DNA from: Acidobacteriota bacterium
Lineage (GTDB): Bacteria > Acidobacteriota > UBA6911 > RPQK01
Direction of reading: 5' to 3'
Length of the DNA stretch: 64,000 bases
Assembly (NCBI GenBank): GCA_041946865.1
Contig: JBHGBF010000028.1
Location: 4,257-68,256, forward strand
Part shown: positions 1 through 64,000 of the stretch, one piece after another
Position numbering within the stretch: position 1 is the stretch's first letter
Layout of the letters: the number at the start of each line of letters is the position of its first letter
The notes under the pieces: generated by a model
What the model was told of the DNA's origin: nothing
Seen by the model: only the letters and a program-made list of their open reading frames with translations
Database searches by the model: none
Translations under genes and position numbers: made by a program

Positions 1-83
1 CATCGACAAATTACGGGAACTGCAACCGGCTTGCGGCTTGGCCGGCTCGGCACATACCATATAAGCTCTGTGATCAGGAAGGA

Positions 84-530
84 GTGCCTATGCTGAAACG
101 GATTTCCCCGCTGCTGAGCCCTGACCTTCTCGCCGTTCTGTGCCGCATGGGGCATGGGGATGAGATCGTGCTTGCCGACGCTCACTTCCCCGGTGAGACC
201 TACGGAAAACGAGTGATTCGCGCTGACGGAATCAGAATCGCTCCTCTGCTGGACGCCATTCTGCCGCTGTTCGAGCTGGACAGTTACGTGGATGCGCCCG
301 TCGTGATGATGACCCCGGTCCCGGGTGATCAGTTCGACCCGGCCGTGGAGCGCGAGTATCGCGCGGCAATCGACCGTCACGCCCCACAGACGCCAAAAAT
401 CGCGCGCATCGGCCGCGCCGAGTTTTACGAGCGCACGAAAGGGGTCTTTGCCGTCGTGATGACCGGTGAGACCGCCAAATACGGGAACATCCTGTTGAAA
501 AAGGGCGTCACGCCCTACCAGCAGGATTAG
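84..530 (+). CDS. RbsD/FucU family sugar mutarotase (D-ribose pyranase / L-fucose mutarotase)
   Basis: The 148-aa ORF has the family-typical N-terminus ('[13 protein letters not shown]') and size. A GGAAGGAG ribosome-binding site lies 6 nt upstream of the ATG. Confidence 0.8.
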
Positions 531-785
531 GTGTTGAAAAGGTCCTCGGACTGGCGGCGCGAACCGGGACGGGGACAGGTGATCATCGTCCGGTAGCGGA
601 TGACCCGACGCGCTCCGCTAGACCGACGTTCCGCTGTCCGCTTGTAGTTCCGCCTTCAGTCCGGTTTTTGCAAACGTAGATCCTACTATCGACATAGCTC
701 TGAAGAGCCCGCCAGAAGGCGTAGCTACGAACGGGTCAGGGAGCGGCAGAGGGAGGCCGGCGCCTTGTCAGGAGCCCTTCCCCGG

Positions 786-2915
786 TCAGTCCGTCGTCCC
801 GACCTGTGCCAGGCGCATCGGCATCGAGCGGAGCCGCAGGCCGGTCGCGGCAAACACGGCGTTGCCGATGGCCGGGGCCAAACCGATGATCGGGGTCTCG
901 CCTCCGCCCGCCGACGGGATGTCCGTCTTGTTCATCAAGTGCACGTCGATCTTCGGGACGTCCCTGAATCGGGGCGCCCGGTAGGCCGTAAAACTCCCGT
1001 TCAGGATCTTGCCATCCTCGAACTGGATTTCCTCGAACAGCGCGCCACCGAGCGCCATCATGATGCATCCCTGGACCTGGGACAGCAGTCCTGCCGGGTT
1101 GAGGATCGGCCCGCACTCAAACACCTCGCAAACTTCACGGACACGGATCTCAGCTGCCTTCCGGTCGATCGCAACCTCGACGCAGGTGGCGACCACCGAA
1201 TTCTTCTCAGTCCCGCAGGCCAGCCCTACTCCCAGCTCGGGCGTCACTTTTTTCACTCGCTCGGCCCAGCCGAAACGCTGTGAGGCTTCCTGCAGCACGG
1301 CGCGCAGCCGGGGGTTCTGCAAATGTTTCAATCTGAAGCTGAGCGTGTCAAGGCCAGAGGCGGCGGCCAGCTCGTCCATGAACGACTCACGGGCGAAATT
1401 GTTGCCCGTGGCGGCCAGGCATCGGTAGGAGCCCTGGGGCACAGGTGAATCGGAGCCGACCGGCACAATGCGGGTATTCGGCACCTCGTAAGGAGTCGCA
1501 ATGGCGGCAGGTCCTCCGTTGATATTGGTGAACTCCCAGGCGACCAGGGACTGATTGCGATCCAGGCCCGCCTTGCATTCAATGACCGCAGCGGGCCGGC
1601 AGTAAGCCCAGGTGAACTCCTCGTTGCGAGTCCAGCGGACCCAGACCGGACGGCCTGCGGCCTTCGCTATCCGGGCGGCCTCTACGGCGGCCTCCGCGCT
1701 ATGCTTGCCGCCAAATCCGCCGCCCATGTCCGGAATAATGACCCGGACACGCTCGGGGGGCACGCCACAGGCCTGTGCCACATCTCGTCTGGCGCGGAAC
1801 GGCCCGTCACATCCGGCCCAAACGGTCACCTTCCCGTCGCTGCTCCATTCCGCGACCGCGGCGCGCGGCTCCATTGGGGCGTGCTGAATGTAGGCCAGGG
1901 TATAAGTAGCGCTGACCGTTTTCGCGGCAGCGGCAAACCCTTGCTCAATGGATCCCGTGGCGTTTGGGCGGGCCCGGCTATAGTCAACGTGTTCCTTGAG
2001 ATAACTGTGCAGATTCCGGTTCGACACCGGACGCGGCGCAGTCTTCCACTTCGCTGTCTTGGCAACCGCCTCCAAGGCCTGGGTAGCACGATGCGATGAC
2101 GGGGCGGCCAATCCCACAAAACCGCCGTCGCGGACCACGACCACGTCTTTCATCGCTTGCGCCGGCGAAAGATCGATAGATTCGAGCGTAGCCCCATAGG
2201 CGGGCGCCCGCAAGACTCTGGCGTAGAGCATGTTCGGCCGGATGATGTCCGAAGGAAACTGGTGTCGGCCCGTTATCAGATCCTGAGCCCCCGGCTTGGG
2301 GATGGACTGACCGAGCACCTTCCAGTCGCTGACGGCCGTTACGGCGACGTTTGGCCTCACATTTCCGGCAAAAGCCGTGACCACTTCCCTGGATTTGGCA
2401 AGGTCGGCATACGTCATCGACTGCCCGGTGGACTTGTTGGTGATGACGCCGTTGTTCACCTCCAGGCTGGCCGGGTCGACCTGCCACTGGCGGGCGGCGT
2501 GCTCGGTCAACAGCACGCGAGCCGTGGCCGCGGCCTGACGCATTGGAGGCACGTTGGCCGGAGTCGTGCGGCTGCCGGCTGTAATGCCGTCATCAGGCAC
2601 AACGTCAGTGTCTGCCATGATCAGGCGGATTCGCTCCACCGGGACACGCAATTCTTCGGCCGCCGCCTGCGAAAGCTCCGTGCGAGGGCCCTGGCCTTCC
2701 TCTACCTTGCCGCTTAGCGCCGTGATCGTTCCGTCCTCGTTCAGGTGCACCCGCGCCACTATGCTCGTGTCCGGCGTGCCTCCAAAACCCTGCGCTAAGG
2801 CCCGCCGGTCCGTTACCGTGATCAGAATCCCGGATCCGAGAACCTGTAGAAAGCCGCGCCGGCTGAGAGAAGCGGCGTCTGTCTGAAGAAGCGAAATCGG
2901 TAGCTTGCTTTCCAT
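786..2915 (-). CDS. Molybdopterin-dependent oxidoreductase large subunit (xanthine dehydrogenase/aldehyde oxidase family, IorB/CoxL-like) with twin-arginine signal
   Basis: The ORF 786..2981 has xanthine-dehydrogenase-family (molybdopterin-binding) motifs throughout. I trimmed the start to the internal Met at 2915 ('MESKLPISLL...RRGFLQVLGSG', a TAT motif). A GGAGG site sits 9 nt upstream, and this start lies 5 nt downstream of the small-subunit stop. Confidence 0.8.
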   Translation of the reverse strand: MESKLPISLLQTDAASLSRRGFLQVLGSGILITVTDRRALAQGFGGTPDTSIVARVHLNEDGTITALSGKVEEGQGPRTELSQAAAEELRVPVERIRLIMADTDVVPDDGITAGSRTTPANVPPMRQAAATARVLLTEHAARQWQVDPASLEVNNGVITNKSTGQSMTYADLAKSREVVTAFAGNVRPNVAVTAVSDWKVLGQSIPKPGAQDLITGRHQFPSDIIRPNMLYARVLRAPAYGATLESIDLSPAQAMKDVVVVRDGGFVGLAAPSSHRATQALEAVAKTAKWKTAPRPVSNRNLHSYLKEHVDYSRARPNATGSIEQGFAAAAKTVSATYTLAYIQHAPMEPRAAVAEWSSDGKVTVWAGCDGPFRARRDVAQACGVPPERVRVIIPDMGGGFGGKHSAEAAVEAARIAKAAGRPVWVRWTRNEEFTWAYCRPAAVIECKAGLDRNQSLVAWEFTNINGGPAAIATPYEVPNTRIVPVGSDSPVPQGSYRCLAATGNNFARESFMDELAAASGLDTLSFRLKHLQNPRLRAVLQEASQRFGWAERVKKVTPELGVGLACGTEKNSVVATCVEVAIDRKAAEIRVREVCEVFECGPILNPAGLLSQVQGCIMMALGGALFEEIQFEDGKILNGSFTAYRAPRFRDVPKIDVHLMNKTDIPSAGGGETPIIGLAPAIGNAVFAATGLRLRSMPMRLAQVGTTD

Positions 2916-2920
2916 GGCCT

Positions 2921-3388
2921 TTACCTCCCCGCCTTCGCAGCTCGACGGACCGCATTCGTGATCTTGACGTAACCGTTGCACCGGCAGATGTTTCCGTTCA
3001 TGCCGGCGACGATCTCCTCGTCAGTGGGATCAGGCTTCTCACGAAGCAACGCAACCGCTGACAGGATCATGCCGGGAGTGCAGTAGCCGCACTGCATAGC
3101 TCCCTCCTCCAGAAACGCCTGCTGGACCGGGTGAAGCTTACCGTTCCCGGCAAGTCCTTCGATTGTGACGATCGATCTCCGGACCGCGGCCGATACCGGG
3201 AGGCGGCAGGAGAAAACGCGTTTTCCGTCTATCAGGACAACACAGGCGCCACAGCGCCCCTCGCCGCATCCGTACTTCGTCCCCGTCAGATGCAGGTCTT
3301 CCCGCAGGACATCCAACAGCTTGCGCTCCGGATCTGTGGTCACAGTCCTTTCCACACCGTTGACATTAAGCACGAGGGTCACATCCAT
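2921..3388 (-). CDS. (2Fe-2S)-binding small subunit of molybdo-oxidoreductase (IorA/CoxS-like)
   Basis: The 155-aa ORF carries the plant-ferredoxin-like cysteines 'CGEGRCGAC' and a second 'CGYCTPG...CRCNGY' cluster. An AAGGAG ribosome-binding site is present. It is translationally coupled to the large subunit. Confidence 0.85.
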   Translation of the reverse strand: MDVTLVLNVNGVERTVTTDPERKLLDVLREDLHLTGTKYGCGEGRCGACVVLIDGKRVFSCRLPVSAAVRRSIVTIEGLAGNGKLHPVQQAFLEEGAMQCGYCTPGMILSAVALLREKPDPTDEEIVAGMNGNICRCNGYVKITNAVRRAAKAGR

Positions 3389-3405
3389 GGGCAGACTCCT
3401 TGGGG

Positions 3406-4233
3406 CTATTTTAGTTCAGAAGGACACTCCAGCAGAGATTTCCACTGATTCTGCTCGAGGAAACTGCCGGGCACATTCGCTTCCATTTCCTGGAAGAGCG
3501 CAAAAGGCACCGAAACGGTGACCAGGCCTCTGCCCAGACGTTTGAGCTGGCGGCGGGCGGAGATGTCATTGAGGCCGACGACGGCGCGCGGAGTCGAGGA
3601 ACGGGCCTCTCTGTAAGTGAAGATCCCGATCGACTGGCAGCCGGCGGCATGGGGGATAATCGCGTTTTCGCTGTCAGGACGGTCGTAGTTGGCCATGACG
3701 ACCAGTGCAGACATCTGGTCGGCATCAGCCAGGAATACGACCACGACGGGCTGTTCGTCCTTCTCGAGCTGCTGCAACTGCTTAAAAACGACGTACCGGG
3801 CGGGGACATCCATGATCGGCAGGCTGCTCTCCACCCAATGCTTCACCAGTTCGGGCGTCTTCCGGTAACGCTCGCCGTGCAGAAAGTGCTCCCGCAACTC
3901 GCCTCGCATCCACGAGGCACACTGGTCCGCGATCGCTTTTCCCGCCTTAGACTTCTCGTTTCCGTCCGACAAGAACCTGCAGAAAGAACTCACGCCGCCG
4001 GGAAAGCCGACATAGGCATTCCCAAAGCCGAGGCCGACGCCGCCACCCCAGCATCCGAAACTCCCTCGGCTGAAGGCGGCAACACGGCCGCGTTCGGCCA
4101 CAGTCCCGAAAATCGCCATCACGCAGCCCCATCTTCCTTCGGCAAAGAACAGCGCATTCGCGGGACGGTCGTCCGTCCAGAGGATGGCGACGGGCTGGTA
4201 TTTCAGTTTCAAGGCTCGGGCGAGAAGGCTCTC
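3406..4233 (-). CDS. DUF169 (COG2043) family protein
   Basis: The ORF 3406..4572 matches the DUF169 N-terminus from the internal Met 'MESLLARALKLKYQPVAILWTDD...GRWGCVMAI'. The 113-aa upstream extension is low-complexity and was rejected. Confidence 0.6.
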   Translation of the reverse strand, partial: ESLLARALKLKYQPVAILWTDDRPANALFFAEGRWGCVMAIFGTVAERGRVAAFSRGSFGCWGGGVGLGFGNAYVGFPGGVSSFCRFLSDGNEKSKAGKAIADQCASWMRGELREHFLHGERYRKTPELVKHWVESSLPIMDVPARYVVFKQLQQLEKDEQPVVVVFLADADQMSALVVMANYDRPDSENAIIPHAAGCQSIGIFTYREARSSTPRAVVGLNDISARRQLKRLGRGLVTVSVPFALFQEMEANVPGSFLEQNQWKSLLECPSELK

Positions 4234-4478
4234 CATGGGCGCCGGATTGTAACACAAATGCCTTATTTCACTCGGATAGTCACTTGACAACTGGAACAGG
4301 CTGAGAAATGTTGAGCTGACAAACGAGGGAAGCTTCGGGACACCTGCCCAACCGGCGAGTTGTGAGCGAGTCCCGGCTGGGCGAATTGCAAAACTTTGCG
4401 CCACCGAGTCGACGGGAAAGCGGGCTGCGCTTTGCCATCCCTCGCCACTGGTCCGTTCGGCGGCGGCGAGCGAATTGA

Positions 4479-5207
4479 GTGGAGACCTGGGCGGACCCTC
4501 AGACCCGTGAGGCGCTGATCCACGCATCCGGTGACAGTCGCCGCCTGGTTCGTGTCCGTGCGGCGGCGGCACTCGCCGAATGCCCTGCTAATCTGATTCC
4601 TGAGAGGTCGCGACCGAACGTCGAAGCGGCTCTGAACGAGCTCGAAAAGGCGCTCCGATCGCGACCGGACGACTGGGCGTCAAACTTCGACCTGGGCAAT
4701 TTCTACCTGGACCGGGGCCGGCTGAGCGAGGCCCGGCTGTCCTTCGAGCGCGCTACTCGGCTGCGCCCCGACACACTCATGCCGTGGGTCAATCTTTCGA
4801 TCACCTGTGCCCGGTCGGGCGACAATTTGGGCGCTGGCCAGGCGTTGCGCAGGGCGCTCCAAGTACAACCGGACAGCCCCGTCGCCAATTTCAATCTTGC
4901 GCTTTTGAAGGCTGAAGACGGTGAAACCGCCGAGGCTGAAAGGCTCTTACGGCAAGTTCTGAAAAGTGAGCCGGGGATGCATCAAGCAGCCTACAACCTG
5001 GCGGTTCTACTCGGCGAAAGAAAAGACTACCGCCAGGCGGTTCTCTGGTGCCGGCGAGCCGTGGCCTTGTGTCCGGAAGAAGGGCGCTACCGCGAGACTC
5101 TGGCCCTCTACCTCCAGCGAACAGGCCTGTCTACGCCCCCACCAACACGTCGTCAAGACGGACCGGGCGGTGTTCCCGATGGGACTGGGCGGCGGCCAGG
5201 GCCGTGA
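4479..5207 (+). CDS. HEAT/TPR repeat protein
   Basis: The 242-aa ORF has an N-terminal HEAT-like 'RLVRVRAAAALAE' segment followed by TPR-like 34-aa repeats. Its low-complexity C-terminus overlaps the convergent iolG-like gene by 77 nt. Confidence 0.45.
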   Translation: METWADPQTREALIHASGDSRRLVRVRAAAALAECPANLIPERSRPNVEAALNELEKALRSRPDDWASNFDLGNFYLDRGRLSEARLSFERATRLRPDTLMPWVNLSITCARSGDNLGAGQALRRALQVQPDSPVANFNLALLKAEDGETAEAERLLRQVLKSEPGMHQAAYNLAVLLGERKDYRQAVLWCRRAVALCPEEGRYRETLALYLQRTGLSTPPPTRRQDGPGGVPDGTGRRPGP

Positions 5208-6156
5208 CGACCGCCATGCGGGCATCTTCGCCGGTAACGGGCTCGGGAGCGTCGCGAAGAATGGCGTCGGTAAACGCCGACAATTCGGCCACGAAGCTGT
5301 CCGAGTACCGATCCATGAAGGAGCTCAAAGGGACATCGCGTCTGACGCCGCTGCTGTCACAGACAATAGCCTGGTTGGGATAGCTATTCAGCGTCATAAT
5401 CGATCCCCGGCTGCCGAAAACCTCAACCCGCTGATCGACCCCGTAGGCGGTTTGCCGGCTGTTGTCGATCGACCCGATGACGCCGTTAGCAAATCGCAGC
5501 ATGATCATCGCGGTATCGACGTCGCCTGCCCGGCCGATCCTCGGGTCGATTCGAACGCTCGCCGCTGTAAAGACCTCTTCGACTTCCGCGCCGATCAGAT
5601 AGCGGGCCATGTCGAAGTCGTGAATCGTCATGTCCAAGAACAATCCGCCGGAGGTTCGGATGTATTTTATCGAAGGTGGAGCCGGCTCCCGACTGACGAT
5701 GTGCAGCAGTGAGGGTTCGCCGATCTCCTGGGACACGATTGCTTCGCGCACGCGCTTGAAGCTCGGATCGAAACGCCGGTAAAAGCCCACCTGAAACTTC
5801 ACGCCGGCCTTCGCCACGACCTGCAGCGTTTCGCCGATCTCCGCCAGCGAGTGAGAGATCGGTTTGTCACACAAGACATGCTTTCCGGCAAGGGCGGCCT
5901 GCCGAGAAATGACCGCCTGGGTGGCAATTGGAGTGCAGACCAGGACAGCCTCGATGCCTGGATCGCTAAGGGCGTCCTGGTAGTCATCCGATACCCGCGG
6001 GACATCAAACAAGCCCGCCAGGCGCTGGGCCGCCTCGTAATCGGTGTCGACGACCAGCGACAGCGTGGCGCTGGGGATGCGCTGCGCAAGGTTCTGGGCA
6101 TGGATCCGACCCGTGCGCTCGGCGCCGATCAGTGCGACGTTGATTCCATCCGGCAT
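5131..6156 (-). CDS. iolG: Gfo/Idh/MocA family oxidoreductase, inositol 2-dehydrogenase-like
   Basis: A Rossmann N-terminus 'VALIGAERTGRIHAQNL' and a Gfo/Idh/MocA C-terminal domain are present. It is the last gene in the minus-strand iolD-iolB-mmsA cluster. A GGAAG ribosome-binding site precedes the ATG. Confidence 0.7.
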   Translation of the reverse strand: MPDGINVALIGAERTGRIHAQNLAQRIPSATLSLVVDTDYEAAQRLAGLFDVPRVSDDYQDALSDPGIEAVLVCTPIATQAVISRQAALAGKHVLCDKPISHSLAEIGETLQVVAKAGVKFQVGFYRRFDPSFKRVREAIVSQEIGEPSLLHIVSREPAPPSIKYIRTSGGLFLDMTIHDFDMARYLIGAEVEEVFTAASVRIDPRIGRAGDVDTAMIMLRFANGVIGSIDNSRQTAYGVDQRVEVFGSRGSIMTLNSYPNQAIVCDSSGVRRDVPLSSFMDRYSDSFVAELSAFTDAILRDAPEPVTGEDARMAVVTALAAAQSHREHRPVRLDDVLVGA

Positions 6157-6212
6157 AATTCTTCCGTTTCAGGTTCAACCTTACTCAGCGCCTCTTTGCG
6201 TGGTTTCTGGCT

Positions 6213-7703
6213 TCAGAATTTTCGCGACCATTCGGGGAGCCAGCGCTCGATGACCACCTTGGTCTGAGTGAAGAACTCGACGGCATGCTTGCCCTGCGCA
6301 TGCAAAGTCCCGAAGAAGCTGTTCTTCCATCCGCTGAAAGGGAAAAACGCCATAGGTGCAGCCACGCCGATATTGATCCCGACGTTGCCGGCCTGTGCTT
6401 CATAGCGGAACTTGCGGGCGGCGGCTCCGCTGATCGTGAACAAGCAGGCCATGTTCCCATACTCGCCGCTGTTAACCAATTCAATGGCTTCCTCGACTGT
6501 CCGGACATGCATCAGACCGAGCACGGGGCCAAAGATTTCCACGGTCGCCAGGATCCCGCCCGGTCGAATGCCCTCGAGCACGGTGGGACGCAGGAAATTG
6601 CCTCTTTCATAACCGGGAATCACGACTTCCCGGCCGTCGACCACAATCTCTGCCCCCTCCTCCAGACCCTTACCGATCGAGTTGGAAATGCGCGCTTTGC
6701 TTTCCGGGCTGATGACAGGGCCCATCTGCACGCCCGGATCCAGGCCGTACCCCACCACCCGGCTCGCGGCAGCCTCAGCGAGCGCTGGCCGGAAAATGCG
6801 GTCGGCTTCCCCCACGGTAATCGCCAGCGAGGCCGCCAGGCACCGTTGCCCGGCGTTCCCGAAGGCACTATCGGCAATGATGCCCGTGGTTATCGCCACG
6901 TCGGCGTCAGGCAGGACGATCAGGGCATTCTTGGCTCCTCCCTGCGCCTGTACCCGCTTGCCGTTTGCGGCGGCGCGAGCATAGACATGCCGTGCCACCC
7001 GGGTCGATCCCACAAAGGTCACGGCCTGAACCGCCGGATGATCAAGCAGCGCATTAACCGTGTCCGCGCCACCGTTCAGGAGATTCACGACTCCCGCGGG
7101 AAACTCCGTTTCCTCCACCAGACGAAACACTTTCTGCAGCGTGATCGGGGTCCGTTCCGAAGGCTTGACAATGACCGTATTACCGCAGGCCAGGGCGTAA
7201 GGCAGATACCAGAAAGGAATCATGCCGGGGAAGTTGAACGGGCAGAGGATGGCGGCCACGCCGACCGGTTGGCGGATCATGTACTCGTCCACACCCGGCG
7301 CCGCGTCCTCGCAAAAGTCACCCATCATCAGGCTGGGAATCCCGCAGGCCACTTCGACATTCTCGATGGCCCGGCGCATTTCGCCGCGCGCCTCGTCAAG
7401 GGTCTTGCCGTTTTCCATCGTGATCGTGCGCGCCAGATCCTCGAAGTTGGCCTCGAGCAGGGCTTTCAGTTTGAACAGAAACTGAATTCGGGTGGGGGCG
7501 GGGACTCGTCGCCAGGCAGGGAAGGCGGCCTCGGCGTGACGGACCGCCCGGTCGACCTCTGGGGCAGGCGTGAGCGGGACACAGCCGAGCAGGTCGGCCG
7601 TGGCGGGGTTACTGACCTGCAGATATTCCGCGCCTCCGGGCTCCACCCAGGCACCGTTCACGTAATTGAGAAGGTTGGTTTGACTAAGCATGGCTTTTGT
7701 CAT
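6213..7703 (-). CDS. mmsA: CoA-acylating methylmalonate-semialdehyde dehydrogenase (IolA/MmsA)
   Basis: This is an aldehyde dehydrogenase family protein ('NYVNGAWVE', catalytic-region 'FGNAGQRC'). I trimmed the start from 7871 to the Met at 7703 to give the typical ~497 aa. Confidence 0.85.
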
Positions 7704-7731
7704 TTGGGTTTTTGATCCGAAGCGGTTGCCG

Positions 7732-9630
7732 CTACTCCCCCGCCTCGAAGAAGTATCTCTCCTTCTTGCGCATTTCTTCCCAGGCCTTCCTGGCTTCCCG
7801 CACTCCGGGCATCTCGCTGACCTCAGCGACGTGGACGTCCCACCAGCTCTCGTACCCGGGCACCCCGACATAGCGGTCGCTGTTGATCGTGATCACCGTA
7901 GTCCGGTCGGTCTTCCTGGCTTCTTTCAAGGCGGAGGCCAGGTCCTGGTAGGTCAGGCAAGGAATGACGTGGGCGCCCAGGCTGCGGGCATTAGCGGCAA
8001 AATCGATCAGAAGAGGCTCGACCTCCTCGCCGGCGGAGTCTCCGGGCAAGACACCGTCTTTCCTATACGCGTACCGCGTCCCGAAGCCGTCCTGGCCGAG
8101 CGAGCGGCTCAAGCCTCCGATGCTTTTGAACCCCCCATTGTCAATCAGAACCACGATCAGCTTGTAACCTTCCTGGATCGAGGTGGCGAGATCGGACGAG
8201 AGCATGAGGTAGCTGCCGTCACCCACAATCACGTACACGTCTCGCTCCGGCGCCGCCATCTTCGCGCCCAGGCCTCCGGCGATCTCATAGCCCATGCAGC
8301 TGTAGCCGTACTCCATATGGAAATTCTTGGAGTGGCGCGCCCTCCAGAGCTTATGCAAATCTCCCGGAGCGCTGCCGGCGGCATTGATCATGATCGCATC
8401 CGGACCTGATAGCTCGTTGACGGCTCCCAGAATCTCGCCCTGGCTCGGCAAGGGCTCGTTTCGTATACCGTAAATCCGATCGACCTCTGCCTCCCACTCG
8501 TCGTGCAGGCGGCAGCTCTCCAGGCGGTACTGCCCGTCAACCTGCCAGCCCTCCAGCAGGCTGCCCATTTCCTGTAACGTCACGCGGGCATCCCCGATCA
8601 GGCACAAGGCAAAGTGTTTTCCGGCATCGAAACCGGTTACGTTGATATTAATAAAGCGAACGGCTGGGTTCTGAAACGCGGTCTTGGAGGCGGTGGTGAA
8701 ATCGCTATAGCGGGTTCCGACGCCGATGATCAGGTCCGCATCACGGGCGATCCGATTGGCGGCCAGCGTCCCGGTCACTCCGACAGCGCCCAGGTTTAAC
8801 GAATGGTCGTAACGAAGGCTTCCCTTCCCGGCCATCGTCTCGCCCACGGGAATGCCGGTTCGGTCGACCAGCTCGCGCAGCGTTTCGGTCGCGTCCGAGT
8901 AAATCACCCCGCCCCCGGCAATCAGCATGGGGCGACGGCTCGCCCGGATCAGCTCCACGGCGCGCACGATCGCCTCGCGGTCAGGCCGATTACGCGGAAT
9001 CCTCCACACCCGGCGGCGAAAGAACGCTTCCGGGTACTCGAACGCCTCCGCCTGAACGTCCTGGGGTAGCGCGAGGGTCACAGCGCCGGTCTCAGACGGG
9101 CTTGTCAGGACGCGCATCGTCTCCGGCAACGCGGTCAGAAGCTGGTCGGGACGGTTGATGCGGTCCCAGTACCGGCTCACCGGCTTGAAACAGTCGTTCA
9201 CCGAGATGTCCTGGCTCTGCTCCCACTCGAGCTGCTGCAGGACGGGCGCAACGTTGCGCCGGGCAAAAATGTCGCCGGGAAGGAGAAGGACCGGAAGGCG
9301 GTTGATCGTAGCGACAGCCGCACCGGTGATCATGTTCGTGGCGCCGGGACCGATGGAGGAAGTGCAAACCAGCGTCTGAAGCCGGTTCTTCACCTTCGCA
9401 TAGGCGACCGCGGTATGCACGGCCGCCTGCTCGTTCCGTGACTGGTAATAGCGGAAATCAGGCATCTGCTGCAAAGCCTGGCCAATACCGGCGATGTTGC
9501 CATGCCCGAAAATGCCGAAGCACCCGGCGAAAAACGGCACTTGTACGCCATCACGTTCGACCTGCTGTTGTTTCAAGAAAGCAAGGAGGGCCTGGGCCAT
9601 AGTCAGGCGCCGAGTCGCAGGCGCGGTCAT
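7732..9630 (-). CDS. iolD: 3D-(3,5/4)-trihydroxycyclohexane-1,2-dione acylhydrolase (TPP enzyme)
   Basis: The 632-aa protein has the thiamine-pyrophosphate enzyme fold ('[15 protein letters not shown]' N-terminal domain and a 'GDGSYLM' TPP-binding motif). It overlaps iolB by 4 nt. Confidence 0.8.
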
Positions 9631-10538
9631 AGTTTTCTTGCCTCCGTCAGGTTATAGACAGGCACCCGCGGGTCAGGGCTTGCGTACGAACCCTTCACCC
9701 ACGCGTACTGGGGGTCGTCAGTCGCGGCCAGGCTCTGGGCGCTGCCCGCCAGGACGTTCAGATAGTAGGTGGTGTAACCAACCGGGCTTGAAACGGGATG
9801 ATAGCCTTCCGGGATCAGCACGACATCATGGTCGCGGGCCGTGACCGTGGCGTCGATCGGGCGTCCTGCCAACTGCAACGGCGAATCCGGCCCCGTGTAG
9901 ACCCGCTGCAGGGCGTAGCCCCCCGGCCGGTCGAACCGGTAGTAGTAGATCTCGTCCAGATCAGCTTCGACCAGGGCGCCGGCGGCGTCTTCCCGATGGC
10001 GGTCGTGCTTGTGCGGGGGATAGCTCGACCAGTTTCCGCCGGGCGTGTAGACCTCGACCACCACGAGCCGTTCGGAAGGAAATCCCGGCGGCATGATGTT
10101 GTTGATCTGGCGTGTGGCATGGCCCCCGCCGCGGATTTCGACGCCCACCTGATCGGGAGTCACCAGGTGAGGGGGGAAGCTCGATCCCGCCGCGGCAGAA
10201 GCGATGGCCCATTCGCAGGGGGTAACGGCGCCGACGCAGAACGTGGTGTACGGCGGCAAATAGAGGGCGTAGGGAAGACCGGCGAAGACATCCGGACGCC
10301 GGCCTGCTCCGTGCCAGTCTCCGCGGTTCGAGCTGACATCAAGCACCCCACTGAGCACTACCAGGGCCAGTTCCTGCCCGCCCGTCTCGGACTGCCATTG
10401 TCCACCGGCGGCCAGTCGTCGGACCTGGAACCAGAGCGTATCCCAGCCCGCCTCTTCCGGGCGCACCTCGACAATCACGGCCGGGTCGTCGGATCGGCCG
10501 GGATGAATCATGAGGTTCGTGGAGTCGTACTGTTTCAT
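9627..10538 (-). CDS. iolB: 5-deoxy-glucuronate isomerase
   Basis: The 303-aa cupin-fold protein has the IolB-like 'YPPHKHDRH' metal-binding motif and sits within the iol cluster. Confidence 0.75.
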   Translation of the reverse strand: MKQYDSTNLMIHPGRSDDPAVIVEVRPEEAGWDTLWFQVRRLAAGGQWQSETGGQELALVVLSGVLDVSSNRGDWHGAGRRPDVFAGLPYALYLPPYTTFCVGAVTPCEWAIASAAAGSSFPPHLVTPDQVGVEIRGGGHATRQINNIMPPGFPSERLVVVEVYTPGGNWSSYPPHKHDRHREDAAGALVEADLDEIYYYRFDRPGGYALQRVYTGPDSPLQLAGRPIDATVTARDHDVVLIPEGYHPVSSPVGYTTYYLNVLAGSAQSLAATDDPQYAWVKGSYASPDPRVPVYNLTEARKL

Positions 10539-10581
10539 GGCACAACTGAAGGAGGAAGCCGCCTCGCACGCGCGTCAGCCT

Positions 10582-11679
10582 TCACCCTTCGCCCTGCTTC
10601 ACATCCGGATTCGGCAGCATGAAGTCCCGCACCACGGCCATCAGGTCGTGAACGGCTTCAATAAAGCCGCGCAGCGTGCGGACCGTGGCCCCAAATCCGT
10701 CGAACTCGGCGAGTGTCATCCCGTCCGGATCATAGGCTCGCCGGAAATCAGGGATCATCCGGTAGAGGGCATCGATGATTTCCGGGCTGACCGGACGGTC
10801 GATCGTCCTCTCCACTTTCAAGTCTGAGGCATTCGCCTTGCGTGCCCACTCGCAGGGCATCGAATGGATGAAATCGCCGCCAATCAGCTCCGTCCAGTGC
10901 CCCAAATGACGGTAAGCCGCCACAAGCAGCCGGGCCCGGTAACCGCGTTCCTGAAAGATGCCGTATGCCCGCTTGAACGTCGCAATCCCCGCCCACCTCA
11001 GGTAGGACGGATCTATATCGATCTCGTCCCGCCTGGCCAGGACTTGCATCCAGTCATCATTGCGTCCCACCATGATGGTCGCCACCGGCGACATGTGAGC
11101 GATGTCCAGACCGCCGGCCTCGCGGCGTTCCAGGCCGCGCTCAACAGCTTCCGCTACGGCCACAGCTTGAGAAACGGAAAAACTGACGGTCGCGTTAATG
11201 CTGACGCCCCGGAACGTGGCCTCTTCGATGGCCGGGATCCCCGCCGCTGTCGCCGGGATCTTCACCTGCATGTTGGGAGCAAGCGAATTGAAGTGATCGG
11301 CTTGTTGGACCAGGGTCTGGGTATTGCGGTAGTAGGCGGGGTTCGTCTGGATTGAAAGCCTCCCTTTCTTGCCCTGGTGCCGCTCGAATACAGGCAGAAG
11401 CAACCGGGCGCCGTGGGTGGCTATCTCCTCGATCAGCCGCCACGCAATCTCCGTCTCCGACCAGGTGGCGTTGCGCGTGATAATGCGGTTCAGCCGCTCA
11501 CGCCATTGCGGCATCTCCTTCTTCAGCACTCCCAGTACGATCACTGGATTGGTGGTGGCGCCGACAGCGCCGTGCTCAAGGCCGTACGACAACTCCTCAG
11601 TGGAACAAGAGTCGTTCCAGTAATCGGTAGGAGTGCTCGAGACCATCTGACGCAGGGGACTTAAAGCGACTTCAGGCAT
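10582..11679 (-). CDS. Transaldolase family protein (long Tal type)
   Basis: The 365-aa ORF has 'TTNPVIV', the catalytic-lysine region 'QVKIPATAAG' and 'INATVSFS', which are transaldolase signatures. Confidence 0.7.
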   Translation of the reverse strand: MPEVALSPLRQMVSSTPTDYWNDSCSTEELSYGLEHGAVGATTNPVIVLGVLKKEMPQWRERLNRIITRNATWSETEIAWRLIEEIATHGARLLLPVFERHQGKKGRLSIQTNPAYYRNTQTLVQQADHFNSLAPNMQVKIPATAAGIPAIEEATFRGVSINATVSFSVSQAVAVAEAVERGLERREAGGLDIAHMSPVATIMVGRNDDWMQVLARRDEIDIDPSYLRWAGIATFKRAYGIFQERGYRARLLVAAYRHLGHWTELIGGDFIHSMPCEWARKANASDLKVERTIDRPVSPEIIDALYRMIPDFRRAYDPDGMTLAEFDGFGATVRTLRGFIEAVHDLMAVVRDFMLPNPDVKQGEG

Positions 11680-11745
11680 GCCCTTCTCCAGAAAACTAGA
11701 AGTCTGATAGTTTCAAGCTAGCTGAGAACAGACGAAAGAACAAGG

Positions 11746-11825
11746 AAAGCGGGCGCCGCGGAGCCGCAAGCACAGCGCTTTTCAGCGGACCGTCAGCGGA
11801 CGGGGAGCGCGTCGGGTGCGTGCCG
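11746..11825 (-). repeat. GC-rich hairpin intergenic repeat, copy A (inverted relative to copy B)
   Basis: The reverse complement of this copy aligns with 61549..61623 at about 90% identity over ~75 nt (core 'CCGACGCGCTCCCCGTCCGCTGACGGTCCGCTGAAAAGCGCTGTGCTTGCGGCTCC'). It lies 62 nt upstream of the transaldolase start, in sense orientation. Confidence 0.55.
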
Positions 11826-11865
11826 TTAAGGAGTGCCCATTTCGAACGGTGCAGTGTCGAAGCCG

Positions 11866-13191
11866 TTACGAGAACCGGGTTCGCTTCCAGAGGGCGGCGG
11901 TGCAGACGGTCAGGACCGCCACGGTCGCCGTCACAAGCACAACCATCCAAAAGGGGTTCATGCTCAAGTCCGGAGTAACGGTCCCGAGACCTAACCAGAC
12001 GAAAACCGCCAGCGCGAGCACGATGATCAGGAAGTCCCACCAGGCGCGCTTGGGTGTTTCGCGCGACAGAGGGTCGTCCCCCGTAAGCGCCGCCTCGACA
12101 CGGGCCGGGTCTATGCCGTAACGCCCGCATTCCCGCATCATGGCCGCCCGCCAGGAAGCCTGCTCTGAGTGAGGCGCCTCGGCGCGGCTGATGGCCACGG
12201 CCCCACCGACAATGATCAAAGAGCCGAGAATCACCATCAACTGATAGGGTGCGCCTTTTCCGTGAAGCTCGCCGAAGACCAACGCGCCCCAGGCGAGGCC
12301 CCAGAGCTGGTTCGTGTTCGAAAGCGGAATTCCCCGCGCTATACCCACATATTTAGCGGCGTACTGTTGGAAAAGGTCCCCAATCACCCAGCAAAAGCCG
12401 CCCAGGAAGAGCCAGAACAGCGAAGAACGCAGCGCGGAGAGCTCGCCGCTGAACACCGAGACCCCCCCGACAAAGGAAATGGTGAGAATACCGATAGTGA
12501 CTAATTCGCCCAGGGTGAAAATCGTGACAAAGGAGAGCGGATTCATGCCGCTGATGTACGCCTTACGGTAGGGGATGTACATGGTGCCCCAGAGCAAGCC
12601 CGCGCCCAGCGCGGCCGCAAGGCCGGCGCCCGCCCGGTCAGACAGGCCGGCCGGTTGCTGGCTCGTCGCCAGGCCGAGCACGCATGCCCCTGCGACAATG
12701 GCAATGGCCCCCCCGAGGACTTTCGCCCACGGTCCAGCCCCCGCGCCCCGCAACTCCTTGAAAAGGAGGACGCCCCAGAAGAGGCCCACGAGGCTGTTCG
12801 TGTTCCAAAGGGGAAAGGCCACCGAGAGACCGATGTCCCGGATGGCAAAAATCGTCAGCGTGTTGGCCACCGCCCAGAGAGCGCCGGCCAGGATGGCCCA
12901 GGGGATCAAGTGCGGCTTCTCGCGCAGATCCCTCCACACGTAGGTAGTGCCCTTTAGCGCCATTGGCAGGGTCCAGCGGGCGACAAAGACACCGACCACC
13001 ATGCCCATCGAGATCAGGAATGGGGAGAAGCCCAAGGTGACGAGCTTCGTCGGGGCTTCTGCCGCGCCCAGCCACGCCCCTGCCGCAAGCCCGCACATGA
13101 CACCAAGCCGATGAAGAGAAAGCACACCAGTTTTGGGAAGAGTCGCCGAGCCTGTAGCCATTCGAGTCTCCTGCAAGCCGACCACGGACAC
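11866..13191 (-). CDS. DMT-superfamily sugar transporter (GRP / GlcU-RhaT-like) with C-terminal two-TM extension
   Basis: Two EamA-like halves each end in '...LFKELRG / ...VFGELHG' motifs typical of the glucose/ribose porter family. The protein has about 12 predicted TM segments. Confidence 0.55.
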   Translation of the reverse strand: MSVVGLQETRMATGSATLPKTGVLSLHRLGVMCGLAAGAWLGAAEAPTKLVTLGFSPFLISMGMVVGVFVARWTLPMALKGTTYVWRDLREKPHLIPWAILAGALWAVANTLTIFAIRDIGLSVAFPLWNTNSLVGLFWGVLLFKELRGAGAGPWAKVLGGAIAIVAGACVLGLATSQQPAGLSDRAGAGLAAALGAGLLWGTMYIPYRKAYISGMNPLSFVTIFTLGELVTIGILTISFVGGVSVFSGELSALRSSLFWLFLGGFCWVIGDLFQQYAAKYVGIARGIPLSNTNQLWGLAWGALVFGELHGKGAPYQLMVILGSLIIVGGAVAISRAEAPHSEQASWRAAMMRECGRYGIDPARVEAALTGDDPLSRETPKRAWWDFLIIVLALAVFVWLGLGTVTPDLSMNPFWMVVLVTATVAVLTVCTAALWKRTRFS

Positions 13192-13353
13192 AGGACCATG
13201 CTCAAGGAGGTGAAGTCCGTATCACGCGTTGGCTTGCGCTAGTGAATCAGCAGCAGCACCAGTATCCCGACGATCAAGACTCCGAGCGGAATCCAGAAAT
13301 GAACATCGGTGAGAATCTGCCGCCCGATCGAATTTGTCACCTCGTCACCCTGT

Positions 13354-14796
13354 TCAATGAATGCCGCTGCCGCCGCTCAATTCCTTGGCCAGAGCGCCGA
13401 CAACGGCTTTGGCATCCCCAAACAACATGAACGTTTTGTCGGCATAATACAGCTCGTTCTCGATGCCGGCAAATCCGGGATTCATCGTCCGTTTGATGGC
13501 AAAACACGTGCGGGCCTTGTCCGCGTCGATAATCGGCATCCCGTATATCGGGCTGCCCTTGTCGTGCCTTGCCGCCGGATTGACGACATCGTTTGCGCCG
13601 ATCACGAGCGCAACGTCCGCTTCCGGCATCTCCGGGTTTATCGAATCCATCTCGATCAGCTTATCGTACGGGATTTCCGCTTCGGCCAAAAGCACATTCA
13701 TGTGCCCGGGCATGCGCCCGGCCACCGGATGGATCGCGAATTTGACGTCAATGCCACGCCTGGTCAGCTGATCGAACAGCTCCCTGACCATGCGTTGGGC
13801 CTGGGCAACCGCCATCCCGTAACCCGGGATGATCACTACCAGCTGGGCCTGTTCGAGAATCTGGGCTGCCCCCTCGATTGTCTCGGTCTTCACGCTCTTC
13901 TTTTCGGCAACCGGCCCGGACGCGTGGACTTGCCCGAAGGCGCCGAAGAGCACGTTTGTGAAAGACCGGTTCATGGCCCGGCACATGATGACCGAAAGGA
14001 TGAAACCGGAAGAACCGTCCAGGGCGCCGGCCGTAATCAGCAATTGATTGTCGAGGACAAAACCCATCGCCACCGCCGAGAGGCCCGCATACGAGTTGAG
14101 CAGCGAGATCACGGTCGGCATGTCCGCGCCGCCGATCGGTATGATCAAGAGGATCCCGAACAGGAGGGAGAGCGCTATGACGGCGGGGAACAGGATCGAC
14201 CAGGTCGGGTTGATGACCAGCGCCACCCCGCAGCCTATCGCGATAGCAAGCAGCAGAAGGTTGACGACGTTCTGGCCTCGATACGTTACCGGACGTTGCG
14301 GGATCCAGGGCAGCTCCTGCAGCTTCCCGGCCGCCATGAGACTTCCGGTGAAAGTCAGGAAGCCCAGAATGATCTCCGCCGCAATAGCGGTCATGCGAAA
14401 GGCAGTCAGTTGTTCAGGGCCCTCCTGGAGCCACAGGTAGTACTTGGCCGTGCCGACCAGGCCGGCCGCCAGACCGCCGAAAGCGTGGGAAAGGGCCGTT
14501 CGCTGGGGAACGGCAGTGAGCGGTACCCAGGAGAGTGGAACACCGATCACCGTGCCGATGACGACGGCCACGGCGATTGATGTGTAATTGACCACGTCTG
14601 GATTAACCAGAGTGCCGATCACGGCAAGGAGCATGCCGCCCACGCCCGCGATGACACCGTGGCGGGCCGTTTTGGGGTCACTCATCCATTTCAGCGAGAA
14701 TATGAAAAGCGCCGTCGCGACCAGGTAGGCGAACTGGATCAGGTACAAGCTCGTACTGTGCCTGGTCGTAACAAGGAGAATCAAGCTGTCACTCAT
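13354..14796 (-). CDS. pntB: NAD(P) transhydrogenase subunit beta
   Basis: The 480-aa protein has an N-terminal multi-TM region and a C-terminal dIII NADP-binding domain ('GYGMAVAQAQ', 'VIGANDVVNPAA'). Confidence 0.9.
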   Translation of the reverse strand: MSDSLILLVTTRHSTSLYLIQFAYLVATALFIFSLKWMSDPKTARHGVIAGVGGMLLAVIGTLVNPDVVNYTSIAVAVVIGTVIGVPLSWVPLTAVPQRTALSHAFGGLAAGLVGTAKYYLWLQEGPEQLTAFRMTAIAAEIILGFLTFTGSLMAAGKLQELPWIPQRPVTYRGQNVVNLLLLAIAIGCGVALVINPTWSILFPAVIALSLLFGILLIIPIGGADMPTVISLLNSYAGLSAVAMGFVLDNQLLITAGALDGSSGFILSVIMCRAMNRSFTNVLFGAFGQVHASGPVAEKKSVKTETIEGAAQILEQAQLVVIIPGYGMAVAQAQRMVRELFDQLTRRGIDVKFAIHPVAGRMPGHMNVLLAEAEIPYDKLIEMDSINPEMPEADVALVIGANDVVNPAARHDKGSPIYGMPIIDADKARTCFAIKRTMNPGFAGIENELYYADKTFMLFGDAKAVVGALAKELSGGSGIH

Positions 14797-15074
14797 TGTC
14801 GGCCAGGCTCCCTTTTCTTGAACATTTTCAGCATGCGGTCAGTGATCAAAAAACCGCTCACGATGTTGGTCACCGACGCCACGACGGCCACCAGCCCGAG
14901 CACGTTGATGTAGGTCGGATGCTGGCCGCCGGCCAGGATAATCGACCCGACAACCGCAATGGCCGAAATGGCGTTCGTCAGCGACATCAAGGGGGTGTGC
15001 AGGAGCCGCGACACTCGCCGGATGACTTCAAACCCGATGAACGTCGCGAGCATGAATACAAACAGCATCGACAT
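14793..15074 (-). CDS. NAD(P) transhydrogenase subunit alpha part 2 (membrane segment)
   Basis: This small 3-TM protein lies between the pnt alpha-1 and beta genes. I trimmed the start to the internal Met 'MSMLFVFMLATFIG'; the ORF maximum is 15164. Confidence 0.7.
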   Translation of the reverse strand: MSMLFVFMLATFIGFEVIRRVSRLLHTPLMSLTNAISAIAVVGSIILAGGQHPTYINVLGLVAVVASVTNIVSGFLITDRMLKMFKKREPGRQ

Positions 15075-15287
15075 GTAGTCGAAGGTCGGATCCTGGCCGG
15101 CCTGCGGTGTCGATGCTGTACCGGTCTGCAGAGTCGCCACGAGCAGCGGCGGATGAAAAATCATGATTGTTTCTCCGTTTTTCTACTTTCCATCACATCG
15201 GGGAGCGCAGCAACCTGCCTGCCTGTGCGTCGAGAGCACCAATCTGACCGGCGCCACAAGCAGGCAAGACACCCGCGCCCCCAGGGA

Positions 15288-16439
15288 CTAGGACGCCTTG
15301 GCCAGGGCTTCCTTGGTCAGCGCATGACGGACTTCTCCCTCATGCGTGATTACCGCCTGGCTCAGGATTTCATCGCTCCAGTCACGGTTAAACTGATTGT
15401 CCTTCCAGAAGGCCATGACGAAAGCGGTCAGGTTGCGCGAATAGAGGGTGCTGGCATGGACCGGCATGGTCGAGGGAAGGTTCACGGGCGCAACGATTTT
15501 GACCCCGCCCTCGATGACCGTCTCGCCGGGCCGGCTCAGCTCGCAGTTCCCGCCCCCTTCCGCTGCCAGATCGACAATCAGTGACCCGGGGCGCATACTC
15601 CGGACCATTTCGGCGCTGATAAGCCTGGGCGCGATGACACCACGGATCAGCGCAGTCGTGATGACGACATCGGACACGGCCAACTGCTCGGCCAGCAGCT
15701 CCCGCTGCCGGCGGCGGTCGTCTTCGGACAGTTCCCGGGCGTAGCCGCCCCCGGCGGCTGCGCTTTCCTTGAGCTCAATGCCGACGTACCGGGCGCCGAC
15801 GCTTTCGATTTGCTCCTTTACCTCCGGCCGCACGTCCGTCGCGGTGACCGCCGCACCCAGGCGCCTGGCCGTGGCAATAGCCTGCAACCCGGCCACTCCC
15901 GCCCCAATGACAAAGACCTTGGCCGCAAACACCGTTCCCGCGGCGGTCATAAACATGGGGAAGTACTTGGGCAACTCCAGGGCCGCCAGCAGGACACCTT
16001 TATATCCCGAAATATTCGCCATCGAGGACAGCGTGTCCATGCCCTGGGCTCGGGTCGTCCGGGGAATGGCGTCCGTGGCAAAGGCGGTGACCTTACGCGC
16101 CAGCAACTGCCGCACGACCTCCAGATGACGGGTGGGCATGAGCGTTGCTAGAAGCATGCTGCCCGGGCGCATCAGCTCTACCTCGTTGATTCTTGCTGAA
16201 TCGACCAGGGGCGGTTGCACTTTGAGGACCAGGTCCGCTTCACCGTAAAGGGTCGCCGCGTCCGGGACCAGCGTCGCTCCGGCACTTGTATACACGTCAT
16301 TGTTCAGGAAAGCGTTAACGCCCGCATCGCGCTCGATCAGCACTTCAATCCCGGCGCCGGACAGTTTCTTGCATGATTCCGGGACGAGAGCGACTCGGTT
16401 TTCTCCAGGCCAGATCTCTTTCGGCACACCGATTTTCAT
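15288..16439 (-). CDS. pntA: NAD(P) transhydrogenase subunit alpha part 1 (dI, alanine-dehydrogenase-like)
   Basis: It has the 'MKIGVPKEIWPGENRVALVPES' N-terminus and a Rossmann 'VFVIGAGVAGLQAIATARRLGA' motif. The start was trimmed from 16505. Confidence 0.85.
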   Translation of the reverse strand: MKIGVPKEIWPGENRVALVPESCKKLSGAGIEVLIERDAGVNAFLNNDVYTSAGATLVPDAATLYGEADLVLKVQPPLVDSARINEVELMRPGSMLLATLMPTRHLEVVRQLLARKVTAFATDAIPRTTRAQGMDTLSSMANISGYKGVLLAALELPKYFPMFMTAAGTVFAAKVFVIGAGVAGLQAIATARRLGAAVTATDVRPEVKEQIESVGARYVGIELKESAAAGGGYARELSEDDRRRQRELLAEQLAVSDVVITTALIRGVIAPRLISAEMVRSMRPGSLIVDLAAEGGGNCELSRPGETVIEGGVKIVAPVNLPSTMPVHASTLYSRNLTAFVMAFWKDNQFNRDWSDEILSQAVITHEGEVRHALTKEALAKAS

Positions 16440-16501
16440 AACCTTCGTTTTTACAGGAAGATACTTTTGTTTGGAAGGATATCCGGGGTCGAAAAGGAAA
16501 G

Positions 16502-17776
16502 TCAAATAGAGGGTAAGCGCGCAGCCGGAATCTCTTCCAGTTTTTCCTGCGGATCAATCCAGAACCAGGCGGCGGCGGCGCCGAGGTAAAGGACGGCCAC
16601 AGTGTAAAGGGGCGCGTTCCAGGAGTGCCAATGGTCGAGAAGAACGCCGACCACGACTGGGCTCAGGGCGCCACCAAGATTCCCAAAGGTATTCATGGCG
16701 CCGCTGATAACACCCGCGTTCCGGCGTCCGATGTCGAGGCAGGTGGCCCAGGCCGGAGCGACTCCGAGAGCCGAGAAACCGGCAGCAACGGCGACTGCGA
16801 GCGCGGCTCCAACCGGACCGGGCGCTGTTACCGCCCGCACAATGGCGACTGCCGCCACGGGAAGGCCGATCAAGCCAGGCAGCCTCCTCCCCAAACGCGG
16901 CCCCCATCTGGTCACCAGGGCGTCGCTTACCCACCCTCCGGCCAGCACTCCGACGGCAATCGAGAGCAACGGCAGGGCCGACAGCCAGCCGACTGCTTTC
17001 AGCTCAAATCCGCGGGCGCGATACAGATAGTGGGGAAGCCACGTCAGGTAGAAATACCAGCCATAGATTGTCCCGCAGTACATCAGGCAGAGCGCCCGCA
17101 GGCTGCGGTTGCTCCACAGCCGGCGCCACGGAACGCGGACGTGCCCGATTTCAGTCGCATGGCTGCCGATGGCCGCCAGCTCGGCTTCGTTCACGGCCGG
17201 ATGAGCTCCCGGATTGTCCCGGAACCACCAGAACCACCCGACAGCCCAGATTATCCCTACCGCCCCGAACAGCGGAAAGACAGACCGCCAGCTGATGTAT
17301 CCGAGAAGCGTCACGACCAGCGGCTGAGTCAGCGAGGCCCCGAGCAAGCCGGCCATTACGGTCAAGCCGAACGCCCGCCCGCGATCCCGCTCCGAAAGCC
17401 AGCGTCCGTAGACCCAGGCCATCGAGGGGTAAGCCCCTGCCTCTCCCATCCCAAAGAGCATTCGAATCACGAACAACAAAAGAAAATTCCAGGCCATCCC
17501 CGTAGCGGCCGTCATTAACGACCAGGCCACCACGATCCGGGTCAGCATCCAGCGCGCACCGAATCGGTCCACCAACCAGCCGCCGGGCACTTCAAACAAG
17601 GCGTATGCCGCCGTGTAAATGCTGAACACATAACCCATCTGCGAGTCGGACAAGGCAAGCTCCGACTTGATCGCCAGGCTCGCCGTCGAAATGCAGACCC
17701 GATCGAGATAGACAATCGCCGAGAGAAGCAGTGTGAGGACCAGAACGATGTGGCGGGCTCGCGTCGCCTCAGGCAT
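16502..17776 (-). CDS. MFS transporter
   Basis: The 424-aa protein has 12 TM segments and the MFS signature 'GWLVDRFGARW' between TM2 and TM3. Confidence 0.8.
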   Translation of the reverse strand: MPEATRARHIVLVLTLLLSAIVYLDRVCISTASLAIKSELALSDSQMGYVFSIYTAAYALFEVPGGWLVDRFGARWMLTRIVVAWSLMTAATGMAWNFLLLFVIRMLFGMGEAGAYPSMAWVYGRWLSERDRGRAFGLTVMAGLLGASLTQPLVVTLLGYISWRSVFPLFGAVGIIWAVGWFWWFRDNPGAHPAVNEAELAAIGSHATEIGHVRVPWRRLWSNRSLRALCLMYCGTIYGWYFYLTWLPHYLYRARGFELKAVGWLSALPLLSIAVGVLAGGWVSDALVTRWGPRLGRRLPGLIGLPVAAVAIVRAVTAPGPVGAALAVAVAAGFSALGVAPAWATCLDIGRRNAGVISGAMNTFGNLGGALSPVVVGVLLDHWHSWNAPLYTVAVLYLGAAAAWFWIDPQEKLEEIPAARLPSI

Positions 17777-17943
17777 GGCGTGAAGTTATAGCTGAGGTCG
17801 TCGCTGACCTGCAAGCACGCCAAGACGTGGCGAAAAAGGGTCCTCGACCGAGCGGTGTTTTACCGCCCGTTCGCACTCCCCCGCCCTCAGGCGGGTCTCC
17901 GCATATTTCTGGACCCCGTTACCTTTTCTCGCCCGTGATTACA

Positions 17944-17959
17944 GAGCCGCTTGCGGCTC
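17944..17959. promoter_or_regulatory. Perfect 16-bp dyad GAGCCGC-TT-GCGGCTC (candidate operator) in the GH116 upstream region
   Basis: The palindrome is seen directly. Half-sites GAGCCGC/GCGGCTC recur in other intergenic regions (11757, 18093, 37083, 61597). Confidence 0.35.
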
Positions 17960-18129
17960 TTCCTGTAACGCGTTCTAGCCCCGGTTGCGGTTGGCTGCGG
18001 GGTTACTGTTACGCGGCTCCGAAATGCGTATAAAGTGCAGGGCAACGAGGGGCCGAGGTTTTATCAGGCCGCGAGGCGACAGAGGCGCCGGCGCTTGCGG
18101 CTCGGTGACCACGTCACTACAATCGGCCC

Positions 18130-20697
18130 ATGAGATTCGTCAGGCGGGATTTTCTCAAGATTTCAGGAGCGGTGCCGGGCTCTTGTCTCTTGAGTTCGGG
18201 CGCAGCACAACTCCGGGAACAGGCGGGAAAGCGACCGTTCAACGCGCCGTACCGGGACCTCCATCTGAACCGGGTGGCTTTTCCCATCGGCGGAATAGGC
18301 GCAGGGATGCTTTGTCTGGAGGGAACCGGGGCATTCTCGCACTTCAGCCTCCGTAACAAACCCGACATCTTTAACGAGCCGTGCACTTTCGCGGCGGTCT
18401 CGGTCAAGGGACTCGAAAACGGCGTCAAGGTTCTGGAGGGTCCGGTGCCCGACTGGAAGATTTTCGGAATGCGCGGCACGGGCAACGGCGCCGGCGGAAC
18501 CAGCTACGGCTTTCCCCGGTTCAAACAGGCCGAATTCGAGGTTCGATTCCCCTTCGCCCGTGTGAGCCTCCAGGATCCCGACGTCCCGCTCGTCATTCAA
18601 CTGACCGGATGGAGTCCATTCATCCCCGGAGATGCCGACAGCTCAAGCCTCCCGGTCGGCGGCTTCGAGTACGAATTCGAGAACACGGCAGGCCGCGACT
18701 TGTCTCTGCTCTTCTCGTACAACGCCAAGAACTTCATGGCCGTGGGGAAGACGGGAAACTCGATCCGCGCTTTCCCGCGAGGTTTCATTCTGGCGCAGGC
18801 CGGCGGCAAGGAGAAGCCCCAGGAGCAGGGCGAATTCGCCGCTTTTGTGGCTGAGCAGGCGGCGGTAGTCGACCACTGCTGGTTTCGCGGCGGCTGGTGG
18901 GACTCCGTGACCATGGTGTGGAAGACGATCCTCGAGCGTCAGCCCGTCTCTCGGCCCCCAGTAGAGGAGAAGGCGCCCGGCGCCTCGATCTTCGTGCCCT
19001 TTGATCTTCGAGCCGGTGAGAAGAAGACCATCCGCCTGATGTTCGCCTGGTTCGTACCGCAAACCGATCTCCGTTACGGGGAAGACCCGGAGGGTACCCC
19101 GGAGCCGAAAGGATGCGAGGGTGGCTCCCCCTGCTGCCCCGAACGGAAGTTCGACGTCCCCTGGTATGCCGGCCGGTTTGCCGGCATTGCGAAGGTGGCC
19201 GAGTACTGGCGCGACCACTACGATCAGCTCCGAGCCGGAAGCGCCCTCTTCCGCGACACTTTCTACGACACGACGCTGCCGCCCGAAGTCGTGGAGGCGA
19301 TCGCCGCCAACCTCACGATCCTGAAATCCCCGACGGTACGGCGACAATGCGACGGCCGGCTTTGGTGCTTTGAGGGCTGCGGTGACGACTGGGGCTGCTG
19401 CCATGGCTCCTGCACGCACGTCTGGAATTACGCCCAGGCCGTTCCCCACCTGTTTCCCGAACTGGAAAGAAGCCTTCGCCAGTCGGAGTTCGGCGAGAGC
19501 CAGGACAAACGCGGGCACCAGACCTTCCGGACCGCCCTCCCCATCCGACCGACCACGCACAGCTTTCACGCCGCTGCCGACGGCCAGCTCGGCGGCATAA
19601 TGAAAGTACACCGGGAATGGCGGATCTCCGGAGACGCGGAGTGGCTGAGAGACCTCTGGCCGCGCGTCAAGAAGAGCCTTGACTACTGCATTGAAACCTG
19701 GGATCCGGGCCACAAAGGGGTTGTCGAGGAGCCCCACCATAACACCTACGATATCGAGTTCTGGGGACCGGACGGCATGTGCACAAGCTTCTACCTGGGA
19801 GCGCTCACGGCCGCCATACGCATGGGAAGCGCCCTCGGCGAAGATACCACTCGCTATGCGCAACTGCTCGAAAAAGGCCGAGCCTTCATGGAACAGAGCC
19901 TTTTTGACGGCGAGTATTTCATCCAGCAGATCAAGTGGCAGGGGCTGAAAGCCAAGGATCCGGTAGAGGCCTCGAAGGGCGCCTGGAATTCCGACTACTC
20001 GCCCGAGGCCATCGAACTGCTGCAGAAAGAAGGGCCTAAATACCAGTACGGGAGGGGTTGCCTGTCGGACGGCGTCCTGGGCTTCTGGCTGGCCGAAATG
20101 TGCGGCCTGGGCAGGATCGTCAACCAGGATCAGCTGCGCAGGAATCTGAAGGCCATCTATCGCTATAACTTGAAGAAAGACTTGAGCGACCATTCCAACC
20201 CTCAACGTCCCTCCTATGCGATCGGCCGCGAAGGCGGACTCTTGCTCTGCACCTGGCCGAAGGGCGGGCAGCTGTCTCTGCCGTTCGTGTACAGCAACGA
20301 GGTCTGGACGGGCATCGAGTACCAGGTCGCTTCTCACCTGATGCTCGAAGGCATGCCTGAGGAAGGGCTCGATATCGTCAGGACCTGTCGCGAGCGGTAT
20401 GACGGAGTCATCCGCAACCCCTTTGACGAGTACGAATGCGGACACTGGTATGCGCGCGCCTTGTCGAGTTACGGGCTGATCCAAGGCTTGACCGGCGTTC
20501 GTTACGATGCCGTGGATCAGACGTTGTACATCGATTCGCGCGTCGGGAACGATTTCCGCGCATTTCTCGCGACCGCCTTTGGCTTTGGGACTGTCGGCCT
20601 GAAGAACGGACGCCCGTTCGTGCAAATGAAATCAGGCCGGCTCGAGGTCAAGAAATGCGTCGTGTCGGGGAAGGAAACGGAGCTCGAACGGGGTTGA
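18130..20697 (+). CDS. Glycoside hydrolase family 116 (GBA2-type beta-glucosidase/glucosylceramidase-like), TAT-exported
   Basis: The 855-aa protein carries the twin-arginine motif 'RRDFLKISGA'. Its N-terminal domain 'LNRVAFPIGGIGAGMLCLEGTGAFSHFSL' is typical of the GH116 N-domain, and the DUF608-like catalytic C-domain follows. Confidence 0.75.
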   Translation: MRFVRRDFLKISGAVPGSCLLSSGAAQLREQAGKRPFNAPYRDLHLNRVAFPIGGIGAGMLCLEGTGAFSHFSLRNKPDIFNEPCTFAAVSVKGLENGVKVLEGPVPDWKIFGMRGTGNGAGGTSYGFPRFKQAEFEVRFPFARVSLQDPDVPLVIQLTGWSPFIPGDADSSSLPVGGFEYEFENTAGRDLSLLFSYNAKNFMAVGKTGNSIRAFPRGFILAQAGGKEKPQEQGEFAAFVAEQAAVVDHCWFRGGWWDSVTMVWKTILERQPVSRPPVEEKAPGASIFVPFDLRAGEKKTIRLMFAWFVPQTDLRYGEDPEGTPEPKGCEGGSPCCPERKFDVPWYAGRFAGIAKVAEYWRDHYDQLRAGSALFRDTFYDTTLPPEVVEAIAANLTILKSPTVRRQCDGRLWCFEGCGDDWGCCHGSCTHVWNYAQAVPHLFPELERSLRQSEFGESQDKRGHQTFRTALPIRPTTHSFHAAADGQLGGIMKVHREWRISGDAEWLRDLWPRVKKSLDYCIETWDPGHKGVVEEPHHNTYDIEFWGPDGMCTSFYLGALTAAIRMGSALGEDTTRYAQLLEKGRAFMEQSLFDGEYFIQQIKWQGLKAKDPVEASKGAWNSDYSPEAIELLQKEGPKYQYGRGCLSDGVLGFWLAEMCGLGRIVNQDQLRRNLKAIYRYNLKKDLSDHSNPQRPSYAIGREGGLLLCTWPKGGQLSLPFVYSNEVWTGIEYQVASHLMLEGMPEEGLDIVRTCRERYDGVIRNPFDEYECGHWYARALSSYGLIQGLTGVRYDAVDQTLYIDSRVGNDFRAFLATAFGFGTVGLKNGRPFVQMKSGRLEVKKCVVSGKETELERG

Positions 20698-20913
20698 GGG
20701 CGAGGCCCGAAAGAGCCGCGCCGGAGTTACCTTAGTCCGAATTTGCCCCTGGAGATACTCGTCACACGGAGTCGAGCCGCCGGACTCCAGCGTGGTTCTG
20801 TGTACCGGCCCTTCGCGAAAAGCTCGTGATGGTCCCCCCGTTTGAGGTGCACCCGAAGACATGCCAGAATGGAGCAAAGCTTCCCAAGCTCTCAACTTCC
20901 CCAGGAGAGATTC

Positions 20914-22989
20914 ATGGGTTACAGGAGTTCATATCGTACCCTCTCGCTCGCCGTCCTCTCGGTTCTTCTCGTCGGGTTCTCCACAGAGGCCATCAAACAG
21001 TTGAATCGTCCAAGCTTCTCGAAGGTCGACTTTCTGACTCGCGAGCAGGTGGCCTTTGTCCGCCCCGGCCTCCAGTTGACCGTGCAGGACGTGTCTGTCA
21101 ACAACCGGACCGTTGCGGTGGTTTACCGAATCACTGACCCTCAGAGTTTGCCGCTTGATCGGCTGGGCGTCTTCACGCCCGGCGCCGTCAGCACCAACTT
21201 CGTTCTGGCCTATCTGCCACCCGAGCCGGCAGGAGTCCCCGACTATCAAGCCCTGACGCTTCGGCAGGTGACAAGTCCCCTGACCAACGTCACGACCCAG
21301 CAGCCGGGCACAGACCAGGGAGGGACGACCGAGGAGATAGAGCGGGGCACGTACCGGTACACCTTCAGGACCCAGCTTCCGGCGGAATTAGATCCGAGCG
21401 GCACTTATTCCGTCGGCATTTATGCGACCCGGGATCTGGCGGAATTTGATCTCGGTCCGTTTCACGCCAACCTGGTGGTGAACTTCAACCCGGCCAGCGG
21501 ACAGCCGCAGACAGTTCACGATGTCGTGAGCAACGCCGCCTGCCGTCAATGCCATGATCCTTCCATCCCCGACGCGGCGGTGGAAGCTCACGGTGGCGCC
21601 AGGCAGAAGATTGAGTTGTGCGTCCTCTGTCATACCCCGCAGCTGTTGGACCCGGACACCGGCCAGCCCCTCGACATGAAGATCATGACTCACAAGATCC
21701 ACATGGGAGAGCAGCTGCCTAGCGTGCAGGCGGGGCGGCCGTACCAGATCATCGGCTTTCAGCAGCGGACCATCGACTTTTCGCACGTGGTTTTCCCGCA
21801 GAGCATCATGAATTGCCAGACCTGCCACGGCGCCGGCCAAGAGGCGAACGAGCCGGGCGCTCCGGTGCAGCAGGAGGCGTTCCTGCTGCAGCCCGGCATG
21901 GAGGCTTGCGGGTCCTGCCACGACGACGTCAACTTCGCGACAGGCGAGAGCCATCACGGCATCCAGGTCACGTCAAATGCCCAGTGCCAGACCTGCCATC
22001 AGCCTTTTGGAGAGCACGAATTCGACGCTTCGATTCAGGGGGCGCACACTGTGGTGGCCGCATCCCAGCAACTCGAGGGGATCAACATCCAGATTCTGGA
22101 CGTAACCAGTTCCGGTCCCGGACAGAACCCATCGGTCCTGTTCAGCATGAAAAACCGTGCCGGCCAGGTGATTACTCCGAGCACGCTCAGTTTCTTCAAC
22201 CTGCTGATCGCCGGCCCCACGACCGACTACACCACGCTTATCAGCGAACCGGCTGCGACCGACTCAGTCGCCGCCGGCGAGAACTTCCGGTACACCTTCA
22301 AGGCGCCGATACCCGCCAATGCAGCCGGAACGTTCGCCGTGGGCGCCGAGGCCTATCGGAACCTCATGATCGACACGGGCGAACCGGAGTTGGCGCAGGT
22401 TCGCGAGACGGCTGAAAACCCTGTCAAGTATTTCGCGGTGACCGGCGAGGTTCAGCCAAGGCGAGTGGTCGTGACTGATGAACTGTGCGAATCCTGTCAT
22501 GAAAACCTGGCAATACACGGCGGGATCCGCCATAACGCCACCGAGTACTGCCAGTTCTGCCACAATCCGACGGCCACTGACGCTTCCCAGCGCCCGGCCG
22601 AACAGAATCCGCCGCAATCCATCGACCTGAAATTCCTGGTTCACAGGATCCACCGCGGAGAGCAACTGACCCGCGATTTCACAGTTTTCGGATTTGGTCG
22701 CCGGCCGATTAGCTTCAATGAGGTTCTCTTTCCGGGCGATCTGAGACTGTGCGCCAGTTGCCACGTGGACCAGACCTATCAGGTGCCGTCGATGGGCGTG
22801 GTGGCGACAACCGCGCCCAGGGAGTTTTACAGTCCGATTCCTCCCAACTCCTCGGCCTGCCTGGGCTGTCACGACACTCTGGACGCGGCCGCTCACACTT
22901 TCGTCAACACTTCGCAGTTCGGAGAATCGTGCGGCGCCTGCCACGGCCCGCAAGGGGAATTTGCAGTGGATAAGGAACACGCGCGGTAG
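20914..22989 (+). CDS. Decahaem c-type cytochrome, OmcA/MtrC-like four-domain architecture, secreted
   Basis: There are ten CXXCH motifs arranged 5+5 (CRQCH, CVLCH, CQTCH, CGSCH, CQTCH, then CESCH, CQFCH, CASCH, CLGCH, CGACH). Each pentahaem block is preceded by a haem-free domain of ~150-200 aa. The N-terminal signal peptide 'MGYRSSYRTLSLAVLSVLLVGFS' has no lipobox cysteine. AGGAGAG lies 5 nt upstream of the ATG. Confidence 0.7.
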   Translation: MGYRSSYRTLSLAVLSVLLVGFSTEAIKQLNRPSFSKVDFLTREQVAFVRPGLQLTVQDVSVNNRTVAVVYRITDPQSLPLDRLGVFTPGAVSTNFVLAYLPPEPAGVPDYQALTLRQVTSPLTNVTTQQPGTDQGGTTEEIERGTYRYTFRTQLPAELDPSGTYSVGIYATRDLAEFDLGPFHANLVVNFNPASGQPQTVHDVVSNAACRQCHDPSIPDAAVEAHGGARQKIELCVLCHTPQLLDPDTGQPLDMKIMTHKIHMGEQLPSVQAGRPYQIIGFQQRTIDFSHVVFPQSIMNCQTCHGAGQEANEPGAPVQQEAFLLQPGMEACGSCHDDVNFATGESHHGIQVTSNAQCQTCHQPFGEHEFDASIQGAHTVVAASQQLEGINIQILDVTSSGPGQNPSVLFSMKNRAGQVITPSTLSFFNLLIAGPTTDYTTLISEPAATDSVAAGENFRYTFKAPIPANAAGTFAVGAEAYRNLMIDTGEPELAQVRETAENPVKYFAVTGEVQPRRVVVTDELCESCHENLAIHGGIRHNATEYCQFCHNPTATDASQRPAEQNPPQSIDLKFLVHRIHRGEQLTRDFTVFGFGRRPISFNEVLFPGDLRLCASCHVDQTYQVPSMGVVATTAPREFYSPIPPNSSACLGCHDTLDAAAHTFVNTSQFGESCGACHGPQGEFAVDKEHAR

Positions 22990-23013
22990 ACCTGCGGATC
23001 AACGCGGACGTCA

Positions 23014-23050
23014 CGCCGATAGCGTCCGAATCAGCTCGGGGCTATCGGCG
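23014..23050. terminator. Bidirectional terminator-like hairpin between convergent cytochrome and M1-like genes
   Basis: CGCCGATAGC ... GCTATCGGCG forms a 10-bp perfect stem with an inner CCGA/TCGG stem. No clear U-tract is present, as is common in GC-rich genomes. Confidence 0.35.
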
Positions 23051-23070
23051 GGAGGTCCGGGTCCGCGGGT

Positions 23071-25062
23071 TTACCCAATGATGCTCTGCGGTTTGGTGAA
23101 CGGCTCCTTCAGGTATTTCTGCGCTTCGGCCTGGGCGCCGTTATAGTCGACTTTGGTATTGATTGCCTTCTGGTACTCCGCCGTCGCCCGCTCGCGCTGG
23201 TTCAGGATGTCGTAGATCTTACCCATGTAGATATGGGTCCAGGTCTCGACCCACTCGGGTTTCAGGTCGCCGTTCAGGGTATCGCGAAAAGCGTTGGCGG
23301 CGTTGGTGAAGCTGTGCTGCAGGAACATGACCTCGCCCAGCCGGTAGGCGGCCAGTGAGCTGCGAGGATCGGCTTCCCGGGCTTTTTCAAAAGCGCGCAC
23401 GGCCTCTACGTACTCGCCCTTCGCCTGGTATTCCTCGCCGAGAGCAATCTGCACCAGTACCTGCATCTGTTCGGAATTCCGCAGGATTTTCCCATCAGGA
23501 TCGAGCTTCATCCGAATAGGCAGCGTTTGCGTCGGGAAGTTGAAGGAGGTGCTCTTCCCATTCAGCGTGAGCGACTTTTTTTCCTCCTGGCCCTTCGTCT
23601 CGATCGTGATGTCAAGCGGCATGCGGAACAGCTCCTGGTCCTGTTTGACCTGCCCGCGAACGGCGAAAGTGCCGTCTTTTTTCTTCAGGATCTGGTAGTC
23701 GACGCGAAGATCCGGGATCCCGGTCGATTCGACCCACTGCATGAAGAACCACTTGTAGTCCTGCCCGGACCGCTCCTGGACGAACCTGACGAATTCGGGC
23801 GTCGTCTCCACGTTATCCGCGTGCTGCTTGTACCAGTCGACCAGCATGGCGTTCAGCTTGTCCTTGCCCATCAGCTGGCCGAGCATGTAGAGCACGTAGG
23901 CGCCTTTGCTGGCGATGATTGACTGATATTCGGGCGTCCCTTCTTCCAGCTCAAACCCTTTGCCGATCGCGGCCTTTTGCTCGTACTTCAGCGCGTTGAC
24001 CGCCTGCCTGGCCAGTTCGGTCTGATAGCGGTCAGGGTACCTGGTTTCGACGTAACGGAGGGCGGCATAGGTGGCAAAACCATCCTGCAGCCAGGCATCG
24101 TAGACTTCCTTCGGCCTGGCCGAATAGCCCCACCACTGGACCGCCAGCCTGCGAGCCAGGTCGACCACAGGGATCACCTTGGTCGTAAGAAACGAGTCCT
24201 CAAGGAGGACCAGGCCGGCTGCGCCCGGCGACGGCAGATTAACATTGCCAACCGCCGCGATGTTGAGGTGCTCGAACGGGAAACGGCCGTACTCCTTGTT
24301 CAGGAACTCGAGCACCTGGTTGATCTCGGTCAAGAGAGGCTTCAGGTCTTGGGACTGCTGCTCGCCGACAAAAAGGGTGGTCGGCACCGGCGCCTGTTCC
24401 ACCTCGTGGCGAAAGAAACGGGACACGATGACCGGAACGTGGGTGACCGGGACAGCGCTTTTCCACGTGAAAATCTCGGTGACACCGGAGATCTCGGTCG
24501 GCTGCAGAACTCCCGGTGCGACGACGCTAAAGCCCAGCGGGACCTTGATCTTGAGGTCGGCAGTGGCGGCATCGAGGGGGAGGCGATAGAACGGGAACCA
24601 GCGCCCTTCCGTCAAAAGCAGGGCGCCGTCTTGAAATATGACTGCTTTTTCCGACCGGGGGACATCGAGGAAGGCATATTCCTGGCGCTCGAGTGCCCCT
24701 TCGAAACGGAAAATCAGGGTCTTTTCGCTGCCCCCGCGAAACGGACCCTCGCCACGGACGGCGATCCGCTGGCTCTCAACACCATCGAAGCTGGTGGAAT
24801 AGGACGTGCCTTCGGGGTCCACGATTTCGGTAACGCTCAACCGGTTGTTCAGCTCGAACGGTATCGTCAACACGTCCTGCGGGACCATGAACCGAACTTT
24901 GGTCTCGCCTTTAAGAAAACCGTTCTCGGGCGTGATTTCCGCATCGATCTCGTAATGCAGGACGTCGATCTGGGGCTGCGGAGGGCCCTGGGACCTGGCC
25001 TGCGCGGCCAGGAAACCGGCCGAGGAGATCAATGCCAATAAGGTCATCAACAGTTTTTTCAT
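23071..25062 (-). CDS. M1 (aminopeptidase N/LTA4H-like) family pseudo-peptidase with C-terminal TPR domain; signal peptide
   Basis: The 663-aa protein has the signal peptide 'MKKLLMTLLALISSAGFLAA' and an M1 fold. The canonical HEXXH-(18)-E zinc site is replaced by 'RRLAV...WLQDGFA'. C-terminal TPR repeats follow. Confidence 0.7.
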   Translation of the reverse strand: MKKLLMTLLALISSAGFLAAQARSQGPPQPQIDVLHYEIDAEITPENGFLKGETKVRFMVPQDVLTIPFELNNRLSVTEIVDPEGTSYSTSFDGVESQRIAVRGEGPFRGGSEKTLIFRFEGALERQEYAFLDVPRSEKAVIFQDGALLLTEGRWFPFYRLPLDAATADLKIKVPLGFSVVAPGVLQPTEISGVTEIFTWKSAVPVTHVPVIVSRFFRHEVEQAPVPTTLFVGEQQSQDLKPLLTEINQVLEFLNKEYGRFPFEHLNIAAVGNVNLPSPGAAGLVLLEDSFLTTKVIPVVDLARRLAVQWWGYSARPKEVYDAWLQDGFATYAALRYVETRYPDRYQTELARQAVNALKYEQKAAIGKGFELEEGTPEYQSIIASKGAYVLYMLGQLMGKDKLNAMLVDWYKQHADNVETTPEFVRFVQERSGQDYKWFFMQWVESTGIPDLRVDYQILKKKDGTFAVRGQVKQDQELFRMPLDITIETKGQEEKKSLTLNGKSTSFNFPTQTLPIRMKLDPDGKILRNSEQMQVLVQIALGEEYQAKGEYVEAVRAFEKAREADPRSSLAAYRLGEVMFLQHSFTNAANAFRDTLNGDLKPEWVETWTHIYMGKIYDILNQRERATAEYQKAINTKVDYNGAQAEAQKYLKEPFTKPQSIIG

Positions 25063-26234
25063 TGTGGTCTAGAACCTTCCAGCAAAAGTGCGCCCAGGCA
25101 CTTCGCTGCCTCCTGGTAAGCATCGCGCTCACCGAGCCTTTGGAGCGCCTGTTTCAACCTGTCACGCAGCAAGCAATACTCAGCCTTGTCCGTCAACAGC
25201 CGGAGAATAAAACCGCCTATCTGGTCGGCAGTGGCCTGGCCCTGCACAAATTCCGGCACGATTCGTTTGCCGGCCACCAGATTGGCGAGGCAGTAAGTGT
25301 CTGTAGTAGCAAACGGCTTGGCAAAATACCAGCTCGGGAGCGCCATCTTGTATACCATTGCAAAGGGTACCTGAAGGGCCATGGCCTCCAAGGTCGAAGT
25401 ACCGCTCTTAATTATGGCACAATCGGCACTTGCGAGCAGGGAGACCGACTCCCCCTCGCAGATTTGAAGCGAGAGCGAGACGCCGTTGCGAGCCGTCCAA
25501 TTAGTATAGATGCAATCAAGTTGCTGTCGTCTCACCGGAGGGGCTTTCGCTACTGAAAAATCGACGTTAACCCGGTCGGCCAGGTATCGGGCGCTGTCGA
25601 GCAGCAACGGGAAAAGCCGCTCGACTTCCTTTTTTCGACTGCCGGGAAACAGGGCCACTCGAGCCGGCCGCCCGTCGACCGGCGGTTGGCGGTCTGTCTG
25701 AAGCCGGATCCTGCGACGAAGTGACGAGTAGGTAGGGTTCCCCACGTAGACCGCCTCCACTCCGTGGCGCTGGTAGAACTCCTGCTCGAAAGGGAAGATG
25801 ACGAGCATCAAATCGACGTATTTGCGGATCTGGTTGACCCGTCCTCCTCGCCACGCCCAGGCTTGGGGACCGATGAAATAGCACACCCGGACACCGAGTC
25901 GCTTGAGCCGTTTGGCAAGACGCAGGTTAAAGTCGGGAAAATCAACCAGAACCGCCAGGCCGGGCCTTCGGGATTGGACTTCACGGATCAGCCGGCGGTA
26001 GAGATGGACGTAGTGCCGAAGATGAGCCATCGCGTCCCAGGGGCCGATGGCGGCCAGCCGGGAGACGTCCTGGATCAGCTCGACTCCCTGCGCGGCCATC
26101 CGCGGCCCGCCGCTGCCAAACCAGTCGACCCGCAACTCGGGGAATTGACACTTGACCTGCTCAATCAGGCCGGCCCCATGCTGTTCGCCCGAGGCCTCAC
26201 CCGTCACAATCAGCACTGATCGTTCGCTGGTCAC
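25059..26234 (-). CDS. lpxB: Lipid-A-disaccharide synthase
   Basis: The 391-aa GT19 family protein has the N-terminus 'VLIVTGEASGEQHGAGLI'. Confidence 0.9.
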   Translation of the reverse strand: MTSERSVLIVTGEASGEQHGAGLIEQVKCQFPELRVDWFGSGGPRMAAQGVELIQDVSRLAAIGPWDAMAHLRHYVHLYRRLIREVQSRRPGLAVLVDFPDFNLRLAKRLKRLGVRVCYFIGPQAWAWRGGRVNQIRKYVDLMLVIFPFEQEFYQRHGVEAVYVGNPTYSSLRRRIRLQTDRQPPVDGRPARVALFPGSRKKEVERLFPLLLDSARYLADRVNVDFSVAKAPPVRRQQLDCIYTNWTARNGVSLSLQICEGESVSLLASADCAIIKSGTSTLEAMALQVPFAMVYKMALPSWYFAKPFATTDTYCLANLVAGKRIVPEFVQGQATADQIGGFILRLLTDKAEYCLLRDRLKQALQRLGERDAYQEAAKCLGALLLEGSRPQ

Positions 26235-27385
26235 GCGATTTCGCCTTCGTTACTGTTTTCCCTCTCCAGCTCCACAGCCTGCCGAATCCAGCCTCCACCC
26301 AGAACCCGGTCGGCGTCGTAAAAAACCGCCGCCTGACCAGGTGTCACAGCCATCTGCGGCGAATCAAACAGCACCCTGACATGGTCTTTTCTGACCTCGA
26401 GGGTGGCCTCAGCTTCGGGATGTCGAGCCCGGATCTTCACCGAAGCCCGCACGGGGCTGGGCGGCGCCGTTCCGGCAATCCAGCTCACCCGCTCGGCAAT
26501 CAGGCCCCGGCTGTAGACATCCTCCTTGTAGCCGACGATGACGGCGTTCCGGCCGAGATCCAGGCACAGCACATACAAAGGCCGCGGGTGACCGATACCC
26601 AGGCCCTTTCGCTGCCCGACTGTGAAGCGGTGGATGCCGGAGTGCCGTCCCAGCACGCTTCCGTCCTTCGTGAGTATGGGCCCCGGCCGGGCCGCGGCCT
26701 GCGCCTGTCGCCCCAGATCCACGTCGACCTCTGCCGCGTGACGCTGGATAAAGCCGGCGTAATCGCGATCCGGCACAAAGCAGATTTCCTGGCTTTCATG
26801 CTTAAAGGCCGTCTCCAGTCCCTGTTCGCGCGCCAGTTGGCGGACCTGGGGCTTCTTCAAATCGCCGACCGGGAACAGAGTCCGGGCCAGCTGTTGCTGT
26901 GTCAGCTCAAACAGGTAATAGGACTGATCTTTCGCCGGGTCCTTGCCCTTCAGGAGCTGGTAGCCGTTGCTTCCCGAGCGCTCGATGCGCGCGTAGTGGC
27001 CGGTCGCAACACACTCGATCCCGACTTGCCTGGCGAAATTCATCAACTTGTCGAACTTCAGGAAGCTGTTACAGAGTATACAGGGCGACGGGGTCTTGCC
27101 AGCCAGGTAATTGCCCATGAAGGGCTGAATGACGCGCTTTTGAAACTCTTCCTGGAGGTTGAGGACATAGAACGGAAATCCCAGGCGTTCGGCCACCCGG
27201 CGAGCATCGTAGACATCGTCAGTCGAGCAGCAGCTCCCGACCACGTGGGAGCCCTCGCGGACCGGGTTACGCCGGTAATCCCAGAGCTGCATGCTGCAGC
27301 CCACCACCTCATGGCCCTGAAGCTTCAGAATCAAAGCGGCCGTCGAACTGTCGACACCTCCGCTCATCGCGACAAGTACACGCAT
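26231..27385 (-). CDS. mnmA: tRNA 2-thiouridine(34) synthase
   Basis: The PP-loop 'VLVAMSGGVDSSTAA' and the conserved catalytic cysteines are present. The protein is 384 aa. Confidence 0.9.
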   Translation of the reverse strand: MRVLVAMSGGVDSSTAALILKLQGHEVVGCSMQLWDYRRNPVREGSHVVGSCCSTDDVYDARRVAERLGFPFYVLNLQEEFQKRVIQPFMGNYLAGKTPSPCILCNSFLKFDKLMNFARQVGIECVATGHYARIERSGSNGYQLLKGKDPAKDQSYYLFELTQQQLARTLFPVGDLKKPQVRQLAREQGLETAFKHESQEICFVPDRDYAGFIQRHAAEVDVDLGRQAQAAARPGPILTKDGSVLGRHSGIHRFTVGQRKGLGIGHPRPLYVLCLDLGRNAVIVGYKEDVYSRGLIAERVSWIAGTAPPSPVRASVKIRARHPEAEATLEVRKDHVRVLFDSPQMAVTPGQAAVFYDADRVLGGGWIRQAVELERENSNEGEIA

Positions 27386-27508
27386 AACACCGACCAGCTA
27401 TCCAACTGCAAGACTGACCTGGGCGCCTGCGGGCCGAAGGAAATGGGATCCAAGGCTCATACGACGATTTCAAGTCAGTCCGGTCAGTCGGTCAGTGGGC
27501 CAGTCGCT

Positions 27509-28360
27509 TTACCTCCACAAAATCGAACGTGAGACGATCTCGATTTGAGAATACGCGAGCGGAACCAGGTAGGGTTCAATCTGGCTCGCTTGGGCTTCGT
27601 AATCGGTCAGGACTTCGTTGTAGCGGTTCAAGAACTCACGGCAAAGCGCATCAAATCTCGTCTTTCCGTCCACGCCCATACCCTCGGCCAGAGGGCTGGG
27701 GGGAAAGGCGGAGATGGGCTGGTTCGCATCCAGCAGCATCCGGCTCATTTGCTCGCGCAGTGCATTGAACGTATCCTGAATTCGGATCGTGCGGCGCGCT
27801 CGCCAGCTCTCCGTCGGTTCCTCCCGCTCGGCCTGGCTGATCAGGCGCCTTTCCAGCTCGACAAAGCGGTGATAGAAGAGCTCTCGTACTTTCCGGAGGT
27901 CCTTTTCGCGCCGGTCGCGACACTCCTCCCGGCACCGATTGATGAAATCCGCCTGGCTTTCCCCACAATGGGAAAAAATCCCAAGAGTAAGGCTCTTCCA
28001 GGCGCGCGGCCGATAGTACCGGGTTAAGTACCGAATCACTTTCTGGTCCGCCAGCTCCGGCCAGCCTAATACGGTGGTGACCGGAGTCTCCACCAGCTCG
28101 GCCGGATCCAGCCATTTGACCATGTCTGCCGTCCACTCCAAATCAAGATCGTCTATCCAAGGGGCTTCGGCAAACAGACCCCAGTCGGAATAACGATAGC
28201 CCGAGCGCATATCCTGAAGATCGATCTTGAGCTCGAACAGAAGCGAAGGCACTGCCAGGGAATCACTGCTTCTAAACCGATAATGCTTCACCGCCCAGCT
28301 CCTCGTCGTTTCTGGAGGGGTCAAATTATAGCAAACCGGTGACGTTTTTGGACGGTCCAC
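27509..28360 (-). CDS. Hypothetical protein (no recognisable domain)
   Basis: The 283-aa ORF has codon usage consistent with its neighbours. It is the first gene of the minus-strand hyp-mnmA-lpxB-M1-like operon and is divergent from the ECF sigma gene. Confidence 0.5.
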   Translation of the reverse strand: MDRPKTSPVCYNLTPPETTRSWAVKHYRFRSSDSLAVPSLLFELKIDLQDMRSGYRYSDWGLFAEAPWIDDLDLEWTADMVKWLDPAELVETPVTTVLGWPELADQKVIRYLTRYYRPRAWKSLTLGIFSHCGESQADFINRCREECRDRREKDLRKVRELFYHRFVELERRLISQAEREEPTESWRARRTIRIQDTFNALREQMSRMLLDANQPISAFPPSPLAEGMGVDGKTRFDALCREFLNRYNEVLTDYEAQASQIEPYLVPLAYSQIEIVSRSILWR

Positions 28361-28378
28361 TCAATTGTCATACACCGC

Positions 28379-28395
28379 TGTCAAATCCTTTGACA
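28379..28395. promoter_or_regulatory. Dyad palindrome TGTCAAA-TCC-TTTGACA (candidate enhancer/operator), site 1
   Basis: This perfect 7-3-7 inverted repeat lies about 134 bp upstream of the sigma-54 -24 element. Confidence 0.4.
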
Positions 28396-28448
28396 CCTGG
28401 CTAAGACCTTGCTGCCGCTGGCGTTTCAGCCTGATCATCTCGGGCATG

Positions 28449-28465
28449 TGTCAAGCTGTTTGACA
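28449..28465. promoter_or_regulatory. Dyad palindrome TGTCAAG-CTG-TTTGACA, site 2
   Basis: This 7-3-7 inverted repeat has one mismatch. It lies 70 bp from site 1 and about 64 bp upstream of the sigma-54 -24 element. Confidence 0.4.
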
Positions 28466-28519
28466 CCGGCCCACCTCCGGCCCGGGCCGCAAACCCACCG
28501 CCGGCGGGGTTCTTCGCTT

Positions 28520-28535
28520 TGGCACGCGCTTTGCT
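28520..28535 (+). promoter_or_regulatory. Sigma-54 (RpoN) promoter TGGCAC-N5-TTGCT upstream of the ECF sigma gene
   Basis: The sequence is an exact match to the -24/-12 consensus (TGGCACGcgctTTGCT). The GGAGG ribosome-binding site and ATG at 28564 follow about 30 nt downstream. Confidence 0.55.
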
Positions 28536-28563
28536 AAGAGGAAAGGTGTACACGGAGGCGAGC

Positions 28564-29133
28564 ATGGGAACTTACATTGCGAGCGTTTCGCCCTTTGAAG
28601 CAGACCTGATGACCCGAATACAGGCCCGGGAAGACGGGGCCTTCACCGAGTTGTTCGAGCGCTTTGAGAACAAGATCTATCGCACCGCCCTGCGGATGTT
28701 GAAAGAAGAGCAGTCGGCCTATGACGCCCTGCAAGAGACGTTTTTGAACGTGTACCGTGCAGCCCGGTATTTCCGTGGCGACTCCAAGGTCGGCACCTGG
28801 ATCAACAGGATCGCGATTAACGTCTGCCTGGAGATGATCAGGAAGAACCGGCGGCACGAGAACCGGACGGACGAGGACATTTCCGAGAACCTGAGTTTAC
28901 CGGACGAGAGCTCAAAGAGCCCGTTACAGACAATCGAGCAGGCGGAGATTCGTGCCCGGGTCCGAAGGGGACTGTCACGCCTCGGCCGGAAGCACCGGAT
29001 CGTCGTGCGCATGCATGACCTGGAAGGCTTCACCATCCGTGAGATTGCCGAGCGCCTCGGCGTCGCCGAGGGCACCATCAAGTCTCGCCTGTTTTACGGG
29101 CGCGAAGAGCTCAAAAGATACCTCAGCAACTGA
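28564..29133 (+). CDS. RNA polymerase sigma-70 family ECF sigma factor
   Basis: Region 2 ('FTELFERFENKIYRTALRMLKEE...TFLNVYRAARYF') and region 4 ('TIREIAERLGVAEGTIKSRLFYGREEL') are both present. I chose the Met 'MGTYIAS', which has a GGAGG ribosome-binding site, over the ORF-track TTG at 28519 because that start would overlap the sigma-54 promoter. Confidence 0.85.
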   Translation: MGTYIASVSPFEADLMTRIQAREDGAFTELFERFENKIYRTALRMLKEEQSAYDALQETFLNVYRAARYFRGDSKVGTWINRIAINVCLEMIRKNRRHENRTDEDISENLSLPDESSKSPLQTIEQAEIRARVRRGLSRLGRKHRIVVRMHDLEGFTIREIAERLGVAEGTIKSRLFYGREELKRYLSN

Positions 29134-30467
29134 GAGGGCCGGGAAGGGGCAATGTCGTCCAGAATGAGCCTCTTCTCGAATTCCGCTACCTTTTCTTTCA
29201 ATCCCCCGGCGTTGGTCCCGCCGGTGCTGGACGCGAGCCGCACGCGTTCGGAAACCATAGACGGGGGAATCGGCTGATCGGGTTCGCACAAAATGACCAT
29301 GCGCTCGACCTCGTTTTCCAGCTCCCGAACGTTGCCCGGCCAGTCGAAGGCTCGCAGCAGCGCCAGGGTTTGCGGTTCAAACGACGGGACGGGCTTGTTC
29401 AATCGCCGCCGGCATCGATCCAGGAAGTAATGGCACAGGGCCACGATGTCGTCCCGCCGGGTGCGTAGCGGGGGGACAAACACTGCAAAGACGTTGAGGC
29501 GGAAAAAGAGATCCTGGCGGAACCGCCCCGCTTCAACCTCGCGGCTCAGCACCCGATTGGTTGACGCAATAATCCGCACGTCGACTTTCCGGGGCGCCTG
29601 GGCGCCTACGGGCAGGATCTCGGCATCCTGCAGCACGCGGAGAAGCTTCACCTGCAAGTCGAGCGGCGCTTCGCCGATCTCGTCCAGGTACAGGGTTCCC
29701 TGGTGCGCCAGCTCAAAATGACCCTTGCGATTCTCGATCGCGCCCGTGAAAGAGCCTTTCTTGTGGCCGAAAAAAGCGCTCTCGATCAGCTCTGACGGTA
29801 TGGCGCCGCAGTTGACGGCAATGAAGGGCTGGTCGGCCCTGGGGCTGTGATCGTGGATGTAGCGGGCCAGCAGTTCCTTCCCGGTTCCGGTCTCGCCCTG
29901 AATCAGAACCGTTGAATTAGTAGGGACGACGCGATCAATCAGGCGCATCAACTCCCGCATCTCCTGGCTCTCGAAAACCAGCTGCTTGCCCACCGGCTCG
30001 AGCGACTCGATCTCCTGGCGCAGCCGGAGGTTCTCTCTTTCAAGCTTCTCATTCGCCCGCCTTAACTCCTCGCTTAGCCGCTCGTTCTCCTTGCGCAGCT
30101 GCCATCGCTCGATTTCCTGTCGCAGGGCCTCCTTGAGAGCGACCGGTTCCCAGGGCTTGGTGATGTAGCGCTGCACCTGGCCCTGATTGATTGCGTCCAT
30201 GAGGTATTCGACGTCGGTGTAACCCGTGAGGATGATCCGTATGGTATCGGGCCGGACTTCCCGCGCCTGCCGCAGCAGGTTCACCCCGCTCATGCCCGGC
30301 ATTCTCTGATCGGTGATGATTGCGACGATCGGCCGCTCCTTGAGGATAAGCAGCGCTTCGTCCCCTGTCTTCGCCTCTTTGACGGTGTAGTCGGTCAGAA
30401 ACGTGCGTTTCAGTTTCTGCAGGTTCGCCGGTTCGTCATCGACGATCAGGATTTCGTGTTTGCTCAT
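29094..30467 (-). CDS. Sigma-54-dependent response regulator (NtrC family) apparently lacking a C-terminal HTH
   Basis: The protein has a receiver domain (the phospho-acceptor Asp lies in 'AIITDQRMPG'), an AAA+ sigma-54 activator domain ('GETGTGKE', 'GAFTGA'-like 'GSFTGA', 'ESAFFGH') and a short C-terminus without a Fis-type HTH. Its 3' end overlaps the ECF sigma 3' end by 40 nt, and the two genes are convergent. Confidence 0.85.
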   Translation of the reverse strand: MSKHEILIVDDEPANLQKLKRTFLTDYTVKEAKTGDEALLILKERPIVAIITDQRMPGMSGVNLLRQAREVRPDTIRIILTGYTDVEYLMDAINQGQVQRYITKPWEPVALKEALRQEIERWQLRKENERLSEELRRANEKLERENLRLRQEIESLEPVGKQLVFESQEMRELMRLIDRVVPTNSTVLIQGETGTGKELLARYIHDHSPRADQPFIAVNCGAIPSELIESAFFGHKKGSFTGAIENRKGHFELAHQGTLYLDEIGEAPLDLQVKLLRVLQDAEILPVGAQAPRKVDVRIIASTNRVLSREVEAGRFRQDLFFRLNVFAVFVPPLRTRRDDIVALCHYFLDRCRRRLNKPVPSFEPQTLALLRAFDWPGNVRELENEVERMVILCEPDQPIPPSMVSERVRLASSTGGTNAGGLKEKVAEFEKRLILDDIAPSRPSQLLRYLLSSSRP

Positions 30468-32593
30468 GCCGGTTTGACTGGTAGCTGGACTCGAAAAACG
30501 GTTCCCTCACCCTTCTGGCTCTGGGCCTCAATGGATCCGTGGTGTTGCTGGATGATTCCGTAACTGATGCTCAACCCGAGGCCGGTTCCCTGGCCGGCCG
30601 GCTTGGTCGTGAAGAAGGGCTCGAAGATCCGGCTCAGATCCTGCTTGTCGATCCCTACGCCGTTGTCTTCCACCTCGACGACGACTTTGCCGTTTCGGCA
30701 GCTGCTCCGGATCCAGATGTCCCCTTCCGCGACAATGGCCTGGCAGGCATTGCTGAGGAGATTGAGGAACACCTGGCTCATCTTGCCCGGATGGCATTCG
30801 ACCTGCGGAACCTGCCCGAACTCCTTGTGAATCCGGATGCGGTCGCGATACTCGTTGTGAAGGAGATTGAGGGCAAGATTGATCGGCTCGTGGATGTCCA
30901 CTGCCCGAAACTCCTCGCGTTCCAGCCGGGAGAAGGTCTTCAGATCGCTGATAATCGAGTGGATTCGCCCCGCGCCTTCCTCGAAATTCTTGACCAGCGT
31001 CTCGAGGTCCTCCAGCATGAACTCGTAGTTCATCTGTTCCTTGAGCCGTTGGATTTCTTCGGCGCCTGCCGGATTCAGACTGGCTTTGCTTTCGTATAAC
31101 GCAATCAGATGTTTCAGGTTGTGGATGTACTGCTTGAGGAAATCCGTGTTCCCGTAAATGAAGTTCAGCGGGTTCTTGATCTCATGGGCGATGCCGGACA
31201 CGAGTTGCCCGAGAGACGCCATTTTTTCGCTCTGGATCAGCTGGACCTGCGTTTCCTTCAGCTCCTCATAAGCTTTCTGGACCTCGCGGTTGCTTTTCTC
31301 GAGCTCTTGGGTGCGCTCGCGGACTTTTTCCTCGAGCCTCTTGTTCAAATCGATCAACGCCTGGCTCCGGTCTTCGAGCGAACGGGCCATCCGATTGAAA
31401 GTCTTGGCCAACTCGCCGATCTCGTCACTGCCGCTCACCACGACCCGCTGGCTGTAGTCTCCTCCCGCTATCACGCTCGCTCCTTGGGTCAGTCTCTTGA
31501 CAGGGATGGTGATACCGCGGGCGACCGAGTAAGTCAGGATAATGACCAGCAGGATCGAGACCGAAACCGCCCCAATCACGATGTTCTTCAGTTCCACAAC
31601 CGGGGCAAAAATCTGCTTTTCATCGATACCCACGGCGCAAACCCAGCGAAAGAACTCGTGGTTGACGGGCGCGATGCCGCTAATCCGGGCCACCCCGGCC
31701 GGGTACTCGTATTGGGCATTCTTTCTTCCCTGGAGGATCGCCTTGTGGAGATTCTCGAGGCTCAGCTCCTGGCTGAGCGTCCGGCCGTAGTTATTCTGGT
31801 CTGCAGATAGCTGCACCGGCGTCGAAAGCCCGAAGCGATTGGTCCTGAATCGGTCGCCGATAATGGTGTTGCGGTCTTCGGCCAGGAGAAAGGCATACCC
31901 GGAACTCAGCGACTGCTGCTCGAGGTCTTCCTCCACTTTGTCCAGAATTTCCTGGATGAACTCCCAGTTCATCAAACCGAGAACGCCGCCGATAACCTCG
32001 CCTTTTTCACTCAACACCGGCGCCGCGAAGCCAATCGAGTACTGCCGGGCCAGATCCTCGTTCTGATAGCCGTACATCTCCTCGACGAGCCGGGACTTGT
32101 GCCATTGAATGTATCCGAACCTCCCGCTCTGCACCTGCTTGAGCCAGTCGGAGCCCGGGGTAAAAGACAGGAGATTCTGCCCTTTGATCTGGTCGGCTCG
32201 GTCGGCATCGAGATGAATCCCGACTCGGTTGCGATCGGCCGTGTTCGATACCAGGATGTTCCCGTTCCGGTCAAACAGGACCAGCAGATCGTAGACTTCG
32301 TGAATTTCGACAAGGAAGTCGAGAAGCTGCTTCGGGTCTGGGCTTCGGTCGCCGCTCAGGTAGTCCCGGAAGTCACGATACAGGCTGGTGGAGATCATCT
32401 CCTCGGTCTTCTCGAGGAGAGTCAACTGAATGGTGTCGCTAATGTCACGGGCAATCTGTTCCAGAAAGAGCGCAATCCGATCCTCGGTGATCCGGTTCTT
32501 GGCTTGAAAGTAGGAGAAAACGGAAACGCCAATCAACGGAACCAGGCACAAAGGCAGAATCAGAAGAAGCAGTTTGTATTTCAGACTCTGCAT
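30464..32593 (-). CDS. Sensor histidine kinase (Cache-like periplasmic domain, HAMP, HisKA, HATPase_c)
   Basis: The 709-aa protein has an N-terminal TM segment, a large periplasmic domain, a second TM segment, HAMP, an H-box 'GIAHEIKNPLNFI', and N/G boxes in the C-terminus. Confidence 0.85.
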   Translation of the reverse strand: MQSLKYKLLLLILPLCLVPLIGVSVFSYFQAKNRITEDRIALFLEQIARDISDTIQLTLLEKTEEMISTSLYRDFRDYLSGDRSPDPKQLLDFLVEIHEVYDLLVLFDRNGNILVSNTADRNRVGIHLDADRADQIKGQNLLSFTPGSDWLKQVQSGRFGYIQWHKSRLVEEMYGYQNEDLARQYSIGFAAPVLSEKGEVIGGVLGLMNWEFIQEILDKVEEDLEQQSLSSGYAFLLAEDRNTIIGDRFRTNRFGLSTPVQLSADQNNYGRTLSQELSLENLHKAILQGRKNAQYEYPAGVARISGIAPVNHEFFRWVCAVGIDEKQIFAPVVELKNIVIGAVSVSILLVIILTYSVARGITIPVKRLTQGASVIAGGDYSQRVVVSGSDEIGELAKTFNRMARSLEDRSQALIDLNKRLEEKVRERTQELEKSNREVQKAYEELKETQVQLIQSEKMASLGQLVSGIAHEIKNPLNFIYGNTDFLKQYIHNLKHLIALYESKASLNPAGAEEIQRLKEQMNYEFMLEDLETLVKNFEEGAGRIHSIISDLKTFSRLEREEFRAVDIHEPINLALNLLHNEYRDRIRIHKEFGQVPQVECHPGKMSQVFLNLLSNACQAIVAEGDIWIRSSCRNGKVVVEVEDNGVGIDKQDLSRIFEPFFTTKPAGQGTGLGLSISYGIIQQHHGSIEAQSQKGEGTVFRVQLPVKPA

Positions 32594-32814
32594 GCCCGGA
32601 CCCTGGAGTCAAGACTCTTAACAGCGAACTGACAAGGGATCTTACACCCGCGGCCACGTCCGAGACAACCAGTGCCTCGACCCCTTGATCCGGTGGATAT
32701 AAAACAAGGGGCCATATTCTGGCGTTATCGAATTGCAGACCGGAAGCGTCTTTACTGCCCGTTTCCAAATCGCTTACCCCTCTGATTCGGCACGGTTTCC
32801 GGGTGTCGTCCGGG

Positions 32815-32843
32815 ATTGACTTAAGAGTACGAGGACTCTATGA
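32815..32843 (+). promoter_or_regulatory. Sigma-70-like promoter TTGACT-N17-TATGAT with dyad GAGT-N6-ACTC in the spacer
   Basis: The -35 and -10 hexamers are close to consensus. The promoter lies 24 nt upstream of the MerR/B12-like regulator start codon, and the dyad inside the spacer is typical of MerR-family auto-operators. Confidence 0.4.
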
Positions 32844-32866
32844 TCTAACCTTTCCCCCGGAAAAGC

Positions 32867-33742
32867 ATGGCCGAAAAAAAGTCGTACACTACCCGTGAAC
32901 TGGCCCAGATGTGGAACGTCAGCGAGTCAACGGTGAAGCGCTGGGCCGACATCGGCGAACTGAAATGCTACCGCACACCTGGAAAGCACCGCCGGTTCAC
33001 TCTGGACAACATCACGGAGTTTCAGACCACCAAGGGATTCGAAGCCACCGGCATTTTGATCGATCAGGATTGGGAGCTGCCCGATCTGGACACTTTTCTT
33101 AACCAGAAGAAATCGGACAAGATCCGGGAGGCGCTGTTCTTCCTCGCCATAAACAACCAGTCGAGCCGCATTCGTGAACTGTTCGAACGTCTTCACATCA
33201 GAGGCGTCAGCCTGGCCGAGATCTACGACGAAGTCGTCCTCCCCGTGCTCGGGACGCTCGAAAAAAGTCAAGAAAGCCAGAAGATCTCGTTCGGCCAGTA
33301 CCGAGTGGCCTGCAACAATCTCGAGGCCGGCCTCTCTTACTTCTTTCCCAAGACGATTCGGCGGCGGCCGAACGGAAACACCGCCCTGTGCGCTGCTCCG
33401 GACAGCAGCAGCCTCCTGGCCGTAAACGCGAGCGCCCGAGTGCTGGAGATTGAGGGTTGGGAATGCCTGAATCTCGGACCGAATGCCCCGTTCGCGGCCA
33501 TGGCAGAGATGGTCGAAAAGGAGCCGGTCAATCTCGTCTGCGTGAATATGAGCGGTGGCAAGACCGAAAAGCTGGCGGCCGAATTCCCCTGCCTTTGTGA
33601 AGCGGCGGACAACTACCGGATTCCCATCGTCCTGCTGGGGCGGGAGCTTGCCGATCCCAAAGACCGAAACCGCTTTGCGCGCGCTGAATACTTCCCCTCC
33701 CTGCGCGCCTTCCGCCAATATGTGGCAAGATTCAAGGGGTAG
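32867..33742 (+). CDS. MerR/excisionase-type HTH transcriptional regulator with B12-binding-like (CarH/LitR-like) C-terminal domain lacking the His ligand
   Basis: The N-terminal HTH 'YTTRELAQMWNVSESTVKRWADIGEL' is followed by a helical-bundle plus Rossmann-like module with 'NMSGG', but no DxHxxG motif is present. Confidence 0.6.
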   Translation: MAEKKSYTTRELAQMWNVSESTVKRWADIGELKCYRTPGKHRRFTLDNITEFQTTKGFEATGILIDQDWELPDLDTFLNQKKSDKIREALFFLAINNQSSRIRELFERLHIRGVSLAEIYDEVVLPVLGTLEKSQESQKISFGQYRVACNNLEAGLSYFFPKTIRRRPNGNTALCAAPDSSSLLAVNASARVLEIEGWECLNLGPNAPFAAMAEMVEKEPVNLVCVNMSGGKTEKLAAEFPCLCEAADNYRIPIVLLGRELADPKDRNRFARAEYFPSLRAFRQYVARFKG

Positions 33743-33832
33743 GCCGGAGGGCCACGCTGTTCTTAACGCAGAGACTACGCAGAGAGAAGTTTGTCAGCTG
33801 TCAGACAGCCAGTTCACCAGTTTGTCAGTCTG

Positions 33833-34798
33833 CTACTTCCGCATCACATTCTTCAGGATAAACAACACGTTGGCGGGACGTTCGGCCAGCCGGCGCATGT
33901 AGTACGGGGCCCAGTGGCGGCCGTACGGCACATACACGCGCATCTTGTAGCCCTGGCGCGCAATCTCGAGTTGATACTCCCTCCTCACTCCGTACAGCAT
34001 CTGAAATTCGTACTTGCTGGCAGGGATCTTCTTATCGGCCACAAATCTGCGGGCGTGGTCGATCATCCGGCTGTCATGGGTGGCGATCGCGGTGTATGCC
34101 GGAGATGTCAGCAGCAATTCAAGCAGCTTGACATAGTTTCGGTCGACGTCGCGCTTCTTGGGGAAGGCCACGCTTGCCGGTTCCATGTACGCGCCTTTGC
34201 ACAAACGGATGTTGCAGCCGTAGGCGCTCAACTTCCGGACATCGGCTTCGCTGCGGTACAGATAGGATTGAATGACGATTCCGACGTGCTCCAGGTAATC
34301 GTGCAACTGCTCCTCGAAGGTCCGAATTGTCAGCTCGGTATATCGCGAGCTTTCCATGTCGATTCTGACCATGTTGCCGAGCATCTTCGCTTTCTGAAGG
34401 ATCAGCTCCAGGTTCGAAGAGCAGGCTTCGCGGCTGATATCGAGGCCGAGCTGGGTGAGCTTGATCGAGACGTAGGCGTGCAGTTGATTGGCGGCAATGC
34501 AATCGAGCAGCTCCATGTAGGAGTAAGCGGCTTTCCGGGCCTCATCCTCATCCCTCACCCCCTCCCCGAGGAGGTCCAGGCAGGAAAGCATGCCTTGTGC
34601 CGCAAGCTCGCGGACGACTCGGATCGCGTCACCCATTGTCTCGCCGGCGATGAAGCGTTGCGCAATCCCGTAGCGGTTTCCAACTTTGTTAACGGAGTGC
34701 AGCAGGAGCCTGTTCGAGGCGAGCCTGAGCATCACACTACGGAGCATATGTCTCCAGTTTTCTGATGAGCTTCTTGTAGAGATCCACGCCTTGTTCAA
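33833..34798 (-). CDS. Proline dehydrogenase (monofunctional PutA-like)
   Basis: The 321-aa protein has the proline dehydrogenase TIM-barrel motifs ('SIKLTQLGLDI', 'RLCKGAY', 'YVPYGRHWAPYYMRRLAERP'). The start is uncertain: internal Mets at 34747 or 34732 would remove the 62-nt overlap with the upstream M20 gene. Confidence 0.8.
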   Translation of the reverse strand: MNKAWISTRSSSENWRHMLRSVMLRLASNRLLLHSVNKVGNRYGIAQRFIAGETMGDAIRVVRELAAQGMLSCLDLLGEGVRDEDEARKAAYSYMELLDCIAANQLHAYVSIKLTQLGLDISREACSSNLELILQKAKMLGNMVRIDMESSRYTELTIRTFEEQLHDYLEHVGIVIQSYLYRSEADVRKLSAYGCNIRLCKGAYMEPASVAFPKKRDVDRNYVKLLELLLTSPAYTAIATHDSRMIDHARRFVADKKIPASKYEFQMLYGVRREYQLEIARQGYKMRVYVPYGRHWAPYYMRRLAERPANVLFILKNVMRK

Positions 34799-35747
34799 GA
34801 GCCTTCTTGGCTATCTTCTCGTTGGGAGTATGAGCATCGAAAATCGAGCCGGGACCAAGCAGCAGCGGCTGACCCAGCGGCCGCAAGGCGGGGATGTCCG
34901 TGCCGTAAGCCACGACTTTTTGAGTGAAACCTTCGACGGCCAGCATTCTCTGGGGCTCGGTCGTCTTCGTGACAACGAGCCGGCATCGATCTGCCGTGAT
35001 CTGGCGCAAGCGTTCGACATAGGACGCGCTCGACGCCACCGTGCGAATCACGATCTCGGTCTGGGCGGAATCCGGAATGACGTTCATCGCGACGCCTCCC
35101 TGGATCGTCCCGATATTCACTGACGCCTGGCCAAGCAAAGGATCTGTGGGGAACTGCCACCGGAGGAGATCGCTGAGAGCCTCAACCAGCTTCGCGATCG
35201 CCGATTCTCCGCGCTCCGGATAGCCTGAGTGTGCTGCGATCCCGGTCGCTTCCAGTCGCGCGATCACCATCCCTTTGTGCCCGGTCACCAGATCGTTGTC
35301 CGTCGGCTCGCCGTCAATCACGAAGGGGACATGGCGAGTCAGGCGCGCAGCGGCGATCGCCCCGTCGCTGTAAGTCTCTTCACCCACGACAAAGAGCAAT
35401 CCAACGTCGGCACAGCCTTCGTCCAGCAACTCTTCGGTGGCGACGATCATGGCAGCCGCAATTCCCTTGGCGTCACAGGAGCCCCGGCCATAGACGAACT
35501 CGTCGTCCTCTCTGGAGAAAATAAAGGGGGGAACGGTATCGATGTGAGTGGTCAGAAGGACGCGCGGCGATTGCCTGAACGCCAGGACATTGAAACGGCC
35601 CTCGCTGACCGGCTGCCGCTCGCATTGCCAGCCCTGCTCAGACAACAGTCCGAAAAGAAAGGTGGCGGCCGCGCCTTCATTACCGGTTATGGAAGGGATA
35701 TCGACCAACCGACGGGTGAGAACTGTGAGGTCTTGGCGCCCGATCAT
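34737..35747 (-). CDS. M20 family metallopeptidase / ArgE-DapE-like deacylase
   Basis: The metal-ligand motifs 'LLTTHIDTVPP' and 'GRGSCDAKG' are present. I trimmed the start from the ORF maximum 35843 to the Met 'MIGRQDL', which avoids overlap with queF. Confidence 0.75.
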   Translation of the reverse strand: MIGRQDLTVLTRRLVDIPSITGNEGAAATFLFGLLSEQGWQCERQPVSEGRFNVLAFRQSPRVLLTTHIDTVPPFIFSREDDEFVYGRGSCDAKGIAAAMIVATEELLDEGCADVGLLFVVGEETYSDGAIAAARLTRHVPFVIDGEPTDNDLVTGHKGMVIARLEATGIAAHSGYPERGESAIAKLVEALSDLLRWQFPTDPLLGQASVNIGTIQGGVAMNVIPDSAQTEIVIRTVASSASYVERLRQITADRCRLVVTKTTEPQRMLAVEGFTQKVVAYGTDIPALRPLGQPLLLGPGSIFDAHTPNEKIAKKALEQGVDLYKKLIRKLETYAP

Positions 35748-35815
35748 GAAACGAAACCAGAAGTCACAAGCTCCTGGGACGGCACGCACTCCGCCTGCTC
35801 GCCCCGCGCGCTCCC

Positions 35816-36169
35816 CTATTTCCGCTGCCGGCGGTCGTAACACGCTCGAACGACGGTTTTGATGCCGCCCCTCACATTGAAATCACCGACCACCTCGCAC
35901 CGAAGAGGATCGCAGGCGGAGACAATGTCGTCAAGGATCTTGTTCGTCACGTGCTCGTGAAAAATGCCCTGGTCGCGATACGAAAAGATGTAAAGCTTCA
36001 GGGACTTCAGCTCAACAATCTTCGCGTCGGGGACATACTTGATTCGAATGACGCCGAAGTCCGGCTGTCCGGTCCGTGGGCAGACCGCCGTGAATTCCGG
36101 ACAGGTGATTTCCACCTCATACTCCCGGCCGGGATACTGGTTGGGAAAGGTCTCGAGTTGGCAGAACAC
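35816..36169 (-). CDS. queF: NADPH-dependent 7-cyano-7-deazaguanine reductase (type I QueF)
   Basis: The 117-aa protein has the catalytic Cys in 'TAVCPRTGQPDFG' and the 'E(S/L)K(S/L)(K/Y)(L/Y)(Y/F/W)' motif as 'ELKSLKLYIF'. Confidence 0.9.
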   Translation of the reverse strand: MFCQLETFPNQYPGREYEVEITCPEFTAVCPRTGQPDFGVIRIKYVPDAKIVELKSLKLYIFSYRDQGIFHEHVTNKILDDIVSACDPLRCEVVGDFNVRGGIKTVVRACYDRRQRK

Positions 36170-36990
36170 TAGTTGTCCCCGTAGACAGAAATGATGTTAA
36201 GTCCCGTCAAGGCTCGCAGCTCCACTTCAATCGCCACCGCTTCCTCGCGCGTCACTCGTTTCAACGGCCGTGCCGGGTAATCGACCCCGTCATGGCTTCC
36301 GCGCGTCTGGATGACCCAGCTCTGAGGATACGGTCGCGTCGGGGTGTTCAACTGCACCTCGTCCGGCTGTAACCGGTTCAGTATAGCCGCAAAATCCCGG
36401 ATTTCACCTATGTTGACCCGCGTGAACATCATCTGGATCCCGAGAAAGCCACGGTATGTCTGGCGAAAAGCAGCCGTAGCAGAAATGATTCCCTCGAGGC
36501 TGACTCCGGAGACCGGCCGGTTGATGCGGTGAAACGTCTGTTCGGTCGCCCCATCGAGCTTGACAAAGACTTTGTCGCAGTTGCTCAAATCCTCCCGGAC
36601 CTCGGGGAGGTGAAGGAGCGTCCCATTGGTCAGGACCAGCACCGGCTTTCGCGTGTAGGCCTTCAAACCCTCCACAATCGCGCCCAGGTTGGCCGCCAGC
36701 GTCGGCTCGCCGCTTCCCGAGACCGTCATGATGTCCGCCTCGCGCCACCGGCTCTCGCTCAGATCCCGCATGACTTTCTCAGTCGGAACGAACACTTGTC
36801 TCTCATTGATCCGGACCTGGATAAAACCGAGCTGGCAGTAAGTACAGTTGAACGAGCAGATCGAGTTGACGCAGATAGGGTCTATACCGAGAGACATACC
36901 GACGCGCCAGCTGCGGACCGGACCATAAACGGAGGAGACGTCTTCGAGCCGCTGAACCTTCACTACTTCCTGGCTGGAATTTCCTCGCAT
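36169..36990 (-). CDS. Radical SAM protein (PflA/NrdG-activase-like size and CX3CX2C spacing)
   Basis: The protein has the 'CSFNCTYCQ' cluster and a 'TVSGSGEP' SAM-binding motif. The stop abuts the queF start. The start is ambiguous (36897, 36990 or 37065). Confidence 0.7.
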   Translation of the reverse strand: MRGNSSQEVVKVQRLEDVSSVYGPVRSWRVGMSLGIDPICVNSICSFNCTYCQLGFIQVRINERQVFVPTEKVMRDLSESRWREADIMTVSGSGEPTLAANLGAIVEGLKAYTRKPVLVLTNGTLLHLPEVREDLSNCDKVFVKLDGATEQTFHRINRPVSGVSLEGIISATAAFRQTYRGFLGIQMMFTRVNIGEIRDFAAILNRLQPDEVQLNTPTRPYPQSWVIQTRGSHDGVDYPARPLKRVTREEAVAIEVELRALTGLNIISVYGDN

Positions 36991-37009
36991 GCCAAGCGTA
37001 TTATACCAA

Positions 37010-37086
37010 CCCGCCACTCGGGCTCCGGAGCGGCCGGCTAAAAAGCGCAGGCCTCTTGCCTGCATGTGGCCCTGCTTTGCGTCCGC
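37010..37086 (+). repeat. Degenerate copy D of the AAAAAGCGC...CTTGC...GTGGC..GCTTT intergenic element
   Basis: The segment 'ctAAAAAGCGCaggcctCTTGCctgcatGTGGCcctGCTTTGC' shares order and spacing with copies A and B. It lies about 70 nt upstream of the HD-domain gene, in sense orientation. Confidence 0.3.
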
Positions 37087-37155
37087 ACCTGACTTGCGAG
37101 AGCCGCTTAATGATATGATAGATCTAGCCTTATCTCAGAAAGGCCGCTCGACAGT

Positions 37156-37776
37156 ATGGACGACATCGGTCAAGCTCTCGCGCAGATAACGATGGGGCCC
37201 TATGTTGCTAAAGCCATGGCCCTTATCGGGAAGAGCCGCAAAGCCGGTAGCAACATGTTCCGCCATCAACTGGACACCATGGCAATTCTCGTCGATTACA
37301 AGATGATTGACCCGGTCCTTCTGAAGGCTGCTGTGATCCACGATCTCTTCGAAGAGTGCAGCGGGATGCCGGGCGTTTCCCGCAACGAGATTGTCGGCGT
37401 CGACGCCGATGGCCAGGCGGTTTACGACCTGGTCATGGAGGTGACGCTCAAGGAACGGGACGGCAAACGGGAGCCGAAGTCAGAGTTCCTGAAACGGATC
37501 ATGGAAGCAGGCAGCGGCCGGGCAAAAATGCTCAAGCTCGCTGATCGCATCAGCAACCTGATTTCGTTGGGATTCGTTCACGACGATCAGTTCGTCCGCG
37601 ATGTCCTCGCTGAGACCAGGCAGTTTATCCTTCCCTACGCAGAGAAGATTAACCCGAACATGTATCGAGAAATGTATGACCTGGTCGCCGATCGCGAGCA
37701 CAAGTTGATGTTGCGCAATCAGTGCCAGCTGAGCCGGGCCGTGGAAATGCCGGCTCCCGAGCAGAAGACCGCCTGA
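37156..37776 (+). CDS. HD-domain protein resembling the RelA/SpoT (p)ppGpp hydrolase domain (small alarmone hydrolase-like)
   Basis: The 206-aa protein has 'RHQLDTMAIL', 'AAVIHDLFEE' and 'KLADRISNLISL' (compare SpoT 'KLADRLHNMRT'). Confidence 0.6.
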   Translation: MDDIGQALAQITMGPYVAKAMALIGKSRKAGSNMFRHQLDTMAILVDYKMIDPVLLKAAVIHDLFEECSGMPGVSRNEIVGVDADGQAVYDLVMEVTLKERDGKREPKSEFLKRIMEAGSGRAKMLKLADRISNLISLGFVHDDQFVRDVLAETRQFILPYAEKINPNMYREMYDLVADREHKLMLRNQCQLSRAVEMPAPEQKTA

Positions 37777-37792
37777 AACAAGCCCCGGCGGA

Positions 37793-38749
37793 TCATGGCC
37801 GGCTCCGCAGCGCCACCAGCCCCGCAGGCAGAGCGAACTGGACATTCTCGGTTCGCGTCACCAGCTCTTCGATTTGGGCTCCCTGTTTTTTGAAGAAATC
37901 CAGGACCTGGCTGACCAGGATCTCGGGAGCAGAAGCGCCCGAAGTCAATCCCACAGTCTCGACGCCTTCAAGCCACTGGGGCGGGATCGAGTCCACATCA
38001 TTGATCAAGTACGAACGCGCACCCTCCTTCTTAGCCTCTTCCACGAGTCGATTGGAGTTGCTGCTGTTGGCTGCGCCAACGACCAGGATCAGATCCGCGC
38101 GGACTGCGAGCTCGCGTACCGCCAACTGCCGGTTCTGAGTCGCATAGCAGATGTCCTCGGAAGGCGGACCTTGGGCGGCAGGGTACTTCTTCCTCAGCGC
38201 CTGAACGATCTCCCTCGTATCTTCCAGGCTCAGGGTGGTCTGGGTCAGATAGGCCACTTTCTCGGGATCCGAAATTTCAAGGTTTTCGACATCCTCGACA
38301 CTGCTGACCAGACGCATGTGCTCGGGCGCCTCGCCCATCGTCCCCACAACTTCATCGTGTCCCTTGTGACCGATGAGGACGATCGTGCAATCGCGCCGCG
38401 CGTATCTGAGAGCCTCGACGTGCACCTTGGTGACCAGAGGGCACGTGGCGTCGATCACCTGAAGACGCCGGCTGCGAGCTTCCTCCCATACGCCGGGCGC
38501 GACGCCGTGAGCGCTGAAGATCACGGTTGCGCTTTCGGGCACCTCGTCCAGCGCCTCGACAAACACGGCCCCTTTGCGGCGTAACTCTTCCACCACGTAG
38601 GGGTTGTGGACGATCTCCTTGCGGACATAGACGGGCTTCGGAAAGGCCTCGAGCGCGAGGTTGACGATCTCAATCGCCCGAACCACGCCCGCGCAAAACC
38701 CCCTGGGGCTGGCCAGGATGATTTTCTTCACCATAGGGATTTCGTCCAT
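37793..38749 (-). CDS. ispH: 4-hydroxy-3-methylbut-2-enyl diphosphate reductase
   Basis: The 318-aa protein has the N-terminus 'ILASPRGFCAGVVRAIEIV' and the three conserved Cys/His regions. Confidence 0.9.
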   Translation of the reverse strand: MDEIPMVKKIILASPRGFCAGVVRAIEIVNLALEAFPKPVYVRKEIVHNPYVVEELRRKGAVFVEALDEVPESATVIFSAHGVAPGVWEEARSRRLQVIDATCPLVTKVHVEALRYARRDCTIVLIGHKGHDEVVGTMGEAPEHMRLVSSVEDVENLEISDPEKVAYLTQTTLSLEDTREIVQALRKKYPAAQGPPSEDICYATQNRQLAVRELAVRADLILVVGAANSSNSNRLVEEAKKEGARSYLINDVDSIPPQWLEGVETVGLTSGASAPEILVSQVLDFFKKQGAQIEELVTRTENVQFALPAGLVALRSRP

Positions 38750-38838
38750 GGTAGCACGGAAACAAAACTGAGGGCTGACGCGGGGAGCTTTTCACCCGTT
38801 CGTGCCCTTGCGGTGGTCTACTCCGGTGCTCTACAGTA

Positions 38839-39579
38839 GTGCTCGCTATCATGCGTGTTTCGCTATTTGTGACCTGTCTGATCGACCAGCTCTACCCACA
38901 GGTCGGAATCAGTGCGGTGAAAGTTCTCAGGAAGCTTGGAGTGTCGGTCGATTTCGACCGGCGTCAGACCTGCTGCGGGCAGCCGGCCTTCAACACGGGT
39001 TACACCGAGGAGGCACGGCACGTGGCGCGGCACATGTTGGCCATCTATTCCGGACACGACCAGCCGATTGTCGTTCCATCCGGCTCATGTGCCGGCATGG
39101 TCAAGGTTTTCGTCCCGACTCTTTTTGCCGAAGGGACTCGCGAGCGGACGGCTGCCGACCAACTCGCCGCACGCATCTACGAGTTCTCGGACTTTGTCGT
39201 TTCCGTGCTTGGCCGTGAAAAGACCGGCGCCAGGTTTCCCGAGCCGGTGACGTACCATGACTCCTGCCACTTGCTTCGCGAATTGCACATCTTTGAGCAG
39301 CCCCGAAGGCTGATCCGGCACGTCGAAGGAATCGACTTCCGGGAAATGGAAAGCTCCACCCGGTGCTGCGGCTTCGGCGGAACTTTCGCCGTCAAATTCC
39401 CAGAAGTATCCACCGCCATGGGCGAGGACAAGATCCGGTGGATTCAAAACAGCGGGGCCCGCTATGTGATCGGTAACGACGTCAGCTGTCTGATGCATTT
39501 GGACGGGTTGCTCAGACGCAGGAGCATTCCGGTCAAGACCCTGCACCTGGCTGAACTGCTGGCGAAATTCAATGATTGA
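38839..39579 (+). CDS. lutA: Lactate utilisation protein A ((Fe-S)-binding CCG-domain protein)
   Basis: The protein has 'VSLFVTCLIDQLYPQVG' and two cysteine-rich CCG domains. It is 246 aa. Confidence 0.85.
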   Translation: MLAIMRVSLFVTCLIDQLYPQVGISAVKVLRKLGVSVDFDRRQTCCGQPAFNTGYTEEARHVARHMLAIYSGHDQPIVVPSGSCAGMVKVFVPTLFAEGTRERTAADQLAARIYEFSDFVVSVLGREKTGARFPEPVTYHDSCHLLRELHIFEQPRRLIRHVEGIDFREMESSTRCCGFGGTFAVKFPEVSTAMGEDKIRWIQNSGARYVIGNDVSCLMHLDGLLRRRSIPVKTLHLAELLAKFND

Positions 39580-40978
39580 AATACGCCCCCAAATCAAGTC
39601 GGCCCTGGCCGATTCTCAGCTTCAGAAGAACCTCAGGGTCACCCTGTCGAAGACGGCCATGGCGCGCCAACAAGCGATTGCTGAAGTCGCCAACTGGGAA
39701 GAGCTGCGCCGGCACGCCAGGCAGGTTAAGGCTCACACCATGTCGCGGCTGGGCGAATACCTGGAGCGGTTCGAGAAGAACGTCATTGCCCGAGGAGGAA
39801 ACGTTGTCTGGGCGAACACGGGCCGCGAAGCGCTCGAATTCATCTTGCAGCTCGCGCTTCGAAAAGGAATCCGCAAGGTCGTCAAGAGCAAGAGCATGCT
39901 CGGCGAAGAGATTCGCCTTAACGAGGAGCTGGAGCGAGACGGCATCGAGCCGATCGAGACCGATCTGGGTGAGTACATCGTCCAGCTCGGACACGAGCAT
40001 CCCTCCCACATCGTGATGCCTGCGCTCCACAAGTCCAAGGAGCAGGTCGCGGCACTGTTTGAAGACAAGCTGGGGATGCCGCCGACCGACGACTGCGAGA
40101 AGATCACCGCTATGGCTCGCAAAGTGCTGCGCCGGCACTTCCTGAGCGCCCGGATGGGAATCTCAGGGGTCAATTTCGGTGTCGCTGAAACCGGTACGAT
40201 CGTTGTGGTCGAAAACGAGGGTAACGCCCGTCTGTCGGTTTCCGTCCCCGAGATCCACGTGGCGATCATGGGCCTGGAGAAGGTCATTCCCCGGGCTGTC
40301 GATCTGAGCGTCTTTCTGAAGCTCCTGACACGGAACGCTACGGCCCAGAAGATCAGCACCTACGTCAACCTGATTGACGGAAAGCGCCGGCCCGGCGAGT
40401 TGGACGGGCCGTCGGAATTCCATCTGGTGCTGGTGGACAACGGGCGAACCCGAATCCTGGCCGATGAGTATCTGCGCCAGACACTCTACTGCATCCGTTG
40501 CGGCGCCTGCCTCGACGTCTGCCCCGTTTACCAGACGATCGGGGGACACGCCTATCACTCCACTTACCAGGGCCCGATTGGAGCGATCCTGACGCCCCAG
40601 CTGTTGTCTCCCGGTGACGCGCCCGAACATCCTTTCGCTTCGTCCCTGTGCGGCGCTTGCCAGGAGATCTGTCCGGTCAAGATCGAAATACCGCACATCC
40701 TGCTGAAGCTGAGGGAGAAGGTTCAGGATCAGAAAAGCGCGCGAGCCGGCAAGCTGCCTCTGGAGCGCTGGGGACTGCAGGTCTGGAGCTGGATCATGAC
40801 CTCCTCGAGCCGCTATGCCTTCGTAAATCGTCTGGCCAGGTCCCTGGCGAGAGTCTTCGCCAGAAAGGGCCATGTACCGGTGCCGCCGCTCAGTGCCTGG
40901 ACCAGGAGCCGGGAGCTGCCCATATTGGCTCCCCGGACTTTCCGGGAGCTGTTTCAAGAGGAAGAGAGGGAATCGTGA
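39572..40978 (+). CDS. lutB: Lactate utilisation protein B (4Fe-4S ferredoxin-type + LUD domain)
   Basis: The 468-aa protein has 'CIRCGACLDVCPVY' and 'CGACQEICPV' ferredoxin motifs and overlaps lutA by 8 nt. Confidence 0.85.
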   Translation: MIEIRPQIKSALADSQLQKNLRVTLSKTAMARQQAIAEVANWEELRRHARQVKAHTMSRLGEYLERFEKNVIARGGNVVWANTGREALEFILQLALRKGIRKVVKSKSMLGEEIRLNEELERDGIEPIETDLGEYIVQLGHEHPSHIVMPALHKSKEQVAALFEDKLGMPPTDDCEKITAMARKVLRRHFLSARMGISGVNFGVAETGTIVVVENEGNARLSVSVPEIHVAIMGLEKVIPRAVDLSVFLKLLTRNATAQKISTYVNLIDGKRRPGELDGPSEFHLVLVDNGRTRILADEYLRQTLYCIRCGACLDVCPVYQTIGGHAYHSTYQGPIGAILTPQLLSPGDAPEHPFASSLCGACQEICPVKIEIPHILLKLREKVQDQKSARAGKLPLERWGLQVWSWIMTSSSRYAFVNRLARSLARVFARKGHVPVPPLSAWTRSRELPILAPRTFRELFQEEERES

Positions 40979-40986
40979 GCCGTTCA

Positions 40987-41664
40987 ATGATCATGGACAA
41001 GCTCCGGCGGCTGCAACAGGACGAGGGCGCTCCTGAGCTGCCTTCGCGTCTGCCCGAATTTCCCCGGTTTTCCGACCCGGTTGACCAGTTCAGGATCGAA
41101 CTTGAAAAAGTGTCAGGCGTATTCCTGGACGGCCGCAGCCCTGAGCTGATTTGTCAGGCCTTGGAACGAATGTTGAACGAGGCCAAAGCCAGCGAGATCT
41201 TCTGGGAGAGCGAAGAGCTGTTCACCAGGCACGGTATCCCCTGCCGGTTGCGTGACTCTGAAGCCTTTCGGCGCGGGCACCTGATCAGCAGCAACCATCC
41301 CCTCAGACAAGTGCGCCTTCCGCTGACGCTCTATTCGCGTCAATACAGCCGTGAGACCCTGGCCAGCCTCACCATCTCCGCCTCAAGCGCGATCTGCGGC
41401 ATAGCCGAAACCGGCTCAGTGCTCGAAGGCGCCGGCCCTCGTGTCGGCCGCCTGCTTTCAGTCCTGCCGCCGGTTCACGTCGCCTTCCTGCGCCAACGCG
41501 ACTTGCTTATGAACCAGGCGGAGCTCTTCTCTCGCATCACACTCGGAAACGGGGCAAGCTATCAGGTGCTCGTGACCGGACCCAGCCGGACGGCCGATAT
41601 CGAAAAAACCCTCGTCCTCGGCGTCCACGGCCCCCAAAAGCACTACGTCATTCTGACGGAGTAG
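40987..41664 (+). CDS. lutC: Lactate utilisation protein C (LUD/DUF162 domain)
   Basis: I trimmed the ORF from 40648 to the ATG 9 nt after the lutB stop, giving 225 aa. The N-terminus 'MIMDKLRRLQQ' fits LutC. Confidence 0.75.
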   Translation: MIMDKLRRLQQDEGAPELPSRLPEFPRFSDPVDQFRIELEKVSGVFLDGRSPELICQALERMLNEAKASEIFWESEELFTRHGIPCRLRDSEAFRRGHLISSNHPLRQVRLPLTLYSRQYSRETLASLTISASSAICGIAETGSVLEGAGPRVGRLLSVLPPVHVAFLRQRDLLMNQAELFSRITLGNGASYQVLVTGPSRTADIEKTLVLGVHGPQKHYVILTE

Positions 41665-41793
41665 GCTGGTGGTCCGACCTTCCAGAAAACAGACATCCTG
41701 CCGGAATGCATCAGGATCGTCGGGGCACGGGAGCACAACCTCAACGATTCCTCCCTGATATTGTCTGTGTGGCCAGGTACTGCACGCCTCAGC

Positions 41794-43509
41794 TTATGGC
41801 TTAAGGTCTTTTACTGCGCTTGACGACAACACCGTCTTCGGGATCGGCAGAGAAAGCATCTCGGACAGGCTCTGAGAATGAGAGACTGCCTCCCGGCACA
41901 GCAGCAGTTGCTGATCGCTTAGCCGGTCCCTTCTCGTAAAAAGCACTATGACGTCGCGATTGCGATACTCGTCCAACCCTTCAAAAACGCGAGTCAGACA
42001 GAAGCTCGCCCGGAAATCCGTTTGTTGAAGCAGTTCGGGATACAGGAGACTGGGTTCCCCCTCCCGTTCCACAACGGCCGCCAGCCAATGAGTCACCCCG
42101 CGGCGCCGAAGGTAACTCCATTCCAGAGGGTGACGCGCCAGGTAGTGGTCGTTGAGTCCCATAACGTCGACCACTTCGCGATCGGCATAGTACGGTATTT
42201 GCCCGGCTTGGTCGACTGCCAGCACAGCGTTTGCGGGGAGGTTCTCTTTGACCCATTTCCCGAGCACGAAAAGCGGCGTAGCGTGGCGCGCAGTCAGGGT
42301 TTGACGCACTCGCTCCATGCTCAGGAGAGGGAGCGTGCCGTAGAAGAGGGGATTTTGAAAGAACTGAGTGATTGGTTGGAAGGCGAGAAGAACAACAGCC
42401 AGAACCGGACTCCAGATTCGTCCCGGCCAGATGGTCTTCGCGCCCGCGAAATTCGGAAGTGGTTGCCCGACAACCACCATCAGGATTGGGACAACAGAGA
42501 GCACATTAATCAAACACCAGGTTACCTGGAAGAATCTGAATAGTGGCCAGAAATCACCGCCCACACTGGCTACAAAAACGAGGTTCGAGGCCATGACGAG
42601 ACCCACCAGGGAGAGCGCCCTGTAGGAAAGGTTTTTGAGCCAGATAAATCCGGCCAGGGCAAAGAGCATTTCCACCCCCAGTCTCTCCCGAAAGAATTGG
42701 CCGCTGTAACGAAGGCCGGTTTTCAATATTCCCACCCAGCTCCTGATATCCCCGTCGGCCCGGAGCGCAACCTTCGCGTAGAACGTATTCGGCAGCCACT
42801 CGCCATACAGAAAATGGCGCAGCAGCAGGAAACCAGTGAAGAGCAAAAAGAAGGGCAGAAGCCAATTCAACAATAGCCTTCGAAACAAAAGCTTCCGGAG
42901 TGTCACAAGCAAGAACAATCCCGCAACGCCCGCGTACAGGATCCCCTCCGGTCGGGTCAGCGCGACGGCAAGCCAGAGCAACATGTTCAGCAACTGGTTG
43001 CACGACCGAGGTTCCTGATCGGTCCTGAGCGTGTGCCACAAGCCGGCCAGAACGAGCGCCGTGAAGCTGACCGTCTCCATCCCGCTCTTGGTATAAACAA
43101 GAACCGAGGGGTTCAGAGCCACGAGCAAAGCAGCAAGCCCGGTCACCCATACCGGCGCGGCTTTTCCGGCCTTGCCGGTGATTTCTCGAAGGAGTTTTGC
43201 GCTAAAGAGACCCAGAGCAACCGCCGAAAAGAAGGACGCCAGCTTGATCCAGAGGAAGACCGAACCAGGCAGCCAGTAGAAACCGGCCGTGAGCAGCGTC
43301 CACAAAGGGTTCGAAAAGCCCTCCACGCGCGAATAACCGGAGACCGCCTGCTGCTGAAGAGTGAGAAAAAACGGACCGACCCCTCGCGCCAGGTTGCGCG
43401 CGTAGAGCATGCCTATAAACGAATCATCCCACAAGTCGTTGTTTCCGAACAGAAACTGGAGCCCAGCGAACAGGACGACCAGAATCGACACGTAAGCGGC
43501 GCGACGCAT
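41794..43509 (-). CDS. Polytopic membrane protein, glycosyltransferase-like (GT39/GT83/ArnT-PMT superfamily, tentative)
   Basis: The 571-aa protein has at least 12 TM segments and N-terminal loop motifs reminiscent of lipid-linked-sugar transferases. No stronger assignment is possible by eye. Confidence 0.45.
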   Translation of the reverse strand: MRRAAYVSILVVLFAGLQFLFGNNDLWDDSFIGMLYARNLARGVGPFFLTLQQQAVSGYSRVEGFSNPLWTLLTAGFYWLPGSVFLWIKLASFFSAVALGLFSAKLLREITGKAGKAAPVWVTGLAALLVALNPSVLVYTKSGMETVSFTALVLAGLWHTLRTDQEPRSCNQLLNMLLWLAVALTRPEGILYAGVAGLFLLVTLRKLLFRRLLLNWLLPFFLLFTGFLLLRHFLYGEWLPNTFYAKVALRADGDIRSWVGILKTGLRYSGQFFRERLGVEMLFALAGFIWLKNLSYRALSLVGLVMASNLVFVASVGGDFWPLFRFFQVTWCLINVLSVVPILMVVVGQPLPNFAGAKTIWPGRIWSPVLAVVLLAFQPITQFFQNPLFYGTLPLLSMERVRQTLTARHATPLFVLGKWVKENLPANAVLAVDQAGQIPYYADREVVDVMGLNDHYLARHPLEWSYLRRRGVTHWLAAVVEREGEPSLLYPELLQQTDFRASFCLTRVFEGLDEYRNRDVIVLFTRRDRLSDQQLLLCREAVSHSQSLSEMLSLPIPKTVLSSSAVKDLKP

Positions 43510-43575
43510 TAGATCACGGATTTTAGCATCAAGCGCCGGATCAAGGGTTCGAGTGAGCGGTGGCGGACTCGGGGA

Positions 43576-45210
43576 TCAGCTGGCTTGCTCCGCTACCTTG
43601 ATCAGCTGCCTGGCGGGAACGTTTCGCAAGGTTTGTTTACGGCCGGACGGCCAGACAACCTCCACTTCGTCGGCGTGGCTTCTGGGTCCAAGACCGAAAG
43701 TCAGTCGAAGCTGGGATTGGCTGCAATAGCTGGCGCCACTCTTCACCGTCTGAACCTGGCGCAGCGGCCCGGCCTTGACTCGGACCACCGCGCCGACCCC
43801 ATCGCGGTTGCTCGGGCTTCCTTTCAGTTCAAAGGCGACCCAGTTATTCCGGCTGCCGCCCTCGTTACGGAAAAGGGCCGCGGGGCCTCCAGACGTTGTG
43901 ATCAGGACGTCCAGGTCCCCGTCATTGTCGATGTCGCCATAGGCGGCGCCCCGGCCTACTCGAGGCGCGCTGAAATCCTTGCCCATGAGGTCGGTTACAT
44001 GCGCAAACCGGCCCCGGCCTTTGTTCTCAAACAGGTGGGGCGGCTGCGCATAGGTCACCCGCTTCTGGACGCGGTTGATATCGTTCTCGACGTGGCCGTT
44101 GGCGACATATATATCCGGCCGCCCGTCGAGGTTGTAGTCGAAAAAGAAACATCCAAACGCAAGCGTGAGGAGACTTGCGGGACCGAGGGCCGAACGAGGC
44201 GCCTCGTCAATAAAAAACCCGGTGCCCTCGTTATGGTAAAGAGCCAGCATCTGGTTGGAGAAGTTGCCGATTACGACGCTCAGATGGCCTGAGCCGTCAT
44301 AGTCGGCAGCATCGATTCCCATCGCGCCGCGCGCCACTCCGTCCTCGCTGAACGCCACCCCCGCCATCACTCCGACCTCGGCGAAGGTCCCGTCGTGCTT
44401 GTTTTCCCACAGTTTGTTCGGCTGGGTGTCGTTGGCCTGGAGGACGTCGGGCCACCCGTCCCAGTTGTAATCAAAGACCAGAACTCCGAGCCCCTTGTTT
44501 GTCTCGTCAAAGAGCTTCGCCTCCTTGGTCACATCCTTGAAGCGTCCACGGCCGAGGTTTTTGTAGAGTCGAGGTGACACACCCGGGTACGATTCGGGCG
44601 TGCAATAGGACTTGGATTCACCGTCCAAGGTGCAGAAAAGGTCGCTTTCGCGACCCCACTTCACGTAATTGGCCACAAACAGGTCGAGCTGCCCGTCGCG
44701 GTTGTAATCCAGCCAGGCTGCGCTGCTGCCGAAGTCCGGATTCCCCAAACCCGCCGCCCGGGTCACGTCATGAAAAACACCGTTGCCCTGGTTCTGAAAC
44801 AGGCGATCAGCCCCGAGAGCGGTCACGTAGATATCCTGATCACCGTCGTTGTCGTAATCGGCGATGGCACATCCCATCCCATACATCTCGACGGCAAGAC
44901 CCGCCGGTCTGGTCACGTCAGTGAAAGTTCCGTTCTTGTTGTTCCGATAAAGACTGGAATAGCTGATTTTCTTCTTCCGTTCCGGCCAGTCGCTCCCGTT
45001 CACCAGGAAGATGTCGAGCCAGCCGTCGTTGTTGTAGTCGAGGAAGGCACAGCCGGCGCCCATCGTCTCGGGCAGGTACTTCTTTCCGTAAGCTCCGTTA
45101 TTGTGAACGAAATTAATGCCTGCCTGGCGGGTTACGTTGGTAAAACGCACCTGCGCGGCGACCGGGACCAGGAAGCCCGTCAGCAGCCAAATCCAGAGAA
45201 GTCGCTTCAT
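43576..45210 (-). CDS. CRTAC1 family protein (FG-GAP/VCBS repeats + ASPIC/UnbV C-terminal domain), secreted
   Basis: The signal peptide 'MKRLLWIWLLTGFLVPVAAQ' is followed by repeated 'DYNNDGWLD / DYDNDGDQD / DYNRDGQLD' calcium-binding FG-GAP loops, and the C-terminal 'WPSGRKQTL' region is ASPIC-like. Confidence 0.8.
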   Translation of the reverse strand: MKRLLWIWLLTGFLVPVAAQVRFTNVTRQAGINFVHNNGAYGKKYLPETMGAGCAFLDYNNDGWLDIFLVNGSDWPERKKKISYSSLYRNNKNGTFTDVTRPAGLAVEMYGMGCAIADYDNDGDQDIYVTALGADRLFQNQGNGVFHDVTRAAGLGNPDFGSSAAWLDYNRDGQLDLFVANYVKWGRESDLFCTLDGESKSYCTPESYPGVSPRLYKNLGRGRFKDVTKEAKLFDETNKGLGVLVFDYNWDGWPDVLQANDTQPNKLWENKHDGTFAEVGVMAGVAFSEDGVARGAMGIDAADYDGSGHLSVVIGNFSNQMLALYHNEGTGFFIDEAPRSALGPASLLTLAFGCFFFDYNLDGRPDIYVANGHVENDINRVQKRVTYAQPPHLFENKGRGRFAHVTDLMGKDFSAPRVGRGAAYGDIDNDGDLDVLITTSGGPAALFRNEGGSRNNWVAFELKGSPSNRDGVGAVVRVKAGPLRQVQTVKSGASYCSQSQLRLTFGLGPRSHADEVEVVWPSGRKQTLRNVPARQLIKVAEQAS

Positions 45211-48028
45211 AGTTTTTCAGTCGTGAGACATCCGCGAGCGTTTCCAGCCGTACGCTCGAATGCTCGTGAATGGCCTGTCGCTCATTGTTGTTTTCGGGAT
45301 GCGCCAGTCGATGCGGTCCGGTGATGGCCTGCGAGCTTTCATCGGCCTTGAACCGCAGGTACAGCTTCTGTTCGCGCTCCGCCAGCGCCCGGTTGCCCAT
45401 TCCCCGATAAGCCAGCATCAGGTTGTAATGAGCCTGCAGGTCCTCGGGATCGATCCGCAAAACACGATTCAGCACTTCCACCGCTTCCTTGAACTGGCGC
45501 TTCAAGAACAGGATCCGGCCGATCTGGTTCAATACCATGCGGTCCTGGGGGTACTTCGACTCCGCTTTCCACAGATGTTCCAGGGCTTTTTCATAATTCC
45601 CCTGCGTCTTGTACGTCATGCCAAGGAAGAAATGGGTTTTGGCCAGTTCGGGATCAAGCCTGAGTGCATCCAGCAGGACTTCCTGGGCCTCCTGGGTCCG
45701 GCCTTCCTGAGCACGGACGCGGCCGATATTCACATAGCCGTCGACATACTTCGGATTGATTTGCACAACCCGTTTGAAAATCTCCTCCGCCGCCTTCAAA
45801 TCGCCCTGCAGTAACAGACCAATCCCATAATCGTTCCAGCGGATCAGGTCTTTCGGGTTGAGCACCGCCTCTTGGTGGGAAACGTCCGTGCCGGCGGGAA
45901 CGACTTTCAGCTGAGCCGTGGTTTCCGCCATGACGACAATGGGGAGATCCGGAATCTCCTTGAGCTTTCCCGAAACCTTGGAAAGGTCCCCGGTGAAGAC
46001 CCATTTCCCATCGTCATATCCGGGAGCGATCGAGACCGCAACCTGGCTCGGATCCCGCACCCCGGCATAGGCCCATTGCGTATTCCACCACGCGAATTTG
46101 CGGTAATTGACCTTGGCTTTGAGCGTGATTGTCCCGCCGGCATCCCCGGGAATCTTGAGTCGATAATGCACGGTGTCGGCGGCCCCAGGCGGGATCAGCC
46201 GCACGTACAAAACCGACCGCGCCATCCAGGCGTTGCGTTTGTTGATGTGATTGCCGTTTGCGTCGAGCAGGAAGGAGCGGTAAAAATGAGCGGAGGGCTC
46301 GACCGGCCCCTTGCGTCCTGACTCGTCTTCGGGCACGTAGCCGCTCCAGAAGATGGTTTTCCCGCGCTCGTCGACCGCCTGCAGCTCCACCCAGACATCG
46401 AATCCGTCGACTGTCCCGCCCGGGAAGAAGTGGCCGACGTTTTTCGTCCTCACGACGACATCCACACGGACGTCATCCCCGGCCTGTACCAGGGGGTTGA
46501 CGCGGTTTACCGGCGCCAGGATCTTTGCCGCTTCCGTATACCCGGCTCCGACGCCGACCGCGAAGCCCATCTGGTCGCCTTCCGCAAATGTGCTGGAGAT
46601 CTGCGGCTCGTCCGCACTTGCCGCCCGGCGCCCGGCAGACTCCTCCCCGACAACTTCCCCCGCCTCGCTGACCGCGAAAATATCCACCCCGACCTGGTCG
46701 CTTTTCAGAAACTTGATCACCGTCTCGAGCTGCTCGTGATCTTTGTTGGCAAAGGGGAGAGCCGTGTTGGCGGCCGGGAAGCGGTGGCTGTGTACGAATC
46801 CATTGAGGTTGCCGGCATCGTTCGAGGCGACCAGCGGCATATGACAATCGGCGCATTTCTTCGACTGTTTCGGGTAGTAGAACGAACGTGCGGAATGCCC
46901 CGAAATCCCGCTGTTCTGCCAGGCGTCATAGTCATTGAAACCCCTGGTCCACCGGTAATTGTTGACCGGAATATCCAGATGCACCTTGTGACAGCTCGAG
47001 CAGTAATCGGGAGTCTGGCTCCGGAAAAACGGCTTCAGGAACGTCCGGCGATGCGGGCCGGGATCGAGCCGGACCACAAAATCGTGGACCCCCTTGATCA
47101 GCCGGTTCTCGCTGGTCGCCAGATCGTGGAGCGGCGGGTATTCAATCACGAAATGCCCGTTACCCATCGTGCTCCCTACCGACACGATCGAGTGGCACGA
47201 CGTACACGTCAAACCGGCCTGCGCCTCGGGCGTGTGGATCTGGTCCTTGATTGGTCGATCCATCATGCCGTTGAAGAAAACCGCATGATCGTGACAGCCG
47301 CCGCACCACTTGGACGGCTTGGTTCCCACCACGTCCTGCATGTATTCGATCGATTTCCGGTACCACTGGTTGTTGAAAGAGGAGAAGTGATGCGCGCTCG
47401 AGGCCCATTGCCTGTAAATGTCGGGGTGACATCCCTTGCTGGCGCACGACTCCGGCTTCATGAAAAACGCCGACGGAATCGTCCGGTTCACGTCGGTATT
47501 GGCCGAAGAGGGGAAAAACGGGCTCTCCGCCCCCGCGCCTTCCTCTTCCATTCGAACCGGAACCGCCGTCGGATTGACGATCTCCCAGCTGGGATTCGGG
47601 TAGTAACGGTACCAGGTCTGAACACCCAGCGGCAGCGCCAGCCCGATAACCAGCGCCGCCACCAGGAGCGCCCGGCTCCGGCCCGAGATGAGACTGGCCA
47701 TCACAAAGAGCACGAATCCGCTGCCGACAACCACGATATGAGCCAGGAGGAGCCAGTAGTATGGACGGGTCGCGCCCGTTATGACCAGCGCTGTGCCGAG
47801 CAGCCCGCCGGCGATCATCAGGATGACCGCCAGCCGGCTTAACCAGGAGGCCTGTCGAAGCGAACCGCGCAAAAAAGCGACCAGGCCCACCAGGACCAGC
47901 GCCCCCAGCCCCAAGTGCAACAGGAGATTCGCGACGTAGAAAAGCGTCGGTGAATCAAAACTGTACAGGTAAGCGCTGTTGATCACCAGCAGAGCCAGGG
48001 CAGCCGACAGCCGACGAGTCATAGGCAT
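45113..48028 (-). CDS. Membrane-anchored multihaem cytochrome c (c554-like haem block) fused to a C-terminal TPR domain
   Basis: The N-terminus has five predicted TM helices. A periplasmic block follows with CGGCH, CTSCH, CSSCH, CADCH and an atypical CASKGCH (CX4CH). The C-terminal ~250 aa are TPR repeats. The start was taken at the Met 'MPMTRRLSAAL' (ORF maximum 48067, TTG). The 3' end overlaps the CRTAC1 start by 98 nt. Confidence 0.75.
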   Translation of the reverse strand: MPMTRRLSAALALLVINSAYLYSFDSPTLFYVANLLLHLGLGALVLVGLVAFLRGSLRQASWLSRLAVILMIAGGLLGTALVITGATRPYYWLLLAHIVVVGSGFVLFVMASLISGRSRALLVAALVIGLALPLGVQTWYRYYPNPSWEIVNPTAVPVRMEEEGAGAESPFFPSSANTDVNRTIPSAFFMKPESCASKGCHPDIYRQWASSAHHFSSFNNQWYRKSIEYMQDVVGTKPSKWCGGCHDHAVFFNGMMDRPIKDQIHTPEAQAGLTCTSCHSIVSVGSTMGNGHFVIEYPPLHDLATSENRLIKGVHDFVVRLDPGPHRRTFLKPFFRSQTPDYCSSCHKVHLDIPVNNYRWTRGFNDYDAWQNSGISGHSARSFYYPKQSKKCADCHMPLVASNDAGNLNGFVHSHRFPAANTALPFANKDHEQLETVIKFLKSDQVGVDIFAVSEAGEVVGEESAGRRAASADEPQISSTFAEGDQMGFAVGVGAGYTEAAKILAPVNRVNPLVQAGDDVRVDVVVRTKNVGHFFPGGTVDGFDVWVELQAVDERGKTIFWSGYVPEDESGRKGPVEPSAHFYRSFLLDANGNHINKRNAWMARSVLYVRLIPPGAADTVHYRLKIPGDAGGTITLKAKVNYRKFAWWNTQWAYAGVRDPSQVAVSIAPGYDDGKWVFTGDLSKVSGKLKEIPDLPIVVMAETTAQLKVVPAGTDVSHQEAVLNPKDLIRWNDYGIGLLLQGDLKAAEEIFKRVVQINPKYVDGYVNIGRVRAQEGRTQEAQEVLLDALRLDPELAKTHFFLGMTYKTQGNYEKALEHLWKAESKYPQDRMVLNQIGRILFLKRQFKEAVEVLNRVLRIDPEDLQAHYNLMLAYRGMGNRALAEREQKLYLRFKADESSQAITGPHRLAHPENNNERQAIHEHSSVRLETLADVSRLKNYEATSLDLAADGLPGPGRRAGAFYQRNPPGRH

Positions 48029-48144
48029 ACTCTTCTCACGATCACCTCGGGATCGCCAACCGGTCAATCATCCATCGTCTTGGCCTGGGATGCCTCAAGA
48101 TAGGGGGCCGCAACGATCGCTCGTGGCGGGATACTTTTTGTAGA

Positions 48145-48160
48145 GCAAACTCCGTGCCGA
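48145..48160 (-). promoter_or_regulatory. Candidate sigma-54 promoter (minus strand CGGCAC-N5-TTGCT) upstream of the cytochrome-TPR/CRTAC1 genes
   Basis: The reverse complement of 48140..48164 reads cacttcGGCACggagtTTGCtctac. The GG and GC dinucleotides are correctly spaced, with one mismatch to TGGCAC. It lies about 100 nt upstream of the cytochrome start. Confidence 0.4.
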
Positions 48161-48371
48161 AGTGTGTGACATCATCATAACCCACGATCCGCCTTCAAGT
48201 TAAGCAGACTGCAACAAGAAATGACCCGGGAAACGTGTATTTACATGTCTGGTTGTTCATCATTTATATGCACCTATTTTGAAACACACGCCGGCGAGTT
48301 ACGCGCCGGAGAGAACGGGGGCGGTCAGGTTGTCAAGGCTGCCCGCTTAGTGGTATCTTCTCATATATTTT

Positions 48372-50006
48372 ATGAATGGCCTCCGCGAGCGGCTGAAGAA
48401 GGACACTTCGAGCCTGAAGATTACCGTGGTGCTTTTTGCGGTCCTGCTCGCGATTAACTGCGCGGCGGTCTGGTTCATCCTGGTCTCACGCCGCAATGTT
48501 CAGCAAATCGCGGCCCAGGACTTGCAGCTGCAAACGACTGCCCAGGCGCGCTCGATCGAAGCCTTGCTGGCGAATTTGCGAGGCGAGTTTCTTTTCCTGT
48601 CGCAGTCGGCCCCACAGTCGACGGCCGTAACGGTCCTCTCCGACCCGAACCCGCTCGTGAAGCGCTGGGGCCGGCTGGATGTGGAAGGCATTTTCCTCCG
48701 CTTTCTCCAAGCCCGCCCGGAAGTCTTACGGCTGATCCTGCGTGACGGCGCAGGCAAGCCGCTTATCGTGGCGGGGCGCCGGGAGGGCGCTCCTGTGCTT
48801 CTGCCCCCTGGGGATTTCACCCAGGCGGCGACCAGCGGCGGCAACGTGTGGGCCAGCCAGTGGCCGATTGCGGCGGGCCCGCCGGAAAACGGCATCTTGG
48901 AGACGTTGCTGGACGTCTCGGAGCTGCTTTCCGTCGTGGCGCCGGGCAGCGAGTCCAAGCTGAAAATCGTTCAGGAACGCCGGCCGCTCGTTCGACCGCC
49001 CTCCGACGACTCGCTGGTGGCCTCGGTGCCGATTCGAGACGAACACTGGACCACCCCCATACACTGGACCTTGATTCGGACCGAGAATCAAAGCCAGCTG
49101 GTCTCGTCGGTCGCCAACCTGGCGGCGCATTACCGGGCGACGATTATCCTCAACCTTTTGGTCATAAGCCTGACGCTGGTCCTGGGCGCTCTGGCGTTCC
49201 GGCAGGTTCGACGCTCGGCGATTCTTGAGGCAGAGAATCGGCATCAGGCCAGGGTCCGGGAGCTGGAACGCCAAATGCTCCATACGGAGCGGCTGGCGAG
49301 CGTCGGTCGACTGGCAGCCGGCCTGGCCCATGAGATCAACAATCCGCTGGAGGGCATCGGGAACTATCTGAGCCTCTTGGAGGAAGACCTGAAGGACGGA
49401 CGGGCAGAGGGCTGTCTGGAGCTGACCGCAGGCGTCCGAGAGGGGCTCAATCGTGCGGCGGGGATCACGCGCCAGGTTCTGGCTCTCTCCGACCCGGGCA
49501 GAAGCCCCAAAACGGCAATGAGCATGAACGCCGTGGCCAGGGAGACCTTCGATTTTGTCAGGTCTAATCCGGCTTTTCGGCACGTCCGCATGGAGCTGCG
49601 TGTTCCCGATGATGACCTGATCATTCTCGGGAACGCGATTACCCTGGGCCAGGTCGTCTTGAATCTGATCCTCAACGCCTGTGAGTATCAGGAGCAGGGA
49701 GGCCAGGTCGAGGTGGTGTTGGACCGCGTGGACGCCAAGGCGCGCTTGAGGGTGAGCGATCGGGGGCCTGGCATTCCCGAAGACGCATTACCAAGGATTT
49801 TTGAGCCCTTCTTTTCGACCCGAGGCTCGACGGGACTCGGGCTGTCGCTTTGCCATTCGATCGTGACCGACCATGCCGGGCAGGTGACGGCCGCCAACCG
49901 CGGCGATGGGCAGGGCGCGGTCTTCACGGTGGAAATCCCGCTAAGCGAACCGCGAGCCGCCGACACCGAGCCTGCTGGGGTCAAGGAGAAGGAACTGACA
50001 GGCTGA
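48372..50006 (+). CDS. Sensor histidine kinase (two TM segments, periplasmic sensor, HisKA, HATPase_c)
   Basis: The 544-aa protein has the H-box 'GLAHEINNPLEGI' and G-boxes 'DRGPGIPED' and 'GSTGLGLSL'. A TTGTCA-N18-TATCTT sigma-70-like promoter lies just upstream. Confidence 0.85.
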   Translation: MNGLRERLKKDTSSLKITVVLFAVLLAINCAAVWFILVSRRNVQQIAAQDLQLQTTAQARSIEALLANLRGEFLFLSQSAPQSTAVTVLSDPNPLVKRWGRLDVEGIFLRFLQARPEVLRLILRDGAGKPLIVAGRREGAPVLLPPGDFTQAATSGGNVWASQWPIAAGPPENGILETLLDVSELLSVVAPGSESKLKIVQERRPLVRPPSDDSLVASVPIRDEHWTTPIHWTLIRTENQSQLVSSVANLAAHYRATIILNLLVISLTLVLGALAFRQVRRSAILEAENRHQARVRELERQMLHTERLASVGRLAAGLAHEINNPLEGIGNYLSLLEEDLKDGRAEGCLELTAGVREGLNRAAGITRQVLALSDPGRSPKTAMSMNAVARETFDFVRSNPAFRHVRMELRVPDDDLIILGNAITLGQVVLNLILNACEYQEQGGQVEVVLDRVDAKARLRVSDRGPGIPEDALPRIFEPFFSTRGSTGLGLSLCHSIVTDHAGQVTAANRGDGQGAVFTVEIPLSEPRAADTEPAGVKEKELTG

Positions 50007-50121
50007 GAACTGGGAGCCGGAGGGCATCCAACCTGCCGCTGGTCCGCCGGCCAAACGCCGGCGTTTTTCCGAACGGAGCAGGCCAATGATGTCCCTTCCT
50101 CCCGGCATTTGAAAGGTCTAC

Positions 50122-51516
50122 ATGAGCGCAAGGACGAACACCAAGGGCACGGTCTTGATCGTGGATGACGAAACCTACGTACGGGACTCCCTGGCCACGG
50201 TGATGAGACGCAAAGGGTACATGGTGCGAACTGCACCGGGCGCGGAGCAGCTCATCGCCTCAGGAGCGCTGCAAGGGGTCGACGTGGTCGTCACCGATCT
50301 TCGCATGCCGGGGCAGGACGGGCTTACCTTCCTGCGTTCTCTTGCGGAAACCGAGTCGACGATTCCCGTCATCGTCCTCACGGGCCACGGCACTGTTCCC
50401 TCGGCGGTCGAGTGCATGAAAGCCGGCGCCTTCGATTACCTGCTCAAGCCTTCGACCCCCGACGAGCTGGACCTGGTCATCGACCGGGCGATCAACCAGA
50501 CGACAATGAAACGGGAGCTTGAGTACTTCCGTTCCGCCGACGCCCGGAAGCCTGGACCGTCAGGGCCCGTCGGCGTGAGCGCCGGCTGGAAGCAGGTGTT
50601 ACGGCTGGTTGAAGCGGCGGCGCCGGCGGACACGACGGTGCTTCTCCTCGGCGAGTCGGGAACCGGAAAGGGCGAAGCGGCTCGTCTGGTTCATCAATGC
50701 AGCCGCCGCAACAAGAAGCCGTTCGTTCGTGTGAACTGCGCCGCCATCCCGATCGATCTTTTCGAGAGCGAATTTTTCGGGCACCGGCGGGGATCTTTTA
50801 CGGGGGCGACGGCCGATCGCGAAGGACGTTTTCGAGTCGCGCACCAGGGGACGCTGTTCATGGACGAGATCACCTCCATGCCGGCAGCCGCGCAGGCCAA
50901 GGTGCTCCGGGTGCTGGAGGACGGAGTCTTTGAACGGGTGGGAGACAGCAATCCCACGACCGTCGACGTCCGGCTGGTGGCCGCCTGCAACGTGGACCTG
51001 CAGGCCGAAGTGGATGCCGGACGGTTTCGCCAGGACCTGTTTTACCGCATAAATGTCATGACCATTCATATCCCTCCACTGCGGGAACGCAGGGAGGATA
51101 TCCCGGTCCTGGCCCAGAGTTTTCTCGATGAGTTCCGCGCGAGACTGGCACGGCCTGTGCATTCTTTCGATCCCGAAACCATGAAGATCCTCGAAGCGTA
51201 CCACTGGCCGGGCAACATTCGCGAGTTGCGCAATGTAATCGAGCGCGCCGTTCTTCTGGAGACCGGCCCCGAGCTGATGCCCGATAGCCTGCCCTTCGGG
51301 TTCCAGCAGGAAGGACGTTCCCCGGGTGCGCATCCGCCTGAAGATCTCAACCTTCGAAGTGCCCTGGCGGCCGAGGAGTGCCGGATACTGAAAGCGGCGC
51401 TGGCGCGGTCGAACGGGGTTCGCCGTGAAGCGGCCCGCCTGCTGGGAATTGACGAACGGAATCTCTCCTACTTCCTCAAGAAGCATGGACTGAGCGGAAC
51501 GGGAGGGCGCGCATGA
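50122..51516 (+). CDS. Sigma-54-dependent response regulator (NtrC family) with C-terminal Fis-type HTH
   Basis: The protein has a receiver domain ('VVVTDLRMPG'), AAA+ motifs ('GESGTGKG', 'GSFTGA', 'ESEFFGH') and the HTH 'AARLLGIDERNLSYFLKKHGL'. Confidence 0.9.
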   Translation: MSARTNTKGTVLIVDDETYVRDSLATVMRRKGYMVRTAPGAEQLIASGALQGVDVVVTDLRMPGQDGLTFLRSLAETESTIPVIVLTGHGTVPSAVECMKAGAFDYLLKPSTPDELDLVIDRAINQTTMKRELEYFRSADARKPGPSGPVGVSAGWKQVLRLVEAAAPADTTVLLLGESGTGKGEAARLVHQCSRRNKKPFVRVNCAAIPIDLFESEFFGHRRGSFTGATADREGRFRVAHQGTLFMDEITSMPAAAQAKVLRVLEDGVFERVGDSNPTTVDVRLVAACNVDLQAEVDAGRFRQDLFYRINVMTIHIPPLRERREDIPVLAQSFLDEFRARLARPVHSFDPETMKILEAYHWPGNIRELRNVIERAVLLETGPELMPDSLPFGFQQEGRSPGAHPPEDLNLRSALAAEECRILKAALARSNGVRREAARLLGIDERNLSYFLKKHGLSGTGGRA

Positions 51517-53351
51517 GGCGCGTCTTCTTCCAGGAGAGCGCAGGGATCCTGCCTGCGCGGGTATCCTGCCTGCTGCTTCTGGTCCCGGCCCTCTTCCTCG
51601 CCGGCTGTCAAAGCCAACCCGAACCCTCAAAGCCGGGAGAGAGGGCCGGCAGCAGGCCGGAACAAGCGAGAGACGAGGTTCAGAAGCCGCAAGCGGCGCC
51701 GCCTGCGGCCCCGGGCAGAGCCGAAGTCTCTACTCCCAAGGCGCCGGCGTCCCCGCCGGCCGGCGCTTTCCTTTTCACCGACATGACGGCGTACTCGGGG
51801 ATTGTCTTCACGCATTTCAACGACGCGACACCCCGCAAGTATCTTCCCGAGACCATGGGCGCCGGGGTCGCCCTCCTGGATTACGACAACGACGGCCTCG
51901 TCGATATTTACCTGGTCAACGGCGCCAGACTGAAACCTCCCCGGGATGTCCCCGGCGCACCGACCGGGGCGCTGTACCGGAATCTGGGCAACTGGAAGTT
52001 CCAGGCCGTTACGGCGCAGGCGGGCCTGGACCAGCCCATGTTCGGGATGGGCATCGCCGTCGGCGACTATGACAACGACGGCTTCACCGATCTCTTTATC
52101 AACGGCGTGGATGGCGATCGCCTTTACCGGAATGCGGGGAACGGCACTTTCGAGGATGTGAGCGAGCGCGTCGGGCTGAACGATTCCGGCTTCGGTTCGA
52201 GCGCCGCTTTCCTTGACTATGATCGCGACGGCTACCTGGACCTCTTTGTCGGCCGTTACGTCGAATGGACACGCGAGACCGACATTACCTGCAGCCCGGA
52301 CGGCGTCCACCGGGTGTACTGCACGCCGGAGGCGTATCACGGCGAGAGCAACCGGCTTTACAGGAATATGGGGGGCCGCCGTTTCAAGGATGTCACCCGC
52401 TCCTCGGGGATCTGGCAGCAGGACGGCAAGACGCTCGGCGTCGCCATCATGGATCATAACCATGACGGCTGGCCGGACATTGCAGTCGCCAACGACACCG
52501 TTCGCAATTTCCTGTTCGTGAACAACCGGGACGGCACCTTTACCGAAAGCGGGGTCGCGACCGGAATGGCGTACAGCGAGTCCGGCGCCACGCGAGGCGG
52601 AATGGGTATCGACGCGGGTGATGCCGACGGAGACGGCTTCACGGACATCGTCGTAGGGAACTTCTCCCAGGAAATGAGCGCCCTTTACCGTGGGTCGGCA
52701 GCGGGCTTTTTCGTCGATGACGCGCCGCAGGCGGGAATCGGCCTGCCCACGCTTATGACCCTGGCTTTTGGAACCCTTTTCTTCGACTACGACAACGACG
52801 GCCTGCTGGACCTGCTGATTGCCAACGGCCACATTGAGCCCGAGATCAACAAGACGCAACGGCTCCAGCAGTACGCTCAGCCTCCCCAGCTTTTCAGGAA
52901 CGAGGGCGACGGCAATTTCAGGCAGATGACCGACAGTGCGGGCAGCCCGCTCAGAGAGCCGCTGGTCGGCCGGGGCCTGGCTTCGGGTGACCTGGATGGT
53001 GACGGCGACCTCGACATTGTCATTACACAGAACGGGCATCGGGCCAAGGTCTGGCGGAACAACGCGAGGCGCCAATCCTGGCTTCGGGTCCAGTTGTGCG
53101 GCAATCGAAGCAACCGAACCGGCTACGGGGCAGTCATCAAGGCGGTTGCCGGGAAGAAGACCTGGGTGCGAATGTTCAGCTCAGGACGCTCGTATCTCTC
53201 GGCGTGCGAACCCATAACGAGCATCGGGCTCGGCTCGGTCACCGCGCTGGACCGGCTCGAAATCACCTGGCCTTCCGGCCAGGTCCAGACGATACAGCGC
53301 CCGCCGCTGAACCAGCTTTTGAAGGTGAAAGAAGCTCCGGCAGCCACCTGA
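51513..53351 (+). CDS. CRTAC1 family lipoprotein (FG-GAP repeats + ASPIC/UnbV domain)
   Basis: The lipobox 'LFLAGCQSQ' is followed by a Pro/Ala-rich linker, then repeated 'DYDNDGxxD' FG-GAP loops and a C-terminal 'ITWPSGQVQT' ASPIC-like domain. It overlaps the regulator stop by 4 nt and is co-transcribed with it. Confidence 0.8.
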   Translation: MRRVFFQESAGILPARVSCLLLLVPALFLAGCQSQPEPSKPGERAGSRPEQARDEVQKPQAAPPAAPGRAEVSTPKAPASPPAGAFLFTDMTAYSGIVFTHFNDATPRKYLPETMGAGVALLDYDNDGLVDIYLVNGARLKPPRDVPGAPTGALYRNLGNWKFQAVTAQAGLDQPMFGMGIAVGDYDNDGFTDLFINGVDGDRLYRNAGNGTFEDVSERVGLNDSGFGSSAAFLDYDRDGYLDLFVGRYVEWTRETDITCSPDGVHRVYCTPEAYHGESNRLYRNMGGRRFKDVTRSSGIWQQDGKTLGVAIMDHNHDGWPDIAVANDTVRNFLFVNNRDGTFTESGVATGMAYSESGATRGGMGIDAGDADGDGFTDIVVGNFSQEMSALYRGSAAGFFVDDAPQAGIGLPTLMTLAFGTLFFDYDNDGLLDLLIANGHIEPEINKTQRLQQYAQPPQLFRNEGDGNFRQMTDSAGSPLREPLVGRGLASGDLDGDGDLDIVITQNGHRAKVWRNNARRQSWLRVQLCGNRSNRTGYGAVIKAVAGKKTWVRMFSSGRSYLSACEPITSIGLGSVTALDRLEITWPSGQVQTIQRPPLNQLLKVKEAPAAT

Positions 53352-53373
53352 AACGTCATCTGGAGGAACAAGC

Positions 53374-54123
53374 ATGCCCGTCTACGTCGGCGCCTCCGGC
53401 TGGCAATACAAGGACTGGTCCCGAACTTTCTATCCGCCCGGCACGGGATCGTTGCTTGAGTACTACTCGGCCAGGTTCAGAACCGTCGAGATCAATGCCA
53501 CCTTCTACCGCCTGCCTGAGAAGCCCGTGTTCGAGAAATGGGACGCCGAGGCTTCCGGAGACTTCCGGTTTGCGGTCAAGGCCAGCCGCTTCCTTACTCA
53601 CATGAAAAAGCTCAAAGATCCCGAGGAACCTGTCGCCCGACTGCTCGAACGGTGCGCGGGACTGAAGCGCAAGCTGGCCGTGATTCTCGTGCAACTCCCT
53701 GGCAACTTCCCGCGACATGACGAGCGCCTGGAGGCCACACTGGCTGCTTTCCCGAAAAACATGCGGATTGCGGTCGAATTCCGGCACGAATCGTGGTTCT
53801 CCGACGAAGTCAAGAACCTGCTCAGCCGGTACAAGGCCGCGCTCTGTCTCGCTGATCGCGGCGGCCGGCTTCTTACGCCTTGCTGGAAGACGTGCGACTG
53901 GGGCTATCTTCGAATGCATCAAGGAGAACAGCGACCGCTTCCCTGCTATAACGCTTCGACTCTGAAGGAGCGCGCCCGGATGCTTGCCGGCTTGTGGAAG
54001 CCCCGCCAGGACATCTTTGTCTATTTCAACAACGATACCGGCGGCTGCGCCATTCGGGACGCGGTGGCTTTTGCCCGGGCAGCCGAGGAGGCAGGCCTCT
54101 CCCCGACCCGCGCGCTCCTGTAG
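53374..54123 (+). CDS. DUF72 (YecE-like) family protein
   Basis: The N-terminus 'VYVGASGWQYKDWSRTFYP' and the 'SARFRTVEINATFYR' region are hallmark DUF72 sequences. Confidence 0.85.
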   Translation: MPVYVGASGWQYKDWSRTFYPPGTGSLLEYYSARFRTVEINATFYRLPEKPVFEKWDAEASGDFRFAVKASRFLTHMKKLKDPEEPVARLLERCAGLKRKLAVILVQLPGNFPRHDERLEATLAAFPKNMRIAVEFRHESWFSDEVKNLLSRYKAALCLADRGGRLLTPCWKTCDWGYLRMHQGEQRPLPCYNASTLKERARMLAGLWKPRQDIFVYFNNDTGGCAIRDAVAFARAAEEAGLSPTRALL

Positions 54124-54335
54124 ACGCAGGCCGCAGTCATTCCCAATACGGCTCGACTCCGTAAAACTGGTGAATGTGGATCCCCGGAAGCTTACTGAGA
54201 ATCGGTGAGAATGGGCAGAGAGCGGGGCTGCGGGTTACAGAGCACAGGCGGCAGGCGACCGCGCGGCACTTTGCTCGAAACGCGCCCGCCTGGGTGTGAC
54301 TACATGAACAGAGGAAGGCTCCGTGACCGAACGGC

Positions 54336-56273
54336 TCAACTTTCCGGCGTAAGCTCGGCCATCAACCTTTCCCACTCCTGGTAGAGGGCGGCGAGATCGG
54401 TGTCCAGTCTCTCGTGCTCCTCCGAAAGCTCGTGCAGGCGGGTGAAGTCGTCGTAGCCCTCCTGCAGCTCGGCGACAACCTTCTGCTGAGCAGCTTCCAA
54501 ATCGGCGATCCGGGTCTCGATTTCATGGAGCCGGCGCTCGCGGCGCAGGCGCTCGTTCTTGGAGAGTCCTGGGGCAGGCCTGGAAGGCGTGGCTTCGCGA
54601 AAAGGCGGCTCAGCGTCTCGGCCTTGCTCCTCGACGGGCCGGCTTGGTTGAGGCGGCTCGCGCTCCTCGATCAGCCGCTGCAGCTCCTCAATGCTGTCGG
54701 CAGGGACCAGACGCCGATCCCGAATCAGAAGGAAGCGCTCCACGACGTTGCGCAGGAAGTAAAGGTCGTGAGAAATGACGATCAGTGTTCCCTCGTAGCT
54801 GCCGAGCGCCTCTTCCAGAGCCTCTCGACTCTGAATATCGAGGTGGTTGGTCGGCTCGTCCAGAAGCAGGACATTCGAGGGATGGAAGAACAAGCGGGCC
54901 AGGGCCAGCCTGCTCTGTTCGCCACCACTCAGCCGGGAGACCTTCTTGAAGACGTCATCTTCCTGAAACAGGAACCTGGCGGCCAGGTTCCGGATCTCGA
55001 GGTCCGTGCAGGCTGAATCGAGTTCTCGCAAGCGGTCATAAACCGTCGCGTTCGGGTCTTCGATGGTTTGAGACTGCGCGAAATAGGCCGGGTAGTTGTT
55101 GACACCCCAGTCCAGGTGCCCGCCGAGCAGCCTGACCTCGCCCAGGAGGCTCTTGAGGAGAGTGGTCTTGCCGGTCCCGTTTCCGCCCACAAAAGCCACG
55201 CGCTCGCCCCGGCGGACCGTCAGTTTAACGTCCTCTATAAGCGGCCGCCCCTGCTCGTAGCCGATGACGCCCTGCCGGATACGCAAGCTGTCGGATCCGC
55301 CGCGCCCCGCCTCGGCGATCTTCAGCTTGATTTCCCGGGTGTCGTGATGCGGCCGTTCCAGCCAATCCGTCCGCTCCAGCTGCTTCAGACGCGACTGGGC
55401 CTGTTTGGTCTTTTGCCCGGCCATGTTCCGCCGAATGTAGTCCTCGGTTTTCGCCTTCCATTCCTGCTGTTTTTCGTACTGTTTCAGCTCAAATGCGATC
55501 CGTTCCTGTTTCAGGGCTCGGGAGCGGGTAAAGCCGGCCGGGTAATCGAACAGCCGGCCGGCCTCAAGCTCCCAGGTTCTTTCGGTGACGCGGTCGAGGA
55601 AGAGCCGGTCGTGGCTGATGACGATAAACGAAGTCTTGACCTGGCGCAGATATTCGGTCAGCCAGATTATCCCTTGAATGTCCAGATGGTTGGTCGGCTC
55701 GTCGAGGAGGAGGAGGTCCGCGCCGCGCAGGAGCGCCTCCGACAGCAGGAGGCGGCTCTGTTGCCCGCCGCTCAGATGGCTGGTCGGCAGGTCCAGGGTT
55801 TCCTTGTCGAACCCGAGACCCAACAGGACAGCCTCGGTTCGCGCCGCATAGTCGTATCCGCCTTGAAGGCGGTAGCGATGTCTCAAAGACTCGTATTCCG
55901 CCGCCAGGCTGTCCGGCAGATGCCCGGAGATCTTCGCCATTTCCGCTTCCAGTTCGTGCATCCGCAGCTCCATGGAGTGCAGGTGATCGAAGACCCGAAG
56001 CGCCTCCTGGCGCACTGTCGGATCTCCACGGAACTCGGCGATCTGGGCGACCCGGGAGATGACCAATCCCGAAGCGCGATAAACCTGCCCGGCGTCCGGC
56101 GACTGTCGGCCTTCAATCAGCTCGATGAGCGTAGTTTTCCCGGTCCCGTTTCGGCCTATCAGCCCGATCCGGTCACCTGGGTTGCACTGCACGGACAGGT
56201 CGCGGAACAGCCAGTCGCCGCCAAATTCCCGTCCTACGGATTCAAGTCGGAATAGCATCGGTTGGCGATTCAT
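54336..56273 (-). CDS. ABC-F family ATPase (tandem ABC domains, no TMD; Uup/YheS/EttA-like)
   Basis: There are two Walker A motifs ('GRNGTGKTT', 'GGNGTGKTT'), two ABC signatures ('LSGGQQSR', 'LSGGEQSR') and an inter-domain linker. The start was trimmed to the Met 'MNRQPMLFRLES'. Confidence 0.85.
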   Translation of the reverse strand: MNRQPMLFRLESVGREFGGDWLFRDLSVQCNPGDRIGLIGRNGTGKTTLIELIEGRQSPDAGQVYRASGLVISRVAQIAEFRGDPTVRQEALRVFDHLHSMELRMHELEAEMAKISGHLPDSLAAEYESLRHRYRLQGGYDYAARTEAVLLGLGFDKETLDLPTSHLSGGQQSRLLLSEALLRGADLLLLDEPTNHLDIQGIIWLTEYLRQVKTSFIVISHDRLFLDRVTERTWELEAGRLFDYPAGFTRSRALKQERIAFELKQYEKQQEWKAKTEDYIRRNMAGQKTKQAQSRLKQLERTDWLERPHHDTREIKLKIAEAGRGGSDSLRIRQGVIGYEQGRPLIEDVKLTVRRGERVAFVGGNGTGKTTLLKSLLGEVRLLGGHLDWGVNNYPAYFAQSQTIEDPNATVYDRLRELDSACTDLEIRNLAARFLFQEDDVFKKVSRLSGGEQSRLALARLFFHPSNVLLLDEPTNHLDIQSREALEEALGSYEGTLIVISHDLYFLRNVVERFLLIRDRRLVPADSIEELQRLIEEREPPQPSRPVEEQGRDAEPPFREATPSRPAPGLSKNERLRRERRLHEIETRIADLEAAQQKVVAELQEGYDDFTRLHELSEEHERLDTDLAALYQEWERLMAELTPES

Positions 56274-56340
56274 CCATGCTATCCGTTTTGTTCGTCGGCC
56301 GCTTGATTCAAGGCCAACGGACAGCACGGATTGCGCGGAA

Positions 56341-57714
56341 TCATTCTTTAATCTTGATAAACCCTGGATTCAGTATTCCCTTGGGATCGTAGAACCTTTT
56401 CCATCCGATCAAGCGGCCCCACCGGTCCCCAAAGTGGTTCTTCCATTGCTTCTGATCGAAATTGATCCAGCCGGAGAGGCAGCGCTTGCCGCCCATCTCG
56501 ATACTCAGCTCGCTTGCTTTCATGAGCATCGGGAGCACCATGGGCAGGAGCTGGCGAGGCACGGCCGGCAGGATTCCGAAGTGAACCATTCGTTCGCCTT
56601 CCGGGAGCATGAGCAGCGGGAGAGGTGGGCTCTGCTGAGGCAACGGGGCCAGAATGATCTGCCCGCCCGTGAGCAGGTTCGGCGGAAGGCTTCGAAGCAC
56701 ACCTTGGATAAAGGGTCCGGCGTTCCTCCAGGGAAGAACCGTTTCCACCCAGGGATGAGCGAGTGACCACGTCCCGGTTTCCCGCCAGAACGAGTATAGG
56801 GCGTCATGACGCGTGGCAAAGCCGAGCATCCCGGAATCTTCCACATGCGTCTTGCGGAAGTACCGCAGGCCGTCCAGCAGGCGCTCGTCGTGAGGCGGCG
56901 TGTGCCCGTGCTCGACCGACACCTGCAGCAGATAGAACCATTCGGCGAACTGGACCCTCGTCTCGCCCATACTCTTGAAGCCAAGCGAACACGGGACAGC
57001 AAAAGCCTCCAGGTAGTCAAACCGCTCCTCGATCATCAGGAGCTCGCAATCGCGCATTAACGCGGGAAGGTTATCGTACAGGAGATAGTACGTCCGCACC
57101 TGGGGCGCGCACACCCGCAGGTGGACCTTGGCCCGCGTGACAACCGAGAACTGTCCCAACCCCGCCCTGGTACAGTTGAAGAGCTCCGGATTCTCGTCCG
57201 GTGAACAACGGGCCGTGTGCCCCTCGCCTGTGATCACCTCGAGCTCTTCCAGGTAAAGAACCAGGTGGCCGCGTTTAAAGCTCGATGCGCCCAGCCCGCC
57301 CATCGATACCGTCCCGCCCACCGTCACGTCGAGATAACTGGGAAACACCGGCGGGACCAGGTTCTCTTCGACAGCCATCCGGACGAGATCGCTCCAGAGA
57401 GCGCCGGCCTGAACCCAGGCCGAATGTCGCCCGATTCGCTCGATTCGATTCAGCGGTCCCATGTCAAGGAGGATCCCGCCTTGGCTCAGCGACTGGCCGC
57501 TCTGGGAATGGGACATCCCGCGCGTCGTCACAGCCCAGCCCTCGGCAGCCGCGGTCTTGATGAGCGTGCAAACGTCTTTGGTCGAGTAGGGCACGGCGAC
57601 GGCTGCCGGCGAGCAGGCAACCAGCCCTCCGAAGTCGGTTTGGACCTCGGCCAGAGTCTCCTCGTCGGTGAGAATCTGGCCTTGAAATGCTTCTTTCAGT
57701 TTCTCGAAAGCCAT
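56341..57714 (-). CDS. FAD-linked oxidase (PCMH-type FAD-binding domain; cytokinin dehydrogenase / BBE-like)
   Basis: The FAD-binding N-domain ('TRGMSHSQSGQS') and the C-terminal '...DPKGILNPGF' motif are typical of this family. The protein is 457 aa. Confidence 0.75.
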   Translation of the reverse strand: MAFEKLKEAFQGQILTDEETLAEVQTDFGGLVACSPAAVAVPYSTKDVCTLIKTAAAEGWAVTTRGMSHSQSGQSLSQGGILLDMGPLNRIERIGRHSAWVQAGALWSDLVRMAVEENLVPPVFPSYLDVTVGGTVSMGGLGASSFKRGHLVLYLEELEVITGEGHTARCSPDENPELFNCTRAGLGQFSVVTRAKVHLRVCAPQVRTYYLLYDNLPALMRDCELLMIEERFDYLEAFAVPCSLGFKSMGETRVQFAEWFYLLQVSVEHGHTPPHDERLLDGLRYFRKTHVEDSGMLGFATRHDALYSFWRETGTWSLAHPWVETVLPWRNAGPFIQGVLRSLPPNLLTGGQIILAPLPQQSPPLPLLMLPEGERMVHFGILPAVPRQLLPMVLPMLMKASELSIEMGGKRCLSGWINFDQKQWKNHFGDRWGRLIGWKRFYDPKGILNPGFIKIKE

Positions 57715-57856
57715 CTGGCGCCCCGTGCTAAACTTCTGAGTTTACCACGTTAGCAGTGAGACCGGACGAGCCTTTTGTCGGGCCGACTTGCCTGCGCGCG
57801 ACGTACTGAGCCTGTCGCGGCCGGCCGGATGCCGGACCGAGGCGCCGGAGCAGTCT

Positions 57857-58834
57857 ATGACAGCCGACCTGCCCAAGCAAATCCTGATCATCAGGACCGG
57901 CGGCGTGGGAGATTTCATCCTCAGCCTCCCCGTGATCCGCGCTCTCGCGGAGTGCTGGCCGGAGGCCGAGCTGGAGATTCTGGGAAGGCCCGCTATTGCT
58001 GAATTGGCCGGCTCTCGTGTGAAGCGCATCACCTCGGTTGACGATCGCCGCTTTGCAAGTCTCTTCACCGACGCCGCGCTGAGCGGTTCTGACCCCGCCA
58101 CGGTGTACCTGTCCTCGTTCGATCTGGCGGTCAGTTTCCTCGGCGTTCCGGAATCGGATTTCGGCGCCAGGCTGCGGTCCCTGGTTCCTCGGACGTTTTT
58201 CATTTCCCCACCGAAAGCATCGGGAACCAGACACGCCGTCACTCACTTCCTTCAGGCGCTCGAGCCTGCGGGAATCGTGACTGCGGATCCGATCCCGCGA
58301 GTCGAGCTTCCGGGGGAGGCCCGAGAGGCCGGGCGACGGCTGCTGCAAAGAGCCGCCGGAACAGCCGCGTTCGACCCGCCGGTCATCATTCATCCCGGAA
58401 GCGGCGGCCGTCACAAAAACTGGCCTCCCCGGCTGTTTGCACAGACAATCGGACTTTTCAAGGCGACCGGACCCCAGCCGGTCCTGCTCCAAGGCGAGGC
58501 CGACGAAGCAACGATCGGGGAAGTCATGGATCAGCTGGGACGAAACCAGGCGCCGGTGCTGAAAGACGCGCGGCTGGTCGAAGTCGCGGGCGCCATTGCC
58601 TGCAGTCAGCTCGTGGTAGGCAATGACAGCGGCATCAGCCATCTGGCCGCGGCTCTCGGCATCCCTCTCGTCTGCCTGTTCGGTCCCACCGACCCGAAGG
58701 TCTGGCGCCCCTTAGGCCCTCGCGTGCGTGTCCTGACCTTCGACGAGGCAACCCCCGAGCGAGTGCAAGAAGCAGGCATCGCCTTAATGCGAGGCAGTCG
58801 TCAGGAGCCGGACAGGCGCACATCAGCGACCTGA
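57857..58834 (+). CDS. Glycosyltransferase family 9 (heptosyltransferase-like)
   Basis: The protein has 'KQILIIRTGGVGDFILSLPVIRAL' and the C-terminal 'GNDSGISHLAAALGIPLVCLFGPTDP' region. The start was trimmed to the Met 'MTADLPKQ'. Confidence 0.75.
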   Translation: MTADLPKQILIIRTGGVGDFILSLPVIRALAECWPEAELEILGRPAIAELAGSRVKRITSVDDRRFASLFTDAALSGSDPATVYLSSFDLAVSFLGVPESDFGARLRSLVPRTFFISPPKASGTRHAVTHFLQALEPAGIVTADPIPRVELPGEAREAGRRLLQRAAGTAAFDPPVIIHPGSGGRHKNWPPRLFAQTIGLFKATGPQPVLLQGEADEATIGEVMDQLGRNQAPVLKDARLVEVAGAIACSQLVVGNDSGISHLAAALGIPLVCLFGPTDPKVWRPLGPRVRVLTFDEATPERVQEAGIALMRGSRQEPDRRTSAT

Positions 58835-58965
58835 TCCGGGCAGGAGACACGAGCGGTTCGTAGTCCCGCCTTCTGCGAGGGCTTTTCATGGTTTGTCCAG
58901 TCCGCCTCGGCGTATACTGAGCGGACGTTTTCAACTGCTGATCCAGGCAGGGGGATTCCGGAGGG

Positions 58966-59826
58966 ATGGGTCAATCGGTTTTTGCGACGACTGTGATTTC
59001 ACGCCGGCAGGCCATCGTGCTGCTCCTCTTTGCCGCCGTTTTCTGGAGTCTGGGAGGACTTCTCATCAAATCGGTCCAGTGGAACCCGCTCGCCATAGCC
59101 GGCTGCCGAAGCGCGATTGCCGCCGCTTTGATCGCGCTGATCGTGCGCCGCCCGAATCTCCACTGGTCGGCGGTGCAAATCGGCGGCGCTTTTGCCTACG
59201 CGGGGACGGTCATCCTTTTCGTCGTCGCGACCAGGTTGACAACGGCCGCGAATGCGATCCTCCTGCAATACACGGCCCCCATTTACGTGGCGCTGCTCTC
59301 GCACTGGCTTCTTCGGGAGAAGATCCGTTGGATCGATTGGGCCACGATCGCAGCCGCTCTTGCGGGGATGGCGCTTTTCTTCCTTGACAGCCTTTCACCG
59401 GCCGGATTCTGGGGCAACGCTGCGGCCGTGGCCAGCGGGGTCACGTTCGCCTGGTTGGTCCTGCTCATGCGCAAGCAGAAAGGAGGATCGACTATTGAAT
59501 CCGTCCTGCTCGGCAATATCCTGACGGCTGTCCTGTGCTCGCCTTTTTTCTTCACAGGATTCCCCACGCAATGGTCTGACTGGTCTGTTCTCCTGACGCT
59601 CGGCCTCTTCCAGCTGGGCCTGTCCTATCTCCTCTATTCCCTGGCGATCAAGTCTGTCACGGCCATTGAAGCCATACTGATCCCCGTGATCGAGCCGATC
59701 CTCAACCCTGTCTGGGTGCTTCTGTTTCTGGGCGAGAGGCCAGGCGCCTGGGCGATGGCTGGCGGGGCCATCGTGCTCGCCGCCGTCACCCTGCGTAGCG
59801 TCGCGTTGACGATTCACGATCGTTGA
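58966..59826 (+). CDS. DMT family transporter (two EamA domains)
   Basis: The 286-aa protein has 10 TM segments and duplicated EamA halves. Confidence 0.8.
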   Translation: MGQSVFATTVISRRQAIVLLLFAAVFWSLGGLLIKSVQWNPLAIAGCRSAIAAALIALIVRRPNLHWSAVQIGGAFAYAGTVILFVVATRLTTAANAILLQYTAPIYVALLSHWLLREKIRWIDWATIAAALAGMALFFLDSLSPAGFWGNAAAVASGVTFAWLVLLMRKQKGGSTIESVLLGNILTAVLCSPFFFTGFPTQWSDWSVLLTLGLFQLGLSYLLYSLAIKSVTAIEAILIPVIEPILNPVWVLLFLGERPGAWAMAGGAIVLAAVTLRSVALTIHDR

Positions 59827-59899
59827 TCGATCATGGGTTCTGTCGCGATGAGGAGTCAGTCGTCAACCGTTAAACGTCAGTCAGCAAATCGGATGGAGT

Positions 59900-60670
59900 A
59901 TGAGGAACATGAACGGAAGAATCTTCTGGCTTGTGCCGGCTCTGGTTGCGCTGGTCTTGATTCTTGGGCCGAACTTCCTGACTTCGGACGCTCAGACCGG
60001 AGCTCCAGCTGGCTTTGTCTCTATTTTTGACGGAAAGACCTTTGCAGGGTGGAAAGTCCCCGAGGGTGACAACGGCCATTGGAAGATCGTCAATCGAGTC
60101 ATCGATTACGACGCCGAGAGTGAAGCCAAGGGCGATAAGAACCTGTGGACCGTAAAGGAGTACGGGGACTTCGTGGTCAGGGTCGACTGGCGGATCAAAG
60201 CTACGCCGTACAAGAACCCCGATGTCCCGATCATCTTGCCGACCGGGGATCACAAGCTCGACGAAAACGGAAAGGAGATCCGCATGGTGGTTCCGGATTC
60301 CGACTCGGGCATCCTGCTGCGCGGACAGCCGAAATCCCAGGTGAACATTTGGTGTTGGCCGGTCGGCTCGGGAGAAGTGTACGGCTATCGGATGGACAAG
60401 ACCATGCCCGCCGAGGTACGAGCCCGAGTCACACCCAAAGTCCTTGCCGACAAGAACATCGGCGAGTGGAATACGTACGAAATCACCATGCGCGGCGACC
60501 GGCTCACCGTGGTCCTCAACGGCAAGACCGTCATTGAAAACGCCCAACTCCCGGGCATTGCCAGGCGCGGCCCGCTCGGCCTGCAGCACCACGGGGCTAA
60601 AACAAACGGCCAATGGAACACCCCGCCCGCCCTCGTGCAGTTCAGGAACATTTATGTGAAAGAGCTGTAA
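59900..60670 (+). CDS. DUF1080 (3-keto-disaccharide hydrolase / LamG-like) domain protein, secreted
   Basis: The signal peptide 'MNGRIFWLVPALVALVLIL' is followed by 'FDGKTFAGWK...NGHWKI' and a C-terminal '...FRNIYVKEL', which is characteristic of DUF1080. Confidence 0.75.
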   Translation: MRNMNGRIFWLVPALVALVLILGPNFLTSDAQTGAPAGFVSIFDGKTFAGWKVPEGDNGHWKIVNRVIDYDAESEAKGDKNLWTVKEYGDFVVRVDWRIKATPYKNPDVPIILPTGDHKLDENGKEIRMVVPDSDSGILLRGQPKSQVNIWCWPVGSGEVYGYRMDKTMPAEVRARVTPKVLADKNIGEWNTYEITMRGDRLTVVLNGKTVIENAQLPGIARRGPLGLQHHGAKTNGQWNTPPALVQFRNIYVKEL

Positions 60671-60825
60671 GAACCCTCAGACGAAACGGACGGGGAGCGC
60701 GCAGGCTGGAGGTCTGCCGCTCCCAGCGTCCCCGTCACCCCGCGCTTCCCCTCAGTCAGTAATCCCGATCACTGATCTGGAATTTTCTGCCCGCTAATCT
60801 TCTGCCGCTTACGAAGAGGGGGAGC

Positions 60826-61239
60826 GTGCCGATCTGCCTGTACTTTCCGGAGTTCGCGATCGAGAGAGAACTGGTCCGTGAAGTCTGCCGAAGAAGCGGT
60901 TTGCCGGCTCCCCGTTACGTCTTCCCCGCGCCGGATCTGCTGGCTCAGATCGAGAACGCCTTGAAAGTCCTGGATGCGGTAGAGAAAGCCTGCCTGCCTG
61001 AAATTGTCCAGAGGCGGTGCCGCTTTTTCATCCAGGAATATGTCCTGCCCGAGCTTGAAAACTTCCTCCACCTTGCGCGAGCGATCGCCGAGACGCCTCG
61101 CGGCAGCGAGGCCGAGGCCCGCGTGCTCGAACGCTTCGGCATCTCGGTCGAGCTGGGAATCATCAGGCGCAACTCCAGGACCAAGGCCCTCAGCAGATCC
61201 GACCAGGAATTCCTCCAAGGCTTCAACATCGTGTGGTGA
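60826..61239 (+). CDS. Hypothetical protein (GTG start)
   Basis: The 137-aa ORF has AGGGGGAG 5 nt upstream of the GTG and no recognisable domain. Confidence 0.45.
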   Translation: MPICLYFPEFAIERELVREVCRRSGLPAPRYVFPAPDLLAQIENALKVLDAVEKACLPEIVQRRCRFFIQEYVLPELENFLHLARAIAETPRGSEAEARVLERFGISVELGIIRRNSRTKALSRSDQEFLQGFNIVW

Positions 61240-61548
61240 AGCGGGGGCCGTTCGGCACCCGAACCGACCATACGGGCTACCGCCTCGACGAAAGCCTCCT
61301 GATCGCTGGAAAAGGGGCCGTAACCGCTCAGTCTTGTTCGTAGCTCCGCTTTTGGGCCGGTTCGCTCAAAGCACTACGGGGAGCGAGGCGAATGGATTGT
61401 AAGGCTTGATTCAAAGCCCGCCCGAAGGCGGAACGACAAACAAAACTGGGACTTAGCCCCACTGATTTGGAGGTGAAAGGGCGAATGGCGCAGCGAGATC
61501 CACACCCGCGCCGGATGCGTGCGTTCAAAACGAATCGATCCTGGTTCC

Positions 61549-61623
61549 GGCACTCACCCGACACGCTCCCCGTCCGCTGACGGTCCGCAAAAAGCGCTCC
61601 GCTTGCGGCTCTGTGGCGCTTTC
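61549..61623 (+). repeat. GC-rich hairpin intergenic repeat, copy B
   Basis: This copy is about 90% identical to the reverse complement of 11746..11825. It contains AAAAAGCGC-tccg-CTTGCGGCTC-tgtg-GCGCTTTC, which can form an AAAGCGC/GCGCTTT stem. It lies about 140 nt upstream of the nitroreductase-like gene. Confidence 0.55.
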
Positions 61624-61759
61624 AGAGCCTCGCCGTACGAAGACTGGAGGGTTACCAGGGGGCCACAGAATTTGCTTGCTTCTCGGTTTCGATTTCGGTA
61701 GCTTTCACTCACTCGTTCATACCGGTCTGGGGCCCGCGGATTTGCGAGAGGAGTACAGG

Positions 61760-62914
61760 ATGAAAGCCAGATGGCCTTCAGACGGGATCTTCCACCGACA
61801 GCTCTTGGCCCTGATCAGGCTGGCCACGTTGGCGCCTTCAAAATACAACACGCAACCCTGGACCTTCGCGATTGAAAAGAACGCTGTGCGGATCTGCCCG
61901 AATCTATCCCGACGGCTTCCGGTCGCCGACCCGCACAACCGCGCGCTGTACATAAGCCTCGGCTGCGCGCTCGAGAACCTGCTCATCGGCGCCGCGTGTT
62001 ACGGTCTCCGCGCGGAGGTTGAGTACCACCTCGAGAACGACCGGGCCCACTCGATCCTGGTCCGTCTGACCCGTACGCCGGCCCGCCAGGGCGATCCCCA
62101 ATTGCTGCGGGCTATTGCCGACCGCCAGACTACACGCGGAAAGTACAGCGGAGACAGGATTGCATCGGCGGATCTGCGCTTGCTGGTCCACGCCAGCCGG
62201 GAAGAGGGAGTCCATTTCGGACTTCTTACCGGCCCCCACGAGGTCCGACCGATCTTTGCAGCCGTCCGGGAATCCAATCGCCGCGTACTCGCCGACAACG
62301 GCTTTCTCAGCGAGATCCTGTCCTGGATCCGCTTCACGCGGAAAGAGGCGGAGGCCACGCACGACGGACTCAGCAACACCGTCCTCGGGCTTCCACCGTT
62401 GCCCTCATGGCTCGCTGGGAAGGCCACGCGCAAGTTCGTGGTCCGTTGCCGGCTTCGCGACCGGGAGAAGCTCATTCCCGGGTCAGCAGCCGTGATGCTC
62501 TTTGCAGTCGCGCGCAACGACCCGCTGCATTGGATCGCAGCAGGACGAAGCTTCGAGAGGGTTGCCTTGACAGCTGCGAACTTGCACATCCGGCACTCTC
62601 ACCTGACTCCGGCCTGTGACGTCGTCCAGACTCGGATCCGGCTTTCGAGCTTCCTGGGGCTTTCCGACAGCGAGACCCCGGTGCTGCTGCTCCGGATCGG
62701 TTATGCAGACCCGTTGTCGGCTTCGCTGCGGCGGCCCGTAGCCGACGTTCTGGCGCCGCCGACCAGCACGGAGCCTGCCGGGGGCAGGCGCGCGGCGCAA
62801 TCATGGCTTCACACGGCGGGTGATTCCATCCACGGAGTGCATGGGGACAAGCTTCGAGGCATCCGGCTGGCCCTGGAAAAAGAAGGGCTGAGGAGCCCCG
62901 AGAGTCGCATGTAA
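61760..62914 (+). CDS. Nitroreductase family protein (two-domain, Acg-like)
   Basis: The start was trimmed to the Met 'MKARWPS' (GGAG ribosome-binding site). 'SKYNTQPWTF' and 'CALENLLIGAACYGL' are nitroreductase-fold signatures. Confidence 0.65.
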   Translation: MKARWPSDGIFHRQLLALIRLATLAPSKYNTQPWTFAIEKNAVRICPNLSRRLPVADPHNRALYISLGCALENLLIGAACYGLRAEVEYHLENDRAHSILVRLTRTPARQGDPQLLRAIADRQTTRGKYSGDRIASADLRLLVHASREEGVHFGLLTGPHEVRPIFAAVRESNRRVLADNGFLSEILSWIRFTRKEAEATHDGLSNTVLGLPPLPSWLAGKATRKFVVRCRLRDREKLIPGSAAVMLFAVARNDPLHWIAAGRSFERVALTAANLHIRHSHLTPACDVVQTRIRLSSFLGLSDSETPVLLLRIGYADPLSASLRRPVADVLAPPTSTEPAGGRRAAQSWLHTAGDSIHGVHGDKLRGIRLALEKEGLRSPESRM

Positions 62915-62921
62915 GTATCCC

Positions 62922-62950
62922 CCGGCAGAGCCGGGCGCTTTAGTTTCGTG
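62922..62950 (+). terminator. Intrinsic terminator-like hairpin CCCGGC-AGA-GCCGGG followed by CGCUUUAGUUU
   Basis: It lies 8 nt after the nitroreductase-like stop. The stem is 6 bp and is followed by a U-rich tract. Confidence 0.4.
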
Positions 62951-62956
62951 AGCCCT

Positions 62957-63119
62957 CAAAGCGGCGTGAGGTAGCCGCTGGCGCGCCTACTTGCGCCGCT
63001 GGCCTTAACGAACCCGCTTGCTTCGCTGAAAAGCGCTCGCGCGCGATCGAGCGTGCGGGTAGGCTTTTATCGTGGCCGGACTCTCCAGAGTCCGGTTGCC
63101 GGGCTCGCGAGAGCCCGGC
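62957..63119. repeat. Cluster of GC-rich hairpins / short direct repeats (REP-like)
   Basis: The cluster comprises a GCGGC...GCCGC hairpin (62961-62978), a 'GCCGCTGGC' direct repeat (62974 and 62995), a CGCTCG...CGAGCG hairpin (63034-63053), and tandem perfect hairpins CCGGACTC-TCCA-GAGTCCGG (63076-63095) and GCCGGGCTC-GCGA-GAGCCCGGC (63098-63119). Confidence 0.45.
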
Positions 63120-63120
63120 C

Positions 63121-64000
63121 ATCACCGGTAAGCCGCTCGGTGCGACTGCCGGCGCCAGGATTTTCGAACAGGGCGGTAATGCGATCGATTCCGCCTGCGC
63201 GATGCTGGCCGTTGTGTGCACCATGTATGACACCCTGAGCTGGGGTGGCGAGACGCAGGCGCTGATCTATAACCCGTTGACCAAAAAAGTCGTGGGCATC
63301 AACGGCCTGGGCGTTGCTCCCACTGGCGCCACCCCCGAATTTTTCAAACAGAAGAACCTGCGATTTCCCCCGGCTGAGGGGCCGCTTGCCGCCGTCACAC
63401 CCGGCAACCCGGGTGCGCTGATGGTCATGCTCGCCGAGTTCGGTACGCTTTCCCTCACACAGGTGCTGGCCCCAGCCCTCGAGATGGCCGGCGAAGGATA
63501 CCCCATCGAGGCGGAGCTGGTCAGGAGCATCAAACTCCACAGGAACAAGCTCAAGCAGTGGCCTTACTCGAGAAAAGTGTTTTTCCCTCATGCCGACCGG
63601 TCCGACGAACCCCCGCAGCCCGGCGAAATCTGGCGGCAGCCTGACCTGGCTGACACGCTCAGAAAGCTGGTCCAGGCCGAGGCCGACGCGCTCAAGGCGG
63701 GAAAGGACCGCAAACAGGCGATCTACGCCGCATACGACCGCTTTTATAAAGGCGACATCGCCGCCGAATTCTGCCGCGGCTCTCAGGAGCAGGGCGGGCT
63801 CCACACCCCGGCCGACCTCGCCAACTGGAAGGTCAAGATCGAAGAGCCCGTTATGACTACGTACAAGGGGATCGAGGTTTACAAGCTCACTTGTTGGACC
63901 CAGGGGCCGGTGATGCTCCAGGCGCTGAACATCCTCGAGCCGTTTGACCTGCAGGGAATGGGATACAATAGCGCTCGTTATATCCACACCCTCTACCAGG
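63121..64000 (+). CDS. Gamma-glutamyltransferase family protein, partial at window end; 5' end lacks canonical start/signal peptide
   Basis: An uninterrupted reading frame to the window edge carries GGT N-terminal signatures ('FEQGGNAIDSACAMLAVVCTMYDTLSWGGETQALIY'). The supplied track lists no ORF here. The frame is closed by a TAG at 62941, with no ATG/GTG/TTG before the conserved region. Confidence 0.6.
   Translation, partial: MTGKPLGATAGARIFEQGGNAIDSACAMLAVVCTMYDTLSWGGETQALIYNPLTKKVVGINGLGVAPTGATPEFFKQKNLRFPPAEGPLAAVTPGNPGALMVMLAEFGTLSLTQVLAPALEMAGEGYPIEAELVRSIKLHRNKLKQWPYSRKVFFPHADRSDEPPQPGEIWRQPDLADTLRKLVQAEADALKAGKDRKQAIYAAYDRFYKGDIAAEFCRGSQEQGGLHTPADLANWKVKIEEPVMTTYKGIEVYKLTCWTQGPVMLQALNILEPFDLQGMGYNSARYIHTLYQ

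Follow-up and report, generated by a model that had tools for sequence, protein, structure and literature searches.

The locus examined here lies within a 64,000-nucleotide stretch of Acidobacteriota DNA (the window). Rather than a single block of seven genes in fixed order, it is made up of two conserved units that can be separated. Unit A comprises the multihaem cytochrome gene cytTPR followed by the propeller gene CRTAC1a, while unit B includes a sensor kinase, a sigma-54 activator and a second propeller gene, CRTAC1b (Table 1). The original prediction had described a co-regulated extracytoplasmic system at a single locus. Its gene order and strands were confirmed for all seven genes, and the arrangement is non-random and probably co-regulated, but the single fixed block gave way to the two units. 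That both units are joined into one envelope module, in which a sigma-54 switch acts on cytTPR-CRTAC1a, is given slightly better than an even chance.

Table 1. Features of the locus, in window coordinates.
Feature	Position	Strand	Description
CRTAC1a (CRTAC1 #1)	43576-45210	-	second gene of unit A; secreted FG-GAP propeller with C-terminal UnbV_ASPIC
cytTPR	45113-48028	-	first gene of unit A; inner-membrane pentahaem cytochrome, 971 aa
Invariant tail motif of cytTPR	45260-45289	-	N914-N915-E916-R917...H921-E922-H923, after the TPR
TPR repeats, about five, cytTPR residues 725-909	45302-45856	-	Pfam TPR families, Foldseek TPR hits
Ig-like beta-sandwich, cytTPR residues 446-710	45899-46693	-	
Helical pentahaem domain, cytTPR residues 187-445	46694-47470	-	
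Five-helix membrane anchor, cytTPR residues 1-142	47603-48028	-	
Candidate sigma-54 -24/-12 promoter	48145-48158	-	GGCACGGAGTTTGC / cGGCACGgagtTTGCt; ca. 115 nt before the cytTPR ATG
Candidate activator-binding blocks	48234-48271	-	CATA-N6/7-TATG palindrome and TGTAAA block
Sigma-70-like promoter	48330-48359	+	TTGTCA-18-TATCTT, extended TG; consensus match only
Sensor histidine kinase	48372-50006	+	HisKA and HATPase_c
NtrC-class activator	50122-51516	+	receiver, sigma-54 AAA+, HTH_8
CRTAC1b (CRTAC1 #2)	51513-53351	+	lipoprotein; FG-GAP propeller and UnbV_ASPIC
DUF72 gene	53374-54123	+	Pfam 3.3e-62

Domain architecture of the cytochrome and the propellers

The start of cytTPR was assigned to the ATG at 48028 (MPMTRR...), where its homologues begin, and a TTG at 48067 was rejected on the same grounds. 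This start sets the gene extent in Table 1 and an intergenic region of 343 bp, in place of the 305-bp control region first described; the region is indeed AT-richer, with a GC content of 0.51 versus 0.606 for the window. At its other end, the cytTPR ORF overlaps the CRTAC1a start by 98 nt.

The description of cytTPR as a five-TM multihaem cytochrome with TPR repeats was borne out by five TM helices in the AlphaFold model, five haem sites and the Pfam TPR matches. In the full-length AF2 model (pLDDT 78.9, pTM 0.80), the helices span residues 2-23, 29-56, 62-84, 88-115 and 119-142 (pLDDT 85-96). Anchor residues N17, Y20, Y31, N34, H38, G42, G85 and H97 are invariant in 85 sequences, and all are located in the periplasmic half. 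A Pfam scan of the five-helix anchor returned no family, and searches for the anchor elsewhere found it confined to the cytTPR architecture. The haem motifs, at C195 (CX4CH) and at C242, C275, C343 and C392 (CXXCH), are invariant in 85 homologues; the first reads CASKGCH in the window and is CXXCH in other clades. Additionally, nine further His are invariant, seven in the haem domain and two in the Ig-like domain, as are the Ig-like loop G532-H533-x-F535-P536-G537-G538-T539 and, among the 85 sequences, the tail motif.

The periplasmic core of cytTPR has the fold of cytochrome c552, a pentahaem protein of Thermochromatium tepidum (PDB 5ZE8), and this fold is also that of MccSep/ExtKL. It was therefore too strong to say that no function is described for any part of the locus, as this fold is shared with a polysulfide reductase. 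Two methods of structure comparison both ranked cytochrome c552 first, and among PDB sequences it alone matched significantly. A profile of 23 core regions matched the PDB sequences of 5ze8 (E 2.6e-5) and MccSep 9wt8 (E 0.011), weakly and mainly over haems 1-3, and a truncated core model was of moderate confidence (pLDDT 67). The Pfam Cytochrome_C554 match (PF13435) was also weak: it scored 27-29 bits (cut-off 20.8), and the full-length scan gave no individually significant stretch. The core is probably not a cytochrome c554 specifically, the best match in the structure searches being c552.

Both propeller proteins belong to the CRTAC1/ASPIC-UnbV family by Pfam (FG-GAP_3 1e-49 to 1e-52, UnbV_ASPIC 1e-16 to 1e-20). 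CRTAC1a contains seven FG-GAP_3 matches (2.8e-49) and UnbV_ASPIC (2.5e-20), carries the Sec signal peptide MKRLLWIWLLTGFLVPVAAQ and matches human CRTAC1 (9etn_A) at 3e-20. CRTAC1b is 50% identical to CRTAC1a and represents a distinct clade. The lipobox FLAG-C32 agrees with its earlier designation as a lipoprotein, and Cys32 is followed by a Pro/Ala/Glu-rich tether, the propeller and UnbV_ASPIC. In both exported proteins, putative Ca loops of the Dx[DN]xDG type can be read from the sequence, with repeated DYNNDGWLD, DYDNDGDQD and DIDNDGDLD. The reported overlap of the CRTAC1b start with the activator stop was found as ATGA, which suggests translational coupling.

In line with the family having been called uncharacterised, no published function was found for bacterial CRTAC1/UnbV proteins, or for the cytTPR-CRTAC1a pair, in the literature searched. 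To our knowledge, neither a cofactor nor a catalytic site has been described for a propeller of the CRTAC1/UnbV family, and a redox function of the propellers is something we only infer. This bears on an explanation in which the haems are neither respiratory nor catalytic, and cytTPR is a redox-sensing or stabilising accessory to Ca-binding adhesin or matrix propellers. CRTAC1 proteins are Ca-binding, integrin-like propellers without a known cofactor, with visible DxDxDG-type loops; TPR domains are docking modules; and c552 has no known enzymatic role, its PDB entry giving a structure title only. There is also a cytochrome-propeller precedent, since the published account of TfcP, a non-canonical Myxococcus cytochrome, includes its stimulation of Ca binding by the propeller protein PilY1 (PMC8833165). 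However, a genuine route for electrons to the membrane is suggested by the five strictly conserved haem sites, the nine further invariant His and the dedicated, conserved anchor with its invariant His on the periplasmic side. Furthermore, some CRTAC1 paralogues of the module carry Tat signals, which are more typical of cofactor-bearing or pre-folded proteins. A purely accessory role is thus judged unlikely.

Conservation of the two units and their regulatory link

Relatives of cytTPR were identified in at least 571 species-level genomes, mostly Acidobacteriota; by genome names, the carriers are mainly soil Acidobacteriota (Vicinamibacteria, Blastocatellia, Terriglobia) and Poribacteria. A CRTAC1a orthologue lies directly downstream of cytTPR in 64 of 75 sampled loci. 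The converse check, starting from CRTAC1a orthologues, came out for linkage: cytTPR is the gene immediately upstream in 65 of the 68 loci, which were taken from metagenomes. Exceptions include L087 and several Poribacteria loci, where cytTPR has no adjacent CRTAC1, and L004, where unit B and cytTPR are present and CRTAC1a is absent. The pair is followed by a third CRTAC1-like gene in 32 of 59 loci. In L003, this gene encodes a TPR similar to that of cytTPR (~30% identity, E 1e-17), at the N-terminus of an FG-GAP/UnbV propeller, and similar TPR matches were observed at the third-gene position in many other loci.

Unit B is complete in each of the nine related loci that were inspected, L084, L085, L086, L004 and L168-L171 among them, and the 4-nt overlap between activator and CRTAC1b seen in the window occurs in seven of them. 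As the linkage check had asked of CRTAC1b, its orthologues directly follow a kinase and a sigma-54 activator (4/4 sampled contexts). The kinase has two TM segments around a periplasmic domain of ~215 aa (residues ~38-255), for which Pfam gave no family match, followed by HisKA and HATPase_c; its orthologues in L168-L171 are 44-66% identical over the full length. The activator contains Response_reg (5.9e-29), Sigma54_activat (1.9e-64) and HTH_8 (2e-8) by Pfam, with receiver D59, GESGTGKG, LFMDEI and GSFTGA, a variant of the GAFTGA sigma-54 contact loop. ZraS and ZraR are among the best NCBIfam matches of the two proteins. Identity with ZraSR or AtoSC was ruled out by scores far under the equivalog cut-offs, both for the kinase (AtoS 162 vs 646 bits, ZraS 145 vs 479) and for the activator (AtoC 434 vs 714, ZraR 355 vs 760).

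A terminator-like hairpin at 50045-50063, between the kinase and activator genes, complicates a single-operon picture here. The DUF72 gene, which had been listed with the module, starts 22 nt after CRTAC1b and is probably co-transcribed with it in the window. It is present in L084, L086 and L168, and absent from that position in L085, L004, L169, L170 and L171; DUF72 is peripheral, not core.

The candidate sigma-54 promoter proposed for the cytochrome side recurs at the same place and in the same orientation in L084, L085, L086, L004 and L013. L168 has a site matching 10/12, and L171 has none scoring at least 10/12. The window contains the bare sigma-54 pattern twice (0.72 expected), a number also reached in 11 of 100 shuffles, so the count by itself is not significant; the candidate is supported by its position, orientation and conservation in related loci. 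The GG-N10-GC element was present in all six loci with a divergent system (the window and five survey loci), with Fisher p values of 3.5e-5 and 2.8e-4 against loci without the system, in tests that treat the loci as independent and ignore their kinship. Where cytTPR has no sigma-54 system beside it, the element is not enriched in the region before the gene. The intergenic alignment of the six loci shows little conservation otherwise, but blocks located 75-125 nt upstream of the -24 box contain the invariant columns C132-A135 and A142-G144 and are candidate activator-binding sites. On the other strand, the sigma-70-like promoter ends 13 nt before the kinase ATG, in a sequence block conserved in L084 and L085.

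These observations weigh on the possibility that unit B and cytTPR-CRTAC1a are independent and are neighbours only through inherited synteny, with the two-component system regulating itself or other genes. A two-component system is missing beside most unit A loci, and a sigma-54 system adjoins only 5 of 70 cytochrome-seeded and none of 80 CRTAC1a-seeded loci. L170 has unit B with no cytTPR within 8 kb, and its sigma-54-like site faces a RidA-family gene. Moreover, some of the conservation simply reflects common ancestry, the window, L084 and L085 being closely related. Against independence, unit B adjoins unit A in eight of the nine related loci, and this juxtaposition is kept despite deep divergence, with cytochrome identity to the window of 58% in L013 and 30% in L171. 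It also outlasts rearrangement, the units being divergent in most loci, including L168 and L171, and convergent in L169, where they lie 1.6 kb apart. The sigma-54 promoter faces the cytochrome gene in each of the six divergent loci, in intergenic regions that otherwise barely align. Finally, another clade has the order HisKA_3 kinase, NarL regulator, Tat-signal CRTAC1, cytTPR and CRTAC1a, and the regulator stop overlaps the CRTAC1 start as in the sigma-54 unit B. This order points to independent recruitment of a different, NarL-type two-component system to the same module. Taken with these data, complete independence of the units appears quite improbable.

Comparison with known systems and a possible function

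The proposed 'PHC' family includes ExtKL, Gsu2801 and the cable-bacteria sPHC/lPHC (PMC11976967). With c552 and the PHC proteins, cytTPR shares its five c-haem motifs, the order of helical haem cap and Ig-like sandwich or stem, and a His-x-x-Pro-x-Gly loop within the sandwich. Those proteins are described as periplasmic cytochromes; in cytTPR, the soluble form with a signal peptide is replaced by the five-helix anchor, and the anchor, TPR and conserved tail bring it to more than twice their length. Sequence identity is only 14-17%.

MccSep/ExtKL (PDB 9WT8) has the same pentahaem cap and Ig-like stem, and cytTPR might accordingly be a membrane sulfur/polysulfide reductase of this kind or an extracellular electron-transfer component (Geobacter Ext, Cbc/ImcH-like). 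The shared fold, inferred through c552, and a faint NCBIfam match to ExtKL are compatible with this, as is the likeness to the inner-membrane quinol oxidoreductases of metal reducers, which combine a membrane anchor and a multihaem domain. We regard it as highly improbable, since no porin or outer-membrane cytochrome lies beside the pair in ten related loci with gene and Pfam tables, the carriers (soil Acidobacteriota, Poribacteria) differ from those of MccSep (Desulfobacterota, Nitrospirota), and the residues that define MccSep are absent: all ten Cys of cytTPR lie within the five haem motifs, and the gene has no in-frame TGA. MccSep, a Geobacter multihaem selenoprotein polysulfide reductase, is defined by the haem-ligating Cys239 and by Sec/Cys325 (bioRxiv 10.1101/2025.11.18.688581), that is, a His/Cys-ligated haem 2 and Sec/Cys on the Ig-like loop; it is also a soluble tetramer without a TPR domain or a CRTAC1 partner. 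The c552/MccSep fold is thereby extended to a membrane-anchored, Cys/Sec-free branch, mostly in soil-type Acidobacteriota.

Two known regulatory systems resemble the locus. In ZraPSR, an envelope stress system of Enterobacteria, a sigma-54-dependent kinase/activator pair is divergent from a sigma-54-driven gene for a periplasmic protein, and an exported protein belongs to the regulatory cassette; its sensor domain is unrelated to that of the kinase here, and it controls a Zn chaperone instead of a cytochrome and a propeller. The TorS/TorT/TorR-torCAD system likewise combines a two-component system and a periplasmic binding accessory with an adjacent operon for an anchored pentahaem cytochrome and its periplasmic partner. 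However, TorC belongs to the NapC/NirT family and has one TM helix, its partner TorA is a molybdoenzyme, the regulator is of the OmpR type and sigma-70 dependent, and the parts have no homology to those described here.

For the propellers, both human CRTAC1 (PDB 9ETN) and UnbV, the 'E4' gene of enediyne cassettes, share the FG-GAP/VCBS propeller, the C-terminal UnbV_ASPIC, export and putative Ca-binding loops with CRTAC1a/b. In contrast to both, the propellers here share their gene units with a multihaem cytochrome or a two-component system. No enediyne PKS was found near the locus, and some CRTAC1b homologues bear the JGI label 'enediyne biosynthesis protein E4'. Animal CRTAC1 has an EGF domain, which CRTAC1a/b lack. 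A CRTAC1-family FG-GAP gene is also embedded in HZS-like clusters of Planctomycetota, Syntrophobacter and Paludibaculum. It is conserved there between genes whose products are c-type haem proteins of the periplasm, some of them containing cytochrome c554-type domains; these clusters differ in their hydrazine-synthase-like propeller and haem subunits, and they are not reported to include a TPR cytochrome or a two-component system (PMC12758564).

In the joint module that we favour, the five-helix anchor would place the pentahaem, Ig-like and TPR docking domains of cytTPR in the periplasm, with the soluble, putatively Ca-binding CRTAC1a exported alongside. Unit B would supply the sigma-54 two-component system together with a CRTAC1 paralogue tethered to the membrane. 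The kinase may use its periplasmic domain of 215 aa to sense a signal from outside the cytoplasm, perhaps jointly with the lipoprotein CRTAC1b as a co-sensor, and would phosphorylate the activator, which would bind the upstream blocks and open the sigma-54 promoter for transcription of cytTPR-CRTAC1a. Electrons could be exchanged, in either direction, between the quinone pool and the five c-haems. The invariant periplasmic-side pair His38/His97 could form a quinol site or ligate haem b, as suggested by its conservation and position in the helices; no family or structural match supports such a role. The TPR domain may hold a CRTAC1 propeller, which would bind a substrate or partner.

A redox module is a plausible, though inferred, reading of the locus. 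Its furthest extension seems rather unlikely to us: that the propellers are TPR-docked substrate-binding or catalytic partners of unrecognised membrane pentahaem quinol/quinone oxidoreductases linked to the respiratory chain, with the tethered paralogue as ligand sensor of the sigma-54 or NarL-type regulator.

Acidobacteriota, which rank with the most abundant bacteria of soil, are hard to culture (PMC3174227), and their genomes hold many CRTAC1/UnbV genes without an assigned role. The present analysis provides the first firm genomic anchors for this family: one CRTAC1 orthologous group almost always directly follows a membrane pentahaem-TPR cytochrome gene, and a second invariably accompanies the genes of a sigma-54 two-component system in the related genomes examined. 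A testable model of regulator, promoter, membrane electron carrier and propeller is thus available. Should the haems link the quinone pool with the propeller, the module would be a periplasmic redox system that is both new and very common; if the propellers are oxidoreductase partners, it would represent a new kind of redox enzyme system in the periplasm, one that many soil Acidobacteriota possess.

Gene content of the locus

ORF listing and Pfam scans recovered every gene named in the original prediction, on the strands described. The genes form two units: unit A, consisting of cytTPR (a 971-aa membrane pentahaem cytochrome with Ig-like and TPR domains) followed by CRTAC1a, and unit B, consisting of a sensor kinase, a sigma-54 activator and CRTAC1b. 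The CRTAC1b ATG and the activator stop overlap, as had been proposed, within an ATGA, and the activator sequence contains D59, Walker A/B and the GSFTGA loop. The cytochrome had been assigned a TTG start at 48067, which homologue alignment replaces with the ATG at 48028; because of this start, the control region measures 343 bp and not 305 bp. It is AT-richer, as claimed, with a GC fraction of 0.51 compared with 0.606 for the window.

Two neighbouring genes were rejected as module parts: DUF72, which is not constant across related loci, and a gene for a 571-aa membrane protein, whose counterpart lies beside the module in no related locus. The latter protein is polytopic and has no family match in Pfam or NCBIfam; its gene follows CRTAC1a in the same orientation at a distance of 66 nt and appears to have been inserted lineage-specifically between the module and lutB; the lutB region itself keeps its synteny in L086 (L numbers denote related loci collected by homology from other genomes or metagenomes). 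The flanks contain housekeeping-type genes encoding a LutB/LldF lactate-oxidation Fe-S protein, an ABC-F ATPase and a FAD/cytokinin-dehydrogenase-like oxidase, the last two with synteny kept in L084, L085 and L168. A strong terminator-like hairpin (7 G-C pairs followed by TTTTT) was observed in the 115 nt separating the end of the kinase gene from the activator gene. This gap is 26 nt in L086 and the genes overlap in L004, so the hairpin is not conserved there; in the window's lineage it may provide attenuated read-through or set the kinase:activator ratio. An Rfam scan of the whole window returned zero family matches.

Features of the locus and of related loci (window coordinates unless a locus or residues are named)
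Feature	Position	Strand	Description
Second kinase/sigma-54 activator pair	29256-31315	-	
Other GGCAC-N5-TTGC match	28521-28534	+	GGCACGCGCTTTGC
Flanking genes	39572-40978	+	
Flanking genes	54336-57714	-	
571-aa membrane protein	41794-43509	-	
CRTAC1a	43576-45210	-	FG-GAP_3 x7 and UnbV_ASPIC, Sec signal peptide
cytTPR	45113-48028	-	hydrophobic N-terminus, CxxCH motifs, TPR tail
cytTPR five TM helices	residues 2-142		AF2 model
cytTPR helical haem region	residues about 187-445		AF2 model
cytTPR first haem motif	residues 195-201; 47426-47446	-	
cytTPR beta-sandwich	residues 446-710		AF2 model
cytTPR TPR repeats, about five	residues 725-909		AF2 model
cytTPR tail	C-terminal to TPR		invariant NNER...HEH motif
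Candidate sigma-54 element	48145-48158	-	cGGCACGgagtTTGCt, about 115 nt upstream of cytTPR ATG
CATA-N6/7-TATG block	48255-48271		
Sensor kinase	48372-50006	+	HisKA/HATPase
Terminator-like hairpin	50045-50063	+	
Activator	50122-51516	+	receiver / sigma-54 AAA+ / HTH_8
CRTAC1b	51513-53351	+	lipobox at Cys32
DUF72	53374-54123	+	
GG-N10-GC element, window and L084			GGCACGGAGTTTGC
GG-N10-GC element, L085			GGCGCCGAGTTTGC
GG-N10-GC element, L086			GGCACGGGAGTTGC
GG-N10-GC element, L004			TGGCATGTTCTTTGCA
GG-N10-GC element, L013			TGGATCTTGAGTTGCT
L168 sigma-54-like site	10727-10742	+	CGGCACGGCGCTTGCT, 11/12
L168 sigma-54-like site	11651-11666	+	10/12
L001 intron gene	15132-16385		RVT_1 and GIIM
L049 kinase/regulator/CRTAC1 paralogue	6162-9809	+	Tat signal, MKRRDFIRQ...
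L049 AhpD/CMD-like gene	12894-13478	+	Pfam CMD 1.8e-8
L170 cassette	4991-9731		complete genome CP070717.1
L170, further coordinates	10891-12081		

A cytochrome-propeller operon

The cytochrome-seeded survey, with one genome per GTDB species, found at least 571 genomes with a relative, and the best 80 loci were kept; their labels are mainly Acidobacteriota classes, with some Poribacteria, Binatia, Dormibacterota and Udaeobacter MAGs. Neighbourhoods were scored by tblastn with the window proteins, a CRTAC1a orthologue being defined by at least 50% identity. Among these best 80 of at least 571, such an orthologue immediately followed cytTPR in the same orientation in 64 of the 75 loci offering sufficient sequence, a third CRTAC1-like gene came after the pair in 32 of 59, and a divergent kinase stood beside cytTPR in only 5 of 70. 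Seeding with CRTAC1a instead (80 metagenome loci, identity 59% or more) placed cytTPR directly upstream in 65 of the 68 loci whose sequence extends 1 kb or more upstream, upholding the predicted neighbourhood in relatives, and a kinase or activator in 0/80. From the counts on both sides, therefore, unit A is a tight, widespread operon, mostly without the sigma-54 system. L001 and L002, from different samples, have identical contexts except for a group II intron reverse-transcriptase gene, inserted in L001 shortly after CRTAC1a.

The third gene of L003 encodes a 1212-aa fusion of a TPR region with an FG-GAP/UnbV propeller. Its TPR region is about 30% identical to that of cytTPR (E about 1e-17), a Rosetta-stone hint that the cytochrome TPR domain may work with a CRTAC1 propeller. 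By analogy with TfcP and PilY1, the cytochrome could also be a non-respiratory accessory of a Ca-binding propeller, which we consider unlikely. A part for the TPR domain in cytochrome maturation, as in CcmI/CycH, was set aside because cytTPR is itself a five-haem cytochrome and the ten loci with gene tables show no adjacent ccm genes; TPR_CcmH_CycH scored 27.9 bits against a cut-off of 42.

The reading we prefer, a quinone-coupled cytochrome acting with a propeller, is consistent with the cytTPR architecture. The protein has thousands of full-length relatives (the best 120 at least 57% identical), nearly all from Acidobacteriota and annotated merely as "tetratricopeptide repeat protein". An AlphaFold2 model from 85 homologues (pLDDT 78.9, pTM 0.80) agrees with the predicted multihaem, five-TM, TPR-tailed protein; the "Cytochrome_C554" label corresponds to an existing Pfam match, but one that is weak and generically multihaem. 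The protein beyond the anchor is periplasmic, because the N-terminus is positive and five helices follow. All ten Cys lie inside the five haem motifs. The first of these is CX4CH in the window's clade (CASKGCH, CATSGCH, CGRSGCH and others) and CXXCH in other clades (CARCH, CKRCH, CQRCH), a clade-specific two-residue insertion within a haem-binding motif.

The five-helix anchor gave no family match in Pfam or NCBIfam, and among 1.84 billion representative proteins every occurrence of it precedes this type of multihaem domain, whether or not a TPR is also present. Its invariant residues (N17, Y20, Y31, N34, H38, G42, G85 and H97) are all in the periplasmic half of the helices, with His38 and His97 each nine residues from the periplasmic end of helices 2 and 4, respectively. 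By inference from this placement, the two histidines would suit either a quinol site or one haem b close to the periplasmic side of the membrane.

Two-component cassettes and a candidate sigma-54 promoter

The full arrangement is kept in L084, L085 and L086 (cytochrome full-length identity 87%, 85% and 71%), all retaining the 4-nt activator/CRTAC1b overlap. Additionally, L013 (cytochrome 58%) has the divergent kinase and activator, and L004 (68%) has the kinase, activator, CRTAC1b and cytTPR, with CRTAC1a absent. The expected association of the system with CRTAC1b was also recovered from the CRTAC1b side: kinase and activator immediately precede 4/4 orthologues (54-65% identity) with the same 4-nt overlap. 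Unit B is a cassette in its own right. In L168-L171, where the kinase orthologues are 44-66% identical, unit A is divergent from unit B in L168 and L171 (the cytochrome of the latter just 30% identical) and convergent in L169, 1.6 kb off, while in L170 cytTPR was not found within 8 kb of unit B. Recurrent adjacency in differing arrangements argues for a functional, not merely inherited, linkage of the units; that they are neighbours by inheritance only is quite unlikely, given that unit B stands beside unit A repeatedly and in varying arrangement. The single co-regulated locus originally envisaged is thus retained as repeated adjacency, but of two separable conserved units. The 215-aa periplasmic sensor domain of the kinase has no Pfam or NCBIfam family match. 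In L170, a gene for a di-haem CCP_MauG peroxidase is situated 1.2 kb from the cassette, and an 11/12 sigma-54-like site faces a divergent RidA-family gene.

The bare sigma-54 pattern has two occurrences in the window where 0.72 would be expected, a number that 11 of 100 shuffled sequences also attained; this count alone proves nothing. The candidate promoter proposed earlier is instead supported by a GG-N10-GC element present upstream of cytTPR, in the right orientation, in the window and all five other divergent sigma-54-system loci, including L086, L004 and L013, whose intergenic regions are barely alignable with the window outside the element and a few blocks. L168 has a site matching 10/12. 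Where cytTPR lacks a neighbouring two-component system, promoter-like sites upstream of it are not enriched over control sequence, and a general sigma-54 dependence of cytTPR genes was rejected on this ground. Fisher's exact test for sites with versus without the system, ignoring kinship of loci, gave p = 3.5e-5 (scores at least 9) and 2.8e-4 (at least 10). Besides the GG-N10-GC element, the six-way intergenic alignment has one further invariant feature, a palindromic CATA-N6/7-TATG block, 110-125 nt upstream of the -24 box and a reasonable candidate for a putative activator site. A sigma-70-like TTGTCA-18-TATCTT ends 13 nt before the kinase ATG. A leader RNA element upstream of cytTPR was dropped, since the 5' UTR folds no better than shuffled sequence (z +0.52).

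Other sigma-54-related features were observed. The second kinase/activator pair of the window is 39% and 29% identical to the studied one, and the only further GGCAC-N5-TTGC match in the window is found some 0.7 kb past this pair. In L168, the start of one site is 28 nt ahead of the DUF72 gene, and a second site closely precedes the PRC-barrel gene next to it; where DUF72 and PRC are not co-transcribed with CRTAC1b, they may be members of the same sigma-54 regulon.

A neighbour-joining tree separated the CRTAC1 proteins into three clades: CRTAC1a (genes downstream of the cytochrome), CRTAC1b (lipoproteins with Pro/Ala-rich tethers) and CRTAC1x. The CRTAC1x lineage (L049, L066, L074, L080, L081) carries a one-strand operon of a HisKA_3 kinase, NarL/GerE regulator, CRTAC1x, cytTPR, AhpD/CMD-like gene and CRTAC1a. 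CRTAC1x has an RRDFL twin-arginine signal and, as in unit B, its start is overlapped by the regulator stop; in L049 this set precedes cytTPR and has the same orientation. For a beta-propeller, a Tat signal is suggestive of folding in the cytoplasm or of cofactor binding. Taken with the sigma-54 cassette, the gene sequences thus point to two unrelated two-component systems, each with its own CRTAC1 paralogue, attached to the same cytochrome-propeller pair. The AhpD/CMD-like gene lies between cytTPR and CRTAC1a in one clade, in L049 and likewise in L037, L038, L045, L066, L074, L080, L081, L126, L141, L151 and L163. In L049, the one locus where the TGA was looked at, the codon at precisely the second redox-motif position (C-F-Y-TGA-I-E-S-H) is an in-frame TGA, and the product may be a CxxU selenoprotein.

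Pentahaem fold and proposed working

With the whole chain as query, the only PDB matches from Foldseek were TPR proteins, and residues 145-725 were therefore re-modelled (pLDDT 67). This model gave Thermochromatium tepidum pentahaem cytochrome c552 (5ze8) as the single strong match (E 1.3e-7), and a core sequence profile from 23 genomes matched 5ze8 (E 2.6e-5) and the Geobacter multihaem selenoprotein MccSep/ExtKL (9wt8, E 0.011). A weak HMMER segment pairs the invariant sandwich loop "HFFPGGT" with "HAMPTGA" of c552; the Ig-like region alone matched no PDB sequence. A proposed pentahaem cytochrome family, built of a pentahaem and an Ig-like domain, comprises ExtKL, Gsu2801 and cable-bacteria PHCs, with c552 as structural homologue (PMC11976967). 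MccSep/ExtKL is described as a polysulfide reductase with an active site of His/Cys-ligated haem 2 and a selenocysteine on an Ig-like-domain loop, and this Sec/Cys defines its family (bioRxiv 10.1101/2025.11.18.688581). Although cytTPR shares the fold, an MccSep-like sulfur or extracellular-electron-transfer reductase is highly improbable: with neither a spare Cys nor an in-frame TGA, cytTPR lacks the defining Cys/Sec, a porin is absent in the loci with gene tables, and the taxonomic spread differs from that of MccSep.

For the quinone-coupled cytochrome and its propeller, we infer the regulatory steps, the quinone coupling and the TPR-propeller docking as follows. The periplasmic domain of the kinase would sense an envelope cue, possibly via tethered CRTAC1b, and the activator would turn on cytTPR-CRTAC1a from the candidate sigma-54 promoter. 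cytTPR would couple the quinone pool to five periplasmic haems, and its TPR domain would dock the propeller, which would supply a substrate or partner. The regulatory layout is similar to ZraPSR and the logic to TorS/TorT/TorR-torCAD, but neither is homologous at NCBIfam equivalog level. CRTAC1-family genes have been described inside hydrazine-synthase-like haem protein clusters in Planctomycetota, Syntrophobacter and Paludibaculum (PMC12758564), which suggests that the association of CRTAC1 with c-type haem proteins is general.

Every part of the locus belongs to a known superfamily. In the literature searched, we found no paper describing the five-TM/pentahaem/Ig/TPR architecture, the near-obligate pairing of cytTPR with a CRTAC1 orthologue, or two-component cassettes with their own CRTAC1 paralogue. 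No functional study emerged there either of the bacterial UnbV or CRTAC1-family proteins, or of FG-GAP proteins in combination with multihaem and TPR, in line with the earlier view of these proteins as uncharacterised. The genomic pattern is strong and widespread and gives the uncharacterised CRTAC1 family a testable context.

Follow-up and report, generated by a model that had tools for sequence, protein, structure and literature searches.

A predicted membrane-anchored pentahaem c-type cytochrome with a tetratricopeptide repeat arm, encoded beside a CRTAC1-like gene in Acidobacteriota

Introduction

The closest described relatives of the protein considered here belong to the PHC family of pentahaem cytochromes (ExtKL, Gsu2801 and the sPHC and lPHC proteins of cable bacteria), whose published descriptions match its layout (PMC11976967). 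In the PHC members, exemplified by the low-potential penta-haem cytochrome c552 of Thermochromatium tepidum (PDB 5ZE8), five c-type haem motifs precede an Ig-like beta-sandwich, a CxxCH-DIY-QW-S-H signature is found at haem 1, and the proteins are soluble, periplasmic and about 400–450 residues long. MccSep/ExtKL from Geobacter (PDB 9WT8), a multihaem selenoprotein with polysulfide reductase activity, likewise joins a pentahaem domain to an Ig-like domain at its C-terminus, which extends into a haem pocket; it carries a conserved Sec or Cys in this domain and has a Cys as distal ligand on haem 2, and the Ig-like domain of MccSep supplies a catalytic residue to haem 2 (bioRxiv 10.1101/2025.11.18.688581).

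The fusion of a membrane domain to a periplasmic multihaem c wire serving periplasmic or extracellular acceptors is a concept shared by the inner-membrane quinol:multihaem-c oxidoreductases CbcL, ImcH, CymA and NrfH, with CbcL of Geobacter combining a b-type HydC/FdnI domain with a nine-haem c domain. Periplasmic TPR domains, in turn, are tied to c-type cytochromes in the chaperones CcmI, CycH and NrfG. The Acidobacteriota count among the most abundant bacteria of soils, yet little is known of their electron-transfer proteins.

The protein described below is encoded in a 64,000-nucleotide stretch of DNA from an Acidobacteriota bacterium (the window). It shares the five motifs, the sandwich and the haem-1 signature with the PHC members at an identity of about 14%, and is distinguished from them by an additional, histidine-bearing membrane domain of five helices, by a far larger beta-sandwich region and by its TPR arm and conserved tail. 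Unlike MccSep/ExtKL, it is membrane-anchored, carries TPRs, requires no in-frame TGA and has neither the Sec/Cys of the Ig-like domain nor the distal Cys ligand. It has no detectable homology to CbcL, ImcH, CymA and NrfH, from which haem number and fold also set it apart and none of which is known to carry a TPR arm. In contrast to the CcmI-type chaperones, it is itself a pentahaem cytochrome and lacks a CcmH/CcmI membrane module. With moderate confidence, the gene is proposed to encode an inner-membrane-anchored electron-transfer protein of a large, uncharacterised family, a membrane-linked module rather than a sensor or an assembly factor.

Gene, domain organisation and family

The longest reading frame, 45113..48067 (-), opens at a TTG and would yield 984 residues. 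Translation probably begins at the ATG at 48028, giving a 971-residue product identical to NCBI MFB3902884.1. That entry is titled 'MAG: tetratricopeptide repeat protein [Acidobacteriota bacterium]' with nothing further annotated, and since the label names the TPRs only, surveys of multihaem cytochromes that rely on annotation cannot recognise the protein as one of them. The features of the locus are collected in Table 1. A reading of the same DNA made without database searches (hereafter the sequence-only reading) had described a single frame of 970–984 residues combining membrane, haem and TPR parts, which agrees with the deposited protein and with its full-length homologues; its three-part architecture omitted the beta-sandwich of about 270 residues that in the AF2 model separates the haem block from the TPRs (strands at 459–723).

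Table 1. Features of the locus (window coordinates; aa, residue numbers)
Feature	Position	Strand	Basis and remarks
CRTAC1-like secreted protein, co-operonic	43576..45210	-	Signal peptide, seven FG-GAP/VCBS repeats, ASPIC/UnbV domain (Pfam)
Tetratricopeptide/pentahaem protein gene	45113..48028	-	971 aa: TM + pentahaem + beta-sandwich + TPR; ORF, NCBI protein, full-length homologues
Disordered, non-conserved C-terminal extension	45113..45229	-	pLDDT <50 at aa 947–984; absent from homologues; overlaps start of next gene by 98 nt
Conserved C-terminal tail HPENNNERQAIHEH (NNERQxIHEH)	45248..45301	-	Invariant columns; consensus kept in divergent alignment A4
TPR domain, ~5.5 repeats (aa 737–922)	45302..45859	-	Pfam TPR families, AF2, Foldseek
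Beta-sandwich, Ig-like (aa 456–725)	45893..46702	-	Invariant VGHFFPGGTVD loop (H546), H594; AF2 strands, Foldseek
Periplasmic pentahaem c domain (aa 190–455)	46703..47500	-	Five motifs, Pfam Cytochrome_C554, HMM and Foldseek match to 5ZE8
CASKGCH, haem-1 site in CX4CH form	47426..47446	-	Aligns column for column with CX2CH of most homologues
Five-helix N-terminal membrane domain (aa 16–155), N-in/C-out	47603..48022	-	AF2 helices, positive-inside tally; without Pfam family
H110 codon, TM4	47738..47740	-	Possible partner of H51 in ligating one haem b; lies at equal depth
H51 codon, TM2, HxxxG motif	47915..47917	-	Candidate haem b ligand; ~9 residues below periplasmic helix end
Sigma-54 type -24/-12 promoter element cGGCACGgagtTTGCt	48145..48158	-	Upstream of pentahaem gene
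Sensor histidine kinase, divergent	48372..50006	+	Pfam HisKA, HATPase_c; syntenic in nearest relatives
NtrC-type sigma-54-dependent response regulator	50122..51516	+	Pfam Response_reg, Sigma54_activat, HTH_8; syntenic in nearest relatives
Second CRTAC1-like FG-GAP/ASPIC-UnbV paralogue	51513..53351	+	Pfam; start overlaps stop codon of regulator; synteny in L001, L002, L004, L022, L055

The 120 best homologues, mostly 925–990 residues long, cover 92–97% of the query (79–89% in three shorter or longer entries) at 57–89% identity, and a close relative is encoded in 281 stretches of a species-representative genome collection. With 2,832 clusters at 50% identity, the family is large and abundant in soil Acidobacteriota and is not a one-off. 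The architecture had been called unusual, which holds insofar as no description of the combination of membrane, pentahaem and TPR parts was found in the literature, the databases offering only 'tetratricopeptide repeat protein', and does not hold with respect to its abundance. The TPR/NrfG genes treated in a Tenderiales preprint are unrelated.

The membrane domain

The AF2 model places five helices at residues 16–36, 42–72, 75–97, 101–128 and 132–155 (pLDDT about 90; mean hydropathy of the five segments 1.2–2.2). Across 121 homologues, lysines and arginines average 1.9, 2.1 and 2.6 in the cytoplasmic segments versus 0.1 and 0.8 in the periplasmic loops, and the domain is therefore oriented N-in/C-out with the haem block in the periplasm. 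Both the helices and the charge tally are in agreement with the earlier claim that five N-terminal helices leave the remainder of the protein periplasmic; a cytoplasmic location of the CXXCH block, which would have contradicted that claim, is at odds with the tally. The loops on the cytoplasmic side comprise 5–9 residues only. Among 90 full-length representatives, 74 have three to five N-terminal hydrophobic segments, while about 15 lack a polytopic anchor and bear a signal peptide or a single helix instead; the pentahaem–TPR core can therefore function when it is not directly linked to the membrane.

Although the membrane region is otherwise poorly conserved, H51, G55 and H110 are near-invariant. 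H51 is kept in 119 of 121 close homologues and in 40 of the 42 divergent relatives that have the domain, and H110 in 120 of 121 and 41 of 42, respectively, the latter being invariant in the membrane-domain alignment A5. Both histidines lie about nine residues from the periplasmic ends of their helices in the AF2 model. Divergent relatives may carry a second pair at exactly +18 in TM2 and +14 in TM4: both histidines are present in 17, both absent in 20 and a single one found in 3 of 40 divergent members, and a regular-expression count on 80 representatives gave 43, 33 and 4 in the same order. This arrangement resembles the di-haem b cytochromes (prokaryotic cytochrome b561/Ni_hydr_CYTB, DUF4405 and SdhC-type anchors), in which histidine pairs sit at matched depths on two helices and a second histidine follows 14 residues further along one helix, as it does in the relatives. 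The window domain differs from these cytochromes in having five helices and, in place of their four histidines forming two bis-His sites across the membrane, a single pair on the periplasmic side (H51 and H110); the window protein would thus not transfer electrons across the membrane by itself.

A Pfam search with the membrane domain alone returned no significant match, and every match to the known b-cytochrome families stayed below threshold. The domain of the relatives reached DUF4405 at E 0.001 (20 bits; cut-off 26.7) and Ni_hydr_CYTB at E 0.13 and 0.83, and a PDB profile search with the alignment retrieved, sub-threshold at E 0.083, only the haem-ligand helix of SdhC, with which the HxxxG helix was aligned. 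Conservation pattern and model geometry make the histidine arrangement di-haem-b-like and H51 and H110 candidate ligands of a b-type haem. No quinol-binding motif was identified in the window protein, and a haem-handling (WWD) anchor domain was rejected, there being no W-rich motif in the sequence. The protein has no Pfam or NCBIfam match to the NapC/NirT family, and where NapC, NirT, NrfH and CymA combine a single N-terminal helix with a tetrahaem domain, its own helices number five and its haem domain is of another kind.

The pentahaem core and its beta-sandwich

The protein contains exactly ten cysteines, all of them within C208ASKGCH, C255GGCH, C288TSCH, C356SSCH and C405ADCH, and five haem motifs are found in 89 of 90 full-length representatives. 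The four canonical CXXCH motifs named in the sequence-only reading are all present, and its suggestion that CASKGCH fits a CX4CH haem-binding variant is likewise borne out: at the corresponding alignment column, 130 of 208 relatives have CX2CH and 78 have CX4CH. Because this column holds the canonical motif in most relatives, the alignment indicates that the CX4CH motif is a genuine haem-1 site with a two-residue loop insertion. At least 15 switches between the two forms are required on a tree. Repeated switching of this kind constitutes a natural experiment on how far haem attachment tolerates changes in loop length.

Pfam Cytochrome_C554 (PF13435), a broad multihaem-motif family, matches residues 211–293 (27.0 bits; cut-off 20.8) and 52 of 54 divergent relatives; with the TPR families, both Pfam assignments foreseen in the earlier reading were obtained. 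The term 'c554-like' is appropriate at the level of this motif family. It does not extend to the closest match in sequence and structure, which is the penta-haem c552 of 5ZE8: no c554 structure is among the top Foldseek matches, and in contrast to the soluble tetrahaem cytochrome c554 of Nitrosomonas, the window protein has five haems and a membrane anchor. Whole-protein profile and fold searches against the PDB were dominated by TPR matches, and sub-domain searches proved informative; in the structural work, a sub-region query was aligned to full-length database homologues. With the sub-domain, the profile search found 5ZE8 at E 4.6e-5 with the CxxCH-DIY-QW-S-H signature aligned, and Foldseek ranked it first (E 2e-8, probability 1.0, target-normalised TM-score 0.53). 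The structural alignment spans 571 columns over both the haem and the sandwich domains, further matches being to Ig-like sandwiches, and 5ZE8 was recovered again with the full-length model. Since the RMSD is 10 Å and the haem domain is modelled at a pLDDT of 70–80, in models that contain no haems, the match holds at the level of the fold only. At that level, profile and model agree that the predicted haem and beta-sandwich core has the PHC pentahaem fold. The beta-sandwich by itself has no significant Pfam match.

Apart from the motif histidines, four are invariant (H226, H339, H428 and H546), and a fifth, H594, is kept in 49 of 54 members at 29–55% identity. Five conserved non-motif histidines, candidate distal ligands for five haems, with no spare cysteine, suggest the character of an electron wire. 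The same residues bear on the possibility, which we regard as rather unlikely, that the pentahaem and Ig-like core is itself an MccSep-like oxidoreductase, with the VGHFFPGGTVD loop forming its active site at one haem and the membrane and TPR parts as anchor and scaffold. Such a role would be in keeping with the fold family common to MccSep/ExtKL and 5ZE8, with the catalytic residue that the Ig-like domain contributes to haem 2 in MccSep, with the invariant histidine-containing loop and the second, near-invariant histidine of the sandwich, and with the relatives that have no membrane anchor. However, with neither Cys nor Sec outside the haem motifs, the chemistry of MccSep (a His/Cys haem together with Sec) is impossible, the number of conserved non-motif histidines equals that of the haems so that no coordination site is obviously open, and the similarity is marginal (E 0.5 to MccSep in the profile search; E 5.7e-4 to NCBIfam ExtKL, also weak).

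Gene neighbourhood

In 52 of 64 loci the pentahaem gene is followed directly by an orthologue of the CRTAC1-like gene, which is missing from that position in the other 12; a CRTAC1-like gene again follows in a clade only 37% identical. The partner shares its FG-GAP propeller and UnbV_ASPIC domain with CRTAC1/ASPIC, the vertebrate cartilage acidic protein, and has no recognisable site for a redox cofactor. Genes of the CRTAC1 family also occur within other haem-protein operons, among them a hydrazine-synthase-homologue operon (PMC12758564), and ASPIC/UnbV paralogues are listed in the Solibacter paper. From synteny, we infer that the TPR arm may interact with the CRTAC1-like protein. De novo clustering of all ORFs at 80 loci produced numerous 'clusters' made up of antisense ORFs in GC-rich DNA; the only conserved neighbours that it revealed were the CRTAC1-like gene and, among the nearest relatives, the kinase and regulator. 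A GT-C-like membrane protein encoded at 41794..43509 was considered and rejected as a member of the system since it is not syntenic elsewhere. The window also contains an MtrC/OmcA-like decahaem gene.

The exact sigma-54 pattern occurs twice in the window (0.27 expected), and a site precedes the gene in 12 of 77 related loci (about 0.8 expected). Together with the divergent histidine kinase and the NtrC-type regulator next to the gene, an arrangement of kinase and promoter that recurs in the nearest relatives, this promoter is an argument for a periplasmic redox sensor whose haems, instead of carrying a metabolic flux of electrons, would inform the adjacent kinase of the ambient redox state or of a ligand, possibly through the TPRs, a class of domain that mediates protein–protein contacts. 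Such a function, which the sequence-only reading had preferred alongside one in assembly, appears improbable: the protein has no output domain of the transmitter, HAMP, GGDEF or MCP type and exposes only the short loops described above to the cytoplasm, the two-component pair adjoins the gene in only about 10–12 of 80 loci as against the much more widespread CRTAC1-like gene, and five bis-His-capable haems plus membrane histidine pairs exceed what a sensor needs. The five conserved non-motif histidines and the b-haem-like pattern in the membrane speak for a wire and against either of the two roles proposed earlier.

Proposed function

Taken together, the five-helix anchor, the pentahaem domain, the TPR arm and the adjacent CRTAC1-like gene make it most likely that the protein moves electrons rather than senses redox state. 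In the mechanism proposed for this electron-transfer protein, H51 in TM2 and H110 in TM4 would bind one b-type haem near the periplasmic face, and the divergent relatives with a second histidine pair would bind two that span the membrane. The b-haem would join the membrane (the quinone pool or, in the four-histidine relatives, a donor on the cytoplasmic side) to the five-haem wire, while the TPR arm would hold the co-encoded CRTAC1-like calcium-propeller protein, or its client, beside the haem chain. Electrons would then pass to, or come from, a substrate in the periplasm or cell envelope. In the present lineage, the histidine kinase and NtrC-type regulator encoded alongside may switch the operon on from its sigma-54 promoter.

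Should the conserved histidines of the anchor indeed ligate haem b, the family would represent a new type of fused b/c cytochrome leading from membrane to periplasm, and might supply the inner-membrane step that is still missing from extracellular or periplasmic electron transfer in Acidobacteriota. A more far-reaching version, put forward here tentatively and with low confidence, is that the gene pair encodes an unrecognised, widespread redox machine of the envelope in soil Acidobacteriota and some other phyla, consisting of a new kind of membrane domain with one or two b-haems, a PHC wire and a TPR-docked CRTAC1-like calcium beta-propeller as the substrate-binding or catalytic subunit. Bacterial homologues of CRTAC1 would then for the first time be placed in a functional setting, and periplasmic or extracellular electron transfer would gain a new point of entry or exit at the inner membrane. 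The close pairing of the two genes also makes the CRTAC1 family, which is conserved from bacteria to humans, accessible to experimental test.

The TPR arm and the C-terminus

The TPR region, a peptide-binding-type arm of tandem 34-residue helix-turn-helix repeats, was modelled as 11 helices at 738–922 with a pLDDT above 90. Pfam TPR models match residues 737–910, several at E 1e-17 to 1e-21, Foldseek retrieves CTPR, MamA, OGT and PEX5, and the domain is present in all 54 divergent relatives. Its length, given earlier as about 250 residues, is closer to 185, the remainder being the conserved tail (923–940) and the disordered extension (947–984). Within the tail, N927, N928, E929, R930, H934, E935 and H936 are invariant among close homologues.

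A role in cytochrome c maturation or assembly, in which a CcmI/CycH/NrfG-like TPR chaperone would be fused to a haem domain to serve unusual sites or another complex, is very unlikely. TPR_CcmH_CycH does match residues 737–841 (E 2.4e-6) as well as 40 of 54 relatives, one homologue is labelled CcmH/NrfG by JGI, and the family includes the non-standard CX4CH site; conserved membrane histidines also occur in the haem-handling proteins CcmC, CcmF and CcsA. Yet the match, at 27.9 bits, falls short of its cut-off of 42 and is surpassed by generic TPR models and by MamA, PilW and PrsT, which leaves the earlier proposal of an assembly function without particular support from this domain. Moreover, the WWD motif is missing, as is a CcmH-type CXXC, every cysteine being taken up by the haem motifs, most relatives keep the whole architecture with a canonical CX2CH at site 1, and the conserved partner is a propeller protein rather than a cytochrome.

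The chance that the membrane, haem and TPR parts are separate genes fused by a frameshift or an assembly error is negligible, since near-full-length homologues and the 281 stretches encoding a close relative exclude both, the same uninterrupted architecture recurs in thousands of independent contigs from hundreds of species and the identical protein was deposited independently, so that the earlier description of a single gene stands; nothing was found in favour of an artefact, the only oddity being that the frame runs 98 nt into the next gene and ends in 38 non-conserved residues. A frameshift was also rejected as the cause of that overlap, the C-terminal extension being merely non-conserved and disordered.

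Gene Product and Domain Architecture

The cytochrome gene was confirmed by ORF calling. Its 984-residue product (numbered here from a TTG start) contains exactly ten cysteines, all of them within the five haem motifs, and its 971-residue version (ATG at 48028) is identical to NCBI entry MFB3902884.1, which stems from a 76.7-kb contig and is titled 'MAG: tetratricopeptide repeat protein [Acidobacteriota bacterium]'; the database thus contains the gene, but under a generic name only. A sequence-only reading had described a single protein with five transmembrane (TM) helices, a c554-like haem block, and some 250 residues of TPR repeats. All three parts are present in the full-length AlphaFold2 model (built on 60 homologues; pLDDT 74.9, pTM 0.77), and both Pfam families it had anticipated were matched: Cytochrome_C554 at residues 211–293 (27 bits, cut-off 20.8) and many TPR models at residues 737–910. 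The TPR region spans about 185 rather than 250 residues, and a 270-residue beta-sandwich had been missed. Residues 1–165 and 455–735 gave no Pfam match.

Features of the cytochrome locus and of the remainder of the window
Feature	Position (strand)	Residues	Remarks
Cytochrome ORF	45113–48067 (-)	984 aa	
Five long helices		16–155	pLDDT about 90
Helical haem domain		about 190–455	pLDDT 70–80, modelled without haems
Haem motifs			C208ASKGCH, C255GGCH, C288TSCH, C356SSCH, C405ADCH
Beta-sandwich		459–723	AlphaFold2
VGHFFPGGTVD loop	46405–46437 (-)	544–554	Beta-sandwich; low pLDDT in both models
Eleven TPR-type helices		738–922	pLDDT above 90
Conserved tail	45248–45301 (-)	923–940	NNERQxIHEH; H934, E935, H936 invariant
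Disordered end		947–984	AlphaFold2
Overlap of cytochrome ORF and CRTAC1-like gene start	45113–45210		98 nt
CRTAC1-like gene	43576–45210 (-)		
Polytopic membrane protein	41794–43509 (-)	571 aa	Downstream of operon
-24/-12 element	48145–48158 (-)		cGGCACGgagtTTGCt
Second CRTAC1-like FG-GAP/ASPIC-UnbV paralogue	51513–53351 (+)		Start overlaps stop of NtrC-type regulator (ATGA)
Second exact GGCACG-N4-TTGC site	28521–28534 (+)		Only one besides 48145–48158 in the window
Cache/HAMP histidine kinase and sigma-54 response regulator	29094–32593 (-)		Beside 28521–28534 site
Decahaem cytochrome	20842–22989 (+)	715 aa	10 CXXCH; Pfam MtrC/MtrF domains II/IV, E 4.5e-48
GH116 glycosidase	18130–20697		Directly precedes decahaem cytochrome gene

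The architecture is neither an artefact nor rare. The best 120 database matches (57–89% identity, mostly 925–990 residues, nearly all from Acidobacteriota MAGs) cover 92–97% of the query, or 79–89% in three shorter or longer entries, and, when single genomes representing each species were scanned, close relatives were encoded in 281 stretches from Vicinamibacteria, Blastocatellia, Terriglobia, and unclassified Acidobacteriota, besides a few bins that carry other labels. These near-full-length homologues and their recurrence across species rule out an erroneous joining of TM, haem, and TPR parts and bear out the single-gene layout. The haem plus beta-sandwich part, used as the query in an exhaustive HMMER search, retrieved 2,832 clusters at 50% identity (E up to 1e-3), 732 of which reach E up to 1e-30. 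Five haem motifs occur in 89 of 90 full-length representatives and three to five N-terminal hydrophobic segments in 74, about 15 having a signal-peptide-like segment only and no polytopic anchor. TPRs were present in all 54 divergent members tested (29–55% identity), 52 of which match Cytochrome_C554. Even at 30% identity, relatives show a recognisable NNERQxIHEH tail, which may coordinate a metal or a haem, or else be a peptide filling the TPR groove.

The Periplasmic Core

Among 121 aligned homologues, mean Lys+Arg counts are 1.9 at the N-terminus, 2.1 in loop 2-3, and 2.6 in loop 4-5 against 0.1 in loop 1-2 and 0.8 in loop 3-4. Together with five helices, this distribution indicates an N-in/C-out topology and hence places the haem block not in the cytoplasm but, as had been proposed, on the periplasmic side, the site of c-type haem attachment.

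The sole significant match of the haem plus beta-sandwich part in a PDB sequence profile search was 5ZE8 (E 4.6e-5), the penta-haem low-potential cytochrome c552 of Thermochromatium tepidum, with CxxCH-DIY-QW-S-H paired at haem 1 and the alignment extending through haems 2 and 3; the next match, the multihaem selenoprotein MccSep/ExtKL, reached E 0.5. Foldseek likewise ranked 5ZE8 first with a sub-model of residues 152–735 (pLDDT 69.9; E 2.1e-8, probability 1.00, 571 aligned columns, TM-score 0.53 on the target), all other matches covering the Ig-like sandwich alone, and the full-length model retrieved it as well. In the 'PHC' family, which includes ExtKL, Gsu2801, and cable-bacteria cytochromes, an Ig-like domain follows the pentahaem domain (PMC11976967).

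At haem 1, CASKGCH occupies the same alignment columns as the canonical CxxCH of most homologues (for example, FFMTSETCKR--CHADIY versus FFMKPESCASKGCHPDIY). CX2CH is found in 130 and CX4CH in 78 of 208 full-length relatives, and the two states require at least 15 changes on a neighbour-joining tree versus about 63 with shuffled labels; the trait is thus inherited yet repeatedly interconverted. This comparison argues strongly that both forms bind haem, in agreement with the initial assignment of CX4CH as a haem-binding variant, and the family would accordingly be pentahaem. CX4CH is uncommon but has a precedent in two of the four sites of Desulfovibrio cytochrome c3.

Residues H226, H339, H428, and H546 never vary, and 49 of 54 divergent members have H594. 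The number of candidate distal ligands, five, thus equals the number of haems; two of these histidines are in the beta-sandwich, one of the two in the invariant VGHFFPGGTVD loop. This conservation favours, without proving, an all-bis-His electron wire.

The Membrane Domain

Conservation is generally low in the TM region; in an alignment of 18 sequences of 18–35% identity, no residues besides the initial Met and H51, G55, G91, and H110 are invariant. Of 121 close homologues, 119 have H51 (TM2, in an HxxxG motif) and 120 have H110 (TM4); among the 42 divergent members with a TM domain, the counts are 40 and 41. Each of the two histidines lies about nine residues below the periplasmic helix end in the AlphaFold2 model. 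About half of the divergent relatives have four membrane histidines, the extra pair being located exactly +18 from H51 and +14 from H110, at the cytoplasmic ends of TM2 and TM4, and moving as a unit: both are present in 17, neither in 20, and a single one in 3 of 40 members (43, 33, and 4 of 80 representatives in a looser count). The pattern was observed in the TM domains of relatives P0123, P0146, P0150, P0159–P0162, P0166, and P0186, among others, and at loci L081–L095. Two helices with two histidines each, about 14–18 residues apart and appearing or disappearing jointly, are the classic mark of a membrane-spanning stack of two bis-His b-haems, as in cytochrome b, b561, and FRD-type proteins. 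Judged from these sequences and the model, the window protein most likely holds one b-haem near the periplasmic face and the four-His relatives two. Homology of the TM domain to known b-cytochrome families was not demonstrated, the matches to DUF4405 (E 0.001, 20 bits, cut-off 26.7) and Ni_hydr_CYTB (E 0.13 and 0.83) in relatives and to the SdhC haem-ligand helix with the TM alignment (E 0.083) all being sub-threshold.

Genomic Context and Regulation

The next gene on the same strand encodes a signal peptide, seven FG-GAP/VCBS repeats, and an ASPIC/UnbV domain, the architecture of CRTAC1; its overlap with the cytochrome ORF arises from a non-conserved, disordered 38-residue extension of the latter. 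Of the 64 related loci whose downstream sequence is long enough, 52 have an orthologue (56–84% identical) that starts within 1.5 kb, usually at 0–150 nt, and is often followed by a more divergent paralogue. A four-His clade that shares just 37% identity with the window protein keeps the pairing, and no other neighbour is conserved in the related loci. In non-anammox bacteria, CRTAC1-family FG-GAP genes are also reported to sit between genes encoding hydrazine synthase alpha and beta-gamma subunit homologues (PMC12758564), a second, independent link of CRTAC1-type propellers with periplasmic haem proteins. The downstream polytopic membrane protein, which resembles LA_3751/3752-type glycosyltransferases only faintly (E 0.009), is syntenic in no related locus.

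The genes upstream of and divergent from the cytochrome gene encode a histidine kinase, an NtrC-type sigma-54 activator, and the second CRTAC1-like protein; this block is syntenic in the nearest relatives only. The paralogue appears to be co-transcribed with the two-component genes, an arrangement of regulator and paralogue that recurs in loci L001, L002, L004, L022, and L055. The exact -24/-12 core occurs twice in the window versus 0.27 expected, and 12 of 77 loci, versus about 0.8 expected, have a similar site in the 300 nt preceding the gene, most of the 12 with a kinase and/or regulator nearby; such loci include L001, L002, L004, L034, L045, L053, L055, L056, and L074.

Functional Interpretation

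We think that the window protein is a membrane-anchored electron-transfer module. A His-ligated membrane cofactor site, probably haem b, would adjoin a five-haem periplasmic wire of PHC fold; the TPR arm and conserved tail would hold a partner protein, for which the co-encoded CRTAC1-like propeller is the most plausible candidate; and the whole unit would be under sigma-54/two-component control in the window's lineage. Against this reading, the polytopic anchor is absent in about one in six relatives, the window protein carries one His pair only, and its CRTAC1-like partner has no visible redox site. A serious alternative is a PHC core that is catalytic in its own right. In MccSep, the catalytic selenocysteine comes from the Ig-like domain, beside His/Cys-ligated haem 2 (bioRxiv 10.1101/2025.11.18.688581). 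This chemistry is impossible for the window protein, which, in contrast, has no Cys beyond its haem motifs; the alternative nevertheless persists because the invariant His loop of the beta-sandwich matches the MccSep catalytic loop in position and may, like it, reach into a haem pocket. The two roles suggested by the sequence-only reading fare worse: a redox sensor is weakly supported, since the protein has no output domain and a kinase adjoins the gene in a minority of loci only, and an assembly factor is weaker still, given a sub-threshold CcmH/CycH TPR match and neither a WWD nor a CXXC motif.

The building blocks of the proposed electron-transfer module—PHC pentahaem fold, TPR, and CRTAC1-like neighbour—are already known, and Geobacter CbcL provides a precedent for joining a b-type membrane domain with a multihaem c domain in one protein. 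As far as could be found in the literature searched, the combination of parts, the unclassified His-bearing five-helix domain, its 2-His/4-His dichotomy, and the near-obligate pairing with a CRTAC1 homologue are new.

Other Genes in the Window

The other exact -24/-12 site and the kinase/regulator pair beside it suggest a second sigma-54 regulon. The decahaem protein encoded elsewhere in the window is an OmcA/MtrC-like cytochrome in an acidobacterial MAG.
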